Shown here: positions 1-64,000 of the stretch, piece after piece | Layout of the letters: every line of letters starts with the position of its first letter | How positions within the stretch are numbered: position 1 is the first letter of the stretch | From: Escherichia coli | Lineage (GTDB): Bacteria > Pseudomonadota > Gammaproteobacteria > Enterobacterales > Enterobacteriaceae | DNA length: 64,000 bases | Strand: one strand, 5' to 3' | NCBI RefSeq assembly: GCF_030384885.1 | Contig: NZ_CP128613.1 | The notes under the pieces: generated by a model | Seen by the model: the letters and a program-made list of their open reading frames with translations, nothing else | What the model was told of the DNA's origin: nothing | The model's database searches: none | Translations under genes and position numbers: made by a program

Positions 1-531
1 AATACCCAGAAGAACTCGATTCCTGCGCTGGAAAAGGAAGTGAAAGCGCTTGATAAGCAAATGGTGGCGGCGCAGAAAGCAGCGGATGCATATTGGGGAA
101 AAGATGCAAACGGTAAGCAAATGACCCGCGAAGACGCATTTAAAAAAATTCACCAACAGCGTGATGAGTTTAATAAACAGAACGATAGCGAGGCGTTCGC
201 GGTTAAATATGACAAAGAGGTTTATCAACCGGCGATTGCGGCATGTCATAAACAGAGTGCAGAGTGTTATGAAGTGCCGATTCAGCAGAAGCGAGATTTC
301 GATATCAACGAACAACGGCGACAGACTTTTCTGCAATCACAAAAACTTAGCCGTAAATTGCAGGATGACTGGATAACGCTCGAAAAAGGGCAATATCCGT
401 TAACGATGAAAGTTTCAGAAATAAACAGTAAAAAAGTCGCGATTTTGATGAAAATTGACGATATCAACCAGGCTAATGAACGCTGGAAAAAAGATACCGA
501 ACAATTGCGGCGCAATGGGGTGATTAAGTAA
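1..531 (+). CDS. yggM: C-terminal part of a periplasmic DUF-type protein (YggM-like); 5' end lies outside the window
   Basis: Open frame from position 1 to stop at 531 (track ORF 40..531 is its internal Met); position matches the gene convergent with hemW in E. coli; product name from synteny only. Confidence 0.5.
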   Translation, partial: NTQKNSIPALEKEVKALDKQMVAAQKAADAYWGKDANGKQMTREDAFKKIHQQRDEFNKQNDSEAFAVKYDKEVYQPAIAACHKQSAECYEVPIQQKRDFDINEQRRQTFLQSQKLSRKLQDDWITLEKGQYPLTMKVSEINSKKVAILMKIDDINQANERWKKDTEQLRRNGVIK

Positions 532-554
532 TTTTTGCGATGACGCAAGAGTTG

Positions 555-588
555 TAGCCGGATGTTGCGTACATGCCGCATCCGGCAA
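555..588. repeat. REP-like palindromic unit between convergent genes
   Basis: gccggatg...catccggc palindrome between the yggM stop and the hemW stop. Confidence 0.5.
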
Positions 589-595
589 TACAAAT

Positions 596-1732
596 TTACT
601 CAGCCAGAAAAAGCTCCAGCAGCGAATTTAAAAACAACTTCCCATGTTCCGTTATCTGCCAGTAATCCGCACATTCTGTGAGATAACCCTGAGCAATAGC
701 CTCGTCTAACTGAGGGCGAATAACCTCTTCTGAAAGGCCAGTATACTGGCTAAACTCCACGCGCGGCGCGGCTTCCAGCAGACGGAAGCGATTCATAAAG
801 AACTCAAACGGCTTATCTGCGGTTTCAACATCGCGCTGGCTTTCCAGATACCGCCCCTGCATAAAACCACGCGGATGACGCGTTTTGGTGGTACGCAGAA
901 TGCGCCCATCCGGGAAGGTGACTTTGCCGTGCGCGCCGCAGCCAATACCGATGTAGTCACCAAATCGCCAGTAGTTGAGATTGTGCTGGCACTGATAACC
1001 TGGTTTGGCGTAAGCGGATGTTTCATACTGCTGATAGCCCGCTGCGGTTAATAACTGATGCCCCTGTTCGAAAATATCCCACAGCGCGTCATCGTCCGGC
1101 AGTACAGGAGGGCGCGAGCCAAACAGCGTATTAGGTTCGATGGTTAGCTGATACCAGGAAAGATGCGGCGGATTCAGTTCAATAGCCTGGCGTAGATCGC
1201 CAAGCGCCTCTTCCAGTGATTGATCCGGTAGCCCATGCATCAAATCGAGGTTAAAGCTACGTAACCCTAAACCGCTCGCCAGCTTCGCAGCTCGTTTCGC
1301 TTCTTGCGGGCCATGAATGCGCCCAAGTCGTTTCAGCTTTTCTTCGCTAAAACTCTGCACACCAATAGAGATGCGATTCACGCCAGCACGCTGATAATCA
1401 ACAAAGCGATCGGCTTCTACCGTGCCTGGGTTCGCTTCCATGGTGATTTCTGCATCTGCTGCCAGCGGCAAACGCGCACGCACGCCGTCCAGCAGCGTTT
1501 GCATCGCCGGGCCAGAAAGCAGGCTCGGCGTACCGCCGCCAATAAAGATTGTCTGCACTTCACGGCCCTGAGCGTAAGCCACATCGTTGTCCAGATCGTT
1601 AAGCAGGTGCTGAACATAATCGTCGTGCGGCACTTCTCCTTTCAACGCGTGAGAGTTGAAATCGCAGTACGGACATTTCTGCACGCACCACGGGATGTGA
1701 ATGTAGAGACTCAGCGGCGGTAATTTAACCAT
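596..1732 (-). CDS. hemW: Heme chaperone HemW (radical SAM family, formerly YggW)
   Basis: 378-aa ORF; N-terminus [25 protein letters not shown] carries a CxxxCxxC radical-SAM motif; length and synteny match. Confidence 0.9.
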
Positions 1733-2318
1733 TTCGTAAAGCGTCCAACAGCAGTTTCAATGCCTGACCACGGTGGGAAATGGCGCTCTTTTCTTCGCGG
1801 GTCAGTTCGGCAGCAGTTTTACCTTCGGAAGGCACGAAGAAGATTGGATCATAACCAAAGCCGCCAGTACCCACCGGTTCACGAGTAATCACGCCCGGCC
1901 AGCTACCGTGGCACACCAGCGGAGTCGGATCTTCCGCGTGGCGCAGATATACCAGCACGCAGTGGAAACGCGCTTGACGTTGGTTGTCCGGTACGTCTTT
2001 TAGAGTTTCCAGCAGTTTTTGCAGATTTTTTTGATCGGTCGCGTCTTCACCGGAATAACGTGCGGAGTAAATCCCAGGCGCACCGCCAAGCACATCTACC
2101 GCCAGACCAGAGTCGTCGGCAATTGCCGGTAAACCGGTTACTTTTGCCGCGTGGCGTGCTTTCAGAATCGCGTTTTCGATAAAGGTCAGGCCGGTTTCTT
2201 CAGCGGAATCTACGCCGAGGTCTGTTTGGGCCACGATATCAAGACCGAAGTCGCTAAGCAGCGACGCCAGCTCACGCACTTTACCGGCATTGCCGGTTGC
2301 GAGGACAACTTTTTGCAT
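1725..2318 (-). CDS. rdgB: Non-canonical purine NTP pyrophosphatase (dITP/XTP pyrophosphatase)
   Basis: 197-aa ORF, Ham1/ITPase-like N-terminus [16 protein letters not shown]; overlaps hemW start by 8 nt. Confidence 0.9.
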
Positions 2319-2325
2319 AGGATAC

Positions 2326-2616
2326 CTAATTAATTAACGCCGCGATTTCTGGCGGGATTTGTTGCGGATTAATGATTTTAATTTGTTTGTGGCGGCCAAG
2401 TTCGCCTTTCTCAATTACCACCTGGCTTTTGGCTACCCGGAATTGCTTGCCGAGAAACTTCACCAGATGGCTGTTGGCCTGGCCGTCAACCGGCGGCGCG
2501 GTAATGGCGACTTTTACTTCGTCGCCATGTAAACCGACAATAGAATCACGGCTGGCTTTCGGCTGAATATAAAGCCGTAAAACCAGACCGTCATCATTAA
2601 CTGTTACGGCACTCAT
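2326..2616 (-). CDS. yggU: DUF167 protein YggU
   Basis: 96 aa from internal Met ([10 protein letters not shown]...) of a 100-aa ORF; conserved position in yggSTU-rdgB-hemW cluster. Confidence 0.8.
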
Positions 2617-3179
2617 AACGCCATCCACAGCCCCGGTAGTAGCATATTTCCGGTCGCCTGCAGTACTTCTGCGACACCCATATTAATGACATACAGCAGC
2701 AGAACGAGGATCATCGGCGAGAAATCAATCCCCCCCATTGCTGGCAGCAGGCGGCGAATCGGGCGCAGCAGCGGATCGGCAAGCTGGATCAGCACGTATT
2801 CAATCGGGCTACGACCCTGGCTTACCCAGCTCATAATCGCCATCACCAGCAGGACCCAGAATATCAGCAGGCCGATGGTTTTCAGCAAAATCAGTAAACC
2901 AGCAATCCAAATGATCGGCAGGAAAGTCACGACTTTAAACAGCACGATGGCTTTGATAAAACTGAGAATATAGGCAACCAGCAGCGAGGCGCTGTCAATC
3001 GGTCCCATTGCCGGAATAACGCGGCGCAGTGGTCCGATAATCGGCTGCGTCACCTTCACCACAAACTGTGAGAAGGGGTTGTAAAAATCGCAATGAGCCC
3101 ACTGCATCCAGATGCGTAATAACAGCACCATGGTATACAGCTCAATGACCGTTGAAAGCAGGAAAGTCAACGTATTCAT
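2613..3179 (-). CDS. yggT: YggT-family inner membrane protein
   Basis: 188-aa hydrophobic ORF with multiple predicted TM segments; synteny. Confidence 0.85.
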
Positions 3180-3196
3180 GGCGTTCCTTTAATTCC

Positions 3197-3901
3197 TTAT
3201 TTTTTAGAGTAATCACGCGCACCAAAAATTGCAGTGCCGATACGAACCATCGTGCTACCTGCCGCAATGGCGGCTTCCATATCGTCCGACATTCCCAGAG
3301 AGAGCGTGTCGATATGCGGGTAGCGCGTTTTCAGTCCGGCAAATGCTACAGCCATTTGGCGTGCAACTTCAAACTGCCTTACATATTCTGACTCAGGCGC
3401 AGGGATCGCCATCAGCCCGCGCAGACGTAAACGCGGTAGTTCAGCGACCGCAGCTGCCAGTTCGTCCAGTTCAGCCAGTTGAATCCCGGACTTACTGTTT
3501 TCATCACTAATATTAATTTGAATCAGTACGTTAAGATGGGGAAGTTCTGCCGGGCGCTGGTCGTTCAGACGGGTAGCGATGCGCAAACGGTCGATGGTAT
3601 GACACCAGTCGAAATGCTCTGCCACCAGGCGGCTTTTATTAGACTGCAACGGGCCAATAAAATGCCATTCTAATCCTGTTACGCCCAGTTCCTGAAAGTG
3701 GCGAATTTTATCTACCCCTTCCTGAACATAGTTTTCACCAAATTGACGCTGCCCGGCATCAATGGCTTCTGCGATGGCGCTCGCAGGTTTTGTTTTACTG
3801 ACTGCAAGCAGCGTTATTTCTTCTGGAGAACGACCGCAACGCGTTGCAGCCGCTGAGATTTTGTCCCGGACCTGTGCCAGGTTATGCGCAATATCGTTCA
3901 T
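3197..3901 (-). CDS. yggS: PLP homeostasis protein YggS (PLPHP family)
   Basis: 234-aa ORF, N-terminus MNDIAHNLAQVRDKI; synteny. Confidence 0.9.
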   Translation of the reverse strand: MNDIAHNLAQVRDKISAAATRCGRSPEEITLLAVSKTKPASAIAEAIDAGQRQFGENYVQEGVDKIRHFQELGVTGLEWHFIGPLQSNKSRLVAEHFDWCHTIDRLRIATRLNDQRPAELPHLNVLIQINISDENSKSGIQLAELDELAAAVAELPRLRLRGLMAIPAPESEYVRQFEVARQMAVAFAGLKTRYPHIDTLSLGMSDDMEAAIAAGSTMVRIGTAIFGARDYSKK

Positions 3902-3918
3902 TTTCCGAGGATCTTAGT

Positions 3919-4899
3919 ATGAATATGGAAGAAATTGTGGCCCTTAGTGTAAAGCATAACGTCTCGGATCTACACCTGTGCAGCGCCTGGCCCGCACGAT
4001 GGCGTATTCGCGGGAGGATGGAAGCTGCGCCGTTTGATGCGCCGGACGTGGAAGAGCTATTGCGGGAGTGGCTGGATGACGATCAGCGGGCAATATTGCT
4101 GGAGAATGGTCAGTTAGATTTTGCCGTGTCGCTGGCGGAAAACCAGCGATTGCGCGGCAGTGCGTTCGCGCAACGGCAAGGTATGTCTCTGGCATTACGG
4201 TTGTTACCTTCGCACTGTCCACAGCTCGAACAGCTTGGTGCACCACCGTTATTGCCGGAATTACTCAAGAGCGAGAATGGCCTGATTCTGGTGACGGGGG
4301 CGACGGGGAGCGGCAAATCTACCACGCTGGCGGCGATGGTTGGCTATCTCAATCAACATGCCGATGCGCATATTCTGACGCTGGAAGATCCTGTGGAATA
4401 TCTCTATGCCAGCCAGCGATGTTTGATCCAGCAGCGGGAGATTGGTTTGCACTGTATGACGTTCGCATCGGGGTTGCGGGCTGCATTGCGGGAAGATCCC
4501 GATGTGATATTGCTCGGAGAGCTGCGTGACAGCGAGACAATCCGTCTGGCGCTGACGGCGGCAGAAACCGGGCACCTGGTGCTGGCAACTTTACATACGC
4601 GTGGTGCCGCGCAGGCAGTTGAGCGACTGGTGGATTCATTTCCTGCGCAGGAAAAAGATCCCGTGCGTAATCAACTGGCCGGGAGCTTGCGGGCAGTGTT
4701 GTCACAAAAGCTGGAAGTGGATAAACAGGAAGGACGCGTGGCGCTGTTTGAATTGCTGGTTAACACACCCGCGGTGGGGAATTTGATTCGCGAAGGGAAA
4801 ACCCACCAGTTACCACATGTTATTCAAACTGGGCAACAAGTGGGGATGTTAACGTTTCAGCAGAGTTATCAGCAGCGGGTGAAAGAAGGGCGCTTGTGA
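3919..4899 (+). CDS. yggR: PilT-like type IV pilus retraction ATPase homologue
   Basis: 326 aa from ATG at 3919 (MNMEEIVALSV); Walker A GATGSGKST; divergent from yggS. Confidence 0.85.
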   Translation: MNMEEIVALSVKHNVSDLHLCSAWPARWRIRGRMEAAPFDAPDVEELLREWLDDDQRAILLENGQLDFAVSLAENQRLRGSAFAQRQGMSLALRLLPSHCPQLEQLGAPPLLPELLKSENGLILVTGATGSGKSTTLAAMVGYLNQHADAHILTLEDPVEYLYASQRCLIQQREIGLHCMTFASGLRAALREDPDVILLGELRDSETIRLALTAAETGHLVLATLHTRGAAQAVERLVDSFPAQEKDPVRNQLAGSLRAVLSQKLEVDKQEGRVALFELLVNTPAVGNLIREGKTHQLPHVIQTGQQVGMLTFQQSYQQRVKEGRL

Positions 4900-4930
4900 C
4901 GTTGCTGTGTCTGATACGAATTGTAAACAT

Positions 4931-5025
4931 GCCCGATGCGCAAGCTTATCGGGCCTACAAGGGAAGCGTAACTTTGAATTCGCACTCACCGTAGGTTGGA
5001 TAAGGCGTTTACGCCGCATCCAACA
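4931..5025. repeat. BIME (two REP units) downstream of yggR
   Basis: gcccgatgcgcaagcttatcgggcctaca and gtaggttggataaggcgtttacgccgcatccaaca REP-type palindromes. Confidence 0.6.
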
Positions 5026-5072
5026 TGAAACAACGCGCACATTGTCAGAAATCTGTGCGCTAGTAAATCGCC

Positions 5073-5489
5073 TTAATATCCCTGCTCGAAGTAACTTTCG
5101 AGAATAATAACCGCAGAGGCAGAGTCGACTTTACCTTTGTTGAGCGCCCGATAGCCGCCCTGTTCGAACAGACCGGAGCGCGCTTCCACGGTGCTAAGCC
5201 GTTCATCATGGAGCTTAACTTCAACACCAAAACGGCCATGAATACGATTGGCGAATTTACGCGCCCGGGCAGTCAACGGTTGCTTGGTACCGTCCATATT
5301 CAGCGGCAAACCGACGATAATTTCGTCAGGTTGCCACTCTTTCAGTAAACGTTCGATGAGATTCCAGTCCGGTGTACCGTCCTGCGCTTTAATTGCGGGC
5401 AGTGGGCGAGCGGTGCCGGTAATGCGTTGTCCGACCGCTACGCCAATGCTTTTAGTGCCGAAATCGAAGGCGAGTAAGGTTCCACTCAT
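5073..5489 (-). CDS. ruvX: Putative pre-16S rRNA nuclease / Holliday junction resolvase-like protein (YqgF/RuvX)
   Basis: 138 aa from internal Met [20 protein letters not shown] of a 180-aa ORF; start ATG shares one nucleotide with the yqgE stop (TGATG). Confidence 0.85.
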
Positions 5490-6052
5490 CAGGCATGCCC
5501 TGCCACACCAGGCATGGTGAGAATATCCACACCAATCAGTTTTGCCGCATCGCGCCAGCGGTCGGCAATCGGCGTTTTGAACAGAATATTCAGATCTGCT
5601 GGGGCCGTTAGCCACGCGTTATCGAGAATTTCTTGTTCCAGTTGACCTTTCTCCCAGGAGGCATAGCCCAGAGCCACCAATACGTCAGACGGTTGTTTAT
5701 CGGTGCCGAGCGTTTCCAGCACATCGCGGGAAGTGGTCATCACCGTGTTGTCTGAAATGCGAATGCTGGAAGCAAAATTGGAGGGTGGAGTATGCAAAAT
5801 AAACCCACGATCTTCCGCCAGCGGGCCGCCGAGCATAACCGGTTTATCCAGACGGATTGATTCATCACGCGGCTCCGGCGTGATCTTCAGCTTTTCCAGA
5901 ATCCCTTCAATTTTGAGATTTTCCAGTGGCTTGTTGACGATGATCCCCATTGCACCATTGGCATTATGTTCGCAAATGTAGACCACGGAACGACGGAAAA
6001 TCGGATCCTGGAGAGCAGGCATGGCAATAAGAAAGTGATGCTGTAAATTCAT
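5489..6052 (-). CDS. yqgE: UPF0301 protein YqgE
   Basis: 187 aa from internal Met [17 protein letters not shown] of a 211-aa ORF; synteny with gshB and ruvX. Confidence 0.85.
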
Positions 6053-6160
6053 TGTCAGAGGTTCTGTTTCCTGGTTCAAAAAAGCAACAGCGCCCAGTAT
6101 GCGTGGAAAGAAGGGCACTGTCACTCAGAGTCTCAACGAGATCCTTCTCGCTAAGGTGGG

Positions 6161-7111
6161 TTACTGCTGCTGTAAACGTGCTTCGATGGCATCCATTAAC
6201 ATTCCGGTGATCGACACCGGAAACTCTGCTTCAATCTCACGAATACAGGTTGGGCTGGTGACGTTAATTTCAGTCAGACGGTCGCCGATGATATCCAGAC
6301 CAACAAAAATCAGCCCTTTTTCTTTCAGCGTCGGTCCGATCTGACGGGCGATTTTCCAGTCACTTTCCGTCAACGGACGAGGTTCCCCGCGACCACCGGC
6401 AGCCAGGTTACCACGGGTTTCGCCGCCTTGTGGAATACGTGCCAGGCAGTACGGTACAGGTTCGCCATCCACCACCAACACGCGTTTGTCGCCATCTTTA
6501 ATGGCTGGCAGGTAATTTTGCGCCATGCAGTAGCGAGTGCCATGCTCAGTCAGGGTTTCGGCAATCACGCCGAGGTTTGGATCGCCTTCTTTCACGCGGA
6601 AAATCGACGCGCCGCCCATACCGTCAAGCGGTTTGAGAATGATGTCGCTGTGTTTCTCCCAGAACGCTTTCAGCTGTGCTTTATTGCGCGTAACCAGCGT
6701 TTCTGGCGTTAAGTCAGAGAACCAGGCGGTAAACAGTTTCTCGTTACAGTCGCGCAGGCTTTGCGGCTTGTTAACGATCAGCGTCCCTTTCTCTTCGGCA
6801 CGTTCCAGAATATAGGTCGCGTAGATAAACTCGGTATCAAACGGCGGGTCTTTACGCATCAGGATCACATCGAGATCGGCCAGCGGCAGATCCTGTTCAC
6901 CGACGAACGAAAACCACTCTTCGTAGTTCTGCTTCACGTTCAGCGTGCGGGTATGGGCGCGGGCTTCGCCATTGATCAAATACAGATCGCCCATCTCCAT
7001 ATAGTGAAGTTCGTAACCACGACGTTGTGCTTCCAGCAACATAGCGAAACTGGAATCTTTCTTGATGTTGATGCTTGCGATGGGGTCCATCACGATGCCG
7101 AGCTTGATCAT
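6161..7111 (-). CDS. gshB: Glutathione synthetase
   Basis: 316-aa ORF MIKLGIVMDPIASINIKKDSSF...; ATP-grasp family; exact expected length. Confidence 0.95.
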   Translation of the reverse strand: MIKLGIVMDPIASINIKKDSSFAMLLEAQRRGYELHYMEMGDLYLINGEARAHTRTLNVKQNYEEWFSFVGEQDLPLADLDVILMRKDPPFDTEFIYATYILERAEEKGTLIVNKPQSLRDCNEKLFTAWFSDLTPETLVTRNKAQLKAFWEKHSDIILKPLDGMGGASIFRVKEGDPNLGVIAETLTEHGTRYCMAQNYLPAIKDGDKRVLVVDGEPVPYCLARIPQGGETRGNLAAGGRGEPRPLTESDWKIARQIGPTLKEKGLIFVGLDIIGDRLTEINVTSPTCIREIEAEFPVSITGMLMDAIEARLQQQ

Positions 7112-7123
7112 TATTCTTCTCCG

Positions 7124-7855
7124 TTAGCCCAAATCGCCAAAACGCACTTGTAGCGCGGTAATGGCGGTGAGTGCAGTTGTCTCAGTACGCAAAACGCGAG
7201 GTCCCAACAGGATATCAGTAAATTGATAGCGGGCAGTCATGGCAATTTCATCTGCCGATAAACCGCCTTCCGGGCCAATTAGCAGGCGGACGCGTTCAAC
7301 CGGTAACGGCAACGTATTGATGCTGTTACTGGCGCGCGGGTGAAGATTCAGTTTCAGTCCTTCATCCTGCTCTGCACACCAGGCTTCCAGATCCATCGCT
7401 GGACGGATTTCCGGCACCCGGTTACGACCACACTGCTCACAGGCAGCAATTGCAATCTTCTGCCACTGCTGGAGCTTCTTGTTCAGACGTTCACTATCCA
7501 GTTTAACGCCGCAACGCTCAGAAAAAAGTGGCGTAATGAGGCTTACACCGAGTTCGATCGATTTCTGGATCGTAAATTCCATTTTTTCGCCACGCGACAT
7601 CACCTGACCGAGGTGAATATGCAGCGGAGATTCACGATCGTCGAGTTGGCCTTCCAGCACTTTCACTTCCACGCTTTTTTTGCTGGCGCTGGTAATTTCG
7701 GCGTCAAAGACCTGGTTGCTGCCGTCAAATAATTGCAACGCCTGCCCCGGCCCCATACGCAGTACGCGCCCGATATGGTTGGCGGCATCTTCGCAAAGCG
7801 CGATGTGAGAATGGCTGGTCAGTGGTTCAGGATGATAAATGCGGGGGATACGCAT
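7124..7855 (-). CDS. rsmE: 16S rRNA (uracil1498-N3)-methyltransferase
   Basis: 243 aa from internal Met [12 protein letters not shown] of a 252-aa ORF; synteny. Confidence 0.85.
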
Positions 7856-7934
7856 AGTTAAAAATCCGCGTCGTCTCCCCACGCGGTTGTACGCGTGGGG
7901 TAGGGGTTAACAAAAAGAATCCCGCTAGTGTAGG

Positions 7935-8642
7935 TTAGCTCTTTCGCGCCTGGCAAGCGCGTTGCACATACGGGTTATGATTGCCCTGCACCTTCGCGAT
8001 GCGTTCATCGCGCTCGCACTCCCAGTCGGTAACCGGATACATCTTGTTCCATGCGTTAAACAGCTGCGTTTGCTGGCGAGAGAGTGTCAGGTTGTATTGG
8101 TCACGCATATAGAAGTAGGTGCGCGCAATGGCACCGCGTGCACGTGCTGGTGGCTCGGCGACTTTTTCTTTGAAATCGACCTTCATAGCGCATTGACCGT
8201 ACTGGCCTTCGCCGCCATTCCACTGGCTGTACATAAAGTTGCCGCGATCGCCATTCACCTCGCCGACTGACGGTTGCAGGTTATGCATATCGCTTTCCAT
8301 CTTGCGATAGACCGGATCTTTGGCACAGTTTTTACGTCCACCGTCCTGCCAGCACTGGCGCTGGTGACCGAACTGCCAGGCGGGAACAACGTGTTCCCAC
8401 TCTACGCGGTTGGCGCGGTTTTCATTTTTGCGCACCTGATAGCCGCACGATTGCAGATCGACAACGCCTTTTTTGCCCTGCCAGTCAATTTTACATCCGC
8501 AGTAAAACGTACCCGGCGCGTCAGCGTGGATTTTTACCGCCGCGGCTTTCGCCTGAGAAAAACTATTGATACCTTCGGCCAACGTCGGGCCGGAAAATGC
8601 TGCGCTCAGTACCACCGCAGCAATAGACAAATAACGGTACAT
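7935..8642 (-). CDS. endA: Periplasmic DNA-specific endonuclease I
   Basis: 235-aa ORF with signal peptide [22 protein letters not shown]; synteny. Confidence 0.9.
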
Positions 8643-8736
8643 CACTTACTCCGTGTTAAAACGAGCCAGCAACGTAGCGAAAGTTGTTTTGGTATGCAAT
8701 CAGCCAGATCAGGAAAGTTCCTGATAGTTCAGGTGG

Positions 8737-9234
8737 TTATTTTGCAATCAGCTGTTCACCGCAATGAACACAGCGATAGACGGCCTCGCCACGAACTACG
8801 CGATTATGGCGGCGTACGGTAAGCTGATGTTCCTGGCACTTGCAGCGGTAGGGGAAGGTGTTGCGACGCACGGATTGCAGTTCAAACTGGTGCGTACGAC
8901 GAGCGGGAACGCCCAGCACGCTTTCCATCATCCATTTCCACTCTTTGCCATGTGGCGCTACGCGGCCGAAATGTTTCCATACCAGCAAATGTGCCAGTTC
9001 GTGTGGCACCACTTCTTCAATAAAGGCTTCGCTGTTTTCCAACAGTAAAACCGGATTGAGGCGAATTTCATAGCTTTCAAGCCAGGCTGTTCCGGCGGAG
9101 GTTCCGCGCTGGGTGTAAGAGAGTTTTGGCTCCGGGTAGTTACGCCCTAGCTTCAGGTTGGCCTGGGCGAGTTTTTCCCGCAGGCGACGCATAACGGCCT
9201 GTTGGATGGCGATAGGGAGACGGGATGTTTTCAT
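8737..9234 (-). CDS. sprT: SprT-family zinc metalloprotease-like protein
   Basis: 165-aa ORF with HELAHL (HExxH) and C-terminal Cys-rich zinc ribbon; synteny. Confidence 0.85.
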
Positions 9235-9310
9235 AGCGGCAGAGGATAGAGCGAAGAAAAGATGACTGCAAGAGGTGGCTTCCTCCGCGACGGGAGGAAG
9301 CCTGAGGAGA

Positions 9311-10705
9311 TTAATCGTGAGCGCCGATTTCGCGCAGTTTACGACCTTTCATCAGATTACGTTCAATATGTTCCAGCGAAACGTGTTTGGTTTCCGGTAC
9401 CAGCCACAGTGTCAGCAGAATAAACAGTACGTTCAGAGCCGCATACACCCAGAAGGTGTTGGCGTTACCCAGCGTGTTGAGCATAGTCAGGAATGTTGCG
9501 CCGACGATCATGTTGGCAATCCAGTTGGTGGCGGTAGAGCAGGTGATGCCAAAATCGCGGCCTTTCAGCGGCTGAATTTCGGAGCACAGTACCCAAATCA
9601 GCGGACCGGCACTCATGGCAAAGCCGACAATAAACATCAACAGCATGGCGATGGCGAAATACTGCGCTGACGGAGAGTGGATACCGATATGCATCATTGT
9701 ACCGAGTATGCCCATGCCAGCAGCCATCACCAGGAAGCCCAGCGTTAGCGTTGGTTTACGTCCCCAGCGGTCAACAAGGCCGATTGCGATAAAGGTGGCG
9801 AGTACGTTGGTGAGACCGACGATCACTGTCCCCCACATTTGCTCGGTGGTGTTGGTATAACCCGCCAGTTCGAAGATTTTCGGCGCGTAATACATGATGA
9901 CGTTCATCCCGGTGAATTGCTGCATTACCTGCAACAGTACGCCAAGGAACACCGCGCGGCGGAAGTTGCTGTTCTCTTTAAACAGCGCCCAGCCACTCTG
10001 TTTAACCTGCAAACTTTCACGGATTTCATCCAGTTCGCGTTTCGCTTCCGCACTGGTGTCGCGCAGGCGCAGCAGCACGCGCTCGGCATCAACAAAACGG
10101 CGTTTGGCGGCAAACCAACGTGGGCTGTCTGGCAGGAAGAAAACACCAATCAGCAGCAGAATTGCCGGGATGATAATCACACCCAGCATCCAGCGCCATG
10201 CACCAGTGTAGCTAAAGGCGGTATCAGAAAGATAAGCACCGAGGATCCCGATAGTGATCATCAACTGATACATCGAGATCATACTGCCGCGAATTTTTTC
10301 CGGCGCAATTTCAGAGAGATACAGCGGTGCGGTATAAGAGGCCACACCCACCGCCAGCCCCAGCAGAACGCGGGAAAGAATCAGTACTTCAACGTTTGGC
10401 GCAGCCGCAGAGAACAGTGAACCAGCAACAAACAGAATTGCGCCGATCATCAGGCTCTTTTTGCGCCCGAGTTTAAAGGAGAGCCAGCCGCTACCCACCG
10501 CACCGACTGCCGCACCGAACATCATGGAGCTTACGACCCATTCTTGTGTGTGCGAAGTAATCTGGAATTCATCAGCAATAAACGGCAGTGCGCCAGCAAT
10601 TACACCGATATCCAGGCCAAAGAGTAATCCCGCCAGAGCGGCAAGGAAGCAGACGAAAAACGTCATTGCCTTGTTTGACCGCCCCTGTTTTTTAGCGTCA
10701 GGCAT
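9311..10705 (-). CDS. galP: Galactose:H+ symporter (MFS sugar porter)
   Basis: 464 aa from [20 protein letters not shown]; 12-TM MFS sugar transporter signature. Confidence 0.95.
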
Positions 10706-11053
10706 GATGCCCTCCAAAATGGTTATTTTTTATTGTGAATTAAGATAGGTGAGTACGACGTAAAAAGATGTGAAGCAAATCACATCAGTGTAATCGCTTA
10801 CACTAACATTTATCTTAGTTATGATTTAAGTGCATGAAAATAATTGAGTTATATCATCATAGATTAAACGCAGTTATCTGCAATTAAGACTTTACTGAAA
10901 AGAAATGTAACAGCTGTGAAAACTGAATAATAATATGAAAATATTACAAATATTTGGCTGGTGTGGTGGGTGTAATCGGTTTCAGTCGTGGTGATGATTT
11001 GAGGGTAAAACGTGTTCAGGAAGAATGATGTTATTGTGCAGGCGGTTTTTTTT

Positions 11054-11130
11054 GCCGGATGCGGCGTGAACGCCTTATCCTTTTACATGTGACAGCGGTT
11101 GTGGGCCTGATAAGCGTAGCGCATCAGGCA
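11054..11130. repeat. REP/BIME elements between metK and galP
   Basis: gccggatgcggcgtgaacgccttatcc and gcctgataagcgtagcgcatcaggca REP palindromes. Confidence 0.6.
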
Positions 11131-11137
11131 TTTCTCT

Positions 11138-11168
11138 GGAAAAGAAAAAGGCCAGCGCGAGGCTGGCC
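11138..11168 (-). terminator. Probable rho-independent terminator of metK
   Basis: ggccagc/gctggcc hairpin followed by a T-run on the minus strand, 25 nt downstream of the metK stop. Confidence 0.5.
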
Positions 11169-11190
11169 TTTGAAAGCAGGTGAAGAAAGA

Positions 11191-12345
11191 TTACTTCAGA
11201 CCGGCAGCATCGCGCAGCAGCTGCGCTTTGTCGGTTTTTTCCCACGGGAAATGTTCACGACCAAAGTGACCGTATGCTGCGGTTTCTTTGTAGATCGGGT
11301 GCAGCAGATCCAGCATCTGAATCAGACCGTATGGACGCAGGTCAAAGAACTCACGTACCAGCAGAGTCAGTTGTTCAGAAGGCACTTTCTCGGTACCGAA
11401 AGTTTCCACCATGATGGAGGTCGGTTCAGCCACGCCGATTGCGTAGGAAACCTGAATTTCACAACGATCGGCCAGGCCAGCTGCAACGATGTTTTTCGCG
11501 ACATAACGTGCTGCGTACGCTGCGGAACGGTCCACTTTTGATGGATCTTTACCAGAGAATGCACCGCCACCGTGACGTGCCATGCCGCCGTAGGTATCAA
11601 CGATAATTTTACGACCAGTCAGACCGCAGTCACCCATCGGGCCGCCAATAACAAAACGTCCGGTCGGGTTGATGAAGAACTTGGTTGCGGAAGTCAGCCA
11701 TTCTGCGGGCAGAATCGGCTTGATGATCTCTTCCATTACCGCTTCTTGCAGCGATTTCTGGTCGATCTCTTCAGAGTGCTGAGTGGAAAGTACTACAGCA
11801 TCAATGCCAACGATTTTGCCGTCGTCATACTGGAAAGTCACCTGGCTTTTCGCGTCCGGGCGCAGCCACGGCAGAGTGCCGTTTTTACGTACTTCAGCCT
11901 GACGCTGAACCAGACGGTGTGCATAGGTGATAGGCGCTGGCATCAGCACGTCGGTTTCATTGGTTGCGTAGCCAAACATCAGACCCTGGTCGCCCGCGCC
12001 CTGTTCCAGCGGATCGGCACGGTCGACGCCCTGGTTGATATCAGGGGACTGTTTACCGATAGCGCTCAGGACCGCACAGGAGTTAGCGTCAAAGCCCATG
12101 TCGGAATGTACATAGCCAATTTCGCGAACGGTGTTACGGGTGATCTCTTCGATGTCTACCCAGGCGCTGGTGGTGATTTCACCGCCAACTAAAACCATGC
12201 CGGTTTTTACGTAGGTTTCGCAAGCAACACGTGCTTTCGGATCCTGTTCGAGGATCGCGTCTAAAACGGCATCAGAGATTTGGTCAGCAATTTTGTCAGG
12301 ATGCCCTTCAGAGACGGACTCGGACGTAAAAAGGTGTTTTGCCAT
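11191..12345 (-). CDS. metK: S-adenosylmethionine synthetase
   Basis: 384 aa from [22 protein letters not shown]; conserved GGGAFSGKD motif. Confidence 0.95.
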
Positions 12346-12385
12346 ATTTAATATCACCTAAAGAGAATTTGGTTAGCTCAAACTG

Positions 12386-12652
12386 TTGTGTGGATTTTCT
12401 GTGGTAGCGGATCCTACCACGACTCTGCAGGTTAAAAACACTGGCAGTCTGAGTGTTAATCGGTATGGATGGATTAACATCTGGATGGCTATTTTAGGTC
12501 AGTTCTTCACCCAATTTCCACTTTTTTTTGAATCGTGTCTCATTCTGTTAAAAACGTGGCTGGAAATTTTTCCTGACAATGCTGGCATTCTGCGTATTTA
12601 TCTTTTGCAATTTTCTGCCATTGTGGGGTATAAAACGCGGCGCGCGGCTTAA
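12386..12652 (+). CDS. Small hypothetical ORF in the metK-speA intergenic region (yqgD-like; doubtful)
   Basis: 88-aa ORF without recognisable domain; position corresponds to a small K-12 ORF annotated here. Confidence 0.2.
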
Positions 12653-12864
12653 ATAAAAAGCACACGACGTTTCTTTCGTGTTGCCACTTCCAGCCGGGTT
12701 GAAATCAGAGTTTTGGCTTGTGGGTTCGTCTTAACAGGCGGCCGTGGAGGTGATACGAAATAATGAACCGTTGTCTGCTGCTTAACCTGTCTCACCGTTC
12801 TGGTGAAGATTCGTTCCCCGCACTCTGCATCTCTGCTTTGCATACCTGCCGATGTTATACCCAT
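12649..12864 (-). CDS. Small hypothetical ORF (yqgC-like; doubtful)
   Basis: 71-aa ORF on the opposite strand of the speA leader; length matches a small K-12 ORF annotated here. Confidence 0.2.
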
Positions 12865-12999
12865 CTCGGCGCTTCTCAGGATTCAAGAGCTGGTTACAGT
12901 TACTGAGGACTGAACAAGGGCGCTCTTGTAAAAACAAGAGTTTTCTCGTGGTTTCGCCGAACTGTCACACTTACGTTCGGTTATGTGTTTAATAATGTT

Positions 13000-13131
13000 A
13001 TGAAAAAGAAACCGGTTGCGCAGTCGGAGCGTCAGCATACTTTGCTGGAAAATCCGTGTGCTTATGGGTTGTTATCGCAGTCCCAGGCTGCGATAGTCGT
13101 TAACTGTTTTACACTTAATAAAATAATTTGA
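13000..13131 (+). CDS. yqgB: 43-aa small protein YqgB in the speA leader
   Basis: ATG at 13000, 43 codons [43 protein letters not shown], stop 13129-13131 just upstream of the speA start; below the size cut-off of the ORF track. Confidence 0.7.
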
Positions 13132-13139
13132 GGTTCGCT

Positions 13140-15116
13140 ATGTCTGACGACATGTCTATGGGTTTGCCTTCGTCAGCGGGCGAACACGGTGTACTACGCT
13201 CCATGCAGGAGGTTGCAATGAGCTCCCAGGAAGCCAGCAAGATGCTGCGTACTTACAATATTGCCTGGTGGGGCAATAACTATTATGACGTTAACGAGCT
13301 GGGTCACATTAGCGTGTGCCCGGACCCGGACGTCCCGGAAGCTCGCGTCGATCTCGCGCAGTTAGTGAAAACTCGTGAAGCACAGGGTCAGCGTCTGCCT
13401 GCACTGTTCTGTTTCCCACAGATCCTGCAGCACCGTTTGCGTTCCATTAACGCCGCGTTCAAACGTGCGCGGGAATCCTACGGCTATAACGGCGATTACT
13501 TCCTCGTTTATCCGATCAAAGTTAACCAGCACCGCCGCGTGATTGAATCCCTGATTCATTCGGGCGAACCGCTGGGCCTGGAAGCCGGTTCCAAAGCTGA
13601 GTTGATGGCGGTACTGGCGCATGCTGGCATGACCCGTAGCGTCATCGTCTGCAATGGTTATAAAGACCGAGAATATATCCGCCTGGCATTAATTGGCGAG
13701 AAGATGGGCCATAAGGTCTATCTGGTCATTGAGAAGATGTCAGAAATCGCCATTGTGCTGGATGAAGCAGAACGTCTGAATGTCGTTCCTCGTCTGGGCG
13801 TGCGCGCGCGTCTGGCGTCTCAAGGTTCTGGCAAATGGCAGTCTTCTGGCGGGGAAAAATCGAAGTTCGGCCTGGCGGCGACTCAGGTACTGCAACTGGT
13901 TGAAACCCTGCGTGAAGCCGGACGTCTCGACAGCCTGCAACTGCTGCACTTCCACCTCGGTTCGCAGATGGCGAATATTCGCGATATCGCCACGGGCGTT
14001 CGTGAATCCGCGCGTTTCTATGTGGAACTGCACAAACTGGGCGTCAATATTCAGTGCTTCGACGTCGGCGGCGGTCTGGGCGTGGACTATGAAGGCACCC
14101 GTTCGCAGTCTGACTGCTCCGTAAACTACGGCCTCAATGAATACGCCAACAACATCATCTGGGCGATTGGTGATGCGTGTGAAGAAAATGGTCTGCCACA
14201 TCCGACGGTAATCACCGAATCGGGTCGTGCGGTGACTGCGCATCACACCGTGCTGGTGTCGAATATCATCGGCGTGGAACGTAACGAATACACGGTGCCG
14301 ACCGCGCCAGCAGAAGACGCACCGCGCGCGCTGCAAAGCATGTGGGAAACCTGGCAGGAGATGCACGAACCGGGAACTCGCCGTTCTCTGCGTGAATGGT
14401 TACACGACAGCCAGATGGATCTGCACGACATTCATATCGGCTATTCTTCGGGCACTTACAACCTGCAAGAACGCGCGTGGGCTGAGCAGCTTTATCTGAG
14501 CATGTGTCACGAAGTGCAAAAGCAGCTGGATCCGCAAAACCGCGCACATCGCCCGATTATCGACGAATTGCAGGAACGTATGGCGGACAAAATGTACGTC
14601 AACTTCTCGCTGTTCCAGTCGATGCCGGACGCATGGGGGATCGACCAGTTGTTCCCGGTATTGCCGCTGGAAGGGCTGAATCAAGTTCCGGAGCGACGCG
14701 CCGTGCTGCTGGATATTACCTGTGACTCTGACGGTGCCATCGACCACTATATCGATGGTGATGGTATTGCCACGACAATGCCTATGCCGGAGTACGATCC
14801 AGAGAATCCGCCGATGCTCGGTTTCTTTATGGTCGGCGCGTATCAGGAGATCCTCGGCAACATGCACAACCTGTTTGGTGATACCGAAGCGGTTGATGTG
14901 TTCGTCTTCCCTGACGGCAGCGTAGAAGTGGAACTGTCTGACGAAGGCGATACCGTGGCGGACATGCTGCAATATGTACAGCTCGATCCGAAAACGCTGT
15001 TAACCCAGTTCCGTGATCAAGTGAAGAAAACCGATCTTGATGCTGAACTGCAACAACAGTTCCTGGAAGAGTTCGAGGCAGGTTTGTACGGTTATACCTA
15101 TCTTGAAGATGAATAA
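13140..15116 (+). CDS. speA: Biosynthetic arginine decarboxylase
   Basis: 658 aa from [17 protein letters not shown]; PLP-dependent decarboxylase; track ORF begins 12 nt earlier at a TTG. Confidence 0.95.
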
Positions 15117-15135
15117 TTAAGATTATTCCGCTATC

Positions 15136-15175
15136 GGGTCGATTTATTTACGTAAATCGGCCCGCTTTCTTTTTA
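15136..15175 (+). terminator. Rho-independent terminator after speA
   Basis: 11-bp stem gggtcgattta/taaatcggccc with 6-nt loop, followed by a T-rich tract. Confidence 0.6.
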
Positions 15176-15261
15176 TATATTCTTAAAAATAATTTAGCTG
15201 CTTTCCTTATTGAATAATCTCCCTACAATCGCTGCATTAATTAAATGCAGAGGGAACGGTT

Positions 15262-15993
15262 ATGAAAAAATGGAAAGTACGTAGCGCGTTGGTGGCATTA
15301 GTCGTGCTGCTGGCCGGTTGTTCCAGTAATGCGCAGTATAATAGCAGTGCATCGGGCAATGTCGGCACCGCCTGGGGTGGGGATGTGCACTCAACGGTTC
15401 AGGGCGTATCTGCTGAACGAGCCTGGCGCGATCCGGCAGAGATGATCGTTATTAGTTATTCGACTAATGTTCCTTCCGGCTACGACCGCGTTTATAGCAT
15501 TCGTATTAACGAACTTGAATATGCTATTCGCGATGGTAATTTTAATTCTCTACCTATTACGCGGGTTTATAATTCATCAGGTAAAGAACTACGCTATATA
15601 GTCCATGCCAGAGTAGGAATGAATTACCAATTATATGTCCGCAATTACAGTCGTAACACCAACTACGAGATCGTTGCGACAGTTGATGGCCTGGATGTTC
15701 TCAATGGTAAACAAGGTTCCCTGAATAACAACGGCTATATTGTGAATGCCGGGGATTCGTTGGCGATTAAAGGATTCCGCAAAGATAAACATACCGAAGC
15801 GGCTTTTCAGTTCGCCAACGTTGCTGATTCCTACGCAGCCAATTCGGCGCAAGGCGATGTGCGTAATATCGGTGTAATCGGCTTTGCCGCCTTTGAATTA
15901 CAAGGCCCGGCGCAAAACGCGCTGCCACCGTGCTCTGGACAAGCGTTTCCGGCGGACAACAATGGCTATGCGCCGCCACCGTGTCGGAAATAG
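15262..15993 (+). CDS. Predicted lipoprotein of unknown function (accessory gene between speA and speB)
   Basis: 243-aa ORF; signal peptide plus lipobox LLAGC-SS; Asn/Tyr/Ser-rich mature part; own terminator downstream; AT-richer than neighbours. Confidence 0.7.
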   Translation: MKKWKVRSALVALVVLLAGCSSNAQYNSSASGNVGTAWGGDVHSTVQGVSAERAWRDPAEMIVISYSTNVPSGYDRVYSIRINELEYAIRDGNFNSLPITRVYNSSGKELRYIVHARVGMNYQLYVRNYSRNTNYEIVATVDGLDVLNGKQGSLNNNGYIVNAGDSLAIKGFRKDKHTEAAFQFANVADSYAANSAQGDVRNIGVIGFAAFELQGPAQNALPPCSGQAFPADNNGYAPPPCRK

Positions 15994-16058
15994 TAACCTC
16001 GCTTGATGCCTCGCCCATTTAAGGCGATAATTAGCACAAAATTGTGTTTCGCAAATCC

Positions 16059-16101
16059 AACCCTTCCTCGTCGGGCCTAACGACGCGGAAGGGTTTTTTT
16101 A
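16059..16101 (+). terminator. Rho-independent terminator after the lipoprotein gene
   Basis: cccttcc...ggaaggg stem-loop followed by ttttttt. Confidence 0.6.
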
Positions 16102-16128
16102 TATCGACTTTGTAATAGGAGTCCATCC

Positions 16129-17049
16129 ATGAGCACCTTAGGTCATCAATACGATAACTCACTGGTTTCCAACGCCTTTGGTTTTTTACGCCTGCCGATG
16201 AACTTCCAGCCGTACGACAGCGACGCCGACTGGGTGATTACCGGCGTGCCGTTCGATATGGCGACGTCAGGCCGTGCGGGTGGACGCCACGGTCCGGCGG
16301 CGATCCGTCAGGTTTCGACGAATCTGGCCTGGGAACACAACCGCTTCCCGTGGAATTTCGACATGCGCGAGCGTCTGAACGTGGTGGACTGCGGCGATCT
16401 GGTGTATGCCTTCGGCGATGCTCGTGAGATGAGCGAGAAGCTGCAGGCGCATGCCGAAAAGCTGCTGGCTGCCGGTAAGCGTATGCTCTCCTTCGGTGGT
16501 GACCACTTTGTTACCCTGCCGCTGCTGCGTGCTCATGCGAAGCATTTCGGCAAAATGGCGCTGGTACACTTTGACGCCCACACCGATACCTATGCGAACG
16601 GTTGTGAATTTGACCACGGCACTATGTTCTATACCGCGCCGAAAGAAGGTCTGATCGACCCGAATCACTCCGTACAGATTGGTATTCGTACCGAGTTTGA
16701 TAAAGACAACGGCTTTACCGTACTGGACGCCTGCCAGGTGAACGATCGCAGCGTGGATGACGTTATCGCCCAGGTGAAACAGATTGTAGGTGATATGCCA
16801 GTTTACCTGACCTTTGATATCGACTGCCTGGATCCTGCTTTCGCGCCGGGCACCGGTACGCCGGTGATCGGCGGCCTGACCTCCGATCGCGCCATTAAAC
16901 TGGTACGTGGCCTGAAAGATCTCAACATCGTTGGGATGGACGTAGTGGAAGTGGCTCCGGCATACGATCAGTCGGAAATCACCGCTCTGGCAGCAGCGAC
17001 GCTGGCGCTGGAGATGCTGTATATTCAGGCGGCGAAAAAGGGCGAGTAA
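16129..17049 (+). CDS. speB: Agmatinase (agmatine ureohydrolase)
   Basis: 306-aa [26 protein letters not shown]; arginase-family GGDH/DAHTD motifs. Confidence 0.95.
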
Positions 17050-17065
17050 GCGCCAGATGCGATGT

Positions 17066-17173
17066 CGCCCGTAGGCCGGATAAGATGCGTCAGCATCGCA
17101 TCCGGCATTGCGGACAGGGTAACAAATGTGCCATTCATGTCAGATGCGGCGTGAACGCCTTATCTGACCTACG
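17066..17173. repeat. BIME (REP units) between speB and loiP
   Basis: gtaggccggataagatgcgtcagcatcgcatccggca and cagatgcggcgtgaacgccttatctgacctacg. Confidence 0.6.
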
Positions 17174-17190
17174 TTCGGCACCACCAGGCT

Positions 17191-17949
17191 TTACTTAACC
17201 CCATCCGCGCTCATACGATCGCGAATATGCTGGGCGCGTTCGGCGGATGCCGGATGGTCGTCAAACATTGAGCTTTGGCGGCCTTCTTCCAGTTTCGCCA
17301 GTTTTTCAAAGCTGGTGGCAAGACCAGCCGGGCTGATGCCGCGTTGGCGCAGAAGATCGTAAGAATAATCATCGGCTTCTGCTTCCTGGCGCTGGGAGAA
17401 TTGCGAATTGACTAATTTCTCGCCCAAGTCACCAAGTTGCGATTGCGATAAACTGCCGACAATCCCGCCCGCAGAGGCCGCAGCTACTCGCACGGCATTT
17501 GTACCAAGTGCCACCTGCATCCCTTTCTTCACATGGCCTAACGCCACGTGCCCCATTTCGTGACCGATCACCGCTTCGACTTCGTTATCCGTCATCATAT
17601 CCATCAGCCCGCTATAGACGCGGATACAGCCGTTAGCCATTGCAAAGGCGTTCACATCCTTCGCCATATACACTTTGTAATTCACCGGCTGACCGTTGAT
17701 ATTGTTGCCTAGCGCATTGGCAATAGTTGTCAGACGTTTAGCGTATTCGCTATTGGCTGGCGCAATTGTCGCCTTGCTGTCCATCTCCTGACATGCCTGA
17801 TCGCTCAGGGCTTTCACCTGCGCATCACTCAAACTGTAAGCCTGAAAAGCTTCCGCTCCTGATGAGAGCAGTCCGTTGGAGTCCATATTCTGGCAACCGG
17901 TCAGTACCGTTGCCACGCTCATTGCTACCAATAAGGCGCGAATTTTCAT
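17191..17949 (-). CDS. loiP: M48-family metalloprotease lipoprotein LoiP (YggG)
   Basis: 252 aa from internal Met MKIRALLVAMSVATVLTGC (lipobox) of a 325-aa ORF; HEMGH zinc motif. Confidence 0.85.
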   Translation of the reverse strand: MKIRALLVAMSVATVLTGCQNMDSNGLLSSGAEAFQAYSLSDAQVKALSDQACQEMDSKATIAPANSEYAKRLTTIANALGNNINGQPVNYKVYMAKDVNAFAMANGCIRVYSGLMDMMTDNEVEAVIGHEMGHVALGHVKKGMQVALGTNAVRVAAASAGGIVGSLSQSQLGDLGEKLVNSQFSQRQEAEADDYSYDLLRQRGISPAGLATSFEKLAKLEEGRQSSMFDDHPASAERAQHIRDRMSADGVK

Positions 17950-18226
17950 GTTTTCTCTTCCGCACAAGGTCAGGATTATTCTAAAAATGCACCGTTCGCA
18001 GGTGAATCGATGCTCAGTCTCAGTATAAGGAAAAGCGCAGCGGACGGGCGAGCAGATTGCGCAACATGCGAGCATGATCCAGAGATTTCTGAAGCAGCAA
18101 AAGGATGTTCCATGTACATGACGCGCGGCTTGCGGTAAATTGTTGGCAAATTTTCCGGCGTAGCCCAAAACGCGCTGTCGTCAAGTCGTTAAGGGCGTGC
18201 CCTTCATCATCCGATCTGGAGTCAAA

Positions 18227-20218
18227 ATGTCCTCACGTAAAGAGCTTGCCAATGCTATTCGTGCGCTGAGCATGGACGCAGTACAGAAAGCCAAATCCGG
18301 TCACCCGGGTGCCCCTATGGGTATGGCTGACATTGCCGAAGTCCTGTGGCGTGATTTCCTGAAACACAACCCGCAGAATCCGTCCTGGGCTGACCGTGAC
18401 CGCTTCGTGCTGTCCAACGGCCACGGCTCCATGCTGATCTACAGCCTGCTGCACCTCACCGGTTACGATCTGCCGATGGAAGAACTGAAAAACTTCCGTC
18501 AACTGCATTCCAAAACTCCGGGCCACCCGGAAGTGGGTTACACCGCTGGTGTGGAAACCACTACAGGTCCGCTGGGTCAGGGTATTGCCAATGCAGTCGG
18601 TATGGCGATTGCAGAAAAAACGCTGGCGGCACAGTTTAACCGTCCGGGCCACGACATCGTCGACCACTACACCTACGCCTTCATGGGCGACGGCTGCATG
18701 ATGGAAGGCATCTCCCATGAAGTTTGCTCTCTGGCGGGTACGCTGAAGCTGGGTAAACTGATTGCGTTCTACGATGACAACGGTATCTCTATCGATGGTC
18801 ACGTTGAAGGCTGGTTTACTGACGACACCGCAATGCGTTTCGAAGCTTACGGCTGGCACGTTATTCGCGGCATCGACGGTCATGACGCGGCATCCATCAA
18901 ACGCGCAGTAGAAGAAGCGCGCGCAGTGACTGACAAACCGTCCCTGCTGATGTGCAAAACCATCATCGGTTTCGGTTCACCGAACAAAGCCGGTACGCAC
19001 GACTCCCACGGTGCGCCGCTGGGCGACGCTGAAATTGCCCTGACCCGCGAACAGCTGGGCTGGAAATATGCACCGTTCGAAATCCCGTCTGAAATCTATG
19101 CTCAGTGGGATGCGAAAGAAGCAGGCCAGGCGAAAGAATCCGCATGGAACGAGAAATTCGCTGCTTACGCCAAAGCTTATCCGCAGGAAGCCGCTGAATT
19201 TACCCGCCGTATGAAAGGCGAAATGCCGTCTGACTTCGATGCCAAAGCGAAAGAATTCATCGCTAAACTGCAGGCTAATCCGGCGAAAATCGCCAGCCGT
19301 AAAGCGTCTCAGAATGCGATTGAAGCGTTCGGCCCGCTGTTGCCGGAATTCCTCGGCGGCTCTGCTGACCTGGCACCGTCTAACCTGACCCTGTGGTCTG
19401 GTTCTAAAGCAATCAACGAAGATGCTGCGGGTAACTACATCCACTATGGTGTTCGCGAGTTCGGTATGACCGCGATTGCTAACGGTATCTCCCTGCACGG
19501 TGGCTTCCTGCCGTACACCTCCACCTTCCTGATGTTCGTGGAATACGCACGTAACGCCGTACGTATGGCTGCGCTGATGAAACAGCGTCAGGTGATGGTT
19601 TACACCCACGACTCCATCGGTCTGGGCGAAGATGGCCCGACTCACCAGCCGGTAGAGCAGGTCGCTTCTCTGCGCGTGACCCCGAACATGTCTACATGGC
19701 GTCCGTGTGACCAGGTTGAATCCGCGGTCGCGTGGAAATACGGCGTTGAGCGTCAGGACGGCCCGACTGCGCTTATCCTCTCCCGTCAGAACCTGGCGCA
19801 GCAGGAACGTACTGAAGAGCAGCTGGCAAACATCGCGCGCGGTGGTTATGTGCTGAAAGACTGTGCCGGTCAGCCGGAACTGATCTTCATCGCTACCGGT
19901 TCTGAAGTTGAACTGGCGGTTGCTGCCTACGAAAAACTGACTGCTGAAGGCGTGAAAGCGCGCGTGGTTTCCATGCCGTCTACCGACGCATTCGACAAGC
20001 AGGATGCGGCTTACCGTGAGTCTGTACTGCCGAAAGCGGTTACTGCACGCGTTGCGGTGGAAGCTGGCATTGCTGACTACTGGTACAAGTATGTTGGCCT
20101 GAACGGTGCTATCGTCGGCATGACCACCTTCGGTGAATCTGCTCCGGCAGAGCTGCTGTTTGAAGAGTTCGGCTTCACCGTTGACAACGTTGTTGCGAAA
20201 GCAAAAGAACTGCTGTAA
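18227..20218 (+). CDS. tktA: Transketolase 1
   Basis: 663 aa from [28 protein letters not shown]; TPP-binding motifs. Confidence 0.95.
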
Positions 20219-20240
20219 TCGGTAAGATGCTTTGTGAGAA

Positions 20241-20266
20241 GGGCCGCGAAAGCGGCCCTTTTTTTA
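20241..20266 (+). terminator. Rho-independent terminator of tktA in the convergent gap
   Basis: gggccgc-gaaa-gcggccc hairpin followed by ttttttt; T-run overlaps the stop of the convergent SPFH gene. Confidence 0.55.
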
Positions 20267-21172
20267 CTTAGTAGAGATAAACGGAACTGTACTGCCGGGG
20301 ATCATGGTATCGGGTAGCTTACCGTCCCAACGCTCAGCAGTGGTGAGGGCAACAAGTCCGGGATTATCCCGCAGAGCTTCACCGCGCAGGCGGATCGCTT
20401 CTGCTTCAGCCGCACTTTTTAAACGAATAGTTTCAGCCTCTGCCGCGCCTCTTACGCGAATAGTCTCAGCTTCTGCTTTGGCTGCCGCCAGTTTACTGTC
20501 TGCTTCTGCCTGGGCCTGAGTTACCGCTATTTGCGCCTGGATTTTCTCTGTTTCCAGATTTTGCTTACGTGTGGCAATGGCGACTTCTGCTTTCATTCGA
20601 TCTTCAATCGATTTTTCATAAGCGTCAGAAAAATCAATATTTTCAATCTGGACACCATCAATCACCACCGGGCCAACAACGGCTTTACGCATTGCATTTT
20701 GCAGATCCTGAACCAGTTTTGTACGATCCTGTACCGCGCTGATGGCGGTATATTGGCCGAAAACGTTCTCCAGTTGAGTTGGCAACTGACGGACAATCAG
20801 ACGATCTTTTAATGCTTCAATGGTGTTGTAGGTGGTATAAACCGCGCCTGCTTCTGAAGGTTTAATGTGGAAGCTGACTGATACTGTCATTTGTGCCGGT
20901 TGCTGGTCGCGGCTGTAGGCCTGTAATCCCTGATAAACCACAGCCTGATTACGCGTGGAAATTTTCTCTACGCTTTCCATAAAAGGGATCTTAAAACCCA
21001 GACCCGGCTCGGCAACTTTTACGATTTTTCCGTAGCGCAGCAAAATGCCGCGTTCACCTTCATTAACGGTGTAATACGAGAGAAATGGCAGCACAACCAC
21101 GGTAAGCACGCCAATGGCGATAGCAATAGATTTTTGTGGGCGAAATGAGGTTATTGAAACAGGTGCTTTCAT
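20264..21172 (-). CDS. SPFH/band-7 (prohibitin/HflC-like) membrane protein, standalone
   Basis: 302-aa ORF; N-terminal TM helix SIAIAIGVLTVVVLPFLSYY, SPFH core, C-terminal Ala/Glu-rich coiled coil with repeated AEAETIRxxG units; RBS aaggaag 9 nt upstream. Confidence 0.8.
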   Translation of the reverse strand: MKAPVSITSFRPQKSIAIAIGVLTVVVLPFLSYYTVNEGERGILLRYGKIVKVAEPGLGFKIPFMESVEKISTRNQAVVYQGLQAYSRDQQPAQMTVSVSFHIKPSEAGAVYTTYNTIEALKDRLIVRQLPTQLENVFGQYTAISAVQDRTKLVQDLQNAMRKAVVGPVVIDGVQIENIDFSDAYEKSIEDRMKAEVAIATRKQNLETEKIQAQIAVTQAQAEADSKLAAAKAEAETIRVRGAAEAETIRLKSAAEAEAIRLRGEALRDNPGLVALTTAERWDGKLPDTMIPGSTVPFISTK

Positions 21173-21547
21173 GAGAATCTTCCTTGAGTAAAGTGTGGGA
21201 ATATGTCACATGAGGTGAGGAGAAAACAGCCAACAGGTGAGAATTCAGAATCTATAAAGGGGGAGAGCGAAAAACATCGGCTAAAAAAGTATGTTTTCGA
21301 ACATTCAATAGATAAATAGAGATATGCATCACAAATACATAGGCAGATAAAACATTGGTTTTGTGATAAACATAGCAAACACAAACTTGACTTTATAAGT
21401 ATAAATTTCATGTTGTTGTTATTTAACATTTTATTATTTTGGTTCATGTTTTTTTTCTTCTCGCGTGCCCAATTGCTTTCATTAAATCGCACGAGTATTT
21501 TATTTTTACCGCCGGACGGTACCCTAAAAATAAAATAAGGATAATTT
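21173..21547. other. Strongly AT-rich 375-bp tract between the SPFH gene and cmtB
   Basis: Visibly far below the ~50% GC of flanking genes; long A/T runs; likely promoter region for both divergent units. Confidence 0.6.
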
Positions 21548-21991
21548 ATGCGGCTTATTGATTATTTTCCAGAATCATCAATCTCAGTTATACATTCAGC
21601 AAAAGATTGGCAGGAAGCTATCAATTTCTCGATGGCATCATTGCTGGATAAAAACTATATCAGCGAGAATTACATTCAGGCTATTAAAGATTCCACCATT
21701 AACAATGGCCCTTATTATATTCTCGCACCAAGCGTGGCAATGCCTCATGCGCGACCGGAATGTGGGGCGCTTAAAACCGGGATGTCTTTGACGTTACTTA
21801 AACAAGGCGTTTATTTTCCGGGGAATGACGAACCGATTAAATTACTTATCGGTCTTTCTGCTGCCGATGCCGATTCGCACATTGGCGCTATTCAGGCGTT
21901 AAGTGAATTGCTGTGCGAAGAAGAAATACTTGAACAACTCTTAACTGCAACATCAGAAAAACAATTAGCGGACATTATCAGCCGCGAATAA
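21548..21991 (+). CDS. cmtB: Mannitol-type PTS enzyme IIA component (cryptic cmt system)
   Basis: 147-aa ORF MRLIDYFPESSISVIHSAKDWQEA; PTS EIIA-2 fold with conserved His (AMPHARPE). Confidence 0.85.
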   Translation: MRLIDYFPESSISVIHSAKDWQEAINFSMASLLDKNYISENYIQAIKDSTINNGPYYILAPSVAMPHARPECGALKTGMSLTLLKQGVYFPGNDEPIKLLIGLSAADADSHIGAIQALSELLCEEEILEQLLTATSEKQLADIISRE

Positions 21992-22018
21992 TGACTCTCT
22001 CCTCTACAGGATAATATT

Positions 22019-23407
22019 ATGGAAAACAAGTCTGCTCGTGCAAAGGTCCAGGCTTTTGGGGGCTTTTTGACTGCAATGGTCATTCCCAATATTGGTGCTT
22101 TTATTGCCTGGGGTTTTATAACGGCGTTATTTATTCCCACCGGTTGGTTGCCTAACGAACATTTCGCCAAAATTGTCGGCCCCATGATCACCTATTTATT
22201 ACCGGTGATGATTGGTTCTACCGGTGGCCATTTAGTCGGCGGTAAACGCGGCGCGGTAATGGGCGGAATAGGGACAATTGGTGTAATCGTCGGCGCAGAG
22301 ATTCCGATGTTCCTTGGCTCAATGATCATGGGACCGTTAGGTGGGCTGGTCATAAAATATGTCGATAAGGCACTGGAAAAACGCATACCTGCTGGTTTTG
22401 AGATGGTTATCAATAACTTCTCATTAGGTATCGCTGGGATGCTCCTTTGTCTGCTGGGTTTTGAAGTTATCGGCCCGGCGGTGTTAATTGCCAATACTTT
22501 CGTCAAAGAGTGTATTGAGGCGCTGGTACATGCGGGCTATCTGCCTTTGCTGTCAGTCATCAATGAACCGGCGAAAGTGCTTTTCCTCAATAACGCGATA
22601 GATCAGGGCGTCTATTACCCGTTAGGGATGCAACAGGCTTCAGTTAACGGTAAATCCATCTTCTTTATGGTGGCGTCCAACCCTGGGCCTGGCTTAGGGC
22701 TGCTGCTGGCATTTACCTTGTTTGGTAAAGGGATGAGTAAACGTTCTGCGCCTGGGGCGATGATTATTCACTTCCTCGGCGGCATCCACGAACTGTATTT
22801 CCCGTATGTGCTGATGAAGCCACTGACCATTATTGCCATGATTGCGGGCGGTATGTCTGGCACCTGGATGTTTAACTTACTGGACGGTGGTCTGGTGGCT
22901 GGTCCAAGTCCGGGGTCTATCTTTGCTTACCTTGCACTGACGCCGAAAGGCTCGTTCCTGGCGACAATTGCCGGTGTTACGGTAGGTACCCTGGTGTCCT
23001 TTGCTATCACTTCCGTAATACTGAAGATGGAAAAAACGGTGGAAACGGAGAGCGAAGATGAGTTTGTGCAGTCCGCCAATGCGGTTAAGGCGATGAAACA
23101 AGAAGGTACATTCTCGTTAAGCCGGGTTAAGCGTATCGCCTTTGTTTGCGATGCGGGAATGGGCTCTAGCGCGATGGGCGCAACCACCTTCCGTAAGCGC
23201 CTGGAAAAAGCGGGGCTGGCAATAGAAGTAAAACATTACGCGATAGAAAACGTGCCTGCAGATGTGGATATCGTCGTTACTCACGCTAGTCTGGAAGGGC
23301 GCGTGAAACGTGTGACGGATAAACCGCTGATATTGATTAATAACTATATTGGCGATCCCAAACTCGACACTTTATTTAATCAATTAACCGCTGAACATAA
23401 AAACTGA
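22019..23407 (+). CDS. cmtA: Mannitol-type PTS enzyme IICB component (cryptic cmt system)
   Basis: 462-aa ORF; polytopic EIIC followed by EIIB domain (FVCDAGMGSS). Confidence 0.85.
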   Translation: MENKSARAKVQAFGGFLTAMVIPNIGAFIAWGFITALFIPTGWLPNEHFAKIVGPMITYLLPVMIGSTGGHLVGGKRGAVMGGIGTIGVIVGAEIPMFLGSMIMGPLGGLVIKYVDKALEKRIPAGFEMVINNFSLGIAGMLLCLLGFEVIGPAVLIANTFVKECIEALVHAGYLPLLSVINEPAKVLFLNNAIDQGVYYPLGMQQASVNGKSIFFMVASNPGPGLGLLLAFTLFGKGMSKRSAPGAMIIHFLGGIHELYFPYVLMKPLTIIAMIAGGMSGTWMFNLLDGGLVAGPSPGSIFAYLALTPKGSFLATIAGVTVGTLVSFAITSVILKMEKTVETESEDEFVQSANAVKAMKQEGTFSLSRVKRIAFVCDAGMGSSAMGATTFRKRLEKAGLAIEVKHYAIENVPADVDIVVTHASLEGRVKRVTDKPLILINNYIGDPKLDTLFNQLTAEHKN

Positions 23408-23421
23408 TTGCCGAGGTAAAA

Positions 23422-24699
23422 ATGAAAACCAAAGTTGCTGCTATTTATGGCAAGCGAGATGTCCGTCTGCGCGAATTTGAACTGCCCAAAATTACCGATA
23501 ATGAACTGCTGGTGAGTGTAATTTCTGACAGTGTGTGTTTATCGACCTGGAAAGCGGCGTTACTCGGTAGCGAACATAAACGGGTGCCCGACGATTTAGA
23601 AAATCATCCGGTCATTACCGGGCATGAATGTGCCGGGATTATTGTTGAAGTGGGGAAAAATCTTACCGACAAATATAAAAAAGGCCAACGTTTTGTATTG
23701 CAACCGGCGATGGGGCTACCAAGCGGGTATTCTGCGGGATACAGCTACGAATATTTTGGCGGTAATGCTACCTATATGATTATTCCAGAGGTAGCCATTA
23801 ATTTGGGCTGCGTATTACCGTATCACGGATCTTATTTTGCTGCGGCGTCTCTGGCAGAGCCGATGTGCTGCATTATTGGCGCTTATCATGCCAATTATCA
23901 CACCACGCAATATGTTTATGAGCATCGCATGGGCGTGAAACCTGGTGGCAATATTGCGCTGCTGGCGTGTGCGGGCCCGATGGGGATAGGCGCTATCGAT
24001 TACGCTATTCACGGCGGCATACAACCGTCGCGGGTAGTGGTGGTCGATATCGACGACAAACGCCTGGCACAGGTGCAGAAGCTGCTGCCGGTGGAGCTGG
24101 CGGCCAGCAAAGGCATTGAGCTGATATATGTGAATACCAAAGGAATGGCCGATCCGGTACAGAAGCTGCGGGCGCTGACGGATGATGCCGGGTTCGATGA
24201 CATTTTTGTTTATGCGGCGGTGCCTGCTGTCGTTGAGATGGCTGACGAATTACTGGCGGAAGATGGCTGCCTGAACTTCTTTGCCGGTCCGACGGATAAA
24301 AACTTCAAAGTGCCGTTTAATTTCTACAACGTCCATTACAACAGTACGCACGTCGTCGGTACATCGGGTGGTTCAACGGACGATATGAAAGAGGCGATTG
24401 CCCTGAGCGCCACGGGGCAGTTGCAACCGTCGTTTATGGTGACGCATATCGGTGGCCTGGATGCAGTGCCAGAAACCGTTCTCAATTTACCGGATATCCC
24501 CGGTGGTAAAAAACTCATTTACAACGGCGTTACCATGCCGCTCACTGCCATTGCCGATTTTGCCGAAAAAGGCAAAACAGATCCGCTGTTTAAAGAGCTT
24601 GCGCGGCTGGTTGAGGAAACGCACGGCATCTGGAATGAACAGGCCGAGAAATATCTGCTGGCGCAATTTGGCGTTGATATCGGGGAGGCCGCGCAATGA
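23422..24699 (+). CDS. yggP: Zinc-dependent polyol/alcohol dehydrogenase-like protein
   Basis: 425-aa ORF; MDR-type dehydrogenase motifs (HECAG, GAGPMG); synteny with cmtBA. Confidence 0.8.
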   Translation: MKTKVAAIYGKRDVRLREFELPKITDNELLVSVISDSVCLSTWKAALLGSEHKRVPDDLENHPVITGHECAGIIVEVGKNLTDKYKKGQRFVLQPAMGLPSGYSAGYSYEYFGGNATYMIIPEVAINLGCVLPYHGSYFAAASLAEPMCCIIGAYHANYHTTQYVYEHRMGVKPGGNIALLACAGPMGIGAIDYAIHGGIQPSRVVVVDIDDKRLAQVQKLLPVELAASKGIELIYVNTKGMADPVQKLRALTDDAGFDDIFVYAAVPAVVEMADELLAEDGCLNFFAGPTDKNFKVPFNFYNVHYNSTHVVGTSGGSTDDMKEAIALSATGQLQPSFMVTHIGGLDAVPETVLNLPDIPGGKKLIYNGVTMPLTAIADFAEKGKTDPLFKELARLVEETHGIWNEQAEKYLLAQFGVDIGEAAQ

Positions 24700-25661
24700 T
24701 GTCCCTGGCGTGGCCATTATTTCGCGTTACGGAGCAGGCAGCGTTGGCTGCCTGGCCGCAAACCGGATGTGGCAACAAAAATAAAATTGATGGCCTGGCG
24801 GTCACCGCGATGCGCCAGGCATTAAACGATGTCGCTTTTCGTGGGCGAGTGGTTATCGGCGAGGGAGAAATTGACCATGCGCCGATGCTGTGGATTGGCG
24901 AGGAGGTGGGCAAAGGCGATGGGCCAGAAGTCGATATCGCGGTTGATCCCATTGAAGGTACGCGGATGGTGGCGATGGGGCAGAGCAATGCGCTGGCGGT
25001 CATGGCTTTCTCCCCTCGAGATAGCCTGTTACACGCGCCCGATATGTATATGAAAAAACTGGTTGTTAATCGGCTGGCGGCGGGCGCGATTGATCTGTCT
25101 TTGCCTCTGGCGGACAACTTGCGCAACGTGGCGAAAGCGTTAGGCAAACCGCTGGACAAGCTGCGTATGGTTACGCTGGATAAACCGCGCCTGAGTGCCG
25201 CAATTGAGGAAGCGACGCAACTGGGCGTGAAGGTTTTTGCCCTGCCGGATGGCGATGTTGCCGCCAGCGTGCTGACCTGCTGGCAGGATAATCCTTACGA
25301 TGTGATGTACACCATCGGCGGTGCGCCGGAGGGCGTGATTTCTGCCTGTGCCGTTAAAGCATTAGGCGGGGATATGCAGGCCGAGCTGATTGACTTTTGT
25401 CAGGCTAAAGGGGATTACACGGAAAATCGGCAGATTGCAGAGCAGGAACGCCAGCGTTGCAAGGCAATGGGCGTTGACGTTAACCGTGTGTACTCGCTCG
25501 ATGAACTGGTGAGGGGGAACGATATCCTCTTTAGCGCTACGGGCGTGACGGGCGGTGAGTTGGTGAATGGTATCCAACAGACGGCGAATGGGGTGCGGAC
25601 GCAGACATTACTGATCGGCGGCGCGGACCAAACGTGTAATATAATAGACTCCCTGCATTGA
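24696..25661 (+). CDS. yggF: Fructose-1,6-bisphosphatase class II (GlpX paralogue)
   Basis: 321-aa ORF; GlpX-family motifs; 4-nt overlap with yggP. Confidence 0.85.
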   Translation: MMSLAWPLFRVTEQAALAAWPQTGCGNKNKIDGLAVTAMRQALNDVAFRGRVVIGEGEIDHAPMLWIGEEVGKGDGPEVDIAVDPIEGTRMVAMGQSNALAVMAFSPRDSLLHAPDMYMKKLVVNRLAAGAIDLSLPLADNLRNVAKALGKPLDKLRMVTLDKPRLSAAIEEATQLGVKVFALPDGDVAASVLTCWQDNPYDVMYTIGGAPEGVISACAVKALGGDMQAELIDFCQAKGDYTENRQIAEQERQRCKAMGVDVNRVYSLDELVRGNDILFSATGVTGGELVNGIQQTANGVRTQTLLIGGADQTCNIIDSLH

Positions 25662-25682
25662 TGGTGATCTATCGGAAGACCA

Positions 25683-26192
25683 ATGGCGACGCTGACAGAA
25701 GATGATGTGCTTGAGCAACTGGACGCACAGGACAATTTATTGTCATTTATGAAAACTGCACATGCCATTTTGCTCCAGGGGATACGCCAGTTTCTGCCGT
25801 CGCTGTTTGTCGATAACGATGAAGAGATCGTGGAATATGCAGTGAAGCCGTTACTCGCTCAAAGCGGCCCGCTTGACGATATTGATGTTGCGCTACGTTT
25901 GATTTTTGCACTGGGGAAAATGGACAAATGGCTGTACGCCGATATCACGCACTTTTCCCAGTTCTGGCATTACCTGAATGAACAGGATGAAACGCCCGGA
26001 TTTGCCGATGACATTACCTGGGATTTTATCAGCAACGTCAATAGCATAACCCGCAATGCGACGCTCTATGACGCGTTAAAAGCGATGAAGTTCGCTGATT
26101 TCGCCGTCTGGTCAGAGGTGCGTTTTAGTGGGATGGTCAAAACGGCGCTGACGCTGGCAGTAACGACCACCTTAAAGGAATTAACGCCGTGA
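25683..26192 (+). CDS. yggD: MtlR-like protein YggD (annotated as fumarase E in E. coli)
   Basis: 169-aa ORF MATLTEDDVLEQLDAQDNLLSF; synteny. Confidence 0.75.
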   Translation: MATLTEDDVLEQLDAQDNLLSFMKTAHAILLQGIRQFLPSLFVDNDEEIVEYAVKPLLAQSGPLDDIDVALRLIFALGKMDKWLYADITHFSQFWHYLNEQDETPGFADDITWDFISNVNSITRNATLYDALKAMKFADFAVWSEVRFSGMVKTALTLAVTTTLKELTP

Positions 26193-26902
26193 AAATTGAC
26201 TTAACGGTGAATGGTCTGAAGGTACAAGCACAGTACCATGTTGATGAGATAGAAAATGTACATAAACCGTTGCTGCGTATGTTGGCGGCCTTACAGACGG
26301 TAAATCCGCAGCGGCGTACCGTGGTTTTTCTTTGCGCTCCGCCGGGGACGGGTAAATCTACCCTAACCACTTTCTGGGAATATCTCACGCAACAAGACCC
26401 GGAACTACCCACTATTCAGACGCTGCCGATGGATGGTTTTCACCATTACAATAACTGGCTGGATGCGCATCAATTGCGCCCCTTTAAAGGCGCACCAGAG
26501 ACATTCGATGTGGCAAAACTGGTGGAAAATCTGCGCCAGGTAATGGAAGGGGATTGTACGTGGCCGCAGTACGATCGACAAAAGCATGAGCCTGTTGAAG
26601 ATGCGTTGCACGTTACCGCACCACTCGTCATCGTCGAAGGAAACTGGTTGTTGCTGGACGACGAGAAGTGGTGCCAGCTTGCGCAATTTTGTGATTTCTC
26701 GATCTTTATCAACGCGCCAGCTACTGCGTTGCAGGAACGACTGGTGGGGCGCAAGCTGGCGGGAGGGTTATCGCTGGCAGACGCAGAAGCCTTTTATGAC
26801 CGTACCGATGGGCCGAATGTTCGCCGGGTGCTGGAAGAGAGTCTGCCTGCAAATTTGACCTTAATGATGACCGCTACGGGTGAATATCGTCTGGTGGATT
26901 AA
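26189..26902 (+). CDS. yggC: Putative P-loop kinase YggC
   Basis: 237-aa ORF with Walker A PPGTGKST; 4-nt overlap with yggD. Confidence 0.75.
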   Translation: MKIDLTVNGLKVQAQYHVDEIENVHKPLLRMLAALQTVNPQRRTVVFLCAPPGTGKSTLTTFWEYLTQQDPELPTIQTLPMDGFHHYNNWLDAHQLRPFKGAPETFDVAKLVENLRQVMEGDCTWPQYDRQKHEPVEDALHVTAPLVIVEGNWLLLDDEKWCQLAQFCDFSIFINAPATALQERLVGRKLAGGLSLADAEAFYDRTDGPNVRRVLEESLPANLTLMMTATGEYRLVD

Positions 26903-27584
26903 CGTTCCTGATTACACCATCTTCCAGTCGCACCACACGAGAGAAATGACGCCGGGTAAATGCGGCGTCATGACTGATTGCTACGACGCTCGTGCCTCGC
27001 TGGCGGCACTTTTCCAGCCAGCTTTCAAACACGCTCATCCAATTTTCGTCAAAATCCCGACTCGGCTCGTCCAGCAGCAATAGCGGCGGAGAGAGTGCTT
27101 CCAGGCAGGCGACGGCGACCATCCGTCGCTGCGCACTATGCAGATCTAACGGATGCGCGCTGGCAGTGTCTGCTAACTGACAGCATTGCAGGGCAGCATT
27201 GGTACGTTGAGTGATTTCATCCGCCAGGCATTTTTGCAGTTTCAAACCAAATGCGATCTCGTCAGCGACGGTGCTGTGAAAAAGCTGGTTTTCCGCTTCC
27301 TGAAACAGTACGCCAATCTTTGCTGCACGTTGGCGGTTTTTCAGGTTTTTCATCGCCTGTTGTTGCAGTATAACCGTACCGGTTGTGGGCGTAAGAAGAC
27401 CTGCCATTACTCGTAACAGCGTCGATTTTCCCGCGCCATTGTCGCCGGTCAGCGCCAACCATTCACCTTGTTTGAGTTGCAGAGAAATGTCGCAAAGACA
27501 ATCCGTTGCCGCGCCAGGCCAGCGATAAGACATCTGATTTAACGTTAACATAGTGGCTGGAGCGCTCCGTTTTGCAATTGCCAC
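26874..27584 (-). CDS. ECF/ABC transporter ATPase subunit (A2-like, degenerate signature motif)
   Basis: 236-aa ORF (alternative start Met12 at 27551, overlapping upstream stop as ATGnTAA); Walker A GDNGAGKST, Walker B LLLLDEP, H-loop ISHD; signature LHSAQRR instead of LSGGQ; 3' end overlaps yggC convergently. Confidence 0.75.
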   Translation of the reverse strand: MAIAKRSAPATMLTLNQMSYRWPGAATDCLCDISLQLKQGEWLALTGDNGAGKSTLLRVMAGLLTPTTGTVILQQQAMKNLKNRQRAAKIGVLFQEAENQLFHSTVADEIAFGLKLQKCLADEITQRTNAALQCCQLADTASAHPLDLHSAQRRMVAVACLEALSPPLLLLDEPSRDFDENWMSVFESWLEKCRQRGTSVVAISHDAAFTRRHFSRVVRLEDGVIRNVNPPDDIHP

Positions 27585-28228
27585 GCTTGCTGGCAGTAGT
27601 TCAGGAAAGGTGTGCGATGACGTTCAAAAAGAATAATCAGCGAACCACGTTCAAACGCCCAGTGTTGTAAGCGCTGCAACAGCATTTCGCTGGCCTGCGG
27701 CGTCAGGCGACTAAAGGCTTCATCAAGAATTAATAGTTTTGGCTGCATCGCGATGGCGCAGGCGATGACCACGCGCTGTGTCTCTCCACCGGAGAGTGTT
27801 GCCGGGTGACGATGGCGCAACGGCTGGCACTCGGTCAGAGTCAGGGCGGCATCAATCCGCGCCATAATCTCCTCTTCAGCAAGACACAGATTTTCTGGCC
27901 CAAAGGCAACTTCTTCTTCCACGCTAAAGGTACAGCCGGAGAGCTGCAAATAGGGCGATTGCTGAACGAGCTGGATGGTGGCGGATTGTTCATTAAGCGG
28001 GAGATACCCAATGGGCGTACCGAGAAGCGTCCCCGTGCCGGTTATCTCTCCTGGCAGAAAGTCCGGATACCAGCCCGCCATCAGTTGCGCCAGCGTACTT
28101 TTGCCACAGCCGTTGTCGCCAAAGATGGCGACTATCCCCGGTTTGACATAGTGAAAGTCATAACAGAACGGAGGGTGCGTTGAGTGTGTCGGGCAATAGC
28201 GAAACTGTTCTAACGTAACCATATCCAC
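27545..28228 (-). CDS. ECF/ABC transporter ATPase subunit (A1-like)
   Basis: 227-aa ORF; Walker A GDNGCGKST, signature LSGGETQR, Walker B LLILDEA. Confidence 0.75.
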   Translation of the reverse strand: MDMVTLEQFRYCPTHSTHPPFCYDFHYVKPGIVAIFGDNGCGKSTLAQLMAGWYPDFLPGEITGTGTLLGTPIGYLPLNEQSATIQLVQQSPYLQLSGCTFSVEEEVAFGPENLCLAEEEIMARIDAALTLTECQPLRHRHPATLSGGETQRVVIACAIAMQPKLLILDEAFSRLTPQASEMLLQRLQHWAFERGSLIILFERHRTPFLNYCQQAWQLQNGALQPLC

Positions 28229-28917
28229 GCTCCGAATTCTGCCAGCATCAGCAAGATCATGGCGTAACGTGCCACTTTTTCCAGGTTACTGTCAGGCGGT
28301 GCCCATAACGTAGTGCGCCGGTTGTGGATCCGAAATGCCCGCATATCCAGCGCCGCACCACGGATAGCCAGATCGTTTAGCGCATTGTGTGTTAGCGGAA
28401 TAATTAGCGCGGGTATAGCACGTAAACGCTGATACCAGCCCTCATCCAGCGGCACGCCACGGGCGCGCTGCGCTTCATGAATAATCGCTAATTGCCGTTT
28501 TAACTGCTCAACGACCAACAAAGGCCCGGCGAACAGATAAGCGACGCCCGGCGGCAGGCGAGAAGCAAACAAAGCGCGGATAAAACGTTGCACTGGGACG
28601 AATTGCATCCACAACTGCGAGGTTGAAACAATCGCGAGAATCCGCAGCCAGAGCGTAATAGCATGCGTCCACCGTTCTGGCGAGCGTGGCGTGCCGTTTA
28701 GCCATTCTGTCAGCCAGCCACCGTGTACCAGCCACAGTCCAGCCCCCAGCGAGAACATCAGCCAGACAACATATTTTGCCCGCCGCCGCGTGGCCTTTAG
28801 CGCAATAAGGCAGAAAAAGGTCGCCGCGCTATAGACTGTCAGTATTGTCTGTGTGGGCAGGATAAGCGTGGTGCAGGCCGCCAGCGCCCACAGCGTTAGG
28901 GATGTAAACGGATGCAT
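28210..28917 (-). CDS. ECF transporter transmembrane (T) component, CbiQ/EcfT family
   Basis: 235-aa polytopic ORF with C-terminal AQRARG and AIRGAALDMRAF motifs typical of EcfT; start abuts stop of upstream gene. Confidence 0.75.
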   Translation of the reverse strand: MHPFTSLTLWALAACTTLILPTQTILTVYSAATFFCLIALKATRRRAKYVVWLMFSLGAGLWLVHGGWLTEWLNGTPRSPERWTHAITLWLRILAIVSTSQLWMQFVPVQRFIRALFASRLPPGVAYLFAGPLLVVEQLKRQLAIIHEAQRARGVPLDEGWYQRLRAIPALIIPLTHNALNDLAIRGAALDMRAFRIHNRRTTLWAPPDSNLEKVARYAMILLMLAEFGAWIWLR

Positions 28918-29499
28918 TTAGCGCACGGCAGCCATTGCCGGAAAATGGCGCGTGGTGCGAATCGGCAGCTGACGCAGTAAAAGCCAGACAATCACCGCTG
29001 TAAGAATTTTATCGACCAGGTTTGCGCCTATCACCGTAATCGCCACCGACTCCACCAGGTTTTGCCCCATAGAGTGCATCCAGGCAACGAACAAATCGGC
29101 TCCGCTACCGGTGACACCGCCGAACAGCGCAGTACGCAGCGGTACAGCGACGACCGTTACTGCAAGCGTAATAATCACGCCGCTGACAACGACTTTTGGC
29201 AGGGTGCGAAACCAACCCGCTCGCGCCAGCCAACCGGCGACCAAGCCAATAACCATCGCCACGGGGGCAAAGGCGGCGGCGATCGGGTCGGTGAGCAATC
29301 CCCAGAGTAAATTGGTCAGTAAGCCGGTCAGCATCCCGATCACCGGACCAAGCAGTACCGCGCTAATAAGTGTGCCGATGGAGTCGAGAAATATAGGTAA
29401 TTTGACCATGCTGGCCAGTTGCCCGCCAATCATATTGATGGCGATAGAGATAACAATCAACACCAGTGCTTGACTGGAAAAGTGGCGACGCGCCATAAG
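28918..29499 (-). CDS. ECF transporter substrate-specific (S) component-like membrane protein
   Basis: About 193 aa from Met33 (ORF could start at 29595); about six TM helices; LPIFLDSIGT motif resembling ECF S components (YkoE/ThiW-like); substrate unknown. Confidence 0.65.
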   Translation of the reverse strand, partial: LMARRHFSSQALVLIVISIAINMIGGQLASMVKLPIFLDSIGTLISAVLLGPVIGMLTGLLTNLLWGLLTDPIAAAFAPVAMVIGLVAGWLARAGWFRTLPKVVVSGVIITLAVTVVAVPLRTALFGGVTGSGADLFVAWMHSMGQNLVESVAITVIGANLVDKILTAVIVWLLLRQLPIRTTRHFPAMAAVR

Positions 29500-29518
29500 A
29501 AAACCTCTCTGAAAGTAG

Positions 29519-29950
29519 TTATTTAACGGGGGAAATATGCAATTCGTCGTAACCAGAAAGCGCGCAAGGTTGGCGGCTAAACGCCAGCTCCTCAAGGCAG
29601 CCGATCACCAGTTCAAGCGTGGTCCGCACGGTACAGCCGGGCATCATATGACCGCCAAGTATCGTGCCGTGTGGATCGGAAACGCAGAGATGAAGATGTT
29701 CACCACTCTGTTCCAGTGTGCCGTTCAATGCGATGACTTCGAACTTACCGCTTAGTAGGGCCGTGTTTTCTTGCCCGGCATAGCGTAAGGCGACGTCAGT
29801 CAGACTGCCGGTACAACCTGCAATCCACGCGGCGTGGAGTTGTTGTTGCTGCGCGAAGGCGCGTAATTGGGAGAGAACTTCCTGTCCTGGGAGCAGGCGC
29901 AGCGCGTAAAAGCGTGCGGAGGAAGAATATGGGTAGGGCAATGTCATCAT
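29519..29950 (-). CDS. DUF296/PPC-domain protein (first gene of the ECF module)
   Basis: 143-aa ORF; pattern RLLPGQEVLSQL...AWIAGCTGSL...LSGKFEVIALNGTL...HLHLCVSD...GGHMMPGCTVRTTLELVI fits the PPC (DUF296) fold consensus. Confidence 0.7.
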   Translation of the reverse strand: MMTLPYPYSSSARFYALRLLPGQEVLSQLRAFAQQQQLHAAWIAGCTGSLTDVALRYAGQENTALLSGKFEVIALNGTLEQSGEHLHLCVSDPHGTILGGHMMPGCTVRTTLELVIGCLEELAFSRQPCALSGYDELHISPVK

Positions 29951-30321
29951 TGGAGTACTCCGAAACTCGGACGTATTGCGGATAATATCGACGCTGCATC
30001 AGTCATATTCTGATATAAGTCAGGGTTTGTGACGGCACAACGAAAAGATTTTGCTACGCTTATTCGTGATTCTGCAAAGTGGAATAAATTCCACAGGGGC
30101 GGGGCTGAAAACGTGACGTAAGTCAGATAATTGTCTTCTTTGACTGGACAATCATTCCTTTTATTCCACGTTTCGCTTATCCTAGCTGAAGCGTTTCAGT
30201 CGATTAAATGTTCGACAATTAACCAATCAGTCGCAGTTTGCGACAGGTAAGGTTTCCCCGGACGATTTGCTGGATTACTCTGTCTGGCAAATTTGCTCAG
30301 GGAAAACCTTGCAGGAGATCT

Positions 30322-31341
30322 ATGACCGTACGCGTAGCGATAAATGGCTTCGGTCGCATCGGGCGTAATGTGGTTCGTGCTTTGTATGAATCCGGACGCC
30401 GGGCGGAAATTACCGTGGTGGCAATCAACGAACTGGCGGATGCTGCGGGCATGGCGCATTTGTTGAAGTATGACACCAGTCATGGCCGTTTTGCATGGGA
30501 AGTACGACAGGAACGCGATCAACTTTTTGTTGGTGATGACGCCATCCGCGTATTGCACGAACGTTCACTGCAATCGCTCCCATGGCGTGAACTGGGCGTC
30601 GATGTGGTTCTTGACTGCACCGGCGTATATGGCTCCCGCGAGCATGGCGAAGCGCATATTGCCGCCGGGGCCAAAAAAGTGCTCTTTTCACATCCTGGTA
30701 GTAACGATCTCGACGCGACCGTTGTTTACGGCGTCAATCAGGATCAACTTCGTGCGGAACACCGCATCGTTTCTAACGCTTCCTGTACCACGAATTGCAT
30801 AATTCCCGTCATCAAATTGTTAGATGATGCGTACGGTATTGAGTCCGGCACTGTGACCACAATTCACTCCGCCATGCACGATCAACAGGTTATTGATGCA
30901 TACCATCCTGACCTGCGTCGCACCCGGGCAGCCAGCCAGTCGATCATTCCGGTCGATACTAAACTGGCCGCCGGTATCACACGATTTTTTCCGCAATTTA
31001 ATGATCGCTTTGAAGCGATTGCGGTACGTGTGCCAACCATAAATGTGACGGCAATCGATTTAAGCGTGACGGTGAAGAAACCTGTAAAAGCCAATGAAGT
31101 CAACCTGTTGCTGCAAAAAGCAGCACAAGGTGCATTTCATGGTATAGTTGACTATACGGAATTGCCGTTGGTCTCTGTAGATTTTAACCACGATCCGCAC
31201 AGTGCCATTGTCGATGGCACCCAAACCCGGGTCAGTGGCGCACACCTGATCAAAACGTTGGTCTGGTGCGATAACGAATGGGGCTTTGCTAACCGAATGC
31301 TCGACACGACGTTAGCTATGGCTACTGTTGCTTTCAGGTAA
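30322..31341 (+). CDS. epd: D-erythrose-4-phosphate dehydrogenase
   Basis: 339 aa from [25 protein letters not shown]; GAPDH-family; track ORF has a 28-codon upstream extension. Confidence 0.9.
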
Positions 31342-31390
31342 GACGCAAGCAGCGTCTGCAAAACTTTTAGAATCAACGAGAGGATTCACC

Positions 31391-32554
31391 ATGTCTGTAA
31401 TTAAGATGACCGATCTGGATCTTGCTGGGAAACGTGTATTTATCCGTGCGGATCTGAACGTACCAGTAAAAGACGGGAAAGTAACCAGCGACGCGCGTAT
31501 CCGTGCTTCTCTGCCGACCATCGAACTGGCCCTGAAACAAGGCGCGAAAGTGATGGTAACTTCCCACCTGGGTCGTCCTACCGAAGGCGAGTACAACGAA
31601 GAATTCTCTCTGCTGCCGGTTGTTAACTACCTGAAAGACAAACTGTCTAACCCGGTTCGTCTGGTTAAAGATTACCTCGACGGCGTTGACGTTGCTGAAG
31701 GTGAACTGGTTGTTCTGGAAAACGTTCGCTTCAACAAAGGCGAGAAGAAAGACGACGAAACCCTGTCCAAAAAATATGCTGCACTGTGTGACGTGTTCGT
31801 AATGGACGCATTCGGTACTGCTCACCGCGCGCAGGCTTCTACTCACGGTATCGGTAAATTCGCTGATGTTGCGTGCGCAGGCCCGCTGCTGGCAGCTGAA
31901 CTGGACGCGCTGGGTAAAGCACTGAAAGAACCTGCTCGCCCGATGGTGGCTATCGTTGGTGGTTCTAAAGTATCTACCAAACTGACCGTTCTGGATTCCC
32001 TGTCCAAAATCGCTGACCAGCTGATCGTGGGTGGTGGTATCGCTAACACCTTTATCGCGGCACAAGGCCACGATGTGGGTAAATCCCTGTACGAAGCTGA
32101 CCTGGTTGACGAAGCAAAACGTCTGCTGACCACCTGCAACATTCCGGTTCCGTCTGACGTTCGCGTAGCAACTGAGTTCTCTGAAACTGCACCGGCTACC
32201 CTGAAATCTGTTAACGATGTGAAAGCTGACGAGCAGATCCTGGATATCGGCGATGCTTCTGCGCAGGAACTGGCTGAAATCCTGAAGAATGCGAAAACCA
32301 TTCTGTGGAACGGCCCGGTTGGCGTGTTCGAATTCCCGAACTTCCGCAAAGGTACTGAAATCGTGGCTAACGCTATCGCAGACAGCGAAGCGTTCTCCAT
32401 CGCTGGTGGCGGTGACACTCTGGCAGCAATCGACCTGTTCGGCATTGCTGACAAAATCTCCTACATCTCCACTGGCGGCGGCGCATTCCTCGAATTCGTG
32501 GAAGGTAAAGTACTGCCTGCAGTAGCGATGCTCGAAGAGCGCGCTAAGAAGTAA
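31391..32554 (+). CDS. pgk: Phosphoglycerate kinase
   Basis: 387 aa from [25 protein letters not shown]. Confidence 0.95.
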
Positions 32555-32616
32555 AAAATCACAGGGCAGGGAAACCTGCCCTTGTTGCAGCGCGCTTTTA
32601 GAGCACGCATTTTTTC

Positions 32617-32742
32617 ATACTCTAAATAATTCGAGTTGCAGGAAGGCGACAAGAGAGTGAATCCCCTGGAGCTTACATAAGTAAGTGACTGGGGTGAGCG
32701 AACGCAGACGCAGCACATGCAACTTGAAGTATGACGAGTATA
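32617..32742. repeat. ERIC/IRU element (copy 1) in the pgk-fbaA spacer
   Basis: Contains gtgaatcccc(t/a)ggagcttacat and aagtaagtgactggggtgagcg, the ERIC1R/ERIC2 primer sites; near-identical inverted copy at 44376-44500. Confidence 0.8.
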
Positions 32743-32768
32743 AGGCCCGACGATACAGGACAAGAGAC

Positions 32769-33848
32769 ATGTCTAAGATTTTTGATTTCGTAAAACCTGG
32801 CGTAATCACTGGTGATGACGTACAGAAAGTTTTCCAGGTAGCAAAAGAAAACAACTTCGCACTGCCAGCAGTAAACTGCGTCGGTACTGACTCCATCAAC
32901 GCCGTACTGGAAACCGCTGCTAAAGTTAAAGCGCCGGTTATCGTTCAGTTCTCCAACGGTGGTGCTTCCTTTATCGCTGGTAAAGGCGTGAAATCTGACG
33001 TTCCGCAGGGTGCTGCTATCCTGGGTGCGATCTCTGGTGCGCATCACGTTCACCAGATGGCTGAACACTATGGTGTTCCAGTGATCCTGCACACCGACCA
33101 CTGCGCGAAAAAACTGCTGCCGTGGATCGACGGTCTGCTGGACGCGGGTGAAAAACACTTCGCAGCTACCGGTAAGCCGCTGTTCTCTTCTCACATGATC
33201 GACCTGTCTGAAGAATCTCTGCAAGAGAACATCGAAATCTGCTCTAAATACCTGGAGCGTATGTCCAAAATCGGCATGACTCTGGAAATCGAACTGGGTT
33301 GCACCGGTGGTGAAGAAGACGGCGTGGACAACAGCCACATGGACGCTTCTGCACTGTACACCCAGCCGGAAGACGTTGATTACGCATACACCGAGCTGAG
33401 CAAAATCAGCCCGCGCTTCACCATCGCAGCGTCCTTCGGTAACGTACACGGCGTATACAAGCCGGGTAACGTTGTTCTGACTCCGACCATCCTGCGTGAC
33501 TCTCAGGAATATGTTTCCAAGAAACACAACCTGCCGCACAACAGCCTGAACTTCGTATTCCACGGCGGTTCCGGTTCTACTGCTCAGGAAATCAAAGACT
33601 CCGTAAGCTACGGCGTAGTGAAAATGAACATCGATACCGATACCCAATGGGCAACCTGGGAAGGTGTTCTGAACTACTACAAAGCGAACGAAGCTTATCT
33701 GCAGGGTCAGTTGGGCAACCCGAAAGGCGAAGATCAGCCGAACAAGAAATACTACGATCCGCGCGTATGGCTGCGTGCCGGTCAGACTTCGATGATCGCT
33801 CGTCTGGAAAAAGCATTCCAGGAACTGAACGCGATCGACGTTCTGTAA
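32769..33848 (+). CDS. fbaA: Fructose-bisphosphate aldolase class II
   Basis: 359 aa from MSKIFDFVKPGVITGDDVQKVF; the track ORF N-terminal extension runs through the ERIC element. Confidence 0.95.
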   Translation: MSKIFDFVKPGVITGDDVQKVFQVAKENNFALPAVNCVGTDSINAVLETAAKVKAPVIVQFSNGGASFIAGKGVKSDVPQGAAILGAISGAHHVHQMAEHYGVPVILHTDHCAKKLLPWIDGLLDAGEKHFAATGKPLFSSHMIDLSEESLQENIEICSKYLERMSKIGMTLEIELGCTGGEEDGVDNSHMDASALYTQPEDVDYAYTELSKISPRFTIAASFGNVHGVYKPGNVVLTPTILRDSQEYVSKKHNLPHNSLNFVFHGGSGSTAQEIKDSVSYGVVKMNIDTDTQWATWEGVLNYYKANEAYLQGQLGNPKGEDQPNKKYYDPRVWLRAGQTSMIARLEKAFQELNAIDVL

Positions 33849-34038
33849 GATATTCCTTTCTGCTTATCTCAAGGCCCGCTCTGCGGGTCTTTTTTTCGCC
33901 AAAAGCAAGGTGATGCAGATGAGAAATCTGTGATCTATTTGGCAAAATTATGCTTTATTGTTTACCCTTGTCAGACTGCCCGTCATAAGGCGGCGGAGTG
34001 TATTTCTCCATTTTGAGTCAGTTGAAAAGGAATATTGA

Positions 34039-34899
<861 letters not shown>

Positions 34900-35037
34900 T
34901 CAACGCTGAGGCCAGATAATACTCTCTGGCCTCTCTCTTATTAGTTTTTCTGATTGCCAATTAATATTATCAATTTCCGCTAATAACAATCCCGCGATAT
35001 AGTCTCTTCATCAGATACTTAATTCGGAATATCCAAC

Positions 35038-35673
35038 GTGTTTTCTTATTACTTTCAAGGTCTTGCACTTGGGGCAGCTATGATCCTGCCGCTCGGTCCA
35101 CAAAATGCTTTTGTGATGAATCAGGGCATTCGTCGTCAGTACCACATTATGATTGCCTTACTTTGTGCTATCAGCGATTTGGTCCTGATTTGCGCCGGGA
35201 TTTTTGGTGGCAGTGCGTTATTGATGCAGTCGCCGTGGTTGCTTGCGCTGGTCACCTGGGGCGGCGTAGCCTTCTTGCTGTGGTATGGTTTTGGCGCTTT
35301 TAAAACCGCAATGAGCAGTAATATTGAGTTAGCCAGTGCCGAAGTCATGAAGCAAGGCAGATGGAAAATTATCGCCACCATGTTGGCAGTGACCTGGCTG
35401 AATCCGCATGTTTACCTGGATACTTTTGTGGTGCTGGGTAGCCTTGGGGGGCAGCTTGATGTTGAACCAAAACGTTGGTTTGCGCTCGGGACAATTAGCG
35501 CCTCTTTCCTGTGGTTCTTTGGTCTGGCTCTTCTCGCAGCCTGGCTGGCACCGCGCCTGCGCACGGCAAAATCACAGCGCATTATCAATCTGGTAGTGGG
35601 ATGTGTTATGTGGTTTATTGCCTTGCAGCTGGCGAGAGACGGTATTGCTCATGCACAAGCCTTGTTCAGTTAG
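35038..35673 (+). CDS. argO: Arginine exporter (LysE family)
   Basis: 211-aa ORF starting at GTG 35038 ([25 protein letters not shown]). Confidence 0.85.
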
Positions 35674-35765
35674 GCGCTATCTGATGGAAAAATAAAACAG
35701 AGGCGCTAAGCTTGCCTCCAGAGGTCCTGAATTTTGGGCAAGTCAATTAACACGGAGAGACTAAC

Positions 35766-36506
35766 GTGAAGTTCAAAGTTATCGCCCTGGCGGCATTAAT
35801 GGGTATTAGCGGGATGGCAGCGCAGGCTAACGAATTGCCGGATGGACCGCATATTGTCACCTCCGGTACGGCAAGCGTGGATGCGGTGCCAGACATTGCC
35901 ACTCTTGCGATTGAAGTCAACGTGGCCGCGAAGGATGCCGCTACTGCCAAGAAACAGGCGGATGAGCGCGTCGCACAATACATTTCCTTCCTTGAACTCA
36001 ATCAGATCGCGAAAAAAGATATCAGCTCAGCGAACTTACGCACCCAGCCAGATTATGATTATCAGGATGGTAAAAGTATCCTGAAAGGCTACCGTGCTGT
36101 GAGAACGGTGGAAGTCACGCTCCGTCAGTTAGACAAACTGAATTCCTTGCTGGATGGTGCGCTGAAGGCGGGTCTTAACGAAATTCGTTCTGTATCGCTG
36201 GGCGTGGCGCAGCCGGATGCCTATAAAGACAAAGCGCGTAAGGCAGCGATTGATAACGCGATTCATCAGGCGCAGGAACTGGCGAACGGCTTTCATCGTA
36301 AACTAGGGCCGGTATATAGCGTGCGCTACCATGTTTCCAACTATCAGCCCAGCCCAATGGTGCGGATGATGAAAGCCGATGCCGCGCCGGTCTCAGCCCA
36401 GGAAACTTACGAGCAGGCTGCTATTCAGTTTGATGATCAGGTCGATGTGGTCTTCCAGTTAGAACCTGTGGATCAACAACCCGCTAAAACACCTGCCGCA
36501 CAATAA
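35766..36506 (+). CDS. yggE: DUF541 periplasmic protein YggE (oxidative-stress associated)
   Basis: 246-aa ORF with signal peptide MKFKVIALAALMGISGMAAQA. Confidence 0.85.
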   Translation: MKFKVIALAALMGISGMAAQANELPDGPHIVTSGTASVDAVPDIATLAIEVNVAAKDAATAKKQADERVAQYISFLELNQIAKKDISSANLRTQPDYDYQDGKSILKGYRAVRTVEVTLRQLDKLNSLLDGALKAGLNEIRSVSLGVAQPDAYKDKARKAAIDNAIHQAQELANGFHRKLGPVYSVRYHVSNYQPSPMVRMMKADAAPVSAQETYEQAAIQFDDQVDVVFQLEPVDQQPAKTPAAQ

Positions 36507-36673
36507 TACTTGTAGCCCGACGTATTGGTCGGGCTAATGCCTTTACCCGATATTGCCTCCTTTTTCTGTAATTTTCTGTAAAACCATGACGTAATCACCT
36601 ATCTTTGCTCGCGGTTTCATCAAGGATAGGCTGACTGAAACGGTTAAGCGGACAAGGATGCGGGGGAGCGGGG

Positions 36674-37570
36674 ATGGACATTTTTATTTCGAAAAAGATG
36701 CGCAATTTCATTTTATTAGCGCAAACCAATAATATTGCCCGGGCGGCAGAAAAAATCCATATGACGGCTTCGCCATTTGGCAAAAGCATTGCCGCGCTGG
36801 AAGAACAAATTGGCTATACGCTATTTACCCGCAAAGATAATAATATCAGCCTCAATAAAGCCGGGCAGGAACTGTATCAAAAACTGTTCCCGGTTTATCA
36901 ACGGCTTTCTGCGATTGATAATGAAATCCATAACTCAGGACGTCGTTCACGAGAAATTGTGATAGGCATAGATAATACTTATCCGACCATTATTTTTGAT
37001 CAGTTGATTAGTCTCGGAGATAAGTACGAAGGCGTGACCGCCCAGCCAGTTGAGTTCAGCGAAAACGGCGTTATCGATAATCTTTTTGACCGTCAGTTAG
37101 ATTTTATAATCTCCCCACAGCATGTATCTGCACGAGTTCAGGAACTGGAAAACCTGACTATCAGTGAACTACCACCGCTGCGATTGGGCTTTCTCGTTTC
37201 TCGCCGTTATGAAGAGCGACAAGAGCAAGAGTTGCTTCAGGAGCTACCGTGGCTACAAATGCGCTTTCAGAACCGGGCCAACTTCGAAGCAATGATTGAT
37301 GCGAATATGCGTCCTTGTGGGATCAATCCCACCATTATTTATCGACCTTACAGTTTTATGGCCAAAATCAGCGCCGTGGAGCGCGGACATTTTCTGACGG
37401 TGATCCCGCATTTTGCCTGGCGACTGGTGAATCCGGCAACGCTGAAATATTTTGATGCGCCGCACAAGCCGATGTATATGCAGGAATATCTTTATTCAAT
37501 CAGAAATCATCGATATACCGCCACGATGCTTCAGCATATTGCTGAAGATCGTGACGGGACGAGTCATTAA
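36674..37570 (+). CDS. ygfI: LysR-family transcriptional regulator YgfI
   Basis: 298-aa ORF; N-terminal HTH; convergent 4-nt overlap with scpC. Confidence 0.8.
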   Translation: MDIFISKKMRNFILLAQTNNIARAAEKIHMTASPFGKSIAALEEQIGYTLFTRKDNNISLNKAGQELYQKLFPVYQRLSAIDNEIHNSGRRSREIVIGIDNTYPTIIFDQLISLGDKYEGVTAQPVEFSENGVIDNLFDRQLDFIISPQHVSARVQELENLTISELPPLRLGFLVSRRYEERQEQELLQELPWLQMRFQNRANFEAMIDANMRPCGINPTIIYRPYSFMAKISAVERGHFLTVIPHFAWRLVNPATLKYFDAPHKPMYMQEYLYSIRNHRYTATMLQHIAEDRDGTSH

Positions 37571-39045
37571 CCCAGCATCGAGCCGGTTGCGATTAAATTA
37601 CGGTGTAAGTCAAAGACGTGGCTAAGATCGTGGTGAATATGTCCGCCGGGCGCATTTTCCAGATAGCGATGCAGATAATCCCGATACATAGGATGTGCAC
37701 AATTATCAATGATGGTGCGGGCGCGTTGAAGCGGGGAAAGACCACGCAGATCGGCGATCCCTTGTTCGGTGATGATCACTTTGACGCTGTGTTCGCTGTG
37801 ATCAACATGGCTGCACATTGGCACGACGGTTGAGATCTTGCCTTCTTTAGCAATCGACGGGGCCATAAAGATCGACAGATACGCGTTGCGTTCAAAATCA
37901 CCGCTGCCACCGATGCCGTTCATCAGATCGACCCCGGCTACGTGCGTTGAGTTGGCATGCCCGTAAATATCAAACTCCAGGCCGACGTTCAGAGCGATGA
38001 CGCCCAGACGACGGATGATTTCCGGGTTATTGGAAATCTCCTGCGGACGCAACACAATGCGGCTGGCAAAGTAATCCATATTGTCGTAAATCTTGCGCAG
38101 GGAATCGGCCGAGATAGTCAGGCTGGAGGCGCTGGCCCCGCTGATTTTGCCCGTTTCCAGTAAATGCACCACCGATTCCTGTAGCACTTCCGAATACATC
38201 ATGAACGGAGGAATTTCCGGGTTTTCCCCTAGTCGCGCCATGACTGCATTATTGATATTGCCCACGCCACTTTGCAGCGGCAGAAATTCCGGCGGAATAC
38301 GCCCATGCGCCATTTCCTGCAACAAGAACGTGACCACGTTATCGGCAATCTGCTGGCACATGGGATTTTGCTTATCCAGCATATTACCGGCGTCGGGCAA
38401 GTTGGTTTCCACGACGGCGACAATCTTTTTCGGATCGATTTGCACATAGCGGGTACCGACGCGATCCATTGCATGGAAGATCGACACGCTATTGCGCCGC
38501 GGTGGCGCGCCAGGAATCACAATATCCGCCAGTTCTGCAACGCGCGGATCGTGATAGTGATTGAGTTCAATGATCACTTTCTTCGCCCGCAGCAGCCAGG
38601 TCGGCGCATTACCGATCCCGCTGGTTAACCAGACTCGACCATCCGGTGCCAGTGCCGATGCTTCAATGACGGCAACATCAATTTCGCCGAAGAAACCGTA
38701 ATTGACCATTTGCGCCACTTCGCTCAAATGCAGGTCAACGAAACTCACCGCGCCCTGATTGATCTTTTTACGTAAACCGGACGATGTTTGATATGGCGCA
38801 CGCCAGGAAACAGCATCGGCGTCAGAAAGTACATCGTCAGCGGCGGCGCTGATTGACGCCCCCGTCAGCAGGCGGATTTGATACGGCTTTTTGGCCTCAT
38901 GCTGTTCGTTAGCTCTGCGGGCAATCGCGTTGGGTAGGGCTTTCGGCGAACCCGCCGGGGTAAAGCCGCTAAATGCCACCATGTCGTTATGCTGGATAAT
39001 TTCTGCCGCTTCATCGGCGGTCATCCTTGTCCACTGAGTTTCCAT
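37567..39045 (-). CDS. scpC: Propionyl-CoA:succinate CoA transferase
   Basis: 492-aa ORF METQWTRMTADEAAEIIQHNDMVAFSGF; last gene of sbm operon. Confidence 0.9.
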   Translation of the reverse strand: METQWTRMTADEAAEIIQHNDMVAFSGFTPAGSPKALPNAIARRANEQHEAKKPYQIRLLTGASISAAADDVLSDADAVSWRAPYQTSSGLRKKINQGAVSFVDLHLSEVAQMVNYGFFGEIDVAVIEASALAPDGRVWLTSGIGNAPTWLLRAKKVIIELNHYHDPRVAELADIVIPGAPPRRNSVSIFHAMDRVGTRYVQIDPKKIVAVVETNLPDAGNMLDKQNPMCQQIADNVVTFLLQEMAHGRIPPEFLPLQSGVGNINNAVMARLGENPEIPPFMMYSEVLQESVVHLLETGKISGASASSLTISADSLRKIYDNMDYFASRIVLRPQEISNNPEIIRRLGVIALNVGLEFDIYGHANSTHVAGVDLMNGIGGSGDFERNAYLSIFMAPSIAKEGKISTVVPMCSHVDHSEHSVKVIITEQGIADLRGLSPLQRARTIIDNCAHPMYRDYLHRYLENAPGGHIHHDLSHVFDLHRNLIATGSMLG

Positions 39046-39068
39046 TTTTACTCCTTCGATCGCAGGGA

Positions 39069-39854
39069 TTAATGACCAACGAAATTAGGTTTACGTTTTT
39101 CGAGGAAAGCGTTCATCCCTTCCTGGTAATCTTCGCTGTCATAAACCGCGCGGCGCATCCCCTGAATACGTTCAAATTCATCGGAGTTCATGGTGTGCGC
39201 TTCGCCCAGTACACGCAGTTCTTCTTTGATAACGGCAATGGCTAACGGCGCTTTCTCAGAGATGTGGTGCGCCATTTGTAAGGTGAAATCTTCCAGTTCT
39301 TCCACTTCCACAACATGGTTGAGGATGCCGACAGCCAGCGCGCGCTGGGCTGTGATTGGCGAAGCGGTAAAAATCAGCTCTTTGACAATGTGGAAGCCCG
39401 CGTCGCGGGTCAGGTTGTGAATGCCGACCAGGTTATACGGGACGCCGAGGTTTACAGGCGTCATTGAGAAGGTTGAGGTACTGGCGGCGATGATCAGATC
39501 GGAACTCATGATCATTTCAAATGCGCCCCCCCAAACACTACCTTCCACCATCGAAATGATCGGTTTCGGGAATTTTTGGATCATGCGGGTGATTTGACGC
39601 AACGGATCATCATAGGAGAGCGGATCGCGACCGCCAGACGGCAGTTCGTGAATATCGTGACCTGCGGAGAAGACTTTGGATCCACTCGGCGCGCGCAAAA
39701 TGATACAGCGAATTTCCGGCCGGTTGAGATCGCTTAATGCCTGCATAAGATCATCAATAAAGACTTTACTTAAGGCATTAAGTTTTCGGCCATAGTTAAA
39801 CTCAATGACCGCCACTTTGTTGATAGTGACAACGTTCACATACTGATAAGACAT
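39069..39854 (-). CDS. scpB: Methylmalonyl-CoA decarboxylase (crotonase family)
   Basis: 261 aa from internal Met MSYQYVNVVTINKVAVIEFNYGRKLNAL. Confidence 0.9.
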   Translation of the reverse strand: MSYQYVNVVTINKVAVIEFNYGRKLNALSKVFIDDLMQALSDLNRPEIRCIILRAPSGSKVFSAGHDIHELPSGGRDPLSYDDPLRQITRMIQKFPKPIISMVEGSVWGGAFEMIMSSDLIIAASTSTFSMTPVNLGVPYNLVGIHNLTRDAGFHIVKELIFTASPITAQRALAVGILNHVVEVEELEDFTLQMAHHISEKAPLAIAVIKEELRVLGEAHTMNSDEFERIQGMRRAVYDSEDYQEGMNAFLEKRKPNFVGH

Positions 39855-39864
39855 AAAAATTCCT

Positions 39865-40860
39865 TTAATCAAAATATTGCGTCTGGATAAATTCACTGAG
39901 CTGTCGCAGGCCGGTGCGCGGTGAGAGCGTATTGTTTTTGACCGCTAAAAGCGTCTGGCGGTAATAGCGATCGAAATCTTCATTCGCGAACAGGTGATTC
40001 AGTACTTCTTCTTCGGTTTGTTTACGCAGCCATTCCACCGATTGTTGTTGCCGCACTTGCTGTAAACGACCACTGGCAGTTAGCGCGGTTTTGAAGTCGA
40101 TGATGGCGTGCCAGATCTCATCGATTCCACGTTTTTCCAGTGCGCTACAAGTCAGAACTCGTGGCTGCCATTCGTCGTATTTACGTCGCAGAATATGCAG
40201 GGCACTCTCGTACATATGCCGGGCAATGGCGACATTGGTATGGTTATCGCCATCGTCTTTGTTGATAACGATCAGATCTGCCACTTCCATCAGCCCCTTT
40301 TTAATCCCCTGCAGATCATCGCCGCCACCGGCAATTTGCAACGAGATAAAACAGTCCACCATGCGGGCAACTTCCGTTTCCGACTGTCCGACGCCAACCG
40401 TTTCGACAATCACTACGTCATAACCCGCCGCTTCGCATAACAGCATTAATTCCCGCGCTCGCTGACTGGCACCGCCCAGATGGCCGGAGGATGGTACCGG
40501 GCGAATAAACGCCGCCTCGGCACGCGCCAGGTCATTCATGCGGGTTTTATCCCCGAGAATGCTACCGCCAGTGACCGGGCTGCTGGGATCGACCGCAATA
40601 ACTGCAACCTTTAATCCCTCACGAATCAACAACATGCCAAAGGCTTCAAGAAAGGTACTTTTCCCCGCGCCGGGTGTGCCGGTAACACCCAGTCGCAGGG
40701 CGTTACCACAGAACGGCATAATGGCATCAAGCAGTTGCGTACTTAGCGCCTGATGACGCGGGTGACGGCTTTCCACCAGCGTCATGGCCTGGGCGAGCGT
40801 GGCACGCTCACCCTGACGTAAGCGGCGAATACTTTCTGCCAGCGTGGCTTCATTAATCAT
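39865..40860 (-). CDS. argK: Methylmalonyl-CoA mutase-associated GTPase (MeaB/ArgK)
   Basis: 331-aa ORF with P-loop GTPGAGKST; 8-nt overlap with scpA. Confidence 0.9.
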
Positions 40861-42997
40861 GATGCTGGCTTATCAGATTCAGTACGTCGCGCACGCTGTC
40901 GAGCATAGGCGTACCTGGACCATAAATCGCCGCCACGCCGCGCTCCTGCAGGAAGGCGTAATCCTGCGGTGGAATGACGCCACCCGCGACCACGAAAATA
41001 TCTTCGCGATTCCATTTCTTCAGCGCTTCGACCAGTTCCGGGATCAGCGTTTTATGACCGGCAGCCAGTGAAGATGCGCCCACTATGTGAACGTCGTTTT
41101 CTACTGCCAGGCGGGCGATCTCTTCAGGTGTAGAGAACATCGGGCTTAAATCTACGTCGAAACCGAGATCGGAATAGGCGCTGGCGATCACTTTCGCGCC
41201 GCGATCGTGCCCATCCTGGCCCATTTTGGCGATCAGAATGCGCGGGCGACGACCATTGTCGGCAAGGAACTGCTCTGTTTGCGCAACAATGGCATCGAAC
41301 TCGGAGGCCGATTTTTCCGACTGATGATAGCTTTGCGCAATTACGCCGGTAACACACTGGCTTGGCACCAGATAACGGTCAAAAGCGGCTTCCAGCGCAT
41401 CGGATATTTCACCCAGGGTGGCGCGAACGCGAGCGGCATTAACAGCGGCAGCCAGCAGGTTTTCGTTATGCTGTGCGGCGTGAGTCAGGGCGTTCAACGC
41501 GGCGGTTACGGCGGCATCATCACGGGTGGCGCGAATGCGTTCCAGCGAAGCAATTTGCTCGTTACGCACCATCACGTTGTCGATCTCAAGTACATCGGTT
41601 TCGTCTTCGTGATCCAGTTTGTACTTGTTGACACCAACGATGACACGCTTGCCCTGGTCGATCAACGACTGTTCGCGCGCGGAGGCCTCTTCGATCATTC
41701 GTTTTGGCAGACCTGCTTCGATCGCTTTCGCCATGCCACCGGCTTCGTCGATCTGTTGGATAATGGCTCTGGCTTGTTTGACGATTTGATCGGTCAGCGA
41801 TTCAACGTAATAGGATCCGGCCAGTGGATCGACGGTGCGGCAGAGTTCTGATTCTTCCTGAATGATGATCTGGGTATTGCGGGCAATGCGTGCTGAGAAA
41901 TCGGTAGGCAAACCAAGCGCTTCATCAAAGGCGTTGGTATGCAGTGACTGAGTACCGCCCAGCGTTGCAGCCAGTGCTTCAATGGTGGTGCGGATAACGT
42001 TGTTATACGGATCCTGTTCAGTCAGGCTCCAGCCTGAGGTCTGGCAGTGGGTACGCAGCGCCAGTGATTTCGGATCCTGTGCGCCAAATCCACTGACCGC
42101 TTCGCTCCATAAATAACGTGCCGCACGCAACATGGCGACGTTCATAAACAGATCCATGCCAATGCCGAAGAAAAACGACAGGCGAGGAGCGAAGTCATCA
42201 ATTTTCAGCCCAGCGGAGATTGCTGCTTTGATGTACTCAATCCCATCAGCGAGCGTAAATGCTACCTGCTGCACGCAGTTGGCACCCGCTTCACCCATAT
42301 GGTAACCGCTGATACTGATGGTATTAAAGCGAGGCATGTTGCCAGAACACCAGGCAATGATGTCTGCGATAATACGCATTGACGGTTTCGGCGGGTAAAT
42401 ATAGGTGTTGCGGCAGAGATACTCTTTGAGGATATCGTTCTGAATGGTGCCTGTCAGTTTATCGGGCGTAACTCCTTGCTCTTCTGCGGCGACGATATAA
42501 AACGCCAGTACGGGTAACACTGCGCCATTCATGGTCATCGAAACCGACATTTTATCCAGCGGGATCTGGTCGAACAGGACTTTCATATCTTCCACGGTGT
42601 CGATAGCAACGCCCGCTTTGCCGACGTCGCCCGCCACGCGCGGGTTATCGGAGTCGTAGCCACGGTGGGTGGCAAGGTCAAACGCAACGGAAAGACCTTT
42701 TTGCCCGGCGGCCAGGTTACGGCGATAAAAAGCGTTGGACTCTTTTGCTGTTGAAAAACCAGCATACTGACGGATGGTCCACGGTTGGGCGGTATACATA
42801 GTGGCACGCGGGCCACGAACGTAGGGTGGCAAACCAGGAAGGGTACCGGTCACTTCCAGATTATCGAGATCGGCTTCAGTATACAGCGGCTTGATGGCGA
42901 TCCCTTCTGCGGTTTGCTGAACCAGCGAGTCGACAGTTTTCTCCCGACGGCTCAATTCCTTGTTGGCAAGCTGTTGCCACTCCTGCACGTTAGACAT
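40853..42997 (-). CDS. scpA: Methylmalonyl-CoA mutase (sleeping beauty mutase)
   Basis: 714 aa from [24 protein letters not shown]; C-terminal B12-binding domain. Confidence 0.9.
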
Positions 42998-43200
42998 TAT
43001 TTGCTCCATAAAACGCAATCAAAATGAGGGTATTTGCGCTTACGGTGAGCTTTTTACGTGGGTTTGTCGCCAGCAAAAAAAATGCATTCAGACGTCGTTT
43101 TTTGCCGCCTGAGATTTGTCTATTTTGTGATGTGATTCAAGGAATACAAAAAGAACTGGAGGTGATGCCTGGTATGTATTACCAGGCATTATTTGATGGA

Positions 43201-44094
43201 TTATTCCTGACGAAGAACTTTGTGACCATAATCGAGCAACGCATCAGTGACTTTACGCATCATGCGGCTTTCAGGAGCAAAGCGGTGCCAGTAGAGCATC
43301 CGGCGTTGAAATAGCCCTGGCGTTAAGTCAATCAGTTCGCCGCTGGCCAGTTCTTTCTCGATTTGCAGATGTGGGATCATACAGCAGGTGGTCCCCTGAC
43401 GAGCAAGTTGCACGAACGCTTCTGAAGAATTAACGATATGGCAGGGTACGCTGCCTGGAGGCAGATCAAAGTTTTGCTGCAAAAAGGCCTGGTGCATATC
43501 ATCAAGATGGTCAAACGCGACCACTGGCGCTTTCAGTAATGCCGAACGCGTTACGCCGTTAGGGAAATATTTTTCGGCGAACGGTTTTGAGCTGACGAAC
43601 AGATAGTCGAGCGCACCGAGCTTATCGACAAGACAACTCGGTAGCGCCTGATGTTGAATACTCACCGCGCCGACCACTTCGCCGCGACGCAGACGTTCCT
43701 GAGTGCGGGTTTCATCTTCTACCTGCAAGTTGAGGCGGATAGGCGAATCAGCTAACACAGGAGCCAGCGCCGGAAGCAACCACGTCGCCAGACTGTCAGC
43801 GTTGACCGCCAGTGAAAGCAGCAGCGGAGTTGAACCGGTTTGTTCATCGCCCAGCCACTCTTCTTCCAGTAACTCCACCTGGCGTAGCAGTGCCAGCAGT
43901 TTTTGCCCTTGTTCCGTCGGGCGCGGCGGTACGGTACGCACCAACAGCGGCTGCCCGAACATATTTTCCAGTTGCTTAATGCGCTGTGAGACGGCTGATT
44001 GTGTAATGCACAGCTTTTGTGCCGCGCGCTCAAATCCTCGTTCACGTATCACCGCATCCAGTGCCTGTAATGTTCTGTAGTCCGGGCGTTTCAT
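43201..44094 (-). CDS. argP: LysR-family regulator ArgP (IciA)
   Basis: 297 aa from internal Met [43 protein letters not shown]. Confidence 0.9.
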
Positions 44095-44375
44095 TGCTGT
44101 TGTCTGCTCCTGGTAAATGCTTTTTCCTGCACTATGACACAATTTTGCGTCAGGTTGCATATACCGAAGCCGTCGGCGGGTACATTTGTATCAGTGGTTA
44201 AACACGCAGCTTAAAAGATCAGGGATTTGCGCTATTGCATTTCGCTCAGCGAGTTCGCGCCCTGGAGCGGCATACCCAGAACTTTATATGCTTTGTTTGC
44301 GGGGCGAAAGTTTATGGATGAGTTAACCACGCGACTTGCCAACGGGGTCTGAATCGCTTTTTTTTGTATATACTC

Positions 44376-44500
44376 GTCATACTTCAAGTTGCATGTGCTG
44401 CGTCTGCGTTCGCTCACCCCAGTCACTTACTTCTGTAAGCTCCTGGGGATTCACTCTCTTGTCGCCTTCCTGCAACTCGAATTATTTAGAGTATAATGCG
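44376..44500. repeat. ERIC/IRU element (copy 2, inverted) in the argP-rpiA spacer
   Basis: Reverse complement of copy 1 with two substitutions in the central stem region. Confidence 0.8.
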
Positions 44501-44531
44501 AGTGAAATTTCATACCACAGGCGAAACGATC

Positions 44532-45191
44532 ATGACGCAGGATGAATTGAAAAAAGCAGTAGGATGGGCGGCACTTCAGTATGTTCAGCCCGGCACCATT
44601 GTTGGTGTAGGTACAGGTTCCACCGCCGCACACTTTATTGACGCGCTCGGCACGATGAAAGGCCAGATTGAAGGGGCCGTTTCCAGTTCGGATGCGTCCA
44701 CTGAAAAACTGAAAAGCCTCGGCATTCACGTTTTTGATCTCAACGAAGTCGACAGCCTTGGCATCTACGTCGACGGTGCAGATGAAATCAACGGCCACAT
44801 GCAGATGATCAAAGGCGGCGGCGCGGCGCTGACCCGTGAAAAAATCATTGCTTCGGTTGCGGAAAAATTTATCTGTATTGCAGACGCTTCTAAGCAGGTT
44901 GATATTCTGGGCAAATTCCCGCTGCCAGTAGAAGTTATCCCGATGGCACGTAGTGCAGTGGCGCGCCAGCTGGTGAAACTGGGCGGTCGTCCGGAATACC
45001 GCCAGGGCGTGGTGACCGATAACGGCAACGTGATCCTCGACGTCCACGGCATGGAAATCCTTGACCCAATAGCGATGGAAAACGCCATAAATGCGATTCC
45101 GGGCGTGGTGACTGTTGGCTTATTTGCTAACCGTGGCGCGGACGTTGCGCTGATTGGCACACCTGACGGTGTCAAAACCATTGTGAAATGA
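44532..45191 (+). CDS. rpiA: Ribose-5-phosphate isomerase A
   Basis: 219 aa from [32 protein letters not shown]. Confidence 0.95.
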
Positions 45192-45446
45192 TCTGACGGG
45201 GGAATCTCCCCCGTTAAAAAAATTCTCTTCGTTAAATTTGGTGACATGTGTCACGTTTTTACCTGGCTATTGTCGATTGCTCTAAATAAATCCTCTAATC
45301 CAGCATATTCATCCAAGAAAAACCTTTGCGTGATATTTCCTCAACATCGCGACGCAAACGTTCATATTGCCGCAATATTATTTTTTGATATGTTGAAAGG
45401 CGGATGCAAATCCGCACACAACATTTCAAAAGACAGGATTGGGTAA

Positions 45447-46679
45447 ATGGCAAAGGTATCGCTGGAGAAAGACAAGATTAAGTTTCTGCTGGTAGAAGGC
45501 GTGCACCAAAAGGCGCTGGAAAGCCTTCGTGCAGCGGGTTACACCAACATCGAATTTCACAAAGGCGCGCTGGATGATGAACAATTAAAAGAATCCATCC
45601 GCGATGCCCACTTCATCGGCCTGCGATCCCGTACCCATCTGACTGAAGACGTGATCAACGCCGCAGAAAAACTGGTCGCTATTGGCTGTTTCTGTATCGG
45701 AACAAACCAGGTTGATCTGGATGCAGCTGCAAAACGCGGGATCCCGGTATTTAACGCACCGTTCTCTAATACGCGCTCTGTTGCGGAGCTGGTAATTGGC
45801 GAACTTCTGCTGCTATTGCGCGGCGTACCGGAAGCCAACGCTAAAGCGCACCGTGGTGTCTGGAACAAGCTGGCAGCTGGCTCTTTTGAAGCGCGCGGCA
45901 AAAAGCTGGGTATCATCGGCTATGGTCATATTGGTACACAGTTGGGCATTCTGGCTGAATCGCTGGGAATGTATGTTTACTTTTATGATATTGAAAACAA
46001 ACTACCGCTGGGCAACGCCACTCAGGTACAGCATCTTTCTGATCTGCTGAATATGAGCGATGTGGTGAGTTTGCATGTGCCAGAGAATCCGTCTACCAAA
46101 AATATGATGGGCGCGAAAGAGATTTCGCTAATGAAGCCCGGCTCGTTGCTGATTAATGCCTCGCGCGGAACGGTGGTGGATATTCCGGCACTGTGCGATG
46201 CGCTGGCAAGCAAGCACCTGGCTGGAGCGGCAATCGACGTATTCCCGACGGAACCGGCGACTAACAGCGATCCGTTTACCTCTCCGCTGTGCGAGTTCGA
46301 CAACGTCCTTCTGACGCCACATATTGGCGGTTCGACTCAGGAAGCACAGGAGAATATCGGCCTGGAAGTTGCAGGTAAATTAATCAAGTACTCTGACAAT
46401 GGCTCAACGCTCTCTGCGGTGAACTTCCCGGAAGTATCGCTGCCACTGCATGGTGGGCGTCGTCTGATGCACATCCACGAAAACCGTCCGGGCGTGCTAA
46501 CTGCGCTCAACAAAATTTTTGCCGAGCAGGGCGTCAACATCGCCGCGCAATATCTGCAAACTTCCGCCCAGATGGGTTATGTAGTTATTGATATTGAAGC
46601 CGACGAAGACGTTGCCGAAAAAGCTCTGCAGGCAATGAAAGCTATTCCGGGTACCATTCGCGCCCGTCTGCTGTACTAA
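45447..46679 (+). CDS. serA: D-3-phosphoglycerate dehydrogenase
   Basis: 410-aa ORF MAKVSLEKDKIKFLLVEGVHQKALESL; C-terminal ACT domain. Confidence 0.95.
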   Translation: MAKVSLEKDKIKFLLVEGVHQKALESLRAAGYTNIEFHKGALDDEQLKESIRDAHFIGLRSRTHLTEDVINAAEKLVAIGCFCIGTNQVDLDAAAKRGIPVFNAPFSNTRSVAELVIGELLLLLRGVPEANAKAHRGVWNKLAAGSFEARGKKLGIIGYGHIGTQLGILAESLGMYVYFYDIENKLPLGNATQVQHLSDLLNMSDVVSLHVPENPSTKNMMGAKEISLMKPGSLLINASRGTVVDIPALCDALASKHLAGAAIDVFPTEPATNSDPFTSPLCEFDNVLLTPHIGGSTQEAQENIGLEVAGKLIKYSDNGSTLSAVNFPEVSLPLHGGRRLMHIHENRPGVLTALNKIFAEQGVNIAAQYLQTSAQMGYVVIDIEADEDVAEKALQAMKAIPGTIRARLLY

Positions 46680-46698
46680 ATCCCCTTCTCTGAAAATC

Positions 46699-46731
46699 AA
46701 CGGGCAGATCACTGACTTGCCCGTTTTTTTA
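46699..46731 (+). terminator. Rho-independent terminator of serA
   Basis: cgggca...tgcccg hairpin followed by ttttttt. Confidence 0.6.
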
Positions 46732-46859
46732 TCCCTTCTCCACACCGTTGCCGCATTGCGCATTCTACTTTGCGAGTCTGCTCCAGAAAATAAATCAAAG
46801 TCAGATCAATGCGTTGTGTTTATTTAATGGGGATTTACGATGGCAGGGCAGCATGGGGC

Positions 46860-46995
46860 TGTAACGGTAAAGCCCTCACCGAAGCGAGGGCTTGAAGGAG
46901 AAGGGTTATGATGCGACTTGTCATCATACTGATTGTACTGTTACTCATAAGTTTCCCAGCTTATTAACAGTCAGTCACAGGGGAGGAGCAATCCT
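46860..46995 (-). ncRNA. sibC: Sib-family antisense RNA (SibC) opposite ibsC; boundaries approximate
   Basis: Placed from the known Sib/Ibs architecture (antisense RNA spans the toxin ORF and its RBS); ends not determined from sequence. Confidence 0.45.
46908..46967 (+). CDS. ibsC: Type I toxin IbsC (19-aa hydrophobic peptide)
   Basis: ATG at 46908, MMRLVIILIVLLLISFPAY, stop TAA 46965-46967; preceded by a gaaggag RBS; in the serA-ygfA spacer where the K-12 sibC/ibsC locus lies. Confidence 0.7.
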   Translation: MMRLVIILIVLLLISFPAY

Positions 46996-47067
46996 CCCTT
47001 ACCCTTACTCACTAAATTAGGTTAAAGAATCAACGATGTCAATCAGGGCGATGCAGGTGTGTCGCCC

Positions 47068-47670
47068 TCACCACTCCCAGACTTTCGACGGCGTAACTAC
47101 TGCAGGAAGTGGAATATCCCACTCTTCAACGGGGAGTTTTTCCACCAACTGACAATCATGCGCATAACCCACCGGTTGCATTTGATAGCGCTGCCAGTTT
47201 TGTAAGGTCCGATCATAAAAACCACCGCCCATTCCCAGGCGCTGACCGTACTCATCAAAGGCGACCAGCGGTGTGATCAACACGTCTAATCGGGAAAGGG
47301 GTAGCACGTCACGCACATCCAGTTTTGGCTCATGGATCTTCAACCAGTTCATCACCAGTTCGCTTTGCGGATGGTAATTCAGGAACAGCAAATTACCGGC
47401 ACTAAAGGGATGCAAAACTGGAAGATATACGCGCTTACCGGCGCGCCAGAGTTGTTCTATGAGTGGCTGGGTGTCGAGTTCGCCATCAAAAGAGAGGAAT
47501 ACAGCGACCGTATGTGCCATCACCACCGGGGGATAAGTCATCATCCGGGTAGCGGCTTGTTGACCCATTTCCTGCTGTTGTTCCGGCGTTAACGCACGAC
47601 GACGTTGCCGAATCATTTTGCGGATTTCTTGTCGGGATAATGTCAGTGGGATTTCTGGTAGTTGCGTCAT
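47068..47670 (-). CDS. ygfA: 5-formyltetrahydrofolate cyclo-ligase
   Basis: 200-aa ORF; located immediately downstream of ssrS as in E. coli. Confidence 0.85.
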   Translation of the reverse strand: MTQLPEIPLTLSRQEIRKMIRQRRRALTPEQQQEMGQQAATRMMTYPPVVMAHTVAVFLSFDGELDTQPLIEQLWRAGKRVYLPVLHPFSAGNLLFLNYHPQSELVMNWLKIHEPKLDVRDVLPLSRLDVLITPLVAFDEYGQRLGMGGGFYDRTLQNWQRYQMQPVGYAHDCQLVEKLPVEEWDIPLPAVVTPSKVWEW

Positions 47671-47688
47671 GGCTGGTGCCAGATAAGA

Positions 47689-47874
47689 AGGGAATCTCCG
47701 AGATGCCGCCGCAGGCTGTAACCCTTGAACCCTTGGTTCAAGGTGAATGTGTCGTCACAGTTTTAAGGCTTCTCGGACGGACCGAGCATGCTCACCAACC
47801 GCGGAGCGCCACATTCTTGTGGTATGAAATATCGGCTCAGGGGACTGGCCCGCTTGCGAACATCTCAGAGAAAT
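47689..47874 (-). ncRNA. ssrS: 6S RNA
   Basis: Reverse complement reads AUUUCUCUGAGAUGUUCGCAAGCGGGCCAGUCCCCUGAGCCGAUAUUUCAUACCACAAGAAUGUGGCGCUCCGCGG...GGAGAUUCCCU, matching the E. coli 6S RNA from memory. Confidence 0.9.
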
Positions 47875-47915
47875 TTTGTCTTCACGGTTACTCTACCACA
47901 GTAAACCGAAAAGTG

Positions 47916-48311
<396 letters not shown>

Positions 48312-48412
48312 CTATAGCTACCCTGATGAGAAGAGACAAGCCCTTTTCTGGTCCACCAGGGCCCAAAGTGGTAGCATATCATGAATATTCCTCCCTTTGA
48401 CGACGAATGCTT

Positions 48413-48991
48413 ATGTCTATACAGAACGAAATGCCTGGTTACAACGAAATGAACCAGTATCTGAACCAACAAGGGACGGGTCTGACCCCTGCTGAGATGC
48501 ATGGTTTAATCAGTGGGATGATATGTGGTGGTAACGATGACAGCTCATGGCTGCCGCTGCTTCACGACCTGACGAACGAAGGCATGGCTTTCGGTCATGA
48601 GCTGGCACAGGCATTGCGCAAAATGCACTCTGCTACCAGCGATGCCCTGCAGGATGACGGCTTCCTTTTTCAGCTTTATCTGCCTGATGGCGATGATGTC
48701 AGTGTTTTCGATCGTGCTGATGCGCTGGCAGGTTGGGTCAATCACTTCCTGCTTGGTCTTGGCGTTACGCAACCGAAGCTGGACAAAGTGACCGGCGAAA
48801 CCGGTGAAGCCATCGACGATCTGCGTAACATCGCGCAGCTGGGCTACGACGAAGACGAAGATCAGGAAGAGCTGGAAATGTCGCTTGAAGAGATCATCGA
48901 GTACGTCCGTGTTGCCGCGCTGTTATGCCACGACACCTTTACTCATCCGCAACCGACCGCGCCAGAAGTACAAAAACCGACTCTACACTAA
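48413..48991 (+). CDS. ygfB: UPF0149 protein YgfB
   Basis: 192 aa from [23 protein letters not shown]. Confidence 0.85.
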
Positions 48992-49016
48992 AAACAAAAA
49001 ACGTAAGGAGAGTGTT

Positions 49017-50342
49017 ATGAGTGAGATATCCCGGCAAGAATTTCAGCGTCGCCGTCAGGCCCTGGTAGAGCAAATGCAACCCGGCAGCGCCGCGCTGATT
49101 TTTGCTGCACCAGAAGTAACACGTAGCGCCGACAGCGAATACCCCTATCGTCAGAACAGTGACTTTTGGTACTTCACCGGCTTTAACGAACCGGAAGCGG
49201 TGCTGGTGCTGATTAAAAGTGATGACACTCATAACCACAGCGTTCTGTTTAACCGCGTTCGCGACCTGACGGCAGAGATCTGGTTTGGTCGTCGCTTAGG
49301 CCAGGATGCCGCGCCAGAGAAACTGGGCGTTGACCGCGCACTGGCATTCAGCGAAATCAATCAGCAACTTTATCAACTACTTAATGGTCTGGATGTGGTT
49401 TACCACGCCCAGGGCGAATATGCGTATGCTGATGAAATCGTGAACAGTGCGCTGGAAAAACTGCGTAAAGGCTCGCGACAGAATCTCACCGCCCCGGCAA
49501 CGATGATCGACTGGCGTCCTGTTGTTCATGAAATGCGCCTGTTCAAATCGCCGGAAGAGATCGCCGTACTTCGCCGCGCGGGGGAAATCACTGCCCTGGC
49601 GCATACACGGGCGATGGAAAAATGCCGTCCGGGAATGTTTGAGTACCATCTGGAAGGCGAAATTCACCACGAATTTAACCGCCACGGTGCGCGCTATCCT
49701 TCCTATAACACTATTGTCGGCAGCGGTGAAAACGGCTGCATTCTGCACTATACCGAAAACGAGTGTGAACTGCGTGACGGTGACCTGGTGTTGATTGACG
49801 CGGGTTGTGAATACAAAGGTTACGCTGGCGATATTACCCGCACCTTCCCGGTTAACGGTAAATTCACTCAGGCTCAGCGTGAAATCTACGACATTGTGCT
49901 GGAGTCTCTTGAAACCAGCCTGCGCCTGTATCGTCCGGGAACGTCCATTCAGGAAGTCACCGGTGAAGTGGTGCGCATCATGGTTAGCGGCCTGGTAAAA
50001 CTCGGCATCCTGAAAGGTGATGTTGAAGAACTGATCGCCCAAAACGCCCATCGTCCTTTCTTTATGCATGGCCTTAGCCACTGGTTAGGTCTGGATGTCC
50101 ATGATGTTGGTATTTATGGTCAGGATCGCTCGCGCATTCTGGAACCGGGCATGGTACTGACCGTAGAGCCGGGGCTGTACATTGCGCCGGATGCGGATGT
50201 ACCAGAACAATATCGCGGTATCGGCATTCGTATCGAAGACGACATTGTGATTACCGAAACCGGCAATGAAAACCTCACTGCCAGCGTAGTGAAAAAGCCG
50301 GAAGAAATTGAAGCGTTGATGGCTGCTGCGAGAAAGCAATGA
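49017..50342 (+). CDS. pepP: Xaa-Pro aminopeptidase (aminopeptidase P)
   Basis: 441 aa from ATG 49017 (MSEISRQEFQRRRQALVEQM) with taaggag RBS; the 512-aa track ORF is an upstream extension. Confidence 0.9.
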   Translation: MSEISRQEFQRRRQALVEQMQPGSAALIFAAPEVTRSADSEYPYRQNSDFWYFTGFNEPEAVLVLIKSDDTHNHSVLFNRVRDLTAEIWFGRRLGQDAAPEKLGVDRALAFSEINQQLYQLLNGLDVVYHAQGEYAYADEIVNSALEKLRKGSRQNLTAPATMIDWRPVVHEMRLFKSPEEIAVLRRAGEITALAHTRAMEKCRPGMFEYHLEGEIHHEFNRHGARYPSYNTIVGSGENGCILHYTENECELRDGDLVLIDAGCEYKGYAGDITRTFPVNGKFTQAQREIYDIVLESLETSLRLYRPGTSIQEVTGEVVRIMVSGLVKLGILKGDVEELIAQNAHRPFFMHGLSHWLGLDVHDVGIYGQDRSRILEPGMVLTVEPGLYIAPDADVPEQYRGIGIRIEDDIVITETGNENLTASVVKKPEEIEALMAAARKQ

Positions 50343-51517
50343 GCGTAATCATCGTCGGTGGCGGCATGGCGGGCGCGACGCTGGCGCTGGCTATTTCCCG
50401 GTTAAGTCACGGGGCGCTGCCGGTACATTTGATTGAAGCGACCGCGCCAGAGTCTCATGCTCATCCGGGCTTTGATGGACGAGCTATTGCGCTGGCGGCG
50501 GGTACTTGTCAGCAACTGGCGCGCATCGGCGTCTGGCAATCTCTGGCTGATTGCGCAACCGCCATCACCAGCGTGCATGTCAGCGATCGTGGTCATGCCG
50601 GATTCGTCACCCTCGCCGCAGAAGATTACCAACTGGCGGCGCTGGGGCAGGTTGTCGAATTGCATAATGTCGGGCAACGGCTGTTTGCATTGCTGCGCAA
50701 AGCACCTGGCGTAACGCTGCATTGCCCTGATCGCGTGGCTAACGTTGCCCGTGCTCAGAGTCACGTTGAAGTGACGCTGGAGAGTGGCGAGACGCTGACG
50801 GGCTGCGTGCTGGTAGCCGCTGATGGCACCCATTCAGCGTTAGCCACTGTGTGCGGCGTTGACTGGCAGCAGGAGCCTTACGAACAACTGGCCGTGATTG
50901 CGAACGTTGCGACTTCCGTTGCGCACGAAGGCCGGGCGTTTGAGCGTTTCACACAATATGGCCCGTTGGCGATGTTGCCGATGTCTGACAGACGCTGTTC
51001 GCTGGTCTGGTGCCATCCACTGGAACGGCGCGAAGAGGTGCTGTCGTGGAGCGACGAGACGTTTTGCCGTGAACTCCAGTCGGCCTTTGGCTGGCGACTG
51101 GGGCAAATTACCCACGCTGGTAAACGCAGTGCTTACCCGCTGGCGTTAACCCGCGCCGCCAGACCTGTTACCCATCGTACCGTGCTGGTGGGCAATGCGG
51201 CGCAAACTCTGCACCCGATTGCCGGGCAAGGGTTCAACCTCGGTATGCGAGATGTGATGAGCCTTGCGGAAACCCTGACTCAGGCGCAAGAGCGCGGAGA
51301 AGACATAGGTGATTACGGCGTATTGTGCCGTTATCAGCAGCGTCGGCAGAGCGATCGCGAAGCAACCATCGGCGTCACGGACAGCCTTGTACATCTTTTT
51401 GCCAACCGTTGGACGCCGCTGGTTGTCGGGCGCAACATCGGGCTGATGGCAATGGAATTATTCACTCCGGCACGCGATGTGCTGGCGCAGCGCACCCTCG
51501 GTTGGGTGGCGCGTTAA
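50339..51517 (+). CDS. ubiH: 2-octaprenyl-6-methoxyphenol hydroxylase
   Basis: 392-aa ORF with N-terminal FAD fold VIIVGGGMAGATLA; 4-nt overlap with pepP. Confidence 0.9.
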   Translation: MSVIIVGGGMAGATLALAISRLSHGALPVHLIEATAPESHAHPGFDGRAIALAAGTCQQLARIGVWQSLADCATAITSVHVSDRGHAGFVTLAAEDYQLAALGQVVELHNVGQRLFALLRKAPGVTLHCPDRVANVARAQSHVEVTLESGETLTGCVLVAADGTHSALATVCGVDWQQEPYEQLAVIANVATSVAHEGRAFERFTQYGPLAMLPMSDRRCSLVWCHPLERREEVLSWSDETFCRELQSAFGWRLGQITHAGKRSAYPLALTRAARPVTHRTVLVGNAAQTLHPIAGQGFNLGMRDVMSLAETLTQAQERGEDIGDYGVLCRYQQRRQSDREATIGVTDSLVHLFANRWTPLVVGRNIGLMAMELFTPARDVLAQRTLGWVAR

Positions 51518-51539
51518 AGGCGGCTTTAAGGAATAAACA

Positions 51540-52742
51540 ATGCAAAGTGTTGATGTAGCCATTGTTGGCGGCGGCATGGTGGGGCTGGCGGTTGCCTGCG
51601 GCTTGCAGGGCAGTGGCTTACGCGTTGCCGTACTGGAGCAGCGCGTACCGGAACCCCTGGCGGCGGATGCACCACCACAACTGCGCGTTTCGGCTATCAA
51701 TGCCGCCAGCGAAAAATTACTCACCCGTCTTGGCGTCTGGCAGGAGATCCTCTCCCGCAGGGCCAGTTGCTATCACGGCATGGAAGTGTGGGACAAAGAC
51801 AGTTTTGGTCACATTTCGTTTGACGATCAAAGCATGGGCTATAGCCATCTTGGGCATATCGTTGAAAATTCAGTCATTCACTACGCGCTGTGGAACAAAG
51901 CACAGCAGTCCTCAGATATCAGCCTGCTAGCCCCTGCAGAATTACAGCAAGTCGCCTGGGGAGAGAACGAAACCTTCCTGACGCTGAAAGACGGCAGCAT
52001 GTTAACGGCGCGTCTGGTAATTGGCGCAGACGGCGCTAATTCCTGGTTGCGCAACAAAGCCGATATTCCGCTGACTTTCTGGGATTATCAGCATCACGCG
52101 CTGGTGGCGACCATTCGCACGGAAGAACCGCATGATGCGGTGGCGCGACAGGTTTTCCATGGCGAAGGCATTCTGGCCTTTTTGCCGCTTAGCGATCCGC
52201 ATCTTTGCTCAATTGTCTGGTCACTGTCGCCAGAGGAAGCACAGCGGATGCAGCAGGCAGGCGAAGACGAATTTAACCGCGAGTTAAATATCGCTTTTGA
52301 TAATCGCCTGGGCTTATGCAAGGTTGAGAGTGAACGCCTGGTGTTCCCGCTGACTGGGCGTTATGCGCGCCAGTTTGCCGCGCACCGTCTGGCGCTGGTG
52401 GGCGACGCCGCGCATACCATTCACCCGTTGGCGGGGCAGGGGGTGAATCTCGGCTTTATGGATGCTGCAGAGCTGATTGCTGAACTGAAACGGTTGCATC
52501 GTCAGGGTAAAGACATCGGGCAGTACATTTACCTGCGTCGCTATGAGCGTAGCCGCAAGCACAGTGCGGCGCTGATGCTGGCAGGTATGCAGGGATTCCG
52601 CGATCTGTTTTCCGGGGCTCATCCGGCGAAAAAACTGCTGCGTGATATTGGCCTGAAACTGGCCGACACGCTTCCTGGCGTTAAACCACAACTTATCCGT
52701 CAGGCAATAGGATTAAACGATTTGCCTGAATGGCTGCGCTAA
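51540..52742 (+). CDS. ubiI: 2-octaprenylphenol hydroxylase (UbiI/VisC)
   Basis: 400-aa ORF with FAD fold VAIVGGGMVGLAVA. Confidence 0.9.
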   Translation: MQSVDVAIVGGGMVGLAVACGLQGSGLRVAVLEQRVPEPLAADAPPQLRVSAINAASEKLLTRLGVWQEILSRRASCYHGMEVWDKDSFGHISFDDQSMGYSHLGHIVENSVIHYALWNKAQQSSDISLLAPAELQQVAWGENETFLTLKDGSMLTARLVIGADGANSWLRNKADIPLTFWDYQHHALVATIRTEEPHDAVARQVFHGEGILAFLPLSDPHLCSIVWSLSPEEAQRMQQAGEDEFNRELNIAFDNRLGLCKVESERLVFPLTGRYARQFAAHRLALVGDAAHTIHPLAGQGVNLGFMDAAELIAELKRLHRQGKDIGQYIYLRRYERSRKHSAALMLAGMQGFRDLFSGAHPAKKLLRDIGLKLADTLPGVKPQLIRQAIGLNDLPEWLR

Positions 52743-52784
52743 AAATTTCTCTTCTGCTGTTTATTTGATACCCATCACACTTTC

Positions 52785-52818
52785 ATCTCCCGGTTTTTTC
52801 GCCGGGAGATTTTCCTCA
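52785..52818 (+). terminator. Rho-independent terminator after ubiI
   Basis: atctcccgg / ccgggagat stem with T-rich loop and downstream T-rich tract. Confidence 0.5.
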
Positions 52819-53189
52819 TTTGAAATAAACTAATTTCACCTCCGTTTTCGCATTATATTTTCTAATGTTACGAATTTTTGATTTAGTGTTTTTTGACATT
52901 TTTTCAGTTCTTAATATTGTCTTATTCAAATTAAGTTTCTCATCACATCATCTTTGTATAGAAAGTGGAATGTTTTTTGGTTTTTTATTCTGTTGCTATT
53001 CTGGCGTTTTTTAACCATAAGCTAATGTGATGATCAATTTTACCTTATGGTTAACAGTCTGTTTCGGTGGTAAGTTCAGGGAAAAGAGAACGATTGCGTT
53101 GGGGACCGGGAGTGGCTCCGATGCTGGGTTTCGTGGTGATAATTTCACCATGAAAAAGTTGTCAGCCCCGCTTATTCAATGAGGACAAG

Positions 53190-54284
53190 ATGGCACAACA
53201 GACTCCTTTGTACGAACAACACACGCTTTGCGGCGCCCGCATGGTGGATTTCCACGGCTGGATGATGCCGCTGCATTACGGTTCGCAAATCGACGAACAT
53301 CATGCGGTACGTACCGATGCCGGAATGTTTGATGTGTCACATATGACCATCGTCGATCTTCGCGGCAGTCGCACCCGGGAGTTTCTGCGTTATCTGCTGG
53401 CGAACGATGTGGCGAAGCTCACCAAAAGCGGCAAAGCCCTCTACTCGGGGATGTTGAATGCCTCTGGCGGTGTGATAGATGACCTCATCGTCTACTACTT
53501 TACTGAAGATTTCTTCCGCCTCGTTGTTAACTCCGCCACCCGCGAAAAAGACCTCTCCTGGATTACCCAACACGCTGAACCCTTCGGTATCGAAATTACC
53601 GTTCGTGATGACCTCTCCATGATTGCCGTACAAGGGCCGAATGCGCAGGCAAAAGCTGCCACACTGTTTAATGATGCTCAGCGTCAGGCGGTGGAAGGGA
53701 TGAAACCCTTCTTTGGCGTGCAGGCGGGCGATCTGTTTATTGCCACCACCGGTTATACCGGTGAAGCGGGCTACGAAATTGCGCTGCCCAATGAAAAAGC
53801 GGCGGATTTCTGGCGAGCGCTGGTGGAAGCGGGCGTTAAGCCCTGCGGTCTGGGCGCGCGTGACACGCTGCGTCTGGAAGCGGGTATGAATCTTTATGGT
53901 CAGGAGATGGACGAAACCATTTCTCCTTTAGCAGCCAACATGGGCTGGACCATCGCCTGGGAACCGACTGATCGTGACTTTATCGGTCGTGAAGCTCTGG
54001 AAGCGCAGCGTGAACATGGCACAGAAAAACTGGTTGGTCTGGTGATGACCGAAAAAGGCGTGCTGCGTAATGAACTGCCGGTACGTTTTACCGATGCGCA
54101 GGGCAATCAGCATGAAGGCATTATCACCAGCGGTACTTTCTCCCCGACGTTGGGTTACAGCATTGCGCTGGCACGCGTGCCGGAAGGTATTGGCGAAACG
54201 GCGATTGTGCAAATTCGCAACCGTGAAATGCCAGTAAAAGTGACGAAACCTGTTTTTGTGCGTAACGGCAAAGCCGTCGCGTGA
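53190..54284 (+). CDS. gcvT: Glycine cleavage system T protein (aminomethyltransferase)
   Basis: 364-aa [36 protein letters not shown]. Confidence 0.95.
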
Positions 54285-54307
54285 TTTACTTTTTTGGAGA
54301 TTAATTG

Positions 54308-54697
54308 ATGAGCAACGTACCAGCAGAACTGAAATACAGCAAAGAACACGAATGGCTGCGTAAAGAAGCCGACGGCACTTACACTGTTGGCATCACTGAG
54401 CACGCTCAGGAGCTGTTAGGCGATATGGTGTTTGTTGACCTGCCGGAAGTGGGCGCAACGGTAAGCGCGGGCGATGACTGCGCGGTTGCCGAATCGGTAA
54501 AAGCGGCGTCAGACATTTATGCGCCAGTAAGCGGTGAAATCGTGGCGGTAAACGACGCACTGAGCGATTCTCCGGAACTGGTGAACAGCGAACCGTATGC
54601 AGGCGGCTGGATCTTCAAAATCAAAGCCAGCGATGAAAGCGAACTGGAATCACTGCTGGATGCGACCGCATACGAAGCATTGTTAGAAGACGAGTAA
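54308..54697 (+). CDS. gcvH: Glycine cleavage system H protein
   Basis: 129 aa from [17 protein letters not shown]; lipoyl-lysine region ESVKAASD. Confidence 0.95.
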
Positions 54698-54815
54698 CGG
54701 CTTTATTCCTCTTCTGCGGAAGAGGATTAGGGTGAGGAACATTTACGCCTCACCCTCACTCTCTTCGCAAGGAGAGAGGTTCACAATTCACTGCACGTTT
54801 CAGGAACCATCGCTC

Positions 54816-57689
54816 ATGACACAGACGTTAAGCCAGCTTGAAAACAGCGGCGCTTTTATTGAACGCCATATCGGACCGGACGCCGCGCAACAGCAAGAAA
54901 TGCTGAATGCCGTTGGCGCACAATCGTTAAACGCGCTGACCGGCCAGATTGTGCCGAAAGATATTCAGCTTGCGACACCACCGCAGGTTGGCGCACCGGC
55001 GACCGAATACGCCGCGCTGGCAGAACTCAAGGCTATTGCCAGTCGCAATAAACGCTTCACGTCTTACATCGGCATGGGTTACACCGCCGTGCAGCTACCG
55101 CCGGTTATCCTGCGTAACATGCTGGAAAATCCGGGCTGGTATACCGCGTATACTCCGTATCAACCTGAAGTCTCCCAGGGCCGGCTTGAAGCACTGCTTA
55201 ACTTCCAGCAGGTAACGCTGGATTTGACCGGGCTGGATATGGCCTCTGCTTCTTTGTTGGATGAAGCCACCGCTGCCGCCGAAGCAATGGCGATGGCAAA
55301 ACGCGTCAGTAAACTGAAAAATGCCAACCGCTTCTTCGTTGCTTCTGACGTGCATCCGCAAACCTTAGATGTAGTACGTACACGCGCAGAAACCTTTGGT
55401 TTTGAAGTGATTGTCGACGATGCGCAAAAAGTTCTCGATCACCAGGACGTCTTCGGTGTGCTGTTACAGCAGGTTGGCACTACCGGTGAAATTCACGACT
55501 ACACTGCGCTTATCAGCGAACTGAAATCACGCAAAATTGTAGTCAGCGTCGCCGCCGATATTATGGCGCTGGTGCTGTTAACTGCACCGGGTAAACAGGG
55601 CGCGGATATTGTCTTTGGTTCGGCGCAACGCTTTGGCGTACCGATGGGCTACGGTGGCCCACATGCGGCATTCTTTGCGGCGAAAGATGAATACAAACGC
55701 TCAATGCCGGGCCGTATTATCGGTGTATCGAAAGATGCAGCTGGCAATACCGCTCTGCGCATGGCGATGCAGACTCGCGAGCAACATATTCGCCGTGAGA
55801 AAGCGAACTCCAATATTTGTACTTCCCAGGTACTGCTGGCAAACATCGCCAGTCTGTATGCCGTTTATCACGGTCCGGTTGGCCTGAAACGTATCGCTAA
55901 CCGCATCCACCGTCTGACCGATATCCTGGCGGCGGGCCTGCAACAAAAAGGTCTGAAGCTGCGCCATGCGCACTATTTCGATACTTTGTGTGTGGAAGTG
56001 GCCGACAAAGCGGGCGTGCTGGCGCGTGCCGAAGCGGCTGAAATCAACCTGCGTAGCGATATTCTGAATGCGGTTGGGATCACCCTTGATGAAACCACCA
56101 CGCGCGAAAACGTGATGCAGCTTTTCAGCGTACTGCTGGGCGATAATCACGGACTGGACATCGACACGCTGGACAAAGACGTGGCTCACGACAGCCGTTC
56201 TATTCAGCCTGCAATGCTGCGCGATGACGAAATTCTCACCCATCCGGTGTTTAATCGCTACCACAGCGAAACCGAAATGATGCGCTATATGCACTCGCTG
56301 GAGCGTAAAGATCTGGCGCTGAATCAGGCTATGATCCCGCTGGGTTCCTGCACCATGAAACTGAACGCCGCCGCCGAGATGATCCCAATCACCTGGCCGG
56401 AATTTGCCGAACTGCACCCGTTCTGCCCGCCGGAACAGGCCGAAGGTTATCAGCAGATGATCGCGCAACTGGCTGACTGGCTGGTGAAACTGACCGGTTA
56501 CGACGCCGTCTGTATGCAGCCGAACTCTGGCGCTCAGGGCGAATACGCGGGGCTGCTGGCGATTCGTCATTATCATGAAAGCCGCAACGAAGGGCATCGC
56601 GATATCTGCCTGATCCCGGCTTCTGCGCATGGCACTAACCCGGCTTCCGCGCATATGGCAGGAATGCAGGTGGTGGTTGTGGCGTGTGATAAAAACGGCA
56701 ACATCGATCTGACTGACCTGCGCGTGAAAGCGGAACAGGCGGGCGATAATCTCTCCTGCATTATGGTGACCTATCCTTCCACCCACGGCGTGTATGAAGA
56801 AACGATCCGTGAAGTGTGTGAAATCGTGCATCAGTTCGGCGGTCAGGTTTACCTTGATGGTGCGAACATGAACGCCCAGGTTGGCATCACTTCGCCGGGC
56901 TTTATTGGCGCGGACGTTTCGCACCTTAACCTGCATAAAACTTTCTGCATTCCGCACGGCGGTGGTGGTCCGGGTATGGGACCGATCGGCGTGAAAGCGC
57001 ATTTGGCACCGTTTGTTCCGGGTCATAGCGTGGTGCAAATCGAAGGCATGTTAACCCGTCAGGGCGCGGTTTCTGCAGCACCGTTCGGTAGCGCTTCTAT
57101 TCTGCCAATTAGCTGGATGTACATCCGCATGATGGGCGCAGAAGGGCTGAAAAAAGCAAGCCAGGTGGCAATCCTCAACGCCAACTATATTGCCAGCCGC
57201 CTGCAGGATGCTTTCCCGGTGCTGTATACCGGTCGCGACGGTCGCGTGGCGCATGAATGTATTCTCGATATTCGCCCGTTGAAAGAAGAAACCGGCATCA
57301 GCGAGCTGGATATTGCCAAGCGCCTGATCGACTATGGTTTCCACGCGCCGACTATGTCGTTCCCGGTGGCGGGTACGCTGATGGTTGAACCGACTGAATC
57401 TGAAAGCAAAGTGGAACTGGATCGTTTTATCGATGCGATGCTGTCTATCCGCGCAGAAATCGACCAGGTGAAAGCCGGTGTTTGGCCGCTGGAAGATAAC
57501 CCGCTGGTGAACGCGCCGCACATTCAGAGCGAACTGGTCGCCGAGTGGGCGCATCCGTACAGCCGTGAAGTTGCAGTATTCCCGGCAGGCGTGGCAGACA
57601 AATACTGGCCAACAGTGAAACGTCTGGATGATGTTTACGGCGACCGTAACCTGTTCTGCTCCTGCGTACCGATTAGCGAATACCAGTAA
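54816..57689 (+). CDS. gcvP: Glycine dehydrogenase (decarboxylating), P protein
   Basis: 957 aa from internal Met [22 protein letters not shown] of a 985-aa ORF. Confidence 0.95.
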
Positions 57690-57711
57690 TTTACTGATTC
57701 GACTATCTTCT

Positions 57712-57737
57712 AAAGGCGCTTTGGCGCCTTTATTTTT
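57712..57737 (+). terminator. Rho-independent terminator of the gcv operon
   Basis: aaaggcgc-tttg-gcgccttt hairpin followed by atttttg. Confidence 0.55.
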
Positions 57738-57748
57738 GGGGAAAACAA

Positions 57749-58492
57749 ATGGCTATAGCACTTGTGACGGGTGGCAGTCGTGGCATCGGGCGAGCAACGG
57801 CGTTACTGTTGGCGCAAGAAGGATATACGGTGGCGGTTAATTATCAGCAAAACCGCCACGCAGCGCAGGAAGTTGTGAACTTAATAACTGAAGCAGGTGG
57901 CAAAGCGTTTGCGCTCCAGGCGGATATCAGTGACGAAAACCAGGTGGTGGTGATGTTTGCGGCAATCGACCAGCGCGATGAACCGCTAGCCGCACTGGTC
58001 AATAACGCAGGAATTTTGTTTACCCAATGCTCAGTGGAAAATCTCACCGCAGAGCGAATCAACCGGGTACTTTCCACCAATGTGACGGGATATTTTCTTT
58101 GTTGCCGCGAGGCGGTAAAACGCATGGCGCTTAAAAATGGCGGTAATGGCGGTGCTATCGTCAACGTCTCTTCAGTAGCCTCACGGCTGGGATCTCCGGG
58201 GGAATACGTTGATTATGCGGCCTCGAAAGGGGCGATTGATACGTTAACCACAGGGCTGTCGCTGGAAGTCGCCGCGCAGGGGATCCGCGTTAACGGCGTG
58301 CGGCCAGGGTTTATTTATACCGAAATGCACGCCAGCGGTGGCGAACCTGGACGCGTTGATCGCGTTAAGTCGAACATCCCCATGCAGCGTGGCGGACAGG
58401 CGGAAGAGGTCGCGCAGACCATCGTCTGGCTGTTAAGTGATAAAGCCTCTTATGTCACGGGAAGTTTTATCGATTTGGCGGGTGGAAAATAA
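57749..58492 (+). CDS. ygfF: Short-chain dehydrogenase/reductase YgfF
   Basis: 247-aa ORF; TGGSRGIG Rossmann motif and YxxxK active-site pattern. Confidence 0.85.
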   Translation: MAIALVTGGSRGIGRATALLLAQEGYTVAVNYQQNRHAAQEVVNLITEAGGKAFALQADISDENQVVVMFAAIDQRDEPLAALVNNAGILFTQCSVENLTAERINRVLSTNVTGYFLCCREAVKRMALKNGGNGGAIVNVSSVASRLGSPGEYVDYAASKGAIDTLTTGLSLEVAAQGIRVNGVRPGFIYTEMHASGGEPGRVDRVKSNIPMQRGGQAEEVAQTIVWLLSDKASYVTGSFIDLAGGK

Positions 58493-58548
58493 AACAGGAA
58501 AGTTATCTGACCGGATGCAACGAGTATTGCATCCGGTACTTCATCGAC

Positions 58549-60009
<1,461 letters not shown>

Positions 60010-60026
60010 TTACAGGAAATAGTACC

Positions 60027-60338
60027 ATGCAGCCAAACGACATCACTTTTTTTCAACGTTTCCAGGATGACATTCTGGCTGGGCGTAAAACCATCACCAT
60101 CCGCGACGAGTCTGAATCGCACTTCAAAACGGGTGATGTGCTTCGTGTCGGGCGCTTTGAAGATGACGGTTATTTTTGCACGTTTGAAGTCACTGCAACC
60201 TCAACCGTAACGCTGGATACACTGACGGAAAAACATGCAGAGCAGGAAAATATGACCCTGACTGATCTGAAAAAGGTCATTGCCGATATCTATCCCGGCC
60301 AGACACAGTTTTATGTGATTGAATTTAAATGCCTTTAA
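60027..60338 (+). CDS. yqfB: ASCH-domain protein YqfB
   Basis: 103-aa [33 protein letters not shown]. Confidence 0.8.
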
Positions 60339-60498
60339 ATTGAACTCACGCCTGTTAGTTGAAATTTCGCATTTAATTTCATGATTTTTCGGAGATTAGT
60401 CTCAAATCAGAATTTATTTTAGCTAACAGGTGTTCACTGGAACTATTCTCAGTTACGCTGGAGAAGTGTTCACGTGCGTGTACGTTTCTCCGGAGTAA

Positions 60499-61161
<663 letters not shown>

Positions 61162-61170
61162 TTGGTGCGC

Positions 61171-61350
<180 letters not shown>

Positions 61351-61356
61351 AGAGAT

Positions 61357-62337
61357 TTACTCTTCCAGCGAATAGGGCAGCGGCTCGATATGCAATGTAT
61401 TCGCATCGTCGCGTACGCGGAAGATGCTGTCCGGTTCCATATCGTTATTCATGACGACCTGTACCACGACCTGACCATCTTCCAGTTTTACCGCAGCCAG
61501 CACCGTACCGGTACGACGCCAGTTCTCGCCCATTTTCAGCTCTAAATCTTCACCCGCTTCCGGCAGTCGGCTGGCGCTACCTGCCAGCAGCCAGAGGGCG
61601 CGTTTGTTGGCACCGCGGAATTTAGCTCGTGCCACCATCTCTTGTCCGGTATAGCAGCCTTTTTTAAAGCTGATGCCGCCCAGCGCCTGGAGGTTGGTCG
61701 CCTGTGGGATAAACTGCCCGCTGTTGGCGGCATCAATCACCGGAAAACCCGCTTCAATGTTTAATGCCAGCCACTGTTGGCTATTGTTCAGTTCCGCTTC
61801 ACCGCGCAGTTTATCGGTCAGCGTATTGGCGGTAGCTTCATCGGTTACGATCAGGAAACGTTCTGCCGGGTGTTCAAACCATAGCAAAGTGGTCGCGCCT
61901 TCTTTAACTACCTGTTTTTCTTTCGTAGGCAGTTCACTAAAGAGATTTGCCAGCGCGGCGCGCGCCTGAAAACCGGCAACACCAAGCAGCACACGTTCAT
62001 CGTCTGGCGCGATGGTCACTTTAGAGAACACCGCATATTTTTTCAGTTCAGTCAGCTGCGGTTCACGCACGCTGCGCCGTTCAATCCATGCAAAGCCATC
62101 GCCGTCGCGGAACAGACGTAAATTGCTCCACATTTTACCTTTGGCGTCGCAATGGGCGGCGAGCAGGTGCTGATCTTCTGTCATCTGGCTGACATCTGCT
62201 GTCACCTGACCCTGCATATATTTTTCGCTGTCCGTGCCAGTAATGGTGGCAAGCGCCCAGTCATCAAGCGTCATCAGCGTCAGCGGTAAACGGGCAGAAG
62301 CCGTAGGCTGACGGGGAGGAAAAGGTGTAAAAGCCAT
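61357..62337 (-). CDS. ygfZ: tRNA-modifying folate-binding protein YgfZ
   Basis: 326 aa from internal Met [29 protein letters not shown] of a 348-aa ORF. Confidence 0.85.
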
Positions 62338-62576
62338 AATGGAGTCCTGTTTTACAAACGGCGTATTTATGACTAATGGTAAAAGAGCTATGAGGCAATG
62401 CAAGTGCTTTCACTACGCGATCTGTGCCTTCTGATATGCTTTGCGAGGCGACTTCCAAAAAAATGAATCCCTTGAAATATTGTGGGTTAATTTCGCGATC
62501 GCGATTGTGTTTACTGATATTCCCGCAAAAGAAGTCGAAAAACACGTTACAATAGCCTGGTACTGGATTTTCGTGA

Positions 62577-63243
<667 letters not shown>

Positions 63244-63282
63244 AGATGACGGCAAAGCCTGTGCGCTAAGCCGTCAGTGACG

Positions 63283-63804
63283 TCAGGCGTAATGCTCTGC
63301 CATTTCGTTGAGGATTTGCTCGCACCAGCTCTGAATACGCTCGTCGCTAAGGTCATACTGATTAGTTTCGTCCAGCGCCAGACCCACGAACAGTTGCCCG
63401 TCAGCAATCACCGGTTTCGGGCTGGTAAACTCATATCCTTCCGTTGGCCAGTAGCCGACGAACTTCACGCCTTTGGTCGAGAGTTTGTCATGCAGCATGC
63501 CGAGCGCATCGAGGAACCACTCGCCGTACCCCAGTTGATCGCCAAGCCCATACAGCGCAACAATTTTACCTTCGAGATTCAGGTCGTCGAGCTGATCCCA
63601 GACAGCTTCCCAGTCTTCCTGGATTTCGCCAAAATCCCAGGTCGGGATACCCAGAATGAGCACATCGTACTGCTCCATTAATTTCGGGGAGTCGTCCTTG
63701 AGGTTATGTAAGGTCACCAGTTCTGGGCCGATAATATCGCGGATTTTTTCTGCCGCCATTTCGGTATAACAGGTGCTGGAACCATAAAAAAGACCCATAT
63801 TCAT
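63283..63804 (-). CDS. fldB: Flavodoxin 2
   Basis: 173-aa [29 protein letters not shown]. Confidence 0.9.
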
Positions 63805-63915
63805 AACGTAAGCTTCTCGATTCTGCTGTGGCTTTTGCGGCTAGTGTATCAGAATCGCTTTAGTCACGGCACAATAAGGCATAATGGATCAAATGAGTGA
63901 CCATAAGGGGCGCAA

Positions 63916-64000
63916 GTGAAACAGGATCTGGCACGCATCGAGCAGTTTCTTGATGCTCTGTGGCTGGAAAAAAATCTGGCTGAAAATACGTTGAACGCAT
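63916..64000 (+). CDS. xerD: Tyrosine recombinase XerD, N-terminal fragment (continues beyond window)
   Basis: GTG at 63916 then KQDLARIEQFLDALWLEKNLAENTLNA; reading frame open to the window end. Confidence 0.8.
   Translation, partial: MKQDLARIEQFLDALWLEKNLAENTLNA

Follow-up and report, generated by a model that had tools for sequence, protein, structure and literature searches.

The one-nucleotide overlap of yqgE and ruvX in Escherichia coli is conserved among Enterobacteriaceae species and is consistent with translational coupling

In a 64,000-nucleotide stretch of Escherichia coli DNA (referred to as the window here), the stop codon of yqgE and the start codon of ruvX (yqgF) share a single nucleotide. 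This raises the question of whether the overlap ties the translation of ruvX to that of yqgE or is a by-product of compact gene order, with ruvX being translated on its own. To answer it, we established the anatomy of the junction and the start codon of ruvX, compared the locus among related species, and weighed the initiation signals against what is known about other overlapping gene pairs.

Anatomy of the junction

Direct reading of positions 5487..5491 on the minus strand gives TGATG, in which the yqgE stop TGA (5491..5489) and the ruvX ATG (5489..5487) have the A at 5489 in common, corresponding to a spacing of -1 nt. The two genes share the minus strand, whose sequence across window positions 5520..5460 is ...ACC ATG CCT GGT GTG GCA GGG CAT GCC TGATG AGT GGA ACC TTA.... 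The features of the junction are the following:

5073..5489, minus strand: ruvX (yqgF) coding sequence, 138 amino acids, start ATG 5489..5487, stop TAA 5075..5073 (ORF list, PGAP, Pfam, and PDB)
5489..6052, minus strand: yqgE (AlgH/DUF179 family) coding sequence, 187 amino acids, start ATG 6052, stop TGA 5491..5489 (ORF list, PGAP, and Pfam)
5487..5491, minus strand: TGATG junction, spacing -1 (direct reading; 80/80 Enterobacteriaceae species)
5498..5503, minus strand: SD-like purine tract GCA GGG in yqgE codons Ala184-Gly185 (purine-only third positions and anti-SD duplex)

The PGAP annotation of the near-identical record NZ_CP027579.1, expressed in window coordinates, places ruvX at 5073..5489 and yqgE at 5489..6052. 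The overlap of exactly one A at 5489, which had been proposed in an earlier reading of the sequence alone (the sequence-only reading), is therefore found both in the letters themselves and in the annotation, and the outer gene ends at 5073 (ruvX stop) and 6052 (yqgE ATG) agree with the ORF list. The gene identities given in that reading were likewise borne out by Pfam and PGAP; the minus-strand orientation of the two genes was not mentioned in it. The 138-amino-acid product matches RuvX (PF03652) with an E value of 9.7e-47, profile positions 2 to 134 of 134 aligning with residues 4 to 136, at a score of 159.1 bits versus a curated cutoff of 29.2. The 187-amino-acid product matches DUF179/AlgH (PF02622) with an E value of 7.5e-52 over profile positions 1 to 157 of 157, at a score of 175.9 bits versus a curated cutoff of 27. 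Since both ORFs thus encode full-length family members, the junction is no chance motif; it joins two codirectional protein-coding genes that have exactly one nucleotide common to stop and start.

Start codon of ruvX

The overlap exists only if ruvX initiates at the ATG at 5489, and the sequence-only reading had named initiation at a different codon as the observation that would speak against it. The frame of ruvX in the window indeed stays open for 42 codons upstream, up to a GTG at 5615, which would extend the product to 180 amino acids; alternatively, translation could start downstream of the annotated ATG. For comparison, one genome per species was sampled, taking the best 80 of at least 562 confirmed RuvX matches, all from Enterobacteriaceae and with 83 to 99% identity. 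These 80 loci come from Escherichia, Citrobacter, Salmonella, Enterobacter, Klebsiella, Raoultella, Kosakonia, Kluyvera, Buttiauxella, Cedecea, and other genera; families such as Yersiniaceae and Morganellaceae lie outside the sample, and a published table of COG pairs (see below) was used for breadth.

Among the 81 sequences compared, the GTG at codon -42 is present only in that of the window. An in-frame stop lies 6 to 13 codons upstream of the ruvX ATG in 47 of the 81 sequences, and in 71 of them there is no start codon between the nearest upstream in-frame stop and the ATG, which argues against an upstream start in most species. In the window sequence itself, no other in-frame ATG, GTG, or TTG occurs from codon -41 to codon +29, leaving the first 29 downstream codons without an alternative start, and the downstream GTGs found in other species would remove the conserved N-terminal FDFG segment of RuvX. 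The Pfam domain begins at residue 4 of the 138-amino-acid protein, and the 42-amino-acid upstream extension has no match at all. Furthermore, the E. coli YqgF structures 1NMN, 1OVQ, and 1NU0 were solved for this same 138-amino-acid protein, aligned over residues 1 to 138 with ∼99% identity and two amino acid differences between the window and K-12 sequences. These PDB chains show the complete protein and are no independent proof of its N terminus, because they were expressed from the annotated ORF. The 180-amino-acid ORF from GTG 5615 is thus effectively refuted by the 80-species comparison and Pfam, and the chance that ruvX starts at any other codon, which would make the overlap false, appears negligible. 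Pfam, the solved structures, and the 81-sequence comparison leave ATG 5489 as the only credible start, so that the annotated start of ruvX is confirmed by comparative data.

Conservation of the spacing

The sequence-only reading had suggested conservation among relatives as a check on the overlap. All 80 Enterobacteriaceae species (best 80 of at least 562 matches) keep the -1 spacing, as TGATG in 46 species and as TAATG in 34. In 10/80 species, an extra Ser codon follows the ruvX ATG, and the DNA there still reads T[GA]ATG. The neighboring spacers at the same loci served as controls: the gshB-yqgE spacer takes 51 different lengths between 74 and 366 nt, and the rsmE-gshB spacer ranges from 10 to 158 nt. 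Synonymous sites beside the junction vary as well, with the last Ala codon of yqgE appearing as GCC, GCA, GCG, or GCT and His186 as CAT or CAC.

One explanation of the overlap is that it is a neutral or compaction by-product, with ruvX being translated independently by de novo binding of the 30S subunit at its own SD; the -1 geometry would then persist only because changes must keep both the stop and the start. TRATG and NTGA junctions can arise neutrally, given that after loss of the original stop a start codon provides one in another frame. Against this explanation stand the free change of the neighboring spacers and the invariance of -1 in all 80 species, even though both ORFs would survive the insertion of a single A (TGAATG). 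This invariance suggests selection on the spacing, with the qualification that 80 related species do not amount to 80 independent trials.

In four species (loci L006, L008, L029, and L036, at about position 2498-2503 of each locus), the sequence at the junction is GCATGATG. Here, an additional ATG, in frame and one codon upstream, makes an alternative -4 (ATGA) overlap possible, so that annotation could switch between -1 and -4 with no indel involved.

Initiation signals

An AGGG lies at positions -12 to -9 relative to the ruvX ATG, within the last codons of yqgE (184 and 185), so that the SD-like motif of ruvX lies within the 3′-terminal coding sequence of yqgE. In 79 sequences, the third position is a purine in 100% of cases at yqgE codon 184 and in 99% at codon 185. 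These two are the only purine-only columns among 46 conserved 4-fold-degenerate columns of yqgE, where the mean purine fraction is 0.50, and the other Gly columns mostly have C or T in the third position. Judged from the alignment, the purine-only sites are the signature of apparent selection on an RGGR SD-like motif embedded in the yqgE coding sequence. Together with the fixed distance between stop and start, this suggests that both the spacing and the upstream motif are under purifying selection.

The ruvX SD is ordinary in strength, neither strong nor absent: its predicted anti-SD duplex of -6.0 kcal/mol ranks 26th among 67 genes of the window, with a median of -5.6, and 5.4% of random 18-mers match or exceed it. 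Such an average, conserved motif fits with independent initiation at ruvX, and the same is true for the RNA structure. The 111-nt junction RNA has no structure beyond that of shuffled sequences (minimum free energy of -31.4 versus a shuffle mean of -32.35 kcal/mol; z = +0.31), a fold of equal or lower energy is reached by 121 of 200 shuffles, and both the SD and the AUG are unpaired in the centroid fold. Since the SD is ordinary and no RNA structure within these 111 nt occludes the start, ruvX may also be initiated independently. The conserved SD in itself does not discriminate between coupling and an independent start, because SDs also assist reinitiation in coupled pairs.

The fold bears on a further mechanism as well. 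Of the two accepted models of coupling, one invokes unfolding of the RNA by upstream ribosomes (PMC12548453; PMC6728339); at this locus, a fold concealing the ruvX initiation region would be opened by the ribosomes on yqgE. With the 111 nt around the junction folding no better than their shuffles and the start site unpaired, we consider this mechanism very improbable here.

The overlap leaves no room for a promoter or terminator between the two genes. In a consensus scan, yqgE was free of internal promoter-like sites and 4850..7300 of terminator-like ones; the sole promoter-like match in this interval was the following:

6096..6124, minus strand: sigma-70-like match GTGACA-17-CATACT in the gshB-yqgE spacer, upstream of yqgE (weak; consensus scan)

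This match, read 6124..6096, is not significant, because shuffled sequences give a mean of 1.9 sites. No Rfam family was matched at the yqgE-ruvX locus, and the only matches of the window, SIB, 6S, and naRNA4, all lie elsewhere.

Coupling or independent initiation

We favor, with a probability of roughly two-thirds, the reading in which yqgE and ruvX are consecutive cistrons of one minus-strand operon, joined by a -1-nt UGAUG overlap and coupled by termination-reinitiation aided by the SD, with some parallel de novo initiation. A ribosome terminating at the yqgE UGA would already sit on the ruvX AUG, and contact between the SD and the anti-SD 9 to 12 nt upstream would help the ribosome or its 30S subunit to reinitiate without leaving the mRNA. 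The production of the essential nuclease RuvX/YqgF would thereby be tied to the translation of yqgE, while the same SD probably also supports a degree of de novo initiation.

This reading draws on experiments with other pairs. Among five native E. coli pairs with overlaps, four were found to be coupled by termination-reinitiation, the exception being bioBF, which initiates de novo, and removal of the SD lowered reinitiation in 4/5 pairs (Huber et al. 2019, PMC6728339). When the upstream stop was moved ∼38 nt away, reinitiation dropped by 80 to 100% (Huber et al. 2023, PMC10666635). The finding of coupling in the majority of the short-overlap E. coli pairs tested (PMC6728339; PMC10666635) also argues against a by-product of compaction, while bioBF provides a precedent for an uncoupled overlapping pair (PMC6728339). 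In addition, an algH transposon mutant of Pseudomonas aeruginosa PA14 is viable and a yqgF mutant is unavailable (PMC7950407), a weak hint from another species that yqgF expression may not strictly depend on full translation of algH. Weighing both sides, we regard a neutral overlap with independently initiated ruvX as rather unlikely, and prefer coupling through reinitiation.

For the pair itself, we found no Ribo-seq, start site, or reporter data in the literature consulted; none of the names yqgF, ruvX, and yqgE occurs in the TRAINSPOTTER and INRI-seq supplements, and papers on yqgF together with yqgE contain incidental mentions only. The "tight translational coupling" proposed in the sequence-only reading would therefore seem a reasonable inference and not a demonstrated fact.

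Comparison with known gene pairs

The arrangement is already known at every level, and the overlap is real and ordinary. The commonest spacings between unidirectional genes in E. coli are -4, -1, and -8, with -1 in second place (PMC10666635; review in PMC12548453), and 707 of 2,987 unidirectional pairs fall within -8 to +6 (PMC10666635). The K-12 pair itself, b2948 yqgE and b2949 yqgF, is tabulated at -1 in Table S2 of Huber et al. 2023, which also gives +108 for gshB-yqgE and +12 for rsmE-gshB (PMC10666635). The window, although from another E. coli lineage, has the same genes in the same order with the same -1 spacing, and the flanking +108 and +12 match as well, so that we see no relevant difference from K-12. 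Beyond E. coli, the COG pair AlgH→YqgF has a median spacing of -1, with quartiles of -4 and +3 and n = 369 pairs, in a survey covering 1,695 genomes (Table S4 in PMC10666635). In the distant gammaproteobacterium P. aeruginosa, the predicted operon gshB-tonB3-algH-yqgF has the same gshB...algH-yqgF linkage and differs in that tonB3 lies between gshB and algH (PMC7950407). As a codirectional, conserved pair with one shared base and an SD in the upstream gene, yqgE/ruvX resembles the -1 class in general (Huber et al. 2019, 2023; Brown & Wade 2025). It differs from the category enriched in this class, since YqgE and RuvX are not known subunits of one complex.

The closest classical parallels come from the E. 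coli trp operon, where trpB-trpA and trpE-trpD are likewise consecutive operon genes. Both of these junctions are UGAUG as well. Unlike yqgE/ruvX, the trp pairs code for subunits of a single enzyme complex and have been proven experimentally to be coupled. Among them, trpB/trpA is cited as a classical coupled pair in which downstream translation depends on that of the upstream gene (PMC6728339).

Possible consequences

To our knowledge, YqgE/AlgH has no established function. YqgF is essential in E. coli and has been implicated in 16S rRNA 5′ processing and antitermination, while its Holliday junction resolvase activity is disputed (PMC9601230). It is conceivable, if doubtful, that YqgE/AlgH and RuvX/YqgF (16S rRNA 5′-end maturation) act together, as a cotranslational complex or as stoichiometric partners in ribosome biogenesis. 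Short overlaps are enriched among the subunits of heteromeric complexes, and both YqgE and YqgF are flagged as lying outside known heteromeric complexes (Huber et al. 2023 and its Table S2, PMC10666635). Such a partnership would fit with this enrichment, the fixed -1 in 80/80 species, the apparent selection on the SD, and the adjacency of AlgH→YqgF in hundreds of genomes. If it were true, YqgE would gain a function.

As a discovery, the overlap is of little importance, its spacing being the second commonest in E. coli and the pair already tabulated. It has some relevance in practice. Since ruvX is essential and yqgE is not, disrupting yqgE by deletion, premature stop, or CRISPRi may impair ruvX through polarity or at the level of translation. 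Constructs should keep the last ∼20 nt of yqgE (SD-like tract and stop), and reduced RuvX would be worth checking as a cause of yqgE/algH mutant phenotypes.

Other overlaps in the window

The sequence-only reading had noted that similar junctions recur in the window, which holds for 10 of 46 codirectional adjacent pairs: four overlap by -4, two by -8, and one each by -1, -7, -13, and -20. The individual cases it named were all verified in the window, namely, hemW/rdgB with 8 nt, yggP/yggF with 4 nt (ATGA), yggD/yggC with 4 nt (GTGA), and pepP/ubiH with 4 nt (ATGA). Further tight junctions are yggT/yggU (-4), scpA/meaB (-8), and those among ECF transporter genes described below. A codirectional overlap of 20 nt joins sdhE and ygfX at 62836-62855, and srsR and scpC overlap convergently by 4 nt at 37567-37570. 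All 67 complete coding sequences annotated in NZ_CP027579.1 are intact ORFs in the window.

Relatives and neighboring features of the window

The window is chromosomal DNA of E. coli. The region 4900-7200 is matched by 5,425 of 5,426 complete E. coli genomes and has 99.9% identity to strain 2013C-4282 (NZ_CP027579.1). Over these 2.3 kb, only 1 of the 5,425 matching genomes reaches ≥99% identity, while 5,143 lie at 95 to 99%; this reflects either sparse sampling of the lineage to which the window belongs or reduced identity caused by the REP-rich spacer. The full 64 kb differs from NZ_CP027579.1 by six substitutions and one 1-nt indel. This sole indel is located at ∼45212, just after rpiA, where the window reads GGGGGAATCTCCCCCG and the record GGGGGAATCTCCCCG; the one extra C in the window lengthens the stem of the hairpin 3′ of rpiA.

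Downstream of ruvX, the convergent yggR/ruvX spacer carries two REP/BIME-like palindromes at 4931-5026, and the consensus scan found no intrinsic terminator-like site after ruvX. In strain RMDEC465 (NZ_CM177019.1), an IS621 element of the IS110 family is inserted in exactly this spacer.

Five genes occupy 26874-29950 on the minus strand between yggC and epd, encoding two ABC ATPases, ECF T and S components, and a PPC-domain DNA-binding protein, with junctions of -7, -13, and 0 and a convergent 29-nt overlap with yggC. This block is variable: of 5,426 complete E. coli genomes, only 3,319 cover at least 80% of it; in K-12, yggC presumably adjoins epd directly. Two further coding sequences, a hypothetical one between speA and speB (15262-15993, plus strand) and one of the prohibitin family between tkt and cmtB (20264-21172, minus strand), we take to be absent from K-12 at these positions. 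The three Rfam matches of the window, all at gathering level, are the following:

46892-47042, minus strand: SIB RNA, antitoxin opposite ibsC
47691-47874, minus strand: 6S RNA (ssrS)
61178-61255, minus strand: naRNA4, a REP-derived nucleoid-associated RNA between trhA and ygfZ

Follow-up and report, generated by a model that had tools for sequence, protein, structure and literature searches.

On balance, we favour the view that the leader of speA in Escherichia coli is an upstream-ORF and Rho-controlled leader like that of speF, in which yqgB would act as a coupling upstream ORF (uORF) and yqgG would be the likelier sensor. The two small ORFs most likely control speA in cis. Several parts of this leader, namely yqgG, yqgB, Rho-dependent termination and the yqgB-speA candidate pair, have already been annotated or published. 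The anatomy, conservation and structures described below come from our own comparison, and the Rho dependence and the translation of both ORFs from the literature.

The metK-speA spacer and the extent of the speA leader

The window is a stretch of 64,000 nucleotides of E. coli DNA, to which all coordinates refer. The metK-speA spacer occupies positions 12346-13139; among 5426 complete E. coli genomes, 5425 contain it with an identity of at least 95%. Our comparative set consisted of 79 metK-speA spacers from about 30 Enterobacteriaceae genera. ORF retention was counted on 29 representatives, with genera taken as independent, against a null of shuffled substitution positions and a stricter null that kept the same positions and drew random bases, under which the excess is modest. 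The position-shuffled null overstates retention: it made yqgD look kept too (16/29 open versus 3.8 expected). The stricter null was added, and the real ORF extents were examined. Ratios of pN/pS in the tested frames were compared with those in shifted frames, with speA (0.02) and metK (0.01) as controls. The features needed to define the leader are:

12605-12634, plus strand: speA promoter, read from the sequence, with a -35 TTGCAA at 12605-12610, an 18-nt spacer and a -10 TATAAA at 12629-12634
12642-13139, plus strand: speA 5' leader, 498 nt, belonging to the yqgG-yqgB-speAB transcript (Adams et al., 2021; PMC7815308)

A previous reading made from the sequence only had treated the entire 794-nt spacer as the leader, which is too long. 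The primer GCGCGGCTTAAATAAAAAGC used to clone the speA 5' UTR corresponds to 12642-12661 (Adams et al., 2021; PMC7815308), placing the transcription start near 12642 and thus giving a leader of 498 nt. The putative promoter lies 7 nt before the 5' end of that speA 5' UTR fusion, and a GC-rich discriminator follows its -10 element. Its motif is also present in Yersiniaceae loci, and the block 12626-12645 is 92% conserved in the spacer alignment; a scan with the promoter consensus did not flag 12605-12634.

Divergence along the leader is about 0.2-0.3 throughout, whereas the synonymous positions in the genes on either side diverge by about 0.5, and the minimum free energy of the leader has a z-score of -2.56. 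We found five conserved RNA structures in the region (R1-R5), and a search of 11800-13600 on both strands with the covariance models of Rfam 15 returned zero matches at E<=1. Scanning the spacer for PurR boxes (full 16-mer consensus, at most three mismatches) also gave zero matches; the best degenerate PurR-like 16-mer is weak (3/13 mismatches) and lies at 13006-13021, in yqgB codons 3-8. For speA, a PurR site has been recorded, reportedly mapped by He et al. in 1993. No tandem MetJ boxes were found by a scan allowing up to three mismatches.

yqgB is a maintained upstream ORF that ends on the speA start

13000-13131, plus strand: yqgB, ATG at 13000, 43 codons, TGA at 13129-13131
13140-15116, plus strand: speA, biosynthetic arginine decarboxylase, long form, 658 aa

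The 43-codon ORF in front of speA, noted in the sequence-only reading, is real: 8 nt (13132-13139) lie between its stop and the speA ATG at 13140, so that counting from the final base of the stop the ATG starts at the ninth nucleotide, and the TGA overlaps the speA Shine-Dalgarno sequence (SD) GAGG (13130-13133). Because the 794-nt spacer holds dozens of ORFs of at least 20 aa, an ORF of this size is unremarkable alone; the feature of yqgB that goes beyond chance is its conservation. The product matches Pfam PF11036 over residues 1-43 of 43 (105.2 bits, cut-off 24) and NCBIfam NF033844 (88.8 bits, cut-off 35), an equivalog named 'acid stress response protein YqgB'.

Conservation of each small ORF had been suggested as a check, and loss of the yqgB reading frame as what would count against the idea; pN/pS was computed for each small ORF, and in all 79 spacers yqgB retains its ATG and is open throughout. 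In every one of them the stop falls near the speA ATG, at -8 in 56 genomes and at +8 in 23. Lengths fall into 12 classes of 38-91 aa, none in frame with speA. Among the representatives, yqgB is open in 29/29, versus 8.4 expected with shuffled positions and 20.3 with random bases at the same positions. Yersiniaceae uORFs of other sequence still end on the speA start, at +8 in Chania and Serratia sp. L9, and in Chimaeribacter the uORF stop and the speA start form a UGAUG overlap.

Little of this conservation seems to concern the peptide. The pN/pS of yqgB is 0.85, compared with 0.83 and 0.74 in the shifted frames, and lies at 0.85-1.03 where a conserved peptide motif was looked for; the C-terminus is variable, and variability shows no 3-nt periodicity within yqgB. 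From these values, most of the ORF appears to be without peptide-level selection. Codons 1-8 show selection in frame (0.26). There is a single Arg codon and no run of regulatory codons. The tolerance of REP-like insertions was considered as evidence for selection on the frame and dropped as weak, because the inserts hold few stops in any frame.

The start codon of yqgB was detected in vitro by INRI-seq and went undetected in vivo by Ribo-RET. For both yqgB and yqgG, the retention of the frames lends translation indirect support. Tagged YqgB reportedly accumulates, and together with the selection on codons 1-8 this means that the peptide may still have a role. In Salmonella, deletion of yqgB lowers speA and speB mRNA and arginine decarboxylase; arginine alleviates the resulting phenotypes, and so does putrescine or spermidine. 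The same study reports binding of ranitidine to YqgB by SPR; the word 'complement' is absent from its main text and complementation in trans is unmentioned there. Overexpressed YqgB causes an aggregation-type heat-shock response, and an arrest-like proteome signature was not seen upon its overexpression. The earlier suggestion of control resembling that by leader peptides therefore holds in one respect, in that yqgB is a maintained uORF placed to influence speA (79/79 spacers, and the candidate pair of Adams et al.), and fails in another, since its variable C-terminus, the lack of a run of regulatory codons and the mostly missing peptide selection do not give it the look of a sensing peptide. 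We regard yqgG as the better candidate sensor.

yqgG has a conserved C-terminal motif with rare arginine codons

12763-12906, plus strand: yqgG, 47-codon upstream ORF, annotated and validated
12841-12894, plus strand: YqgG C-terminal motif, codons 27-44, including RAG

The small ORFs listed in the sequence-only reading, yqgB and ORFs of 88 and 71 aa, are all present, and the list missed yqgG. YqgG belongs to Pfam PF23505 (129.9 bits, cut-off 27), and the protein was detected with an SPA tag (Weaver et al., 2019). The ORF is kept with its ATG, at the same position between metK and speA, in 78/79 Enterobacteriaceae spacers and also in three Yersiniaceae loci; it is open in 29/29 representatives, versus 13.5-19.2 expected under the two nulls. 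An exhaustive profile search with YqgG reached 19 representative clusters only and gave no named match beyond the YqgG family.

The C-terminal motif is under selection at the amino-acid level, judging by its substitutions: pN/pS for codons 27-44 is 0.37 in frame versus 1.05 and 4.54 in the shifted frames, and changes at D40, S41, R42 and A43 are mostly synonymous. The motif is retained in Yersiniaceae despite a diverged N-terminus. Its arginine codons are of a particular kind. R30 is encoded by CGA in 74/74 sequences and R42 by AGG, AGA, CGG or CGA in 74/74, never by CGT or CGC, and these two are the only positions with rare Arg codons among four scattered, non-tandem arginines (R3, R12, R30 and R42). 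The stop lies from 0 to 6 codons past the conserved RAG; because its position varies, an event at the yqgG stop codon itself is unlikely. The RAG ending presumably resembles the SecM arrest motif with a different spacing, which we take as a lead only.

In the base-composition profile of the leader, C exceeds G only within the yqgG ORF. This composition makes yqgG the sole C-rich, G-poor stretch of the leader and hence a candidate rut-like region.

RNA structures and Rho-dependent termination

12685-12752, plus strand: R1, in which an anti-SD CACUUCCA (12685-12692) pairs with the yqgG SD UGGAGGUG (12745-12752) and two inner hairpins are enclosed
12912-12954, plus strand: R2, terminator-like, with the hairpin CUCUUGU-AAAA-ACAAGAG (12923-12940), then UUUUCUCGUGG, and a lower stem
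12949-13014, plus strand: R3, in which UGGUUUC (12949-12955) pairs with GAAACCG (13008-13014, yqgB codons 3-5)
13067-13105, plus strand: R4, hairpin within yqgB, GGUUGUUAUCGC ... GCGAUAG ... UAACU, with a variable 11-nt loop
13133-13185, plus strand: R5, hairpin around the speA start, whose 5' arm GGUUCGCU-AUG-UCUGACGA pairs with UCGUCAGCGGGCGAAC (speA codons 11-16)
13207-13220, plus strand: internal in-frame speA start, read from the sequence, with SD AGGAGG at 13207-13212 and the ATG of codon 27 at 13218-13220

R1 has a closing helix that is invariant in 38/38 sequences and an inner helix with four covarying pairs; 95.5% of its cells are paired, as against at most 57% in slid controls. In R2 (-13.2 kcal/mol), 99.8% of cells are paired and a U-A pair is swapped for C-G in 22/67 sequences. 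R3 encloses the hairpin CCGAAC/GUUCGG (12957-12980) and the yqgB start region. Pairing of its outer helix holds in 61-62 of 62 sequences, though without variation, and its inner hairpin shows changes from A-U to G-C in 13 sequences and from C-G to G-C in four. R4 has an energy of -15.9 kcal/mol (z -2.79); its arms never vary, which is why it offers no covariation evidence. The invariant arms of R4 account at the nucleotide level for the conservation of 'YGLLS...AIVVN' in YqgB.

The hairpin R5 is predicted to form 16 pairs with -21.2 kcal/mol, an energy that is unexceptional against shuffles (z -1.37). Over speA codons 1-18 there is hardly any synonymous variation, with a position-3 entropy of 0.16 versus 0.85 in codons 25-150 (p=3e-5). 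Compensatory changes are missing because the arms never vary, and the conservation of R5 is partly confounded with that of the protein, as the 3' arm is coding sequence. The lower stem is not retained in the three Yersiniaceae loci. Downstream of R5, the codon-27 start is a known alternative initiation site of speA; it would be a strong and independent start that bypasses the coupled one.

Northern blots and reporter fusions with rhoR66S have shown that Rho terminates transcription in the speA 5' UTR; the 3' end concerned lies 57 nt inside speA, carries the flag 'uORF' and has a Rho score of 3.09, and yqgB-speA was placed among the pairs that are candidates for regulation by a uORF and whose 3' end depends on Rho (Adams et al., 2021; PMC7815308). 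This 3' end falls about 12 nt 3' of R5. A further Term-seq 3' end lies at about 12757, after R1 (Adams et al., 2021; PMC7815308). Among the entries listed in the part of that source available to us, none is a Term-seq 3' end at R2.

yqgC, yqgD and the metK side of the spacer

12386-12652, plus strand: yqgD-like ORF, 88 aa from TTG; the yqgD of RefSeq has 83 aa from a GTG at 12401
12649-12864, minus strand: yqgC-like ORF, 71 aa, Pfam PF17430, antisense to the leader and yqgG
12491-12520, minus strand: metK promoter-like site, TGGAAA-18-TAAAAT, recognised by consensus match only

Two larger ORFs had been described as overlapping the leader on both strands. Both ORFs exist; with a speA start near 12642, the yqgD-like ORF lies almost wholly upstream of the leader, and only yqgC is antisense to it. 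The accompanying proposal that they are annotation artefacts agrees with our data, as both are broken in most genera, by stops or missing starts, and have pN/pS values of about 0.9 compared with 0.01-0.02 for speA and metK. The start of yqgD is unconserved, its open stretch ranges from 7 to 169 codons across genomes, and its pN/pS is 0.91 overall and 0.80 in the core, equal to that of shifted frames. It has no Pfam or NCBIfam family, and its apparent core illustrates how the conservation of a block that does not code can pass for the conservation of a peptide. The frame of yqgC, with lengths of 2 to 140 codons and a pN/pS of 0.88, is open in 3/29 representatives versus 3.2-6.1 by chance. Neither ribosome density nor a tagged protein was found for yqgC (Weaver et al., 2019), and it was dropped from the RefSeq annotation. 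Most likely, yqgD and yqgC are not protein-coding genes.

The yqgD-like ORF overlies the metK promoter and 5' UTR region. The metK promoter-like site adjoins a conserved block (12446-12505) with the palindrome TGTTAATC-N10-GATTAACA, and the best explanation for the stretch of about 12346-12600 is a metK promoter and 5' UTR on the minus strand.

A model for the control of speA in cis

In the model that we favour, a sigma-70 promoter at 12605-12634 would drive a 498-nt structured leader with two translated, cis-acting uORFs. Ribosomes translating yqgB would terminate on the speA ribosome-binding site (RBS), with the TGA within the SD, 8 nt before the ATG; in other genera the TGA used would be that of ATGTCTGA, 8 nt past the speA ATG. 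The yqgB stop would thereby fall in the 5' arm of the predicted hairpin of about -21 kcal/mol around the first speA AUG. A terminating ribosome may melt this hairpin and allow initiation of long-form SpeA, and it may also cover the early speA RNA so that no Rho termination occurs there. Further upstream, the strong SD of yqgG would be locked by the conserved anti-SD helix, and whether and how fast yqgG is translated would decide on Rho loading at the rut-like yqgG region. Within this model, we infer the coupling, the melting of the hairpin and the placing of rut, as well as any polyamine or arginine ligand.

A more detailed version, which we hold as tentative and rather doubtful, would make the leader a two-uORF sensor and the arginine-decarboxylase counterpart of the speF leader. 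The rare-Arg motif of YqgG would pause or arrest ribosomes according to arginine or polyamine status and, together with the anti-SD lock, set Rho loading; yqgB would only deliver ribosomes, open the first-AUG hairpin and determine how much SpeA is made in the long, envelope-associated form relative to the short, cytoplasmic one. Work around 1990 reported that putrescine acts back on the expression of speA, and the twofold rise of speA mRNA at low putrescine speaks for the uORF and Rho model as a whole.

Other readings have to be weighed against control in cis by the two uORFs. YqgB might be a small acid-stress protein that acts in trans, its place before speA merely reflecting operon organisation. 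This is unlikely in our judgement. The family assignments in NCBIfam and Pfam, the phenotypes of the Salmonella mutant, the binding of ranitidine, a cited study of bar-coded mutants (Hobbs et al., 2010) and the in-frame selection on codons 1-8 all speak for such a protein, but a peptide whose overall pN/pS is 0.85 and whose length and C-terminus vary so freely does not look like one, and its conserved 'YGLLS...AIVVN' corresponds to an RNA hairpin whose arms never vary while the loop is free to do so. Moreover, lowered speA and speB mRNA in the mutant and its rescue by polyamines or arginine are what a cis effect predicts, trans complementation goes unmentioned in the main text of that study, and overexpression of the protein gives an aggregation-type response. 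That the ORFs are instead incidental, by-products of a spacer conserved for its RNA structures and DNA operators (e.g., for PurR or metK control), is quite improbable: yqgB and yqgG keep their ATG and open frame far more often than yqgC and yqgD in the same spacer, the C-terminus of yqgG changes synonymously, products or start sites of both have been detected experimentally, and no length class of yqgB is in frame with speA, a point relevant only if yqgB is translated. Most of yqgB does evolve as constrained non-coding sequence with several conserved RNA helices inside it, and the yqgD core shows how such a block can imitate a peptide. The PurR-like 16-mer in yqgB codons 3-8, together with the PurR site recorded for speA, would also suit this reading, but the match is weak, and it is worse in most genera, where GTC replaces GTT.

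The R2 hairpin raises another alternative, attenuation of the trp type, with yqgG as the leader peptide and the hairpin and U tract at 12923-12951 as an intrinsic terminator that competes with an antiterminator involving the 3' end of yqgG. The antiterminator is where this reading falters: a perfect 7-bp pairing of 12884-12890 with 12922-12928 is present in E. coli, but only 79.5% of cells are paired across the alignment, pairs are broken in 55/67 and 26/67 sequences without compensations, and we rejected it as unconserved. Attenuation would fit the hairpin, which lies 16 nt past the yqgG stop, is conserved with covariation and runs into UUUUCU, and it would fit the conserved Arg codons of yqgG, arginine being the substrate of SpeA; against this, yqgG has no tandem Arg codons, the consensus structure pairs part of an already short U tract, and the termination documented in the available entries of the Term-seq source is Rho-dependent and further downstream, with no listed 3' end at the hairpin. 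Attenuation of this type is very unlikely, and we return to the uORF and Rho model.

Comparison with known leaders

The closest relative of the proposed model is the leader of speF, the inducible ornithine decarboxylase of Salmonella and E. coli, which carries orf34/SpeFL; translation of orf34 counteracts Rho-dependent termination and unfolds a structure sequestering the downstream RBS (Ben-Zvi et al., 2019; PMC6386406). Both are long leaders before a gene for a polyamine-synthesis decarboxylase, and by analogy the Rho termination, the predicted hairpin over the start codon and the conserved Arg codons of yqgG may be the matching parts in speA. Unlike speF with its one uORF, the speA leader has two with apparently split functions, the Arg codons of yqgG are non-consecutive, there is no sequence similarity to orf34, and the polyamine control expected for speA is repression, not induction. 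The leader of mdtJI, encoding a spermidine exporter, shares with speA a C-terminally conserved uORF (mdtU), Rho termination and a polyamine-related operon, and yqgB-speA was put forward as an analogous candidate in the same study (Adams et al., 2021; PMC7815308). In the speA leader, however, the C-terminally conserved uORF is yqgG, not yqgB, and whereas for mdtU the response was shown to depend on spermidine and to need a translated uORF, Rho dependence is what has been shown for speA.

In tnaC-tnaA, a tryptophan-sensing arrest peptide blocks Rho loading, with arrest at the stop codon and inhibition of RF2 by tryptophan. The likeness to speA consists of a short leader ORF with a conserved C-terminal peptide, downstream Rho-dependent termination and a stretch close to the uORF where Rho might load; the tnaC arrest is at the stop codon, whereas the stop of yqgG varies in position. 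Translational coupling by adjacent or overlapping stop and start codons with a sequestered RBS is known from trpE-trpD (UGAUG) and rpmI-rplT. Similarly, an upstream stop lies within 8 nt of the speA AUG in every genome examined, and the downstream start may be held in a predicted hairpin. Here, the upstream partner is a non-conserved leader peptide rather than a functional operon protein, and the independent strong codon-27 start would bypass the coupled one.

Implications

The synthesis of putrescine by way of arginine begins with SpeA. The comparative anatomy presented here reduces the question of speA feedback to a few targets for point mutation: the start and stop of yqgB; the start, RAG motif and rare Arg codons of yqgG; the anti-SD; and the hairpin at the speA start. 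yqgC and yqgD should not count as proteins. If yqgB acts in cis, its label as an acid-stress protein and its treatment as a drug target are misleading; and if the two-uORF sensor were true, the 'acid stress' phenotypes of YqgB and its reported targeting by a drug would be cis effects on speA.

Open Reading Frames of the metK-speA Spacer

The window comes from the Escherichia coli chromosome. Its spacer between metK and speA is identical in several complete genomes and at least 95% identical in 5425 of 5426 complete E. coli genomes. It is laid out as follows, with ORF names borne out by Pfam and NCBIfam; a search of the locus against Rfam returned no family match.

Genes and ORFs of the spacer (window positions)
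11191-12345, minus strand: metK, bordering the spacer
12386-12652, plus strand: 88-aa ORF (yqgD), TTG start; RefSeq yqgD is 83 aa from GTG 12401
12649-12864, minus strand: 71-aa ORF (yqgC)
12763-12906, plus strand: yqgG, 47 aa, in the RefSeq annotation, with its own Pfam family
13000-13131, plus strand: yqgB, 43 codons, TGA at 13129-13131
13140-15116, plus strand: speA, bordering the spacer

The sequence-only reading had described a 43-codon ORF just before the speA ATG, which is yqgB (8 nt from stop to ATG), and 88-aa and 71-aa ORFs on opposite strands, both of which we find in place; its ORF set was incomplete, as yqgG was overlooked. The yqgB TGA shares bases with the speA SD GAGG. No obvious SD precedes the yqgB ATG. 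A GTG lies in frame five codons 5' of it (giving a 48-aa form among the listed ORFs), and a two-codon mini-ORF, ATG TTA TGA (12995-13003; ATG ATA TGA in most genera), overlaps it out of frame. Directly 3' of speA, a 243-aa ORF (15262-15993) has a lipoprotein-like signal (MKKWKVRSALVALVVLLAGCSS...) and is only a hypothetical protein in an identical RefSeq genome.

Conservation of the Small ORFs

We fetched 80 loci (SpeA identity of at least 95%, one genome per species) and analysed 79 spacers of 633-1039 nt from about 30 Enterobacteriaceae genera; the set includes both the window itself and a twin locus from E. coli. Conservation spans the entire spacer. In simulations of substitutions in 29 representative genera, which are indicative only because genera were treated as independent and indels ignored, yqgB was open in 29/29 (8.4 expected with shuffled positions, 20.3 with random bases at the same positions), yqgG in 29/29 (13.5 and 19.2) and yqgC in 3/29 (6.1 and 3.2). 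Selection was measured as pairwise pN/pS in the true and shifted frames; the controls speA and metK gave 0.02 and 0.01 in frame, and 5-10 when shifted.

The yqgD and yqgC frames are broken or startless in most genera beyond Escherichia, and their pN/pS (0.91 and 0.88) resembles that of shifted frames, in line with the earlier suspicion that both are artefacts. Weaver et al. (2019) found neither ribosome density nor protein for yqgC; yqgG-yqgC is among the overlapping divergent pairs that ExcludonFinder reports from E. coli RNA-seq. On the minus strand, a hairpin and T tract at 12662-12681 resembles an intrinsic terminator for the antisense ("yqgC") transcript end; read on the plus strand, this hairpin is where the leader's structures begin. 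Towards metK, a block 91-95% conserved (12446-12505), the source of a pseudo-conserved core in the yqgD frame, holds the perfect palindrome TGTTAATC-N10-GATTAACA (12454-12479) directly downstream of a minus-strand metK promoter-like site (12520..12491). A scan allowing up to 3 mismatches found no tandem MetJ box.

The yqgB ATG and open frame are kept in 79/79 spacers. Its length falls into 12 classes of 38-91 aa, some with REP-like insertions that leave the frame open, and none in frame with speA. Only two TGAs serve as stop, one in the speA SD (-8; 56 genomes) and one in ATGTCTGA (+8; 23 genomes). Over the whole ORF, pN/pS is 0.85 in frame versus 0.83 and 0.74 shifted, and variability has no 3-nt periodicity. 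Only codons 1-8 look selected in frame (0.26 versus 2.58 and 1.15). The proposed resemblance to leader-peptide control is supported in part: yqgB is a maintained upstream ORF ending at the speA start, and it does not look like a sensing leader peptide.

REP-like GC-rich insertions of 20-130 nt occur in other genera (loci L006, L014, L016, L017, L029, L055, L056, L072 and others), with three hot spots: near 12655, just 3' of the transcription start, at 12703 in the R1 loop, and at 13110 towards the 3' end of yqgB. Of all 16-mers in the spacer, the one most like a PurR operator (13006-13021, minus strand, GCGCAACCGGTTTCTT, 3/13 mismatches) lies in yqgB codons 3-8 and overlaps an invariant GAAACCG that is also part of helix R3. 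A PurR site has been recorded for speA.

yqgG has its ATG in 78/79 spacers and spans 43-64 codons. Codons 27-44 show a pN/pS of 0.37 in frame versus 1.05 and 4.54 shifted, with mostly synonymous substitutions at D40, S41, R42 and A43. The motif ...RCYTHLGA(S/T)QDSRAG also lies between metK and speA in Chania, Chimaeribacter and a Serratia species, in ORFs whose N-termini bear no relation to that of E. coli. Among its named hits, an exhaustive YqgG profile search gave no apparent relative outside the family. Two invariant arginines use rare codons only (R30, CGA in 74/74; R42, AGG/AGA/CGG/CGA in 74/74), whereas 96.5% of arginine codons in speA of the same genomes are CGT or CGC. The yqgG ORF is also the sole C-rich, G-poor stretch of the leader, in E. 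coli and 73 other spacers.

Conserved RNA Structures

The leader and speA start contain five conserved RNA elements.

Conserved RNA elements (all plus strand)
R1: anti-SD CACUUCCA (12685-12692) with the yqgG SD UGGAGGUG (12745-12752), both arms invariant
R2: 12923-12940, terminator-like hairpin, then a U tract
R3: 12949-12955 with 13008-13014 (yqgB codons 3-5), helix enclosing a covarying hairpin and the start of yqgB
R4: inside yqgB, hairpin with invariant arms and a free loop
R5: 13133-13185, predicted 16-bp hairpin (-21 kcal/mol) enclosing the speA AUG

In R1, 95.5% of cells are paired versus at most 57% in slid controls; the helix surrounds two hairpins, and four pairs covary in one of them. 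Pairing in R2 reaches 99.8%, and 22/67 sequences replace a U-A pair by C-G. The "conserved" YqgB residues YGLLS...AIVVN reflect the invariant arms of R4. The 5' arm of R5 contains both alternative yqgB stops, and codons 1-18 of speA hardly vary at their synonymous sites (entropy 0.16 versus 0.85 further on, p=3e-5).

The speA promoter discriminator (12635-12648) is GC-rich (ACGCGGC, inside the palindrome GCGGCGCGCGGC) and near-invariant across genera, also in Yersiniaceae. GC-rich discriminators are often tied to growth-rate or ppGpp control.

A Proposed uORF/Rho Leader Upstream of speA

Adams et al. (2021; PMC7815308) cloned the speA 5' UTR with a primer beginning at 12642, which gives a leader of 498 nt. 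Northern blots and rhoR66S reporter fusions demonstrated Rho-dependent termination in it. They mapped one 3' end to about 12757 and a Rho-dependent one, flagged "uORF", to 57 nt into speA, immediately 3' of R5, and named yqgB-speA as a candidate uORF-regulated pair; their preprint gives a yqgG-yqgB-speAB transcript. YqgG was detected as a tagged protein (Weaver et al., 2019), and the yqgB start codon was detected in vitro (INRI-seq preprint) and not by Ribo-RET in vivo. In a low-putrescine speB mutant, speA mRNA is up twofold.

The best-supported reading is that this is a uORF/Rho leader of the speF kind. In speF, a single uORF that contains arginine codons both blocks Rho and frees a sequestered ribosome-binding site (PMC6386406), whereas here these roles appear divided between yqgB and yqgG. 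We infer that yqgB brings ribosomes onto R5, melting the hairpin and coupling translation to speA, and its translation would also shield early speA RNA from Rho. Immediately 3' of R5 and of the Rho-dependent 3' end lies a strong internal in-frame start (13207-13220; SD AGGAGG at 13207-13212, ATG at codon 27), a known alternative initiation site yielding a cytoplasmic form without 26 residues (INRI-seq preprint); as it is outside R5, coupling would affect the long SpeA form only. The likelier sensor of any ligand is yqgG, given its locked SD, rut-like coding region (a putative rut site), selected C-terminal peptide and rare arginine codons.

That YqgB is instead a trans-acting protein is less likely. 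The in-frame selection seen on codons 1-8 and the phenotypes of a Salmonella delta-yqgB strain speak for it; the evolutionary pattern of yqgB and the fall of speA mRNA in that deletion suit it poorly. A 2026 paper, whose main text lacks the word "complement", reports that this strain has less speA and speB mRNA and reduced arginine decarboxylase, and that arginine, putrescine or spermidine relieves its phenotypes. Overexpressed YqgB fell in the aggregation/heat-shock cluster of a 2025 arrest-peptide screen, not the arrest-like one. The idea that the small ORFs are incidental is contradicted by the different behaviour of their neighbours yqgC and yqgD, by synonymous substitution in yqgG and by the lack of any yqgB class in frame with speA. 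We also rejected trp-type attenuation, because the competing pairing it needs is not conserved and the known termination is Rho-dependent.

The ORFs of the sequence-only reading are confirmed, and its interpretation is supported in part. The component annotations and the Rho link were already known; the comparative evidence for which ORFs matter and how is new, and it opens the mechanism of speA control to direct testing.

Follow-up and report, generated by a model that had tools for sequence, protein, structure and literature searches.

RESULTS

An AT-rich tract separates the SPFH gene from cmtB

The window, i.e., the whole 64-kb stretch of DNA that was analyzed, is 100% identical to positions 4433997-4497996 of E. 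coli 2013C-4282 (NZ_CP027579.1). The region considered here comprises two genes and the DNA between them, as follows:

20264-21172, minus strand: prohibitin/SPFH (Band_7) family gene, 302 aa (Pfam PF01145, E = 5.6e-32); GC 48.3%
21173-21547, no strand: AT-rich divergent intergenic tract of 375 bp between the SPFH gene and cmtB, probable control region
21548-21991, plus strand: cmtB, PTS EIIA (Pfam PTS_EIIA_2), RefSeq annotation; GC 41.7%

cmtB is the first gene of cmtB-cmtA-yggP-glpX-fumE(yggD)-yggC, and the RefSeq annotation of the 2013C-4282 record holds no feature within 21173-21547. The sharp drop in composition and the long A/T runs described in the original prediction were confirmed by a GC scan, the A/T-rich string quoted there lying at 21410-21457. 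The GC content of the tract is 32.8% versus 51.7% for the whole window, a value reached or undercut by 0.37% of all 375-bp intervals; its center (21301-21465, 165 bp) is at 26%, and nowhere in the 64 kb does GC fall lower than over 21282-21656 (30.4%). The tract is unusual even among intergenic DNA. When spacers of 50 bp or longer are pooled (36 in all), their GC is 44.1%, and the tract ranks second lowest among them and lowest among those that reach 100 bp. Its AT content lies far above average over at least 100 to 200 bp, as in H-NS-type DNA.

The tract consists of three segments with distinct conservation

Haplotypes were counted by BLAST against 5426 complete E. coli genomes. The SPFH gene is accessory in this species, being found in ~1816-1825 of the 5426 genomes (about one third), and the other E. 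coli strains (among them K-12, O157:H7, and ETEC H10407-like ones) display tkt, a 313-bp spacer, and cmtB, with no SPFH gene. Comparison of these haplotypes divides the tract into three segments:

21173-21285, minus strand: SPFH-proximal segment, found in SPFH-carrying haplotypes only; ~40% GC
21286-21465, no strand: hypervariable AT-rich core containing the CRP boxes; ~25-26% GC
21466-21547, plus strand: cmtB-proximal conserved core of 82 bp; ~97% identity in 5404/5426 E. coli genomes

In the SPFH-proximal segment, E. coli alleles with SPFH and the cryptic-clade species are 79-88% identical to one another; aligned identity to the K-12-type spacer is 11%, so that the segment has no counterpart there. 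The AT-rich core is homologous across haplotypes: E. coli alleles with SPFH are 72-86% identical to one another in this core, and their identity to the K-12 type is ~52%. The 82-bp core is conserved with or without SPFH.

Two conserved CRP boxes lie in the hypervariable core

The PWM used to score CRP sites was derived from the ChIP-seq data of Haycocks et al. 2015 (PMC4287617); it rests on 106 sites, the cmtB site itself being left out. Exactly two strong boxes were found in the tract, accompanied by three short invariant islands:

21318-21333, no strand: CRP box 1, AGAGATATGCATCACA, 12.0 bits, centered 222.5 bp upstream of the cmtB ATG
21362-21377, no strand: CRP box 2, TGTGATAAACATAGCA, 11.7 bits, centered 178.5 bp upstream of the cmtB ATG
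21306-21317, no strand: conserved box CAATAGATAAAT, its CAATA invariant in 8/8 aligned alleles and species
21387-21391, no strand: TTGAC box, candidate -35-like element or factor site, invariant in 8/8 aligned sequences
21417-21421, no strand: TGTTA box, invariant in 8/8 aligned sequences

The whole 64-kb window contains 13 PWM matches of at least 10 bits, and a maximum of at least 10 bits arises in the shuffled tract with P = 0.037, so that the tract does match the CRP consensus. The two boxes are spaced by 44 bp and lie on the same face of the DNA. Box 1 sits at the same position in all aligned alleles and species, and the position of box 2 is kept in seven of eight aligned alleles or species (9/12 sequences scored overall), the box being lost in the EC02/GABEEC132 allele. 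The distances of 222.5 and 178.5 bp to the cmtB ATG are the same in E. coli with and without SPFH, and E. whittamii and Escherichia sp. MOD1 share them. The E. albertii boxes lie 216.5 and 172.5 bp from the cmtB ATG with scores of up to 16.7 bits, thus keeping the same 44-bp spacing although the surrounding sequence is only ~52% identical.

In its K-12/ETEC-type version, CGTGTTGTAGATCACA, box 1 is the site that CRP ChIP-seq attributed to cmtB in ETEC H10407 (PMC4287617) and is also the genomic-SELEX site listed for "cmtBA-yggPFDC < tktA" in K-12 (PMC3105977 supplement). Moreover, the activity of a K-12 cmtB promoter fusion was reduced in a crp mutant (PMC3105977), indicating that CRP acts as an activator. 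CRP occupancy and crp dependence are published for the K-12-type allele, and both are predicted for the SPFH-carrying allele. The tract is probably an activatable promoter region and not merely a silencer. The original prediction had missed both conserved CRP sites as well as the documented CRP activation of the K-12 cmtB promoter.

Two promoter arrangements within the AT-rich core were considered and rejected: the TTGAC box (21387-21391) as a -35 element has no conserved -10 partner, and a class II CRP promoter made of box 2 and TATAAA (21400-21405) would depend on a -10 that is not kept in other alleles.

AT-richness belongs to the cmtB control region rather than to SPFH acquisition

Beside the SPFH gene, the following elements were read from the sequence:

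21179-21185, minus strand: SPFH Shine-Dalgarno, AAGGAAG
21249-21254, minus strand: conserved -10-like TAGATT, putative SPFH promoter

We infer from them that the segment 21173-21285 corresponds to the promoter and 5' UTR of SPFH. The SPFH start is predicted at ~21242, and CRP box 1, which lies ~83 bp upstream of it, may act on this promoter too.

The original prediction took the tract for typical H-NS nucleation/silencing DNA, suggestive of a foreign origin of SPFH and of a possible silencing of the cryptic cmtBA operon. This would make it a silencing tract that arrived with a horizontally acquired gene, an explanation which we consider unlikely. It agrees with the strong AT-richness of the tract, where TpA steps are 2 times and A4/T4 tracts 4 times as frequent as the window average, with the accessory status of SPFH, and with the existence of ~70%-identical SPFH copies on Enterobacter and Kosakonia plasmids. 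However, the SPFH-less K-12-type tkt-cmtB spacer is equally AT-rich (31.9-32.9% GC), and the AT-rich parts of the two spacers are homologous, though diverged. AT-richness is therefore a property of the cmtB control region and not a mark of SPFH acquisition. The GC content of SPFH is also higher than that of cmtB. Furthermore, a synteny scan (one genome per species) recovered the order tkt-SPFH-cmtB-cmtA in E. whittamii (SPFH 99% amino acid identity), Escherichia sp. MOD1-EC7003 (99%), and E. albertii (95%), and in Pseudocitrobacter SPFH (85%) adjoins tkt in convergent orientation. More distant SPFH homologues (50-60%) occur in Shewanella, Pseudomonas, and others.

Given this synteny in three other Escherichia species and the Pseudocitrobacter neighbor, SPFH looks ancestral within Escherichia and lost or replaced in K-12-like lineages, and neither the foreign origin proposed for it nor a recent horizontal acquisition is supported. 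The K-12-like state looks as if ~1.07 kb (from the tkt stop to ~21285) had been lost or replaced by ~65 bp with a different tkt terminator. A search for SPFH on E. coli plasmids gave a single match of at least 99%, which proved to be a 4.9-Mb chromosome filed as a plasmid.

H-NS binding itself is plausible for the tract, from its composition and from the S2 Table of Higashi et al. 2016, where the cmtBA-yggPFDC transcription unit is flagged as H-NS-bound (PMC4720273). This published flag makes H-NS silencing plausible as well. Its resolution is coarse, since the same unit label is also carried by epd, pgk, and fbaA and the flag covers the unit and not the spacer (PMC4720273). Our literature search for direct H-NS data on cmtB/cmtA returned this unit-level flag only and no hns derepression data; for alleles that carry SPFH, it yielded neither direct H-NS data nor expression data. 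No sequence hallmark of nucleation stood out: the sole match to the high-affinity H-NS motif in the tract, TAGATAAATA at 21309, has 2 mismatches, overlaps CAATAGATAAAT, and is expected from composition with P = 0.63, which is no enrichment. The wedge model gave a moderate curvature, which ranks at the 2.4th percentile within the window and falls outside its 8 most curved loci. Both the motif and the curvature figures are approximate.

The cmtB-proximal core carries a candidate promoter and a conserved dyad

The 82-bp core contains the elements expected next to cmtB:

21473-21501, plus strand: candidate weak sigma-70 core promoter, TTGCTT (21473-21478), 17-bp spacer, TATTTT (21496-21501)
21507-21521, no strand: conserved dyad TACCG-N5-CGGTA, in all Escherichia alleles
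21496-21537, no strand: perfect 13-nt A/T inverted repeat, TATTTTATTTTTA / TAAAAATAAAATA, flanking the dyad
21537-21541, plus strand: cmtB Shine-Dalgarno AAGGA, inside the invariant run AAAATAAGGAT (21532-21542)

A strict sigma-70 consensus scan of 20100-21700 returned zero promoter-like sites. The TTGCTT-17-TATTTT arrangement occupies the same position in all alleles and takes the form TTGATT-16-TATTCT in E. albertii despite the diverged spacer sequence, and a transcription start is predicted from it near 21508. The two CRP boxes would then be centered ~138.5 and ~182.5 bp upstream of this predicted start. As canonical class I/II positions are -41.5, -61.5 ... -92.5, the boxes lie beyond them, suggesting either that another promoter is used or that activation is indirect, e.g., by countering H-NS.

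The dyad, which reads TACCGC-TCG-GCGGTA in E. albertii, is a candidate operator or a 5'-terminal mRNA hairpin. As an operator, it may be a target of FumE/YggD, which belongs to the MtlR family (Pfam MtlR, E = 3.5e-52).

The position of the dyad and its flanking repeat, just upstream of the Shine-Dalgarno in a highly conserved core, would also suit an RNA element, either an unannotated small RNA or an extended, structured leader of cmtB, with 21496-21537 acting as an RNA switch. We regard this explanation as quite improbable. An Rfam 15 scan of 19500-23000 (E <= 1) gave no match in the tract, its sole hit being a subthreshold one on the tkt terminator, and a terminator consensus scan found no site in the tract, terminator-like matches sitting inside genes. 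The consensus fold of the 21496-21537 hairpin contains no compensatory pairs and has an unfavorable covariation term. Moreover, the outer repeat arms are absent in E. albertii and are therefore probably not a conserved element. With zero compensatory changes and the arms lost in that species, an RNA structure is not claimed.

The variable part of the tract exists as deeply diverged alleles

The allele of the tract found in the window is rare, with at least 99% identity in 11/5426 genomes, while ~1480 genomes carry alleles at 80-90% identity and ~290 at 60-80%. The variable part differs by 11-20% among E. coli strains, which is about the divergence between E. coli and E. whittamii at the same spacer. 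This divergence ends abruptly at the SPFH start codon on one side and at the 82-bp core on the other, the flanking genes being 96-99.9% (SPFH) and 95-97% (cmtB) identical. Between FDA1252 and EC02, for instance, 2/909 SPFH positions differ versus 20% of the tract positions. The synonymous divergence of the flanks reaches up to 0.33 at the 3' end of tkt, ~0.12 in cmtB, and up to 0.31 in cmtA. As it is also high, part of the tract diversity reflects old mosaic haplotypes and not a promoter-specific acceleration.

A divergence of 11-20% against a neighboring dS of 0.06-0.3 means that the middle segment diverges as fast as or faster than neighboring synonymous sites. This would fit a neutral spacer, in which AT-richness and divergence would result from mutation bias and relaxed constraint and regulatory content would be confined to the 82-bp core. 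This explanation is very unlikely in our view because the CRP, TTGAC, and TGTTA boxes stand at fixed spacing across haplotypes and species in an otherwise saturated sequence, and because of the published CRP binding and CRP dependence described above.

In one natural isolate, FMU073332, the tract is interrupted by IS1 shortly upstream of the candidate -35, and the insertion is accompanied by a 9-bp duplication, CCCAATTGC.

The open reading frames of the tract are not conserved

One long frame covers most of the tract:

21169-21492, minus strand: ORF of 107 aa (92 aa from the first ATG), judged noncoding

Its TGA overlaps the SPFH ATG as ATGA, an overlap that had been correctly described from the start, as had the noncoding status of the frame. 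The frame belongs to a 129-codon stop-free stretch, unusual for the composition (P ~5e-4 in shuffles). In the protein collection, the 92-aa form is represented only by E. coli "hypothetical protein" entries, with 8 near-identical variants including C->R and L->P changes. It occurs on ~60 contigs and is called in a few GenBank E. coli records and not annotated by RefSeq; RefSeq locus tags jump from RS22490 to RS22500, and the missing RS22495 may correspond to a withdrawn call of the 92/107-aa ORF. However, outside this rare allele the frame is closed, being interrupted by 2-12 stops or frameshifts in 10/10 other alleles and species. Substitutions are spread evenly over codon positions against every other allele (chi-square p = 0.5-1.0), with no third-position excess. 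Its composition is low complexity, rich in Asn, Cys, and Leu, and no clear Shine-Dalgarno precedes it. A Pfam search with the 107-aa and 42-aa ORFs gave no domain match. On these grounds, a real young gene whose translation is coupled to that of SPFH by the ATGA overlap is hardly credible.

The 42-aa ORF (21410-21538, plus strand), which ends at the cmtB Shine-Dalgarno, was rejected as a leader peptide. Its start codon is lost in STE15, and deletions shift its frame in E. albertii (5 nt) and in FDA1252 (1 nt).

DISCUSSION

Our analysis argues, with a probability of roughly 80%, for a gene-free bidirectional control region of the cmtBA-yggP operon and of the SPFH gene, activated by CRP and probably bound by H-NS. 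The feature is genuine but ordinary, namely, an allelic variant of a promoter region already documented as a CRP target. We propose a model in which the 82-bp core would provide a weak sigma-70 promoter, a dyad at about the predicted start, and a ribosome-binding site for cmtB, and in which the ~180 bp upstream of this core would be free to vary in sequence while retaining the CRP boxes and two short invariant boxes. Binding of cAMP-CRP at the two boxes would activate the poorly expressed ("cryptic") cmtBA-yggP operon from upstream, possibly through an additional upstream promoter or by counteracting silencing. The AT-rich DNA is probably covered by H-NS, which would account for a low basal expression and for the freedom of the sequence to drift. 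On the other side, the 113 bp adjacent to SPFH would serve as its promoter and 5' UTR.

The closest known system is the homologous K-12 tktA-cmtB region, which shares the 82-bp cmtB-proximal core, the two CRP boxes at equal distances, and a GC content of ~32%. It differs by its length (313 bp), by the absence of SPFH and of the ~113-bp promoter/UTR segment, by another tkt terminator, and by an AT-rich middle that is only ~52% identical. The paralogous mannitol PTS operon mtlADR, with its MtlR repressor, resembles the cmt operon in having several CRP boxes upstream; however, the mtlA region has a GC content of 42.5% and no TACCG-N5-CGGTA dyad. An operator shared with the mtlA regulatory region was rejected, as the similarity is confined to the CRP boxes.

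The bgl operon is a cryptic PTS operon that is silenced by H-NS, depends on CRP, and is activated by IS1 or IS5 insertion. The cmt operon resembles it as a "cryptic" PTS sugar operon with AT-rich upstream DNA, CRP site(s), and the IS1 insertion in FMU073332. Unlike in bgl, this IS1 sits between the CRP boxes and the core promoter and not upstream of the boxes, and H-NS-caused crypticity and IS activation are bgl features that we do not carry over to cmt.

Moreover, a tentative and rather doubtful hypothesis could be that the region upstream of cmtB persists as several deeply diverged promoter alleles that have kept just the scaffold of CRP boxes in common, either as a long-lived, trans-species regulatory polymorphism or through repeated regulatory switching. 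H-NS shielding could permit such divergence, and IS1 could occasionally rewire the region as in bgl. Horizontal regulatory switching has reportedly been described in E. coli (Oren et al. 2014). The combination of conserved coding flanks and a strongly diverged upstream region also recalls the fast-diversifying H-NS-bound upstream regions, where spacers bound by H-NS show a median diversity of 0.016 versus 0.0067 for unbound ones (PMC4720273).

The consequence of our study is mostly one of annotation: the tract is best interpreted as a region, activated by CRP and probably bound by H-NS, that controls cmtBA-yggP and the accessory SPFH gene, and the "hypothetical protein" call of 92/107 aa should not be propagated. 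Beside this, AT-richness next to an accessory gene is no evidence of foreignness, and at this locus the SPFH-less state appears to be the derived one. The deep allelic divergence coupled to a conserved scaffold of CRP boxes makes the region a natural test case for the diversification of H-NS-bound promoters.

Recombination and repeats around the SPFH gene

The locus spanning the 3' end of tkt, cmtB and cmtA (19850-23047) is a recombination mosaic. E. coli strains differ very strongly at synonymous sites all along it, with synonymous divergence reaching 0.33 in the tkt 3' end and 0.31 in cmtA; dN in cmtB is ~0.02, and our window carries a divergent allele of cmtA. The breakpoints are abrupt, as in one strain pair where the AT-rich tract between the SPFH gene and cmtB is only 80% identical, yet the SPFH gene itself is 99.8% identical.

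In other SPFH-carrying strains, the interval from the tkt terminator to the SPFH stop codon contains one or two copies of a REP/BIME-like repeat of ~170 bp, which accounts for two-piece BLAST matches with longer spans; in the window strain, this repeat is absent from the same interval. The example located is the following:
E. coli CB209 (locus L002 of our comparison), 1550-1905, corresponding to about 20250-20262 in the window: REP/BIME-like repeats

A sub-threshold Rfam match to Aggregatibacter sRNA 20 (20203-20270, plus strand; 30.5 bits versus a gathering score of 43) coincides with the tkt terminator hairpin and most likely reflects a chance resemblance to a terminator.

The AT-rich tract: insertion sequence and minus-strand ORF

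In E. coli FMU073332, the tract is interrupted by an IS1 (1796-2575 of that strain's locus, L011) at a site equivalent to 21468-21476 in the window and flanked by a 9-bp target duplication, CCCAATTGC. The insertion lies directly upstream of the candidate -35 element of cmtB and splits both CRP boxes from the candidate core promoter. Such an arrangement recalls the bgl operon, a cryptic operon activated by IS insertion.

Several GenBank entries for E. coli (e.g., EFI4024122.1) list the 92-aa form of the minus-strand ORF at 21169-21492 as a "hypothetical protein". In RefSeq, locus tag RS22495 is missing at this place, between C6996_RS22490 and RS22500, and this jump suggests a withdrawn gene call.

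Other low-GC and accessory-looking loci

Besides the tract, the low-GC loci of the window are these two:
10706-11190: galP-metK spacer, 38.6% GC, 375-bp minimum of 33.9%
52899-53188: spacer upstream of gcvT, 37.2% GC, minimum of 32.0%

The latter is adjoined by a 27-aa hypothetical CDS. Both galP and gcvT are among the listed CRP targets (PMC4287617, PMC3105977).

Accessory-looking gene content was found at two further places:
15262-15993, plus strand: "hypothetical protein" gene (243 aa) between speA and speB
26874-29950, minus strand: genes for two ABC ATPases, ECF-transporter T and S components, and a PPC-domain DNA-binding protein

The 243-aa gene is preceded by a 145-bp spacer (15117-15261) of 33.8% GC. 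Since speA and speB are adjacent in K-12, this gene may be a further accessory insertion preceded by AT-rich DNA. The ABC ATPase/ECF-transporter cluster, which sits between a yggC-like kinase gene and epd, also appears to be accessory relative to K-12.

SPFH homologues on plasmids

Plasmids of Enterobacter and Kosakonia, about 84 to 131 kb in size (homologue entries H72 to H82), carry prohibitin-family proteins sharing 67 to 72% identity with the SPFH protein. The prohibitin family is, therefore, mobile outside Escherichia.

Follow-up and report, generated by a model that had tools for sequence, protein, structure and literature searches.

Gene content of the cmtBA-yggPFDC locus

The stretch of Escherichia coli DNA analysed here (64,000 nucleotides, hereafter the window) is 100% identical to E. 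coli 2013C-4282 (NZ_CP027579.1). Between positions 21548 and 26902, its ORF list contains six co-oriented ORFs, all on the + strand, in the order cmtB, cmtA, yggP, yggF, yggD and yggC, and RefSeq annotates the same six genes in 2013C-4282. Successive genes are separated by 27, 14, -4, 21 and -4 bp, bearing out the initial annotation of six co-oriented genes with short gaps or overlaps. The K-12 counterpart (b2934-b2928) has the same gene order and orientation and likewise lies between tkt and epd.

The functions that had been proposed for these genes (PTS IIA, PTS IICB, Zn dehydrogenase, class II fructose bisphosphatase, MtlR-like protein and P-loop kinase) were confirmed by NCBIfam and Pfam models. 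cmtB (21548..21991, +) encodes a PTS enzyme IIA of the mannitol/fructose class, which scored 320 bits against the curated NCBIfam model NF007358 (cut-off 192) and carries a phospho-histidine, His67, in the motif VAMPHA. cmtA (22019..23407, +) encodes a PTS enzyme IICB that passed two NCBIfam models (593 bits, cut-off 589; TIGR00851, 480 bits, cut-off 468), with the phospho-cysteine Cys377 in the loop VCDAGMGSSAM. Residues 6-471 of MtlA align with CmtA at 53% identity; CDAGMGSS at Cys377 aligns with MtlA Cys384, and VAMPHA at His67 with MtlA His554. The features of a mannitol/fructose-class enzyme II are all present, namely the IIC-Mtl domain, the IIB phospho-cysteine loop and the IIA phospho-histidine.

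Among the remaining genes, yggP (23422..24699, +) encodes a Zn-dependent medium-chain dehydrogenase with the Pfam domains ADH_N and ADH_zinc_N, Cys39 and the motif GHE at residues 67-69. YggP is 97.6% identical to its K-12 counterpart and has homologues across phyla at 55-67% identity; it has no equivalog model, and neither a close solved structure nor a characterised close relative was found for it. The yggF product (24696..25661, +), a paralogue of the GlpX-type class II fructose-1,6-bisphosphatase, scored 585 bits against TIGR00330 (cut-off 259) and matched PDB 1ni9 at 5.9e-111. YggF aligns with GlpX from end to end but differs in being a paralogue whose gene belongs to a PTS operon. yggC (26189..26902, +) encodes a P-loop kinase of a PanK/Udk-like family with the Walker A motif GTGKST, which scored 511 bits against NF006742 (cut-off 402) and whose nearest structure is PDB 3c8u, a "fructokinase" (2e-22).

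All but one of the 5426 complete E. coli genomes carry the cluster (5425). All six genes have intact ORFs, retain their catalytic motifs and are under purifying selection relative to K-12 (dN/dS 0.02-0.24, with dS up to 0.28). Amino-acid identity to K-12 is 95-99% for five of them and 82% for yggC, which is low because the 3' third of this gene is a different, saturated allele. Judged by its sequence, cmtB-cmtA-yggP-yggF-yggD-yggC is a core E. coli operon that is complete and looks functional in this strain.

Both flanks of the operon differ from K-12

The initial annotation described candidate accessory insertions on both sides of the cluster, and comparison of the flanks with K-12 found differences at both. 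On the upstream side, the tkt terminator, a hairpin read from the sequence as GGGCCGC-GAAA-GCGGCCC followed by a T run (20241..20265, +) and not listed by the terminator scan, abuts on the opposite strand the stop codon of an SPFH/Band-7 (prohibitin family) gene (20264..21172, -; RefSeq annotation; Pfam PF01145, 5.6e-32). This gene is absent from K-12 and separates the tkt terminator from the cmtB control region, where window positions 20220-21465 stand in place of 230 bp of K-12. It occurs in 1830 of 5426 E. coli genomes (34%) and, among 17 Enterobacteriaceae loci, in E. coli and E. albertii only. The upstream part of the earlier description therefore stood, as the SPFH gene is an Escherichia-only insertion upstream of the CRP-like boxes described below.

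On the downstream side, a five-gene block identified from RefSeq annotation and Pfam (26874..29950, -) converges on yggC. It encodes two ECF ATPases (26874-27551 and 27545-28222), the ECF T component (28210-28917), the ECF S component (28918-29496) and a PPC/PCC-domain protein (29519-29950), all on the - strand. Window positions 26834-30100 stand in place of 132 bp of K-12, and sequence comparison places the return of homology at 30101..30321 (+), within the epd upstream region common to K-12. Of 5426 E. coli genomes, 3330 (61%) carry the ECF/PPC block, which occupies the yggC-epd site in 10 of 17 Enterobacteriaceae loci, including E. albertii, Superficieibacter, two Salmonella subspecies (among them arizonae), five Citrobacter and Phytobacter. 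Because the block lies at the same site in other genera, it is ancestral rather than inserted, and the derived state, a deletion or replacement, is that of K-12. The last ~255 nt of yggC are an ECF-linked allele; over the 3' third of the gene, amino-acid identity is 94% with E. albertii vs 64% with K-12, and the K-12 loss of the block includes replacement of this 3' third.

Relative to the K-12 locus, this strain thus has one extra gene upstream, the SPFH gene, and has kept the ECF/PPC block on the downstream side. Neither flank is strain-specific, and the differences from K-12 are common polymorphisms only. The genes annotated or predicted in the flanks include no integrase, transposase or IS element, no boundary repeats were found, and flank composition is not atypical (GC 0.50-0.56). 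In this strain the SPFH gene, the ECF/PPC block and the operon share one rare recombinant haplotype block, extending over approximately 11.1-31 kb of the window.

Paired CRP-like boxes precede cmtB

Upstream of cmtB lie two CRP-like boxes, a distal one, AGAGATATGCATCACA (21318..21333; centre 222.5 bp before the cmtB ATG), and a proximal one, TGTGATAAACATAGCA (21362..21377; centre 178.5 bp before the ATG), each matching 8/10 consensus positions, as the K-12 boxes also do. Their spacing is exactly 44 bp, inside the 43-46 bp range required by MtlR. Our CRP scanner recovered the five published mtl CRP sites and their spacings. A pair exactly 44 bp apart was present in 19 of 19 Enterobacteriaceae, whose upstream sequences are homologous and so not independent observations. 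The spacing is 45 bp in Yersiniaceae, Budviciaceae and many Vibrionaceae, and the Vibrionaceae pairs are weak where found (7-8/10 consensus). No pair was found at the threshold used in 9 of 40 cmtB upstream regions (six from Vibrionaceae and the three Firmicutes loci). The chance expectation for a box pair is 0.6% at exactly 44 bp and 2.4% at 43-46 bp, and the empirical background was 1.5% of 1695 control windows. Information content was 1.38 bits at box positions vs 0.66 bits in the spacer. The K-12 cmtB promoter has been reported to be CRP-dependent (PMC3105977; PMC12412646).

A consensus promoter scan found no sigma-70 promoter upstream of cmtB. Sequence comparison revealed an extended -10-like element, TGtTATTTA (21417..21425, +), in a register shared with TGtTATATA of K-12, which we infer only as a candidate core promoter. 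The 82 bp directly before cmtB (21466..21547, +) form a conserved leader that is 98% identical to K-12 and in which an AT-rich palindrome (21496-21508 / 21525-21537) encloses a small GC hairpin, with a Shine-Dalgarno sequence after it; the leader matched no Rfam family and gave no consensus RNA fold, and its covariation was weak. A 107-aa ORF in the AT-rich intergenic region (21169..21492, -) was rejected as a gene, as it has no Pfam match, is unannotated by PGAP and overlaps the conserved cmtB control elements.

YggD retains the CRP-contact residues of MtlR

yggD (25683..26192, +), annotated as fumE, encodes an MtlR-family protein without a DNA-binding domain, related to PDB 3c8g and 6kcr. 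The initial annotation mentioned neither the fumarase name nor a connection with MtlR-type regulation. It matched Pfam PF05068 at 3.5e-52 and scored 331 bits against a curated NCBIfam model (cut-off 167), and its profile matched MtlR (PDB 6kcr) over the full length at 1.9e-21. Lee et al. (NAR 2026, PMC13421365) showed that MtlR action requires two CRP sites 43-46 bp apart, by which MtlR is recruited, together with MtlR residues R167 and L178, and they call this paired-CRP geometry unique to mtl. Their MtlR system also features a dimer with a C-terminal helix angle near 138 degrees and a ternary complex. MAFFT and profile-HMM alignments agree that YggD R147 and L158 are the equivalents of these residues, and neither varies among 17 orthologues with identities as low as 31%. 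Of the acidic MtlR residues that bind dephospho-HPr and the IIB domain (E108, E111, E118, E119, D123, E133 and E140), the alignment retains 0/7 in YggD, which has A86, T89, H96, Y97, Q101, I111 and N118 at these positions.

By analogy with its paralogue MtlR, a YggD dimer would dock on two CRP dimers. Transcription of cmt would depend on CRP occupying the two boxes 44 bp apart, and docked YggD would block activation until transport dephosphorylates the transporter. The absence of all seven acidic residues leaves this release step unsupported.

The cluster in other bacteria and a proposed pathway

In a YggP-anchored scan of species genomes combined with synteny, the cmtB-cmtA-yggP-yggC block was conserved as a unit in Enterobacteriaceae, Vibrionaceae and Lachnospiraceae, accompanied by yggD in Gammaproteobacteria. 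The arrangement cmtB-cmtA-yggP-yggD-yggC occurs in Vibrio, Aliivibrio, Photobacterium, Rahnella, Budvicia and Serratia. yggF is missing from the Vibrio, Rahnella and Budvicia versions and is internally deleted in E. coli WP4-W18-ESBL-09; in 12 Vibrionaceae loci, a PHP phosphatase gene follows yggC. Three Lachnospiraceae loci have the order cmtB-yggC-cmtA-yggP behind a PRD-type regulator, and in one of them, Hespellia, genes for a class II FBP aldolase, a PfkB kinase and a second YggP come next.

From gene neighbourhood only, we infer the following metabolic scheme. PEP, EI and HPr would phosphorylate CmtB at His67, and CmtB would in turn phosphorylate CmtA at Cys377, which would import and phosphorylate a mannitol-like polyol. 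Oxidation of the polyol phosphate by YggP would yield a ketose phosphate, to which YggC would add a second phosphate, and a class II aldolase would cleave the bisphosphate, on which YggF (in Vibrio, the PHP-family phosphatase) may also act, e.g. to supply hexose-6-phosphate.

The galactitol (gat) and L-sorbose (sor) pathways combine PTS uptake with a Zn-dependent polyol-phosphate or ketose-phosphate dehydrogenase, a sugar-phosphate kinase and a class II aldolase. The logic of the proposed scheme is similar, and the Hespellia locus has the aldolase and PfkB kinase beside YggP. In contrast to gat and sor, the cmt kinase YggC is a PanK/Udk-like P-loop protein rather than a PfkB protein, and YggP scored 19.5 bits on the GatD model (cut-off 550).

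A kinase and a bisphosphatase within one operon look antagonistic, and this counts against the scheme, as does the reported induction of PcmtA by uridine instead of a polyol.

Discussion

The cmtBA-yggPFDC cluster is an already known E. coli sugar-alcohol operon, and an ordinary one in this strain. We agree with the initial annotation that its function in E. coli is poorly defined. Taken jointly, a core operon, the pathway proposed above, regulation by CRP and YggD and the flank history described here form an account that we consider probable by a modest measure.

Several alternatives bear on parts of this account. YggD could be a true fumarase (FumE) that takes no part in regulation, leaving control of the operon to CRP alone or to MtlR acting in trans on the 44-bp pair. 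fumE is the RefSeq name of yggD, the protein is currently known in the field as fumarase E, and a ChIP-exo study that saw no YggD binding cites fumarase activity (PMC8464067). Further, MtlR binds any suitably spaced CRP pair, that of an engineered malK operator among them (PMC13421365), and could therefore act at cmtB. However, YggD matches no fumarase family (its only Pfam match is MtlR and its only PDB relatives are MtlR-family proteins), in 35 of 38 cmt-type loci yggD is part of the PTS gene cluster, a PRD regulator takes its place in Firmicutes, and R147 and L158 are invariant. As MtlR alone does not bind DNA, the missing ChIP signal for YggD under non-inducing conditions is uninformative. 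We regard the fumarase alternative as unlikely, though deserving of some weight. That the two flanking segments alter regulation of the cluster relative to K-12, as the initial annotation proposed, is weakly suggested and somewhat more doubtful still. The SPFH gene is divergent from cmtB and shares with it a 375-bp AT-rich intergenic region of which only the 82-bp leader is K-12-like (identity is 51% from -263 to -83 and 41% from -170 to -83 upstream of cmtB), and at the other end yggC overlaps the convergent ATPase gene by 29 bp. Against this, the geometry is that of K-12: each box matches 8/10 positions in both strains, the pair keeps its 44-bp spacing and its distance from the ATG, and the leader is preserved. 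The SPFH insertion stops at least 33 bp short of the distal box, and between one third and two thirds of E. coli share the arrangement.

It is improbable that CmtAB is a redundant, poorly expressed mannitol transporter feeding MtlD, with the ygg genes as unrelated passengers. CmtA resembles MtlA (53% identity), passes the mannitol IIC model and is named in reviews as a second mannitol enzyme II, but mannitol-induced antibiotic tolerance requires mtlA, not cmtA (PMC11656735), and the genes that accompany cmtBA in three bacterial families, and as far as Firmicutes, are yggP and yggC, not mtlD. Rahnella carries the cmt and mtl systems side by side, which argues that their substrates differ. A decaying cryptic remnant that lacks current function is already disfavoured, and we consider it very improbable. 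"Cryptic" is a historical label, and the unsuccessful scan for a consensus sigma-70 promoter and the yggF deletion in WP4-W18-ESBL-09 could be read in this way, whereas the six intact ORFs with their catalytic motifs, the low dN/dS values, the near-universal presence of the cluster in E. coli and the shift in tobramycin MIC on cmtA deletion in K-12 speak against decay.

For the account favoured here, the closest comparison is the mtlA-mtlD-mtlR operon, which likewise encodes a mannitol-class enzyme II, with a near-identical IIB loop, and an MtlR-family protein. It also has adjacent CRP-type boxes 44 bp apart and a regulator with the CRP-contact Arg and Leu, features that on the cmt side are predicted from sequence. 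The two systems differ in that mtl has five CRP boxes and cmt two, the cmt IIA is a separate protein, the cmt dehydrogenase is the Zn-MDR protein YggP, unrelated to MtlD, and cmt encodes a kinase and a bisphosphatase in addition. YggD also lacks the acidic surface with which MtlR binds HPr/IIB.

If the candidate -10 element TGtTATTTA is used, the CRP-like boxes would be centred near -62.5 and -106.5. The YggD-CRP operator predicted at cmtB is a new and cheaply testable lead.

The cmtBA-yggPFDC cluster is an intact core operon

The initial annotation had placed six plus-strand genes of a cryptic mannitol-like PTS and polyol-metabolism cluster at 21548-26902, and open reading frames, curated NCBIfam models and catalytic motifs confirmed each of these calls. 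The NCBIfam models were passed by cmtB (21548-21991, His67 intact), cmtA (22019-23407, with an intact Cys377 in CDAGMGSS), yggF (24696-25661), yggD (25683-26192) and yggC (26189-26902, Walker A motif GTGKST intact), and yggP (23422-24699) encodes a Zn-dependent medium-chain dehydrogenase with an intact Cys39/GHE. The consecutive reading frames from cmtB to yggC are separated by 27, 14, -4, 21 and -4 bp. GC skew is strongly positive over the operon (0.10-0.16, window 22000-26000) and about 0.00-0.05 in the adjoining kilobases.

All six genes have low dN/dS values relative to K-12 (0.02-0.24, with dS up to 0.28), and the 5.2-kb cluster is present in 5425 of 5426 complete E. coli genomes, with coverage of at least 80% in 5388. 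These two observations rule out a decayed remnant, and we conclude that cmtBA-yggPFDC is a core operon under selection. At least one genome departs from this: the yggF of E. coli WP4-W18-ESBL-09 (27900-28215 of its stretch) carries an internal deletion, is ~640 bp shorter than the window copy and has been annotated as a truncated pseudogene, with the other five genes intact; this deletion is consistent with a cluster in which yggF is the dispensable gene. As a gene cluster, the operon is already known, is annotated throughout E. coli and is ordinary in this strain.

The two flanks differ from K-12 in opposite directions

Both flanks of the operon differ from K-12, where the tkt-cmtB and yggC-epd intervals are 313 bp and 284 bp. 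Upstream, the tkt terminator is separated from the cmtB control region by a minus-strand SPFH/Band-7 gene (20264-21172). Downstream, a minus-strand block at 26874-29950 encodes two ECF ATPases, T and S components and a PPC-domain protein, and the convergent ECF ATPase gene at its edge (26874) shares 29 bp with the 3' end of yggC. The two segments are not unique to the strain: of 5426 E. coli genomes, 1830 have the SPFH segment and 3330 the ECF segment. The flank differences are common population polymorphisms.

The polarity of these differences was assessed by scanning species-representative genomes with YggP, followed by tblastn synteny analysis. The SPFH gene is confined to Escherichia, and the other sampled genera share a K-12-like tkt-cmtB interval of ~300 bp, from which we conclude that this gene is a true, old insertion. 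The order tkt-[cmt cluster]-[ECF/PPC]-epd-pgk-fbaA, on the other hand, occurs in E. albertii, Superficieibacter, Salmonella arizonae and diarizonae, five Citrobacter and Phytobacter; because several genera share it, the ECF block is ancestral and K-12 is derived. The proposal in the initial annotation that accessory insertions border the cluster on both sides was thus half right, holding for the Escherichia-only SPFH gene and failing for the ECF/PPC flank, which occupies the same site in other genera. This correction matters wherever K-12, which is the derived state downstream of yggC, serves as the baseline for calling insertions. At neither flank did we find mobility genes, boundary direct repeats or unusual composition, and a similarity search with the 230 bp specific to K-12 upstream gave no match at E <= 1e-3. 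A 107-aa reading frame at 21169-21492 was rejected as spurious, as it has no family match, is unannotated and overlies conserved control DNA.

The loss of the ECF block in K-12 is accompanied by replacement of the yggC 3' end. Over its last ~255 nt (window 26648-26902; K-12 stretch 10822-11076), yggC exists in E. coli as two alleles that are 47-73% identical and saturated at synonymous sites. The ECF-linked allele in the window has 94% amino-acid identity to E. albertii, and the K-12 allele is approximately equidistant from every sampled genus (66-71% nucleotide identity), with no donor identified among 17 enterobacterial genera. Scars of ECF genes in the K-12 yggC-epd spacer were sought without a match at E <= 1e-3. 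Within the block, the S component scores 136 bits with the model of the CD3073 family, which it resembles but whose cut-off of 180 bits it does not reach, and the ECF transporter adjoins the PPC/PCC-domain (DUF296-type) protein, an arrangement kept beside epd in several genera.

The operon lies on a rare recombinant haplotype

E. coli 2013C-4282, which was isolated from human stool in the USA, has a chromosome that matches the window at 100% identity, and the 40-60 kb region of the window is identical in 15 other genomes. Between 14 and 36 kb, identity of at least 99% was seen only with its own sequence and with strain ST3. Differences from WP4-W18-ESBL-09 run at 3-6% from position 1 to ~31 kb and fall to zero from ~31.3 kb on, and the comparison with ST3 has a breakpoint at ~11.1 kb; these breaks delimit a rare recombinant haplotype block (~11.1-31.3 kb) that holds the operon together with its two flanks and that the strain has in common with ST3 alone. 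Its other near-identical relatives differ from it by 3-6% in this block and match it fully from 31.3 kb on. Identity of the block is 92% with E. albertii and 95-96% with K-12 and WP4-W18-ESBL-09, the two ordinary E. coli compared. Elsewhere in the window, a plus-strand gene between speA and speB (15262-15993) that is absent from K-12 and also annotated in ST3 and WP4-W18-ESBL-09 encodes a 243-aa hypothetical product without a Pfam or NCBIfam family match, and ~130 bp of the K-12 fbaA-mscS interval (its stretch 14948-15078) are missing at window ~33908.

Gene neighbourhoods suggest a polyol pathway

A cmtB-cmtA-yggP-yggC block is conserved in Enterobacteriaceae, Vibrionaceae and Lachnospiraceae. 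In Gammaproteobacteria yggD travels with this block, and in Firmicutes a PRD-type regulator stands in its place. The yggF gene was found only in Enterobacteriaceae and one Serratia, and a PHP phosphatase replaces it in Vibrionaceae. One Hespellia locus carries an additional class II aldolase, a PfkB kinase and a second YggP. From these conserved neighbourhoods we infer a scheme in which the PTS would import a mannitol-like polyol, YggP would oxidize it, and YggC would perform a second phosphorylation ahead of aldolase cleavage, with a bisphosphatase branch alongside. The nearest solved structure to YggC is a "fructokinase" (PDB 3c8u), and a sugar/polyol kinase has also been predicted by comparative genomics (PMC3223725). 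The main substrate of the operon is probably not mannitol.

Several further neighbourhoods were observed. The cmt-type cluster of Rahnella directly adjoins a canonical mtlA-mtlD-mtlR operon (8078-17822 in loci L019 and L020), and in several Vibrionaceae (the Vibrio/Photobacterium loci L026, L034 and L038) transaldolase and transketolase genes lie immediately upstream of cmtB, echoing the adjacency of tkt in E. coli. YggP homologues that are 55-59% identical occur without any PTS genes in Clostridia, Lentisphaerae and Spirochaetes MAGs, many of them next to a 2-oxoacid-dehydrogenase-like set (fused E1 alpha-beta, E2, E3), a class II aldolase-SDR fusion, a DeoR regulator and PHP-domain proteins; the enzyme family thus also occurs in a different context, one that is apparently uncharacterized.

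A conserved pair of CRP-like boxes precedes cmtB

The 82 bp that precede the cmtB ATG are 98% identical to K-12. Identity to K-12 is 51% in the same register from -263 to -83 (window 21285-21465) and 41% from -170 to -83, so that a second sharp allelic boundary lies at this other edge of the operon. Two CRP-like boxes (21318-21333 and 21362-21377) are nonetheless found in both alleles, each matching 8 of 10 consensus positions, with centres 44 bp apart at 222.5 and 178.5 bp before the ATG, and the SPFH insertion, on the upstream side, stops at least 33 bp short of the distal box. All 19 Enterobacteriaceae sequences contain the pair at exactly 44 bp, and Rahnella, Budvicia, Serratia and many Vibrionaceae contain it at 45 bp; the same scan did not find it in cmtB upstream regions of Firmicutes. 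The chance of such a pair per region is 0.6% at exactly 44 bp and 2.4% at 43-46 bp, and the empirical background was 26 of 1695 control windows. The scanner recovered five published mtl CRP sites (spacings 43, 44, 73 and 44 bp), and the cmtB promoter has been reported to be CRP-dependent in K-12 (PMC3105977; PMC12412646). Control by a CytR-type regulator could be considered for tandem CRP boxes and for the reported uridine induction. We set this explanation aside, as the spacer is poorly conserved (0.66 bits, vs 1.38 bits at box positions) and a TGCAA motif present in K-12 is absent here by reading.

Other features of this region were also noted. The element has a symmetric outline: in 19 of 19 Enterobacteriaceae, the distal box is preceded at 12 nt by an invariant CAA (21306-21308) and the proximal box is followed at 9 nt by an invariant TTG (21387-21389). 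The cmtB Shine-Dalgarno sequence is closely preceded by a small GC hairpin set within a perfect 13-nt AT-rich inverted repeat (TATTTTATTTTTA / TAAAAATAAAATA, window 21496-21537), which is kept in most Enterobacteriaceae. An RNA element was not supported, given no Rfam match or RNAalifold consensus, a single-sequence fold z of -1.15 and weak covariation over mostly invariant A-U pairs; the repeat could be a DNA operator. Little could be learned from scans of the two intergenic regions for consensus sigma-70 promoters and terminators, which failed to pick up even the obvious tkt terminator. The initial annotation had raised the possibility of regulation altered relative to K-12; judged from sequence, the architecture of the control region argues for conservation between the two strains.

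YggD is a candidate CRP-anchored anti-activator

MtlR, which lacks a DNA-binding domain, represses mtl as a dimer that docks on two CRP dimers 43-46 bp apart (optimum 44-45 bp), needs R167 and L178 for docking, and is released through sequestration by the dephosphorylated IIB domain of MtlA (Lee et al., NAR, July 2026, PMC13421365). YggD is a paralogue of MtlR (Pfam MtlR; PDB 3c8g, 6kcr). In both MAFFT and profile HMM alignments, its R147 and L158 align with R167 and L178 of MtlR, and only 24 positions, these two included, do not vary across 17 YggD orthologues with identity down to 31%. The 44-bp pair of CRP-like boxes before cmtB has the very spacing that draws in MtlR-family proteins. We therefore considered a model in which YggD, and possibly MtlR too, would dock there on a pair of CRP dimers. 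That YggD is an anti-activator of its own operon in this manner we put at roughly even odds on these alignments and spacings; MtlR might act there as well. The wider proposal falls slightly short of an even chance: that the cmt operon would be a second natural MtlR-type CRP-anchored target, through YggD and possibly MtlR, with a polyol pathway as cargo whose core CmtBA/YggP/YggC uses a PanK/Udk-like kinase instead of PfkB.

The likeness to MtlR is uneven. The IIB loops of CmtA and MtlA agree at 10 of 11 positions, but none of the seven acidic HPr/IIB-binding residues of MtlR is kept in YggD, which counts against full equivalence, and a release step for YggD finds no support in the sequence data. 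A ChIP-exo study did not see YggD binding and cited the protein as fumarase E (PMC8464067), a name that is apparently wrong. YggD and cmt go unmentioned by Lee et al., who state that the mtl operator is the sole E. coli site with a 43-46 bp CRP spacing (PMC13421365).

The predicted YggD-CRP operator is the sole new item in this analysis. If it is real, mtl would not be the sole operator of this kind in E. coli, contrary to the 2026 claim, and repression by YggD and CRP would explain why the operon has been labelled cryptic. The prediction gives an orphan operon and an apparently misnamed protein a concrete, directly testable hypothesis, and if YggD is a repressor, a derepressed yggD mutant would offer a route to the substrate of the operon.

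Follow-up and report, generated by a model that had tools for sequence, protein, structure and literature searches.

The window (the whole 64-kb stretch of Escherichia coli DNA that was analysed) contains, at positions 26874-29950, five close-set open reading frames on the minus strand that encode a PPC/DUF296 protein, a predicted ECF S component, a CbiQ/EcfT-type T component and two ABC ATPases. The features of the locus are listed below.

26834..30100: segment without a BLASTN match in K-12, 3267 bp.
26874..27551, minus strand: ABC ATPase A2, 225 aa, z4271 orthologue; best NCBIfam matches ECF_ATPase_2 and ECF_ATPase_1.
27545..28222, minus strand: ABC ATPase A1, 225 aa, z4270 orthologue; best NCBIfam matches ECF_ATPase_1 and CbiO.
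28210..28917, minus strand: predicted ECF T component, 235 aa, z4269 orthologue; PF02361 (CbiQ), E 7.5e-5.
28918..29496, minus strand: predicted ECF S component, 192 aa, z4268 orthologue; PF12822, E 1.8e-8.
29519..29950, minus strand: lmiA, 143-aa PPC/DUF296 protein, z4267 orthologue; PF03479, E 3e-27.
30040..30077, minus strand: lmiA core promoter; exact matches with correct spacing relative to the mapping in PMC7667037.
30104..30124, minus strand: PhoP-binding region of the lmiA promoter; exact matches to the sequences in PMC7667037.

All five packed frames are present, as a preliminary description of this DNA had reported, and the junctions it listed can be read in the sequence: the S stop TAA is followed directly by the T start (TAAATG at 28920-28915), the A2 start lies over the A1 stop (ATGtTAA at 27551-27545), and the end of A2 at 26874 overlaps the convergent yggC gene (stop at 26902) by 29 bp. 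The T stop and A1 start overlap by a further 13 nt. The S gene most likely starts at the ATG at 29496, behind AGAGAGG, and not at the upstream TTG at 29595, so that it does not overlap the PPC gene but is separated from it by 22 nt. With this spacing (22 nt between the first two genes, every later pair abutting or overlapping), the five genes would be expected to be co-transcribed.

The preliminary description had not recognised this arrangement; however, the block is already known as O island 119 (OI-119, z4267-z4271) of EHEC O157:H7, described in papers that place lmiA at its head (PMC7667037, PMC8565820). The length of the segment that K-12 lacks equals the extent of OI-119 given in a review (3267 bp; PMC8565820), while fine alignment places the indel itself between approximately the yggC stop (26903) and approximately 30080. 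In EHEC O157:H7, lmiA encodes a regulator of ler that is induced at low Mg2+ and whose promoter is bound and activated by PhoP (PMC7667037). The published DNase I footprint, CTTACGTCACGTTTTCAGC, is found exactly in the window at 30104-30122, and the published PhoP box, GACTTACGTCACGTTTT, at 30108-30124. The -35 element (TTGCAG, 30072-30077), the -10 element (TAGCAAAAT, 30048-30056) and the transcription start, a T at 30040 that lies 90 nt 5' of the ATG, likewise correspond to the promoter mapped by primer extension in EHEC O157:H7 (PMC7667037); a generic sigma-70 scan of the window did not pick up this core promoter. Together with the protein length, the positions of His85, His87 and His101 and the 3267-bp extent, these matches identify the island by exact published motifs and island length. 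Very probably, then, the region is OI-119 in the form of a single operon, lmiA(PPC)-ecfS-ecfT-ecfA-ecfA', with a PhoP-activated promoter divergent from epd. The same operon has been described in Salmonella as a putative five-gene ECF operon (PMC11481890).

HMM matches, structure prediction and the PGAP annotation of an identical genome were concordant in assigning the module. The HMM searches proposed in the preliminary description matched PF03479, PF12822, PF02361 and the ECF_ATPase/CbiO models, and these matches, with the fold of S, support its claim of an ECF-type module headed by a PPC-domain gene. The motifs it quoted (GDNGCGKST, GDNGAGKST, AQRARG, AIRGAALDMRAF and LPIFLDSIGT) are all present. 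The NCBI pipeline (PGAP) likewise names the S and T genes as ECF transporter components, the former as 'ECF transporter S component'. An AF2 model of S (pLDDT 89.6) has the six-helix S-component fold, and its top 17 Foldseek matches in the PDB are all ECF S components (RibU, FolT, PanT, ThiT, BioY, 4HUQ_S), with probabilities of 0.84-1.00, the first 15 at 1.00 or 0.99. S scores 135.5 bits against NCBIfam NF045596 (CD3073 family), below the equivalog cutoff of 180, and so belongs to a subfamily related to, yet distinct from, the CD3073 family; we know of no characterised member of this S family.

The T protein has a weak yet consistent match to PF02361 that covers model positions 15-210 of 216, and no match in the NCBIfam scan. 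It carries the two Arg-containing coupling-helix motifs of the CbiQ/EcfT family: of 63 homologues, 95% or more keep AQxxRG (149-154) and 89% or more keep ALxxRxF (189-195), with R153, G154, L190 and F195 invariant. S-T fusions exist among T homologues. Both ATPases are of EcfA/CbiO type; their best models (TIGR04521, TIGR04520 and TIGR01166) score 103-149 bits against equivalog cutoffs of 212-330, and the match spans positions 17-231 of a 279-position model. A1 has a canonical Walker A, LSGGE signature and Walker B, and A2 has canonical Walker A and B motifs and an H-loop, with a degenerate signature, LHSAQ. There is no gene for a solute-binding protein in the five-gene block. Taken together, these domain matches and the modelled fold support S-T-A-A' as a putative ECF-type (group I, dedicated) transporter module.

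By both Pfam domain and fold, LmiA is a PPC/DUF296 protein, and it is 78% identical to the solved Salmonella structures 2HX0 and 2NMU. His85, His87 and His101 occupy the positions given in PMC7667037 and are among 19 residues that are invariant across 49 PPC partners from many phyla. The protein is a bare PPC domain and not of the AT-hook (AHL) type: neither R-G-R-P nor G-R-P occurs in its 143-aa sequence. Plant AHL proteins bind DNA through their AT-hook, and it is from them that the "DNA-binding" product name of the PPC protein is inherited. Outside the PPC family, the nearest folds are Zn enzymes, alpha-acetolactate decarboxylase and PTD012; both are three-His Zn enzymes, to which the PPC protein is 11-18% identical at half their size. 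The conserved three-His pocket of LmiA probably holds Zn. To our knowledge, no catalytic activity has been reported for any bacterial PPC protein.

Among 80 loci, which belong to Proteobacteria, Chloroflexi, Synergistota, Spirochaetota and Desulfobacterota, 67 have a PPC gene immediately upstream of S and on its strand. New here are this adjacency across distant phyla, the invariant three-His site, the Zn-enzyme fold neighbours and the nucleoside hydrolases that take the place of PPC in relatives whose S components are ~40% identical. The PPC protein would be an obligate, co-inherited partner of the transporter family, as opposed to a regulator acquired on its own. The opposite reading, in which LmiA is a true stand-alone transcription factor and the four transporter genes are functionally unrelated, possibly decaying passengers, draws on published experiments. 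LmiA was located at the ler promoter by EMSA, ChIP-qPCR and footprinting, deletion of the whole island was complemented by lmiA alone, and deletion of z4268-z4271 gave no adherence or LEE phenotype (PMC7667037), so that the published phenotype is not transporter-dependent. Acid resistance and biofilm, too, are reported to be influenced by LmiA (PMC11657066), and the ATPases are short (225 aa), A2 having its degenerate signature. Against this, the order PPC-S-T-A-A' recurs in the 67 of 80 loci, in phyla that have no LEE; the five frames remain whole in thousands of genomes as well as here; the PPC domain lacks an AT-hook and has Zn enzymes as its fold relatives; and nowhere in the 64-kb window does the ler-type LmiA motif occur. 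We regard a purely stand-alone LmiA with passenger transporter genes as rather unlikely, although a structural argument cannot refute a regulator role for LmiA.

As to what the module may carry, the uptake of a micronutrient or precursor predicted in the preliminary description is plausible. In 10 genome loci, mostly without PPC, the gene immediately upstream of S encodes an IUNH-type nucleoside hydrolase, and two loci carry PPC, hydrolase and S together. The hydrolase likewise lies directly upstream of S in three metagenomic relatives, whose neighbours include LacI-PfkB or GntR regulators, a 5'-nucleotidase and uridine phosphorylase. The S proteins of the hydrolase-linked relatives are 40-47% identical to that of the window, and these relatives may transport something else; around most PPC-linked loci the neighbouring genes are uninformative. 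A precedent is the queK(IUNH)-qrtT(PF12822) pair of C. difficile (PMC11477304, PMC11130926). Our best guess, a tentative one from gene neighbourhoods, is that the substrate could be a ribonucleoside or a compound resembling a nucleoside, perhaps one with a modified pyrimidine.

The legacy 'cobalt transport' annotation would instead make the module a cobalt (or nickel) importer with the PPC protein as a metal-sensing regulator, as has been considered for STM3071 of Salmonella. The T and A genes do match models named CbiQ and CbiO, and the PPC protein has, in its three invariant His residues, a possible site for Co, Ni or Zn; however, CbiQ and CbiO are generic names for ECF T and A subunits. CbiM and NikM have an N-terminal Met-His metal-binding end, whereas S belongs to PF12822 and starts MARRHF. 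There is no CbiM model match and no small CbiN/NikN-like gene in the block, which is accordingly not of the CbiMNQO/NikMNQO type. The conserved residues of the S family are N21, D38, T42, D162 and K163, none of them a His, Cys or Met, and the sister clades are tied to nucleoside hydrolases, not to metal enzymes. Cobalt as substrate is thus unsupported, and the metal-import reading is improbable.

The block is missing from K-12-type genomes, in which yggC is the neighbour of epd, and no integrase, IS or tRNA was found at the locus, all in line with the preliminary description. Its further view that the block was inserted does not agree with the comparative data. The block is carried by 3319 of 5426 complete E. 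coli genomes (61%); the allele in the window has ~95% DNA identity to most E. coli copies and at least 99% in just 7 genomes. It also lies beside epd-pgk in E. albertii, E. whittamii, Atlantibacter, Citrobacter, Klebsiella, Pseudescherichia, Superficieibacter, Phytobacter and Silvania, where synteny often includes yggC-fumE-glpX as well, and in the sampled other Escherichia species and other Enterobacteriaceae it is divergent from epd-pgk. K-12-type genomes keep a diverged, decayed copy of the lmiA PhoP-box region, and the junction is 99% identical in four unrelated module-less genomes. Since genomes without the block share one junction and a decayed piece from upstream of lmiA, the presence/absence polymorphism reflects deletion. 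The gene order and junctions argue for an enterobacterial operon of long standing that a single deletion removed from K-12-like E. coli. That a horizontally acquired island was placed between yggC and epd in pathogenic lineages, as EHEC papers also hold, is highly improbable: K-12 is without the block, which is a named O island described as horizontally acquired (PMC7667037), and the left flank is unusually diverged from a K-12-type genome (93.9% BLASTN identity versus 98.4% on the right), but the locus has no repeat boundary, its GC content resembles that of its surroundings, and acquisition is contradicted by the outgroup synteny, which covers seven further enterobacterial genera as well as E. 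albertii and E. whittamii.

A mechanism consistent with these observations would begin with PhoQ/PhoP, which would raise expression on sensing low Mg2+. On the outer face, the S protein of a dedicated (group I) ECF-type ABC importer would pick up a small molecule and topple against the T scaffold, and a heterodimeric ATPase with one consensus and one degenerate ATP site would power its release into the cytoplasm. More improbable still than acquisition is that the low-Mg2+ response reflects uptake of Mg2+ or another hard cation: the conserved Asn, Asp and Thr of S offer oxygen ligands, but we know of no ECF transporter for Mg2+, the PhoP regulon includes many genes outside Mg2+ transport, and the nucleoside-hydrolase linkage in sister clades suggests an organic substrate. 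The PhoP-activated promoter, its motif exact in the window, favours a hard-cation role (PMC7667037), whereas the anaerobic induction of the operon reported in Salmonella does not (PMC11481890). For the PPC protein, we infer a role in binding or converting whatever compound is imported, with the reported ler activation as a lineage-specific output of that role. More speculatively than the substrate itself, LmiA may in the first place be not a virulence regulator gained by horizontal transfer but the conserved partner, dependent on Zn for ligand binding or catalysis, of an ancient ECF importer family for nucleoside-like compounds. Bacterial PPC/DUF296 proteins may then generally be small-molecule enzymes or sensors wrongly annotated as DNA-binding, and the 'magnesium-sensing' control of the LEE in EHEC may report uptake or processing of a gut-derived metabolite.

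As a genome feature, the locus is an ordinary, named and annotated island, and lmiA has two dedicated papers, while the transporter half is still labelled 'hypothetical' or 'cobalt'. OI-119, treated in the literature as horizontally acquired, is on the comparative data an ancestral operon deleted in K-12-like E. coli. The PPC-ECF tie across phyla, the three-His pocket and the hydrolases of the sister clades provide a testable lead for the transporter and for the large DUF296 family, and K-12 offers a natural null background for tests of the module.

Among known systems, QueK-QrtT of Clostridioides difficile pairs a PF12822 S component with an IUNH hydrolase, as do the ~40%-identical relatives (PMC11477304); the likeness to QrtT rests on family and gene neighbours, the IUNH neighbours occurring only in those relatives. 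Unlike QueK-QrtT, the window has PPC in place of the hydrolase and no QueL, and no riboswitch (preQ1 included) was found in the window or in 10 related loci. BioMNY, CbiMNQO and YkoEDC (group I ECF transporters) are alike in having S, T and two A genes in one operon without a solute-binding protein, and the window module shares their S fold and T coupling motifs; it differs in the extra soluble PPC gene in first position, and its ATPases (225 aa) lack the C-terminal extension of typical EcfA/A'. The Salmonella STM3071-STM3075 operon, source of the PPC structures 2HX0 and 2NMU, is discussed there as a cobalt system with anaerobic induction and, unlike that of EHEC, has no LEE target. OI-119 of EHEC O157:H7 EDL933 (z4267-z4271) matches the block gene for gene, with all five in the order seen here and flanked by yggC and epd.

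Direct reading of the window bore out the gene arrangement, junctions included, that a preliminary description had set out for the minus strand:

26874–29950, minus strand, block of five packed open reading frames

The genes follow one another as lmiA (encoding a PPC/DUF296 protein), S, T, A1 and A2 (ECF substrate-capture, energy-coupling and two ABC ATPase genes). S and T meet at TAAATG (28920–28915), T and A1 share a 13-nt overlap, A1 and A2 join at ATGtTAA (27551–27545), and A2, the last ATPase gene, overlaps yggC convergently by 29 bp. The start of S is most likely the ATG at 29496 behind AGAGAGG, not an upstream TTG, which gives a protein of 192 aa and a gap of 22 nt to the PPC stop codon. 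Pfam placed the first three products in PPC (PF03479, E 3e-27), ECF_trnsprt (PF12822, E 1.8e-8) and CbiQ (PF02361, E 7.5e-5, nearly full length), and both ATPases were closest to ECF_ATPase/CbiO models of NCBIfam, with scores below the equivalog cutoffs. Sequence search of S against the PDB returned no match; the first 17 PDB matches of its AlphaFold model (pLDDT 89.6) were ECF S components only. The two Arg-containing coupling motifs of T, AQxxRG and ALxxRxF, were kept in about 90–100% of 63 homologues, and R153, G154, L190 and F195 were invariant. The earlier assignment of the membrane proteins to the ECF type is therefore upheld by Pfam, the S model and the T motifs. In E. coli 2013C-4282, whose genome is identical here, the PGAP products are exactly these five.

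Both ATPases (26874–28222) are only 225 aa long and lack the C-terminal extension typical of EcfA/A'; homologues from other phyla measure 246–286 aa. Within the S family, five homologues (P0153, P0170, P0171, P0178 and P0243) combine S with a CbiQ-type T in one polypeptide of 460–490 aa, and three others (P0221, P0242 and P0232) carry the S domain at the N-terminus of sensor histidine kinases. These kinase fusions agree with a published proposal in which the S fold connects transporters with receptors (PMC11109136).

The block is O island 119 (OI-119) of EHEC O157:H7 and has been described before, as an island and also as an ECF operon; its arrangement was wrongly regarded as unfamiliar in the preliminary description. 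The five genes of OI-119 (Liu et al. 2020, PMC7667037) begin with z4267, named lmiA, which encodes a DUF296 protein; the next two, z4268 and z4269, carry the label 'hypothetical', and the last two, z4270 and z4271, encode ABC ATPases. For the lmiA promoter, the same study mapped PhoP binding (footprint CTTACGTCACGTTTTCAGC; PhoP box) together with a -35 element TTGCAG, a -10 element TAGCAAAAT and a transcription start 90 nt 5' of the ATG, and it proposed His85/87/101 of LmiA as a Zn site (PMC7667037). All of these are matched exactly and with correct spacing in the window, and this strain has an intact lmiA promoter. The stretch 26834–30100 had no BLASTN match in a K-12-type genome, in keeping with the absence from K-12 that the preliminary description had expected, and its length is precisely the 3267 bp given for OI-119 in a review (PMC8565820). 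Others have shown that PhoP binds and activates the lmiA promoter in low Mg2+ and that ler activation needs LmiA, and the effects of LmiA have been extended to acid resistance and biofilm (PMC11657066). For the orthologous Salmonella PPC protein, structural genomics has provided the structures 2HX0/2NMU.

A generic scan for sigma-70 promoters and terminators gave counts near chance and missed the mapped lmiA promoter. Rfam searches found no riboswitch or other RNA at E ≤ 1 in 26000–31000 and, across 10 distant loci, nothing relevant, with a single 6S RNA. An intragenic sigma-54 ChIP site reported for Salmonella STM3072 (TGGCCCATTGAATGCATC; PMC3844500) has a counterpart within the S gene at 29063–29080 (plus strand) with three mismatches, including the -24 GG (TGCCCC), and this counterpart is probably not functional.

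The block was carried, with at least 80% of the query matched, by 3319 of 5426 complete E. coli genomes, and the remainder matched the epd-side flank alone. When species-representative genomes were scanned with an S-component alignment of nine sequences, 80 loci were recovered. The five genes and epd-pgk are divergently oriented in Escherichia albertii, E. whittamii, Atlantibacter, Citrobacter, Klebsiella, Pseudescherichia, Superficieibacter, Phytobacter and Silvania, with yggC-fumE-glpX on the opposite side in many of these genomes. K-12 keeps a diverged PhoP-box stretch to about window position 30083; the core promoter and all that follows it are missing there. The junction is 99% identical in four unrelated module-less genomes. 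The GC content of the block is unremarkable and no mobility genes were found at it. The simplest history is an ancestral enterobacterial operon with one deletion of ~3.2 kb that is now segregating in E. coli. Such a history contradicts the horizontal acquisition of lmiA stated in the literature as well as the earlier claim that the module was inserted between yggC and epd, the latter being at odds with the outgroup synteny, the K-12 PhoP-box remnant and the common junction. The decayed K-12 copy of the region upstream of lmiA (4979–5024 of the K-12-type locus, against window 30083–30124) lies upstream of epd and has several mismatches in the footprint.

The flanks differ in their divergence from K-12. 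The left flank (22001–26833, cmtA-yggP-glpX-fumE-yggC) is 93.9% identical and the right flank (epd-pgk-fbaA), far less diverged, 98.4%. For 24700–26830, only 2 of 5415 genomes reach at least 99% identity, and 3492 lie at 90–95%. The module resembles E. albertii (96.1% identity) about as closely as it does most E. coli. This and the divergence of the left flank suggest that the indel is surrounded by old haplotypes that recombine. In its C-terminus, yggC (26189–26902; annotation: nucleoside/nucleotide kinase family) shows marked differences from one haplotype to the other.

In 67 of the 80 loci, tblastn placed a PPC gene 15–170 bp upstream of S and in the same orientation. These pairs occur in Proteus, Providencia, Morganella, Hafnia, Budvicia, Aeromonas, Wohlfahrtiimonas and Laribacter, in Rhizobium, Brucella, Mesorhizobium, Kaistia and Paracoccus, and in Desulfobulbaceae, Synergistaceae, one spirochaete and many Chloroflexi; LEE carriage is not known for any of these lineages. 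Because the linkage spans phyla, the ancestral job of the PPC protein appears to be tied to the transporter. Among 49 partners, down to 35% identity, 19 PPC residues are invariant, including R18, S49, R56, E71, H85, H87, D92, H101, T110, T111, E113, R126 and E136, a conservation pattern typical of catalytic or ligand pockets. The PPC protein has no AT-hook, and it thus owes its product name 'DNA-binding' to the plant AHL proteins. Binding of LmiA to the ler promoter is documented by published EMSA, ChIP and footprint data, which the present analysis does not refute. The LmiA site of that promoter had no match at ≤ 3 mismatches anywhere in the 64-kb window, and autoregulation of lmiA via a ler-type site was rejected on that result.

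The block has the packing of a single operon and contains all ECF parts, A1 carrying the signature LSGGE and A2 a degenerate one, LHSAQ. The five genes would be co-transcribed and would encode an S-toppling ECF importer driven by this asymmetric ATPase pair, with LmiA predicted to bind or convert the imported compound. The finding as stated is already known; a moderate residual lead lies in the actual function of LmiA and the transporter.

Recurrent functional neighbours that may bear on the substrate were found only in distant S relatives (40–47% identity). In 10 genome loci, most of them without PPC, the gene directly preceding S encodes a RihA/UriH-like nucleoside hydrolase; two loci have the order PPC, hydrolase, S, and in one Bacillota locus a uridine phosphorylase is present as well. 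Linkage of IUNH to S also occurs in three metagenomic relatives:

Metagenomic relative 1: GntR-IUNH-S-T-A-A, with a 5'-nucleotidase nearby
Metagenomic relative 2: LacI/PfkB, three IUNH genes, S-T-A-A-MFS
Metagenomic relative 3: IUNH-S-T-A-A-MFS

Since the conserved polar residues of S are common to the PPC-linked and hydrolase-linked branches, our best guess, a tentative one, is that the substrate may be ribonucleoside-like. A functional link of yggC to the module, given this nucleoside lead, is speculation, because yggC is present in K-12, which lacks the module, and is part of the upstream operon.

Outside Enterobacteriaceae, the neighbours of PPC-linked loci are mostly unrelated (xthA, RND adaptor, pyrD, ssb, Fic, GNAT), and the sole recurring one is a gene of ~120 aa like the C-terminal, DsrE-like half of YedF, a selenium-metabolism protein. 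In 11 loci (L046, L051, L054, L056, L060, L066–L069, L075 and L077) of Chloroflexi and one betaproteobacterium, this gene immediately precedes PPC or follows A2. It scores 106–107 bits against TIGR03527 (cutoff 110) over the C-terminal half only, and has the motif C-x-T-C-L-D-Y. A TudS-like gene follows one relative. Together with the bacterial DUF296–glutaredoxin fusions on record (PMC2679010), the YedF-like neighbours hint at thiol or selenium chemistry; the possible sulfur or selenium connection is no more than a hint. A cobalt reading, which rests on the generic CbiQ/CbiO names, is unsupported because S is not CbiM/NikM-like, CbiN is absent and the S family has no conserved His, Cys or Met. 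For the tentative ribonucleoside-like substrate, a characterised precedent is queK-qrtT of C. difficile, in which a PF12822 S component is likewise paired with an IUNH enzyme (PMC11477304, PMC11130926).
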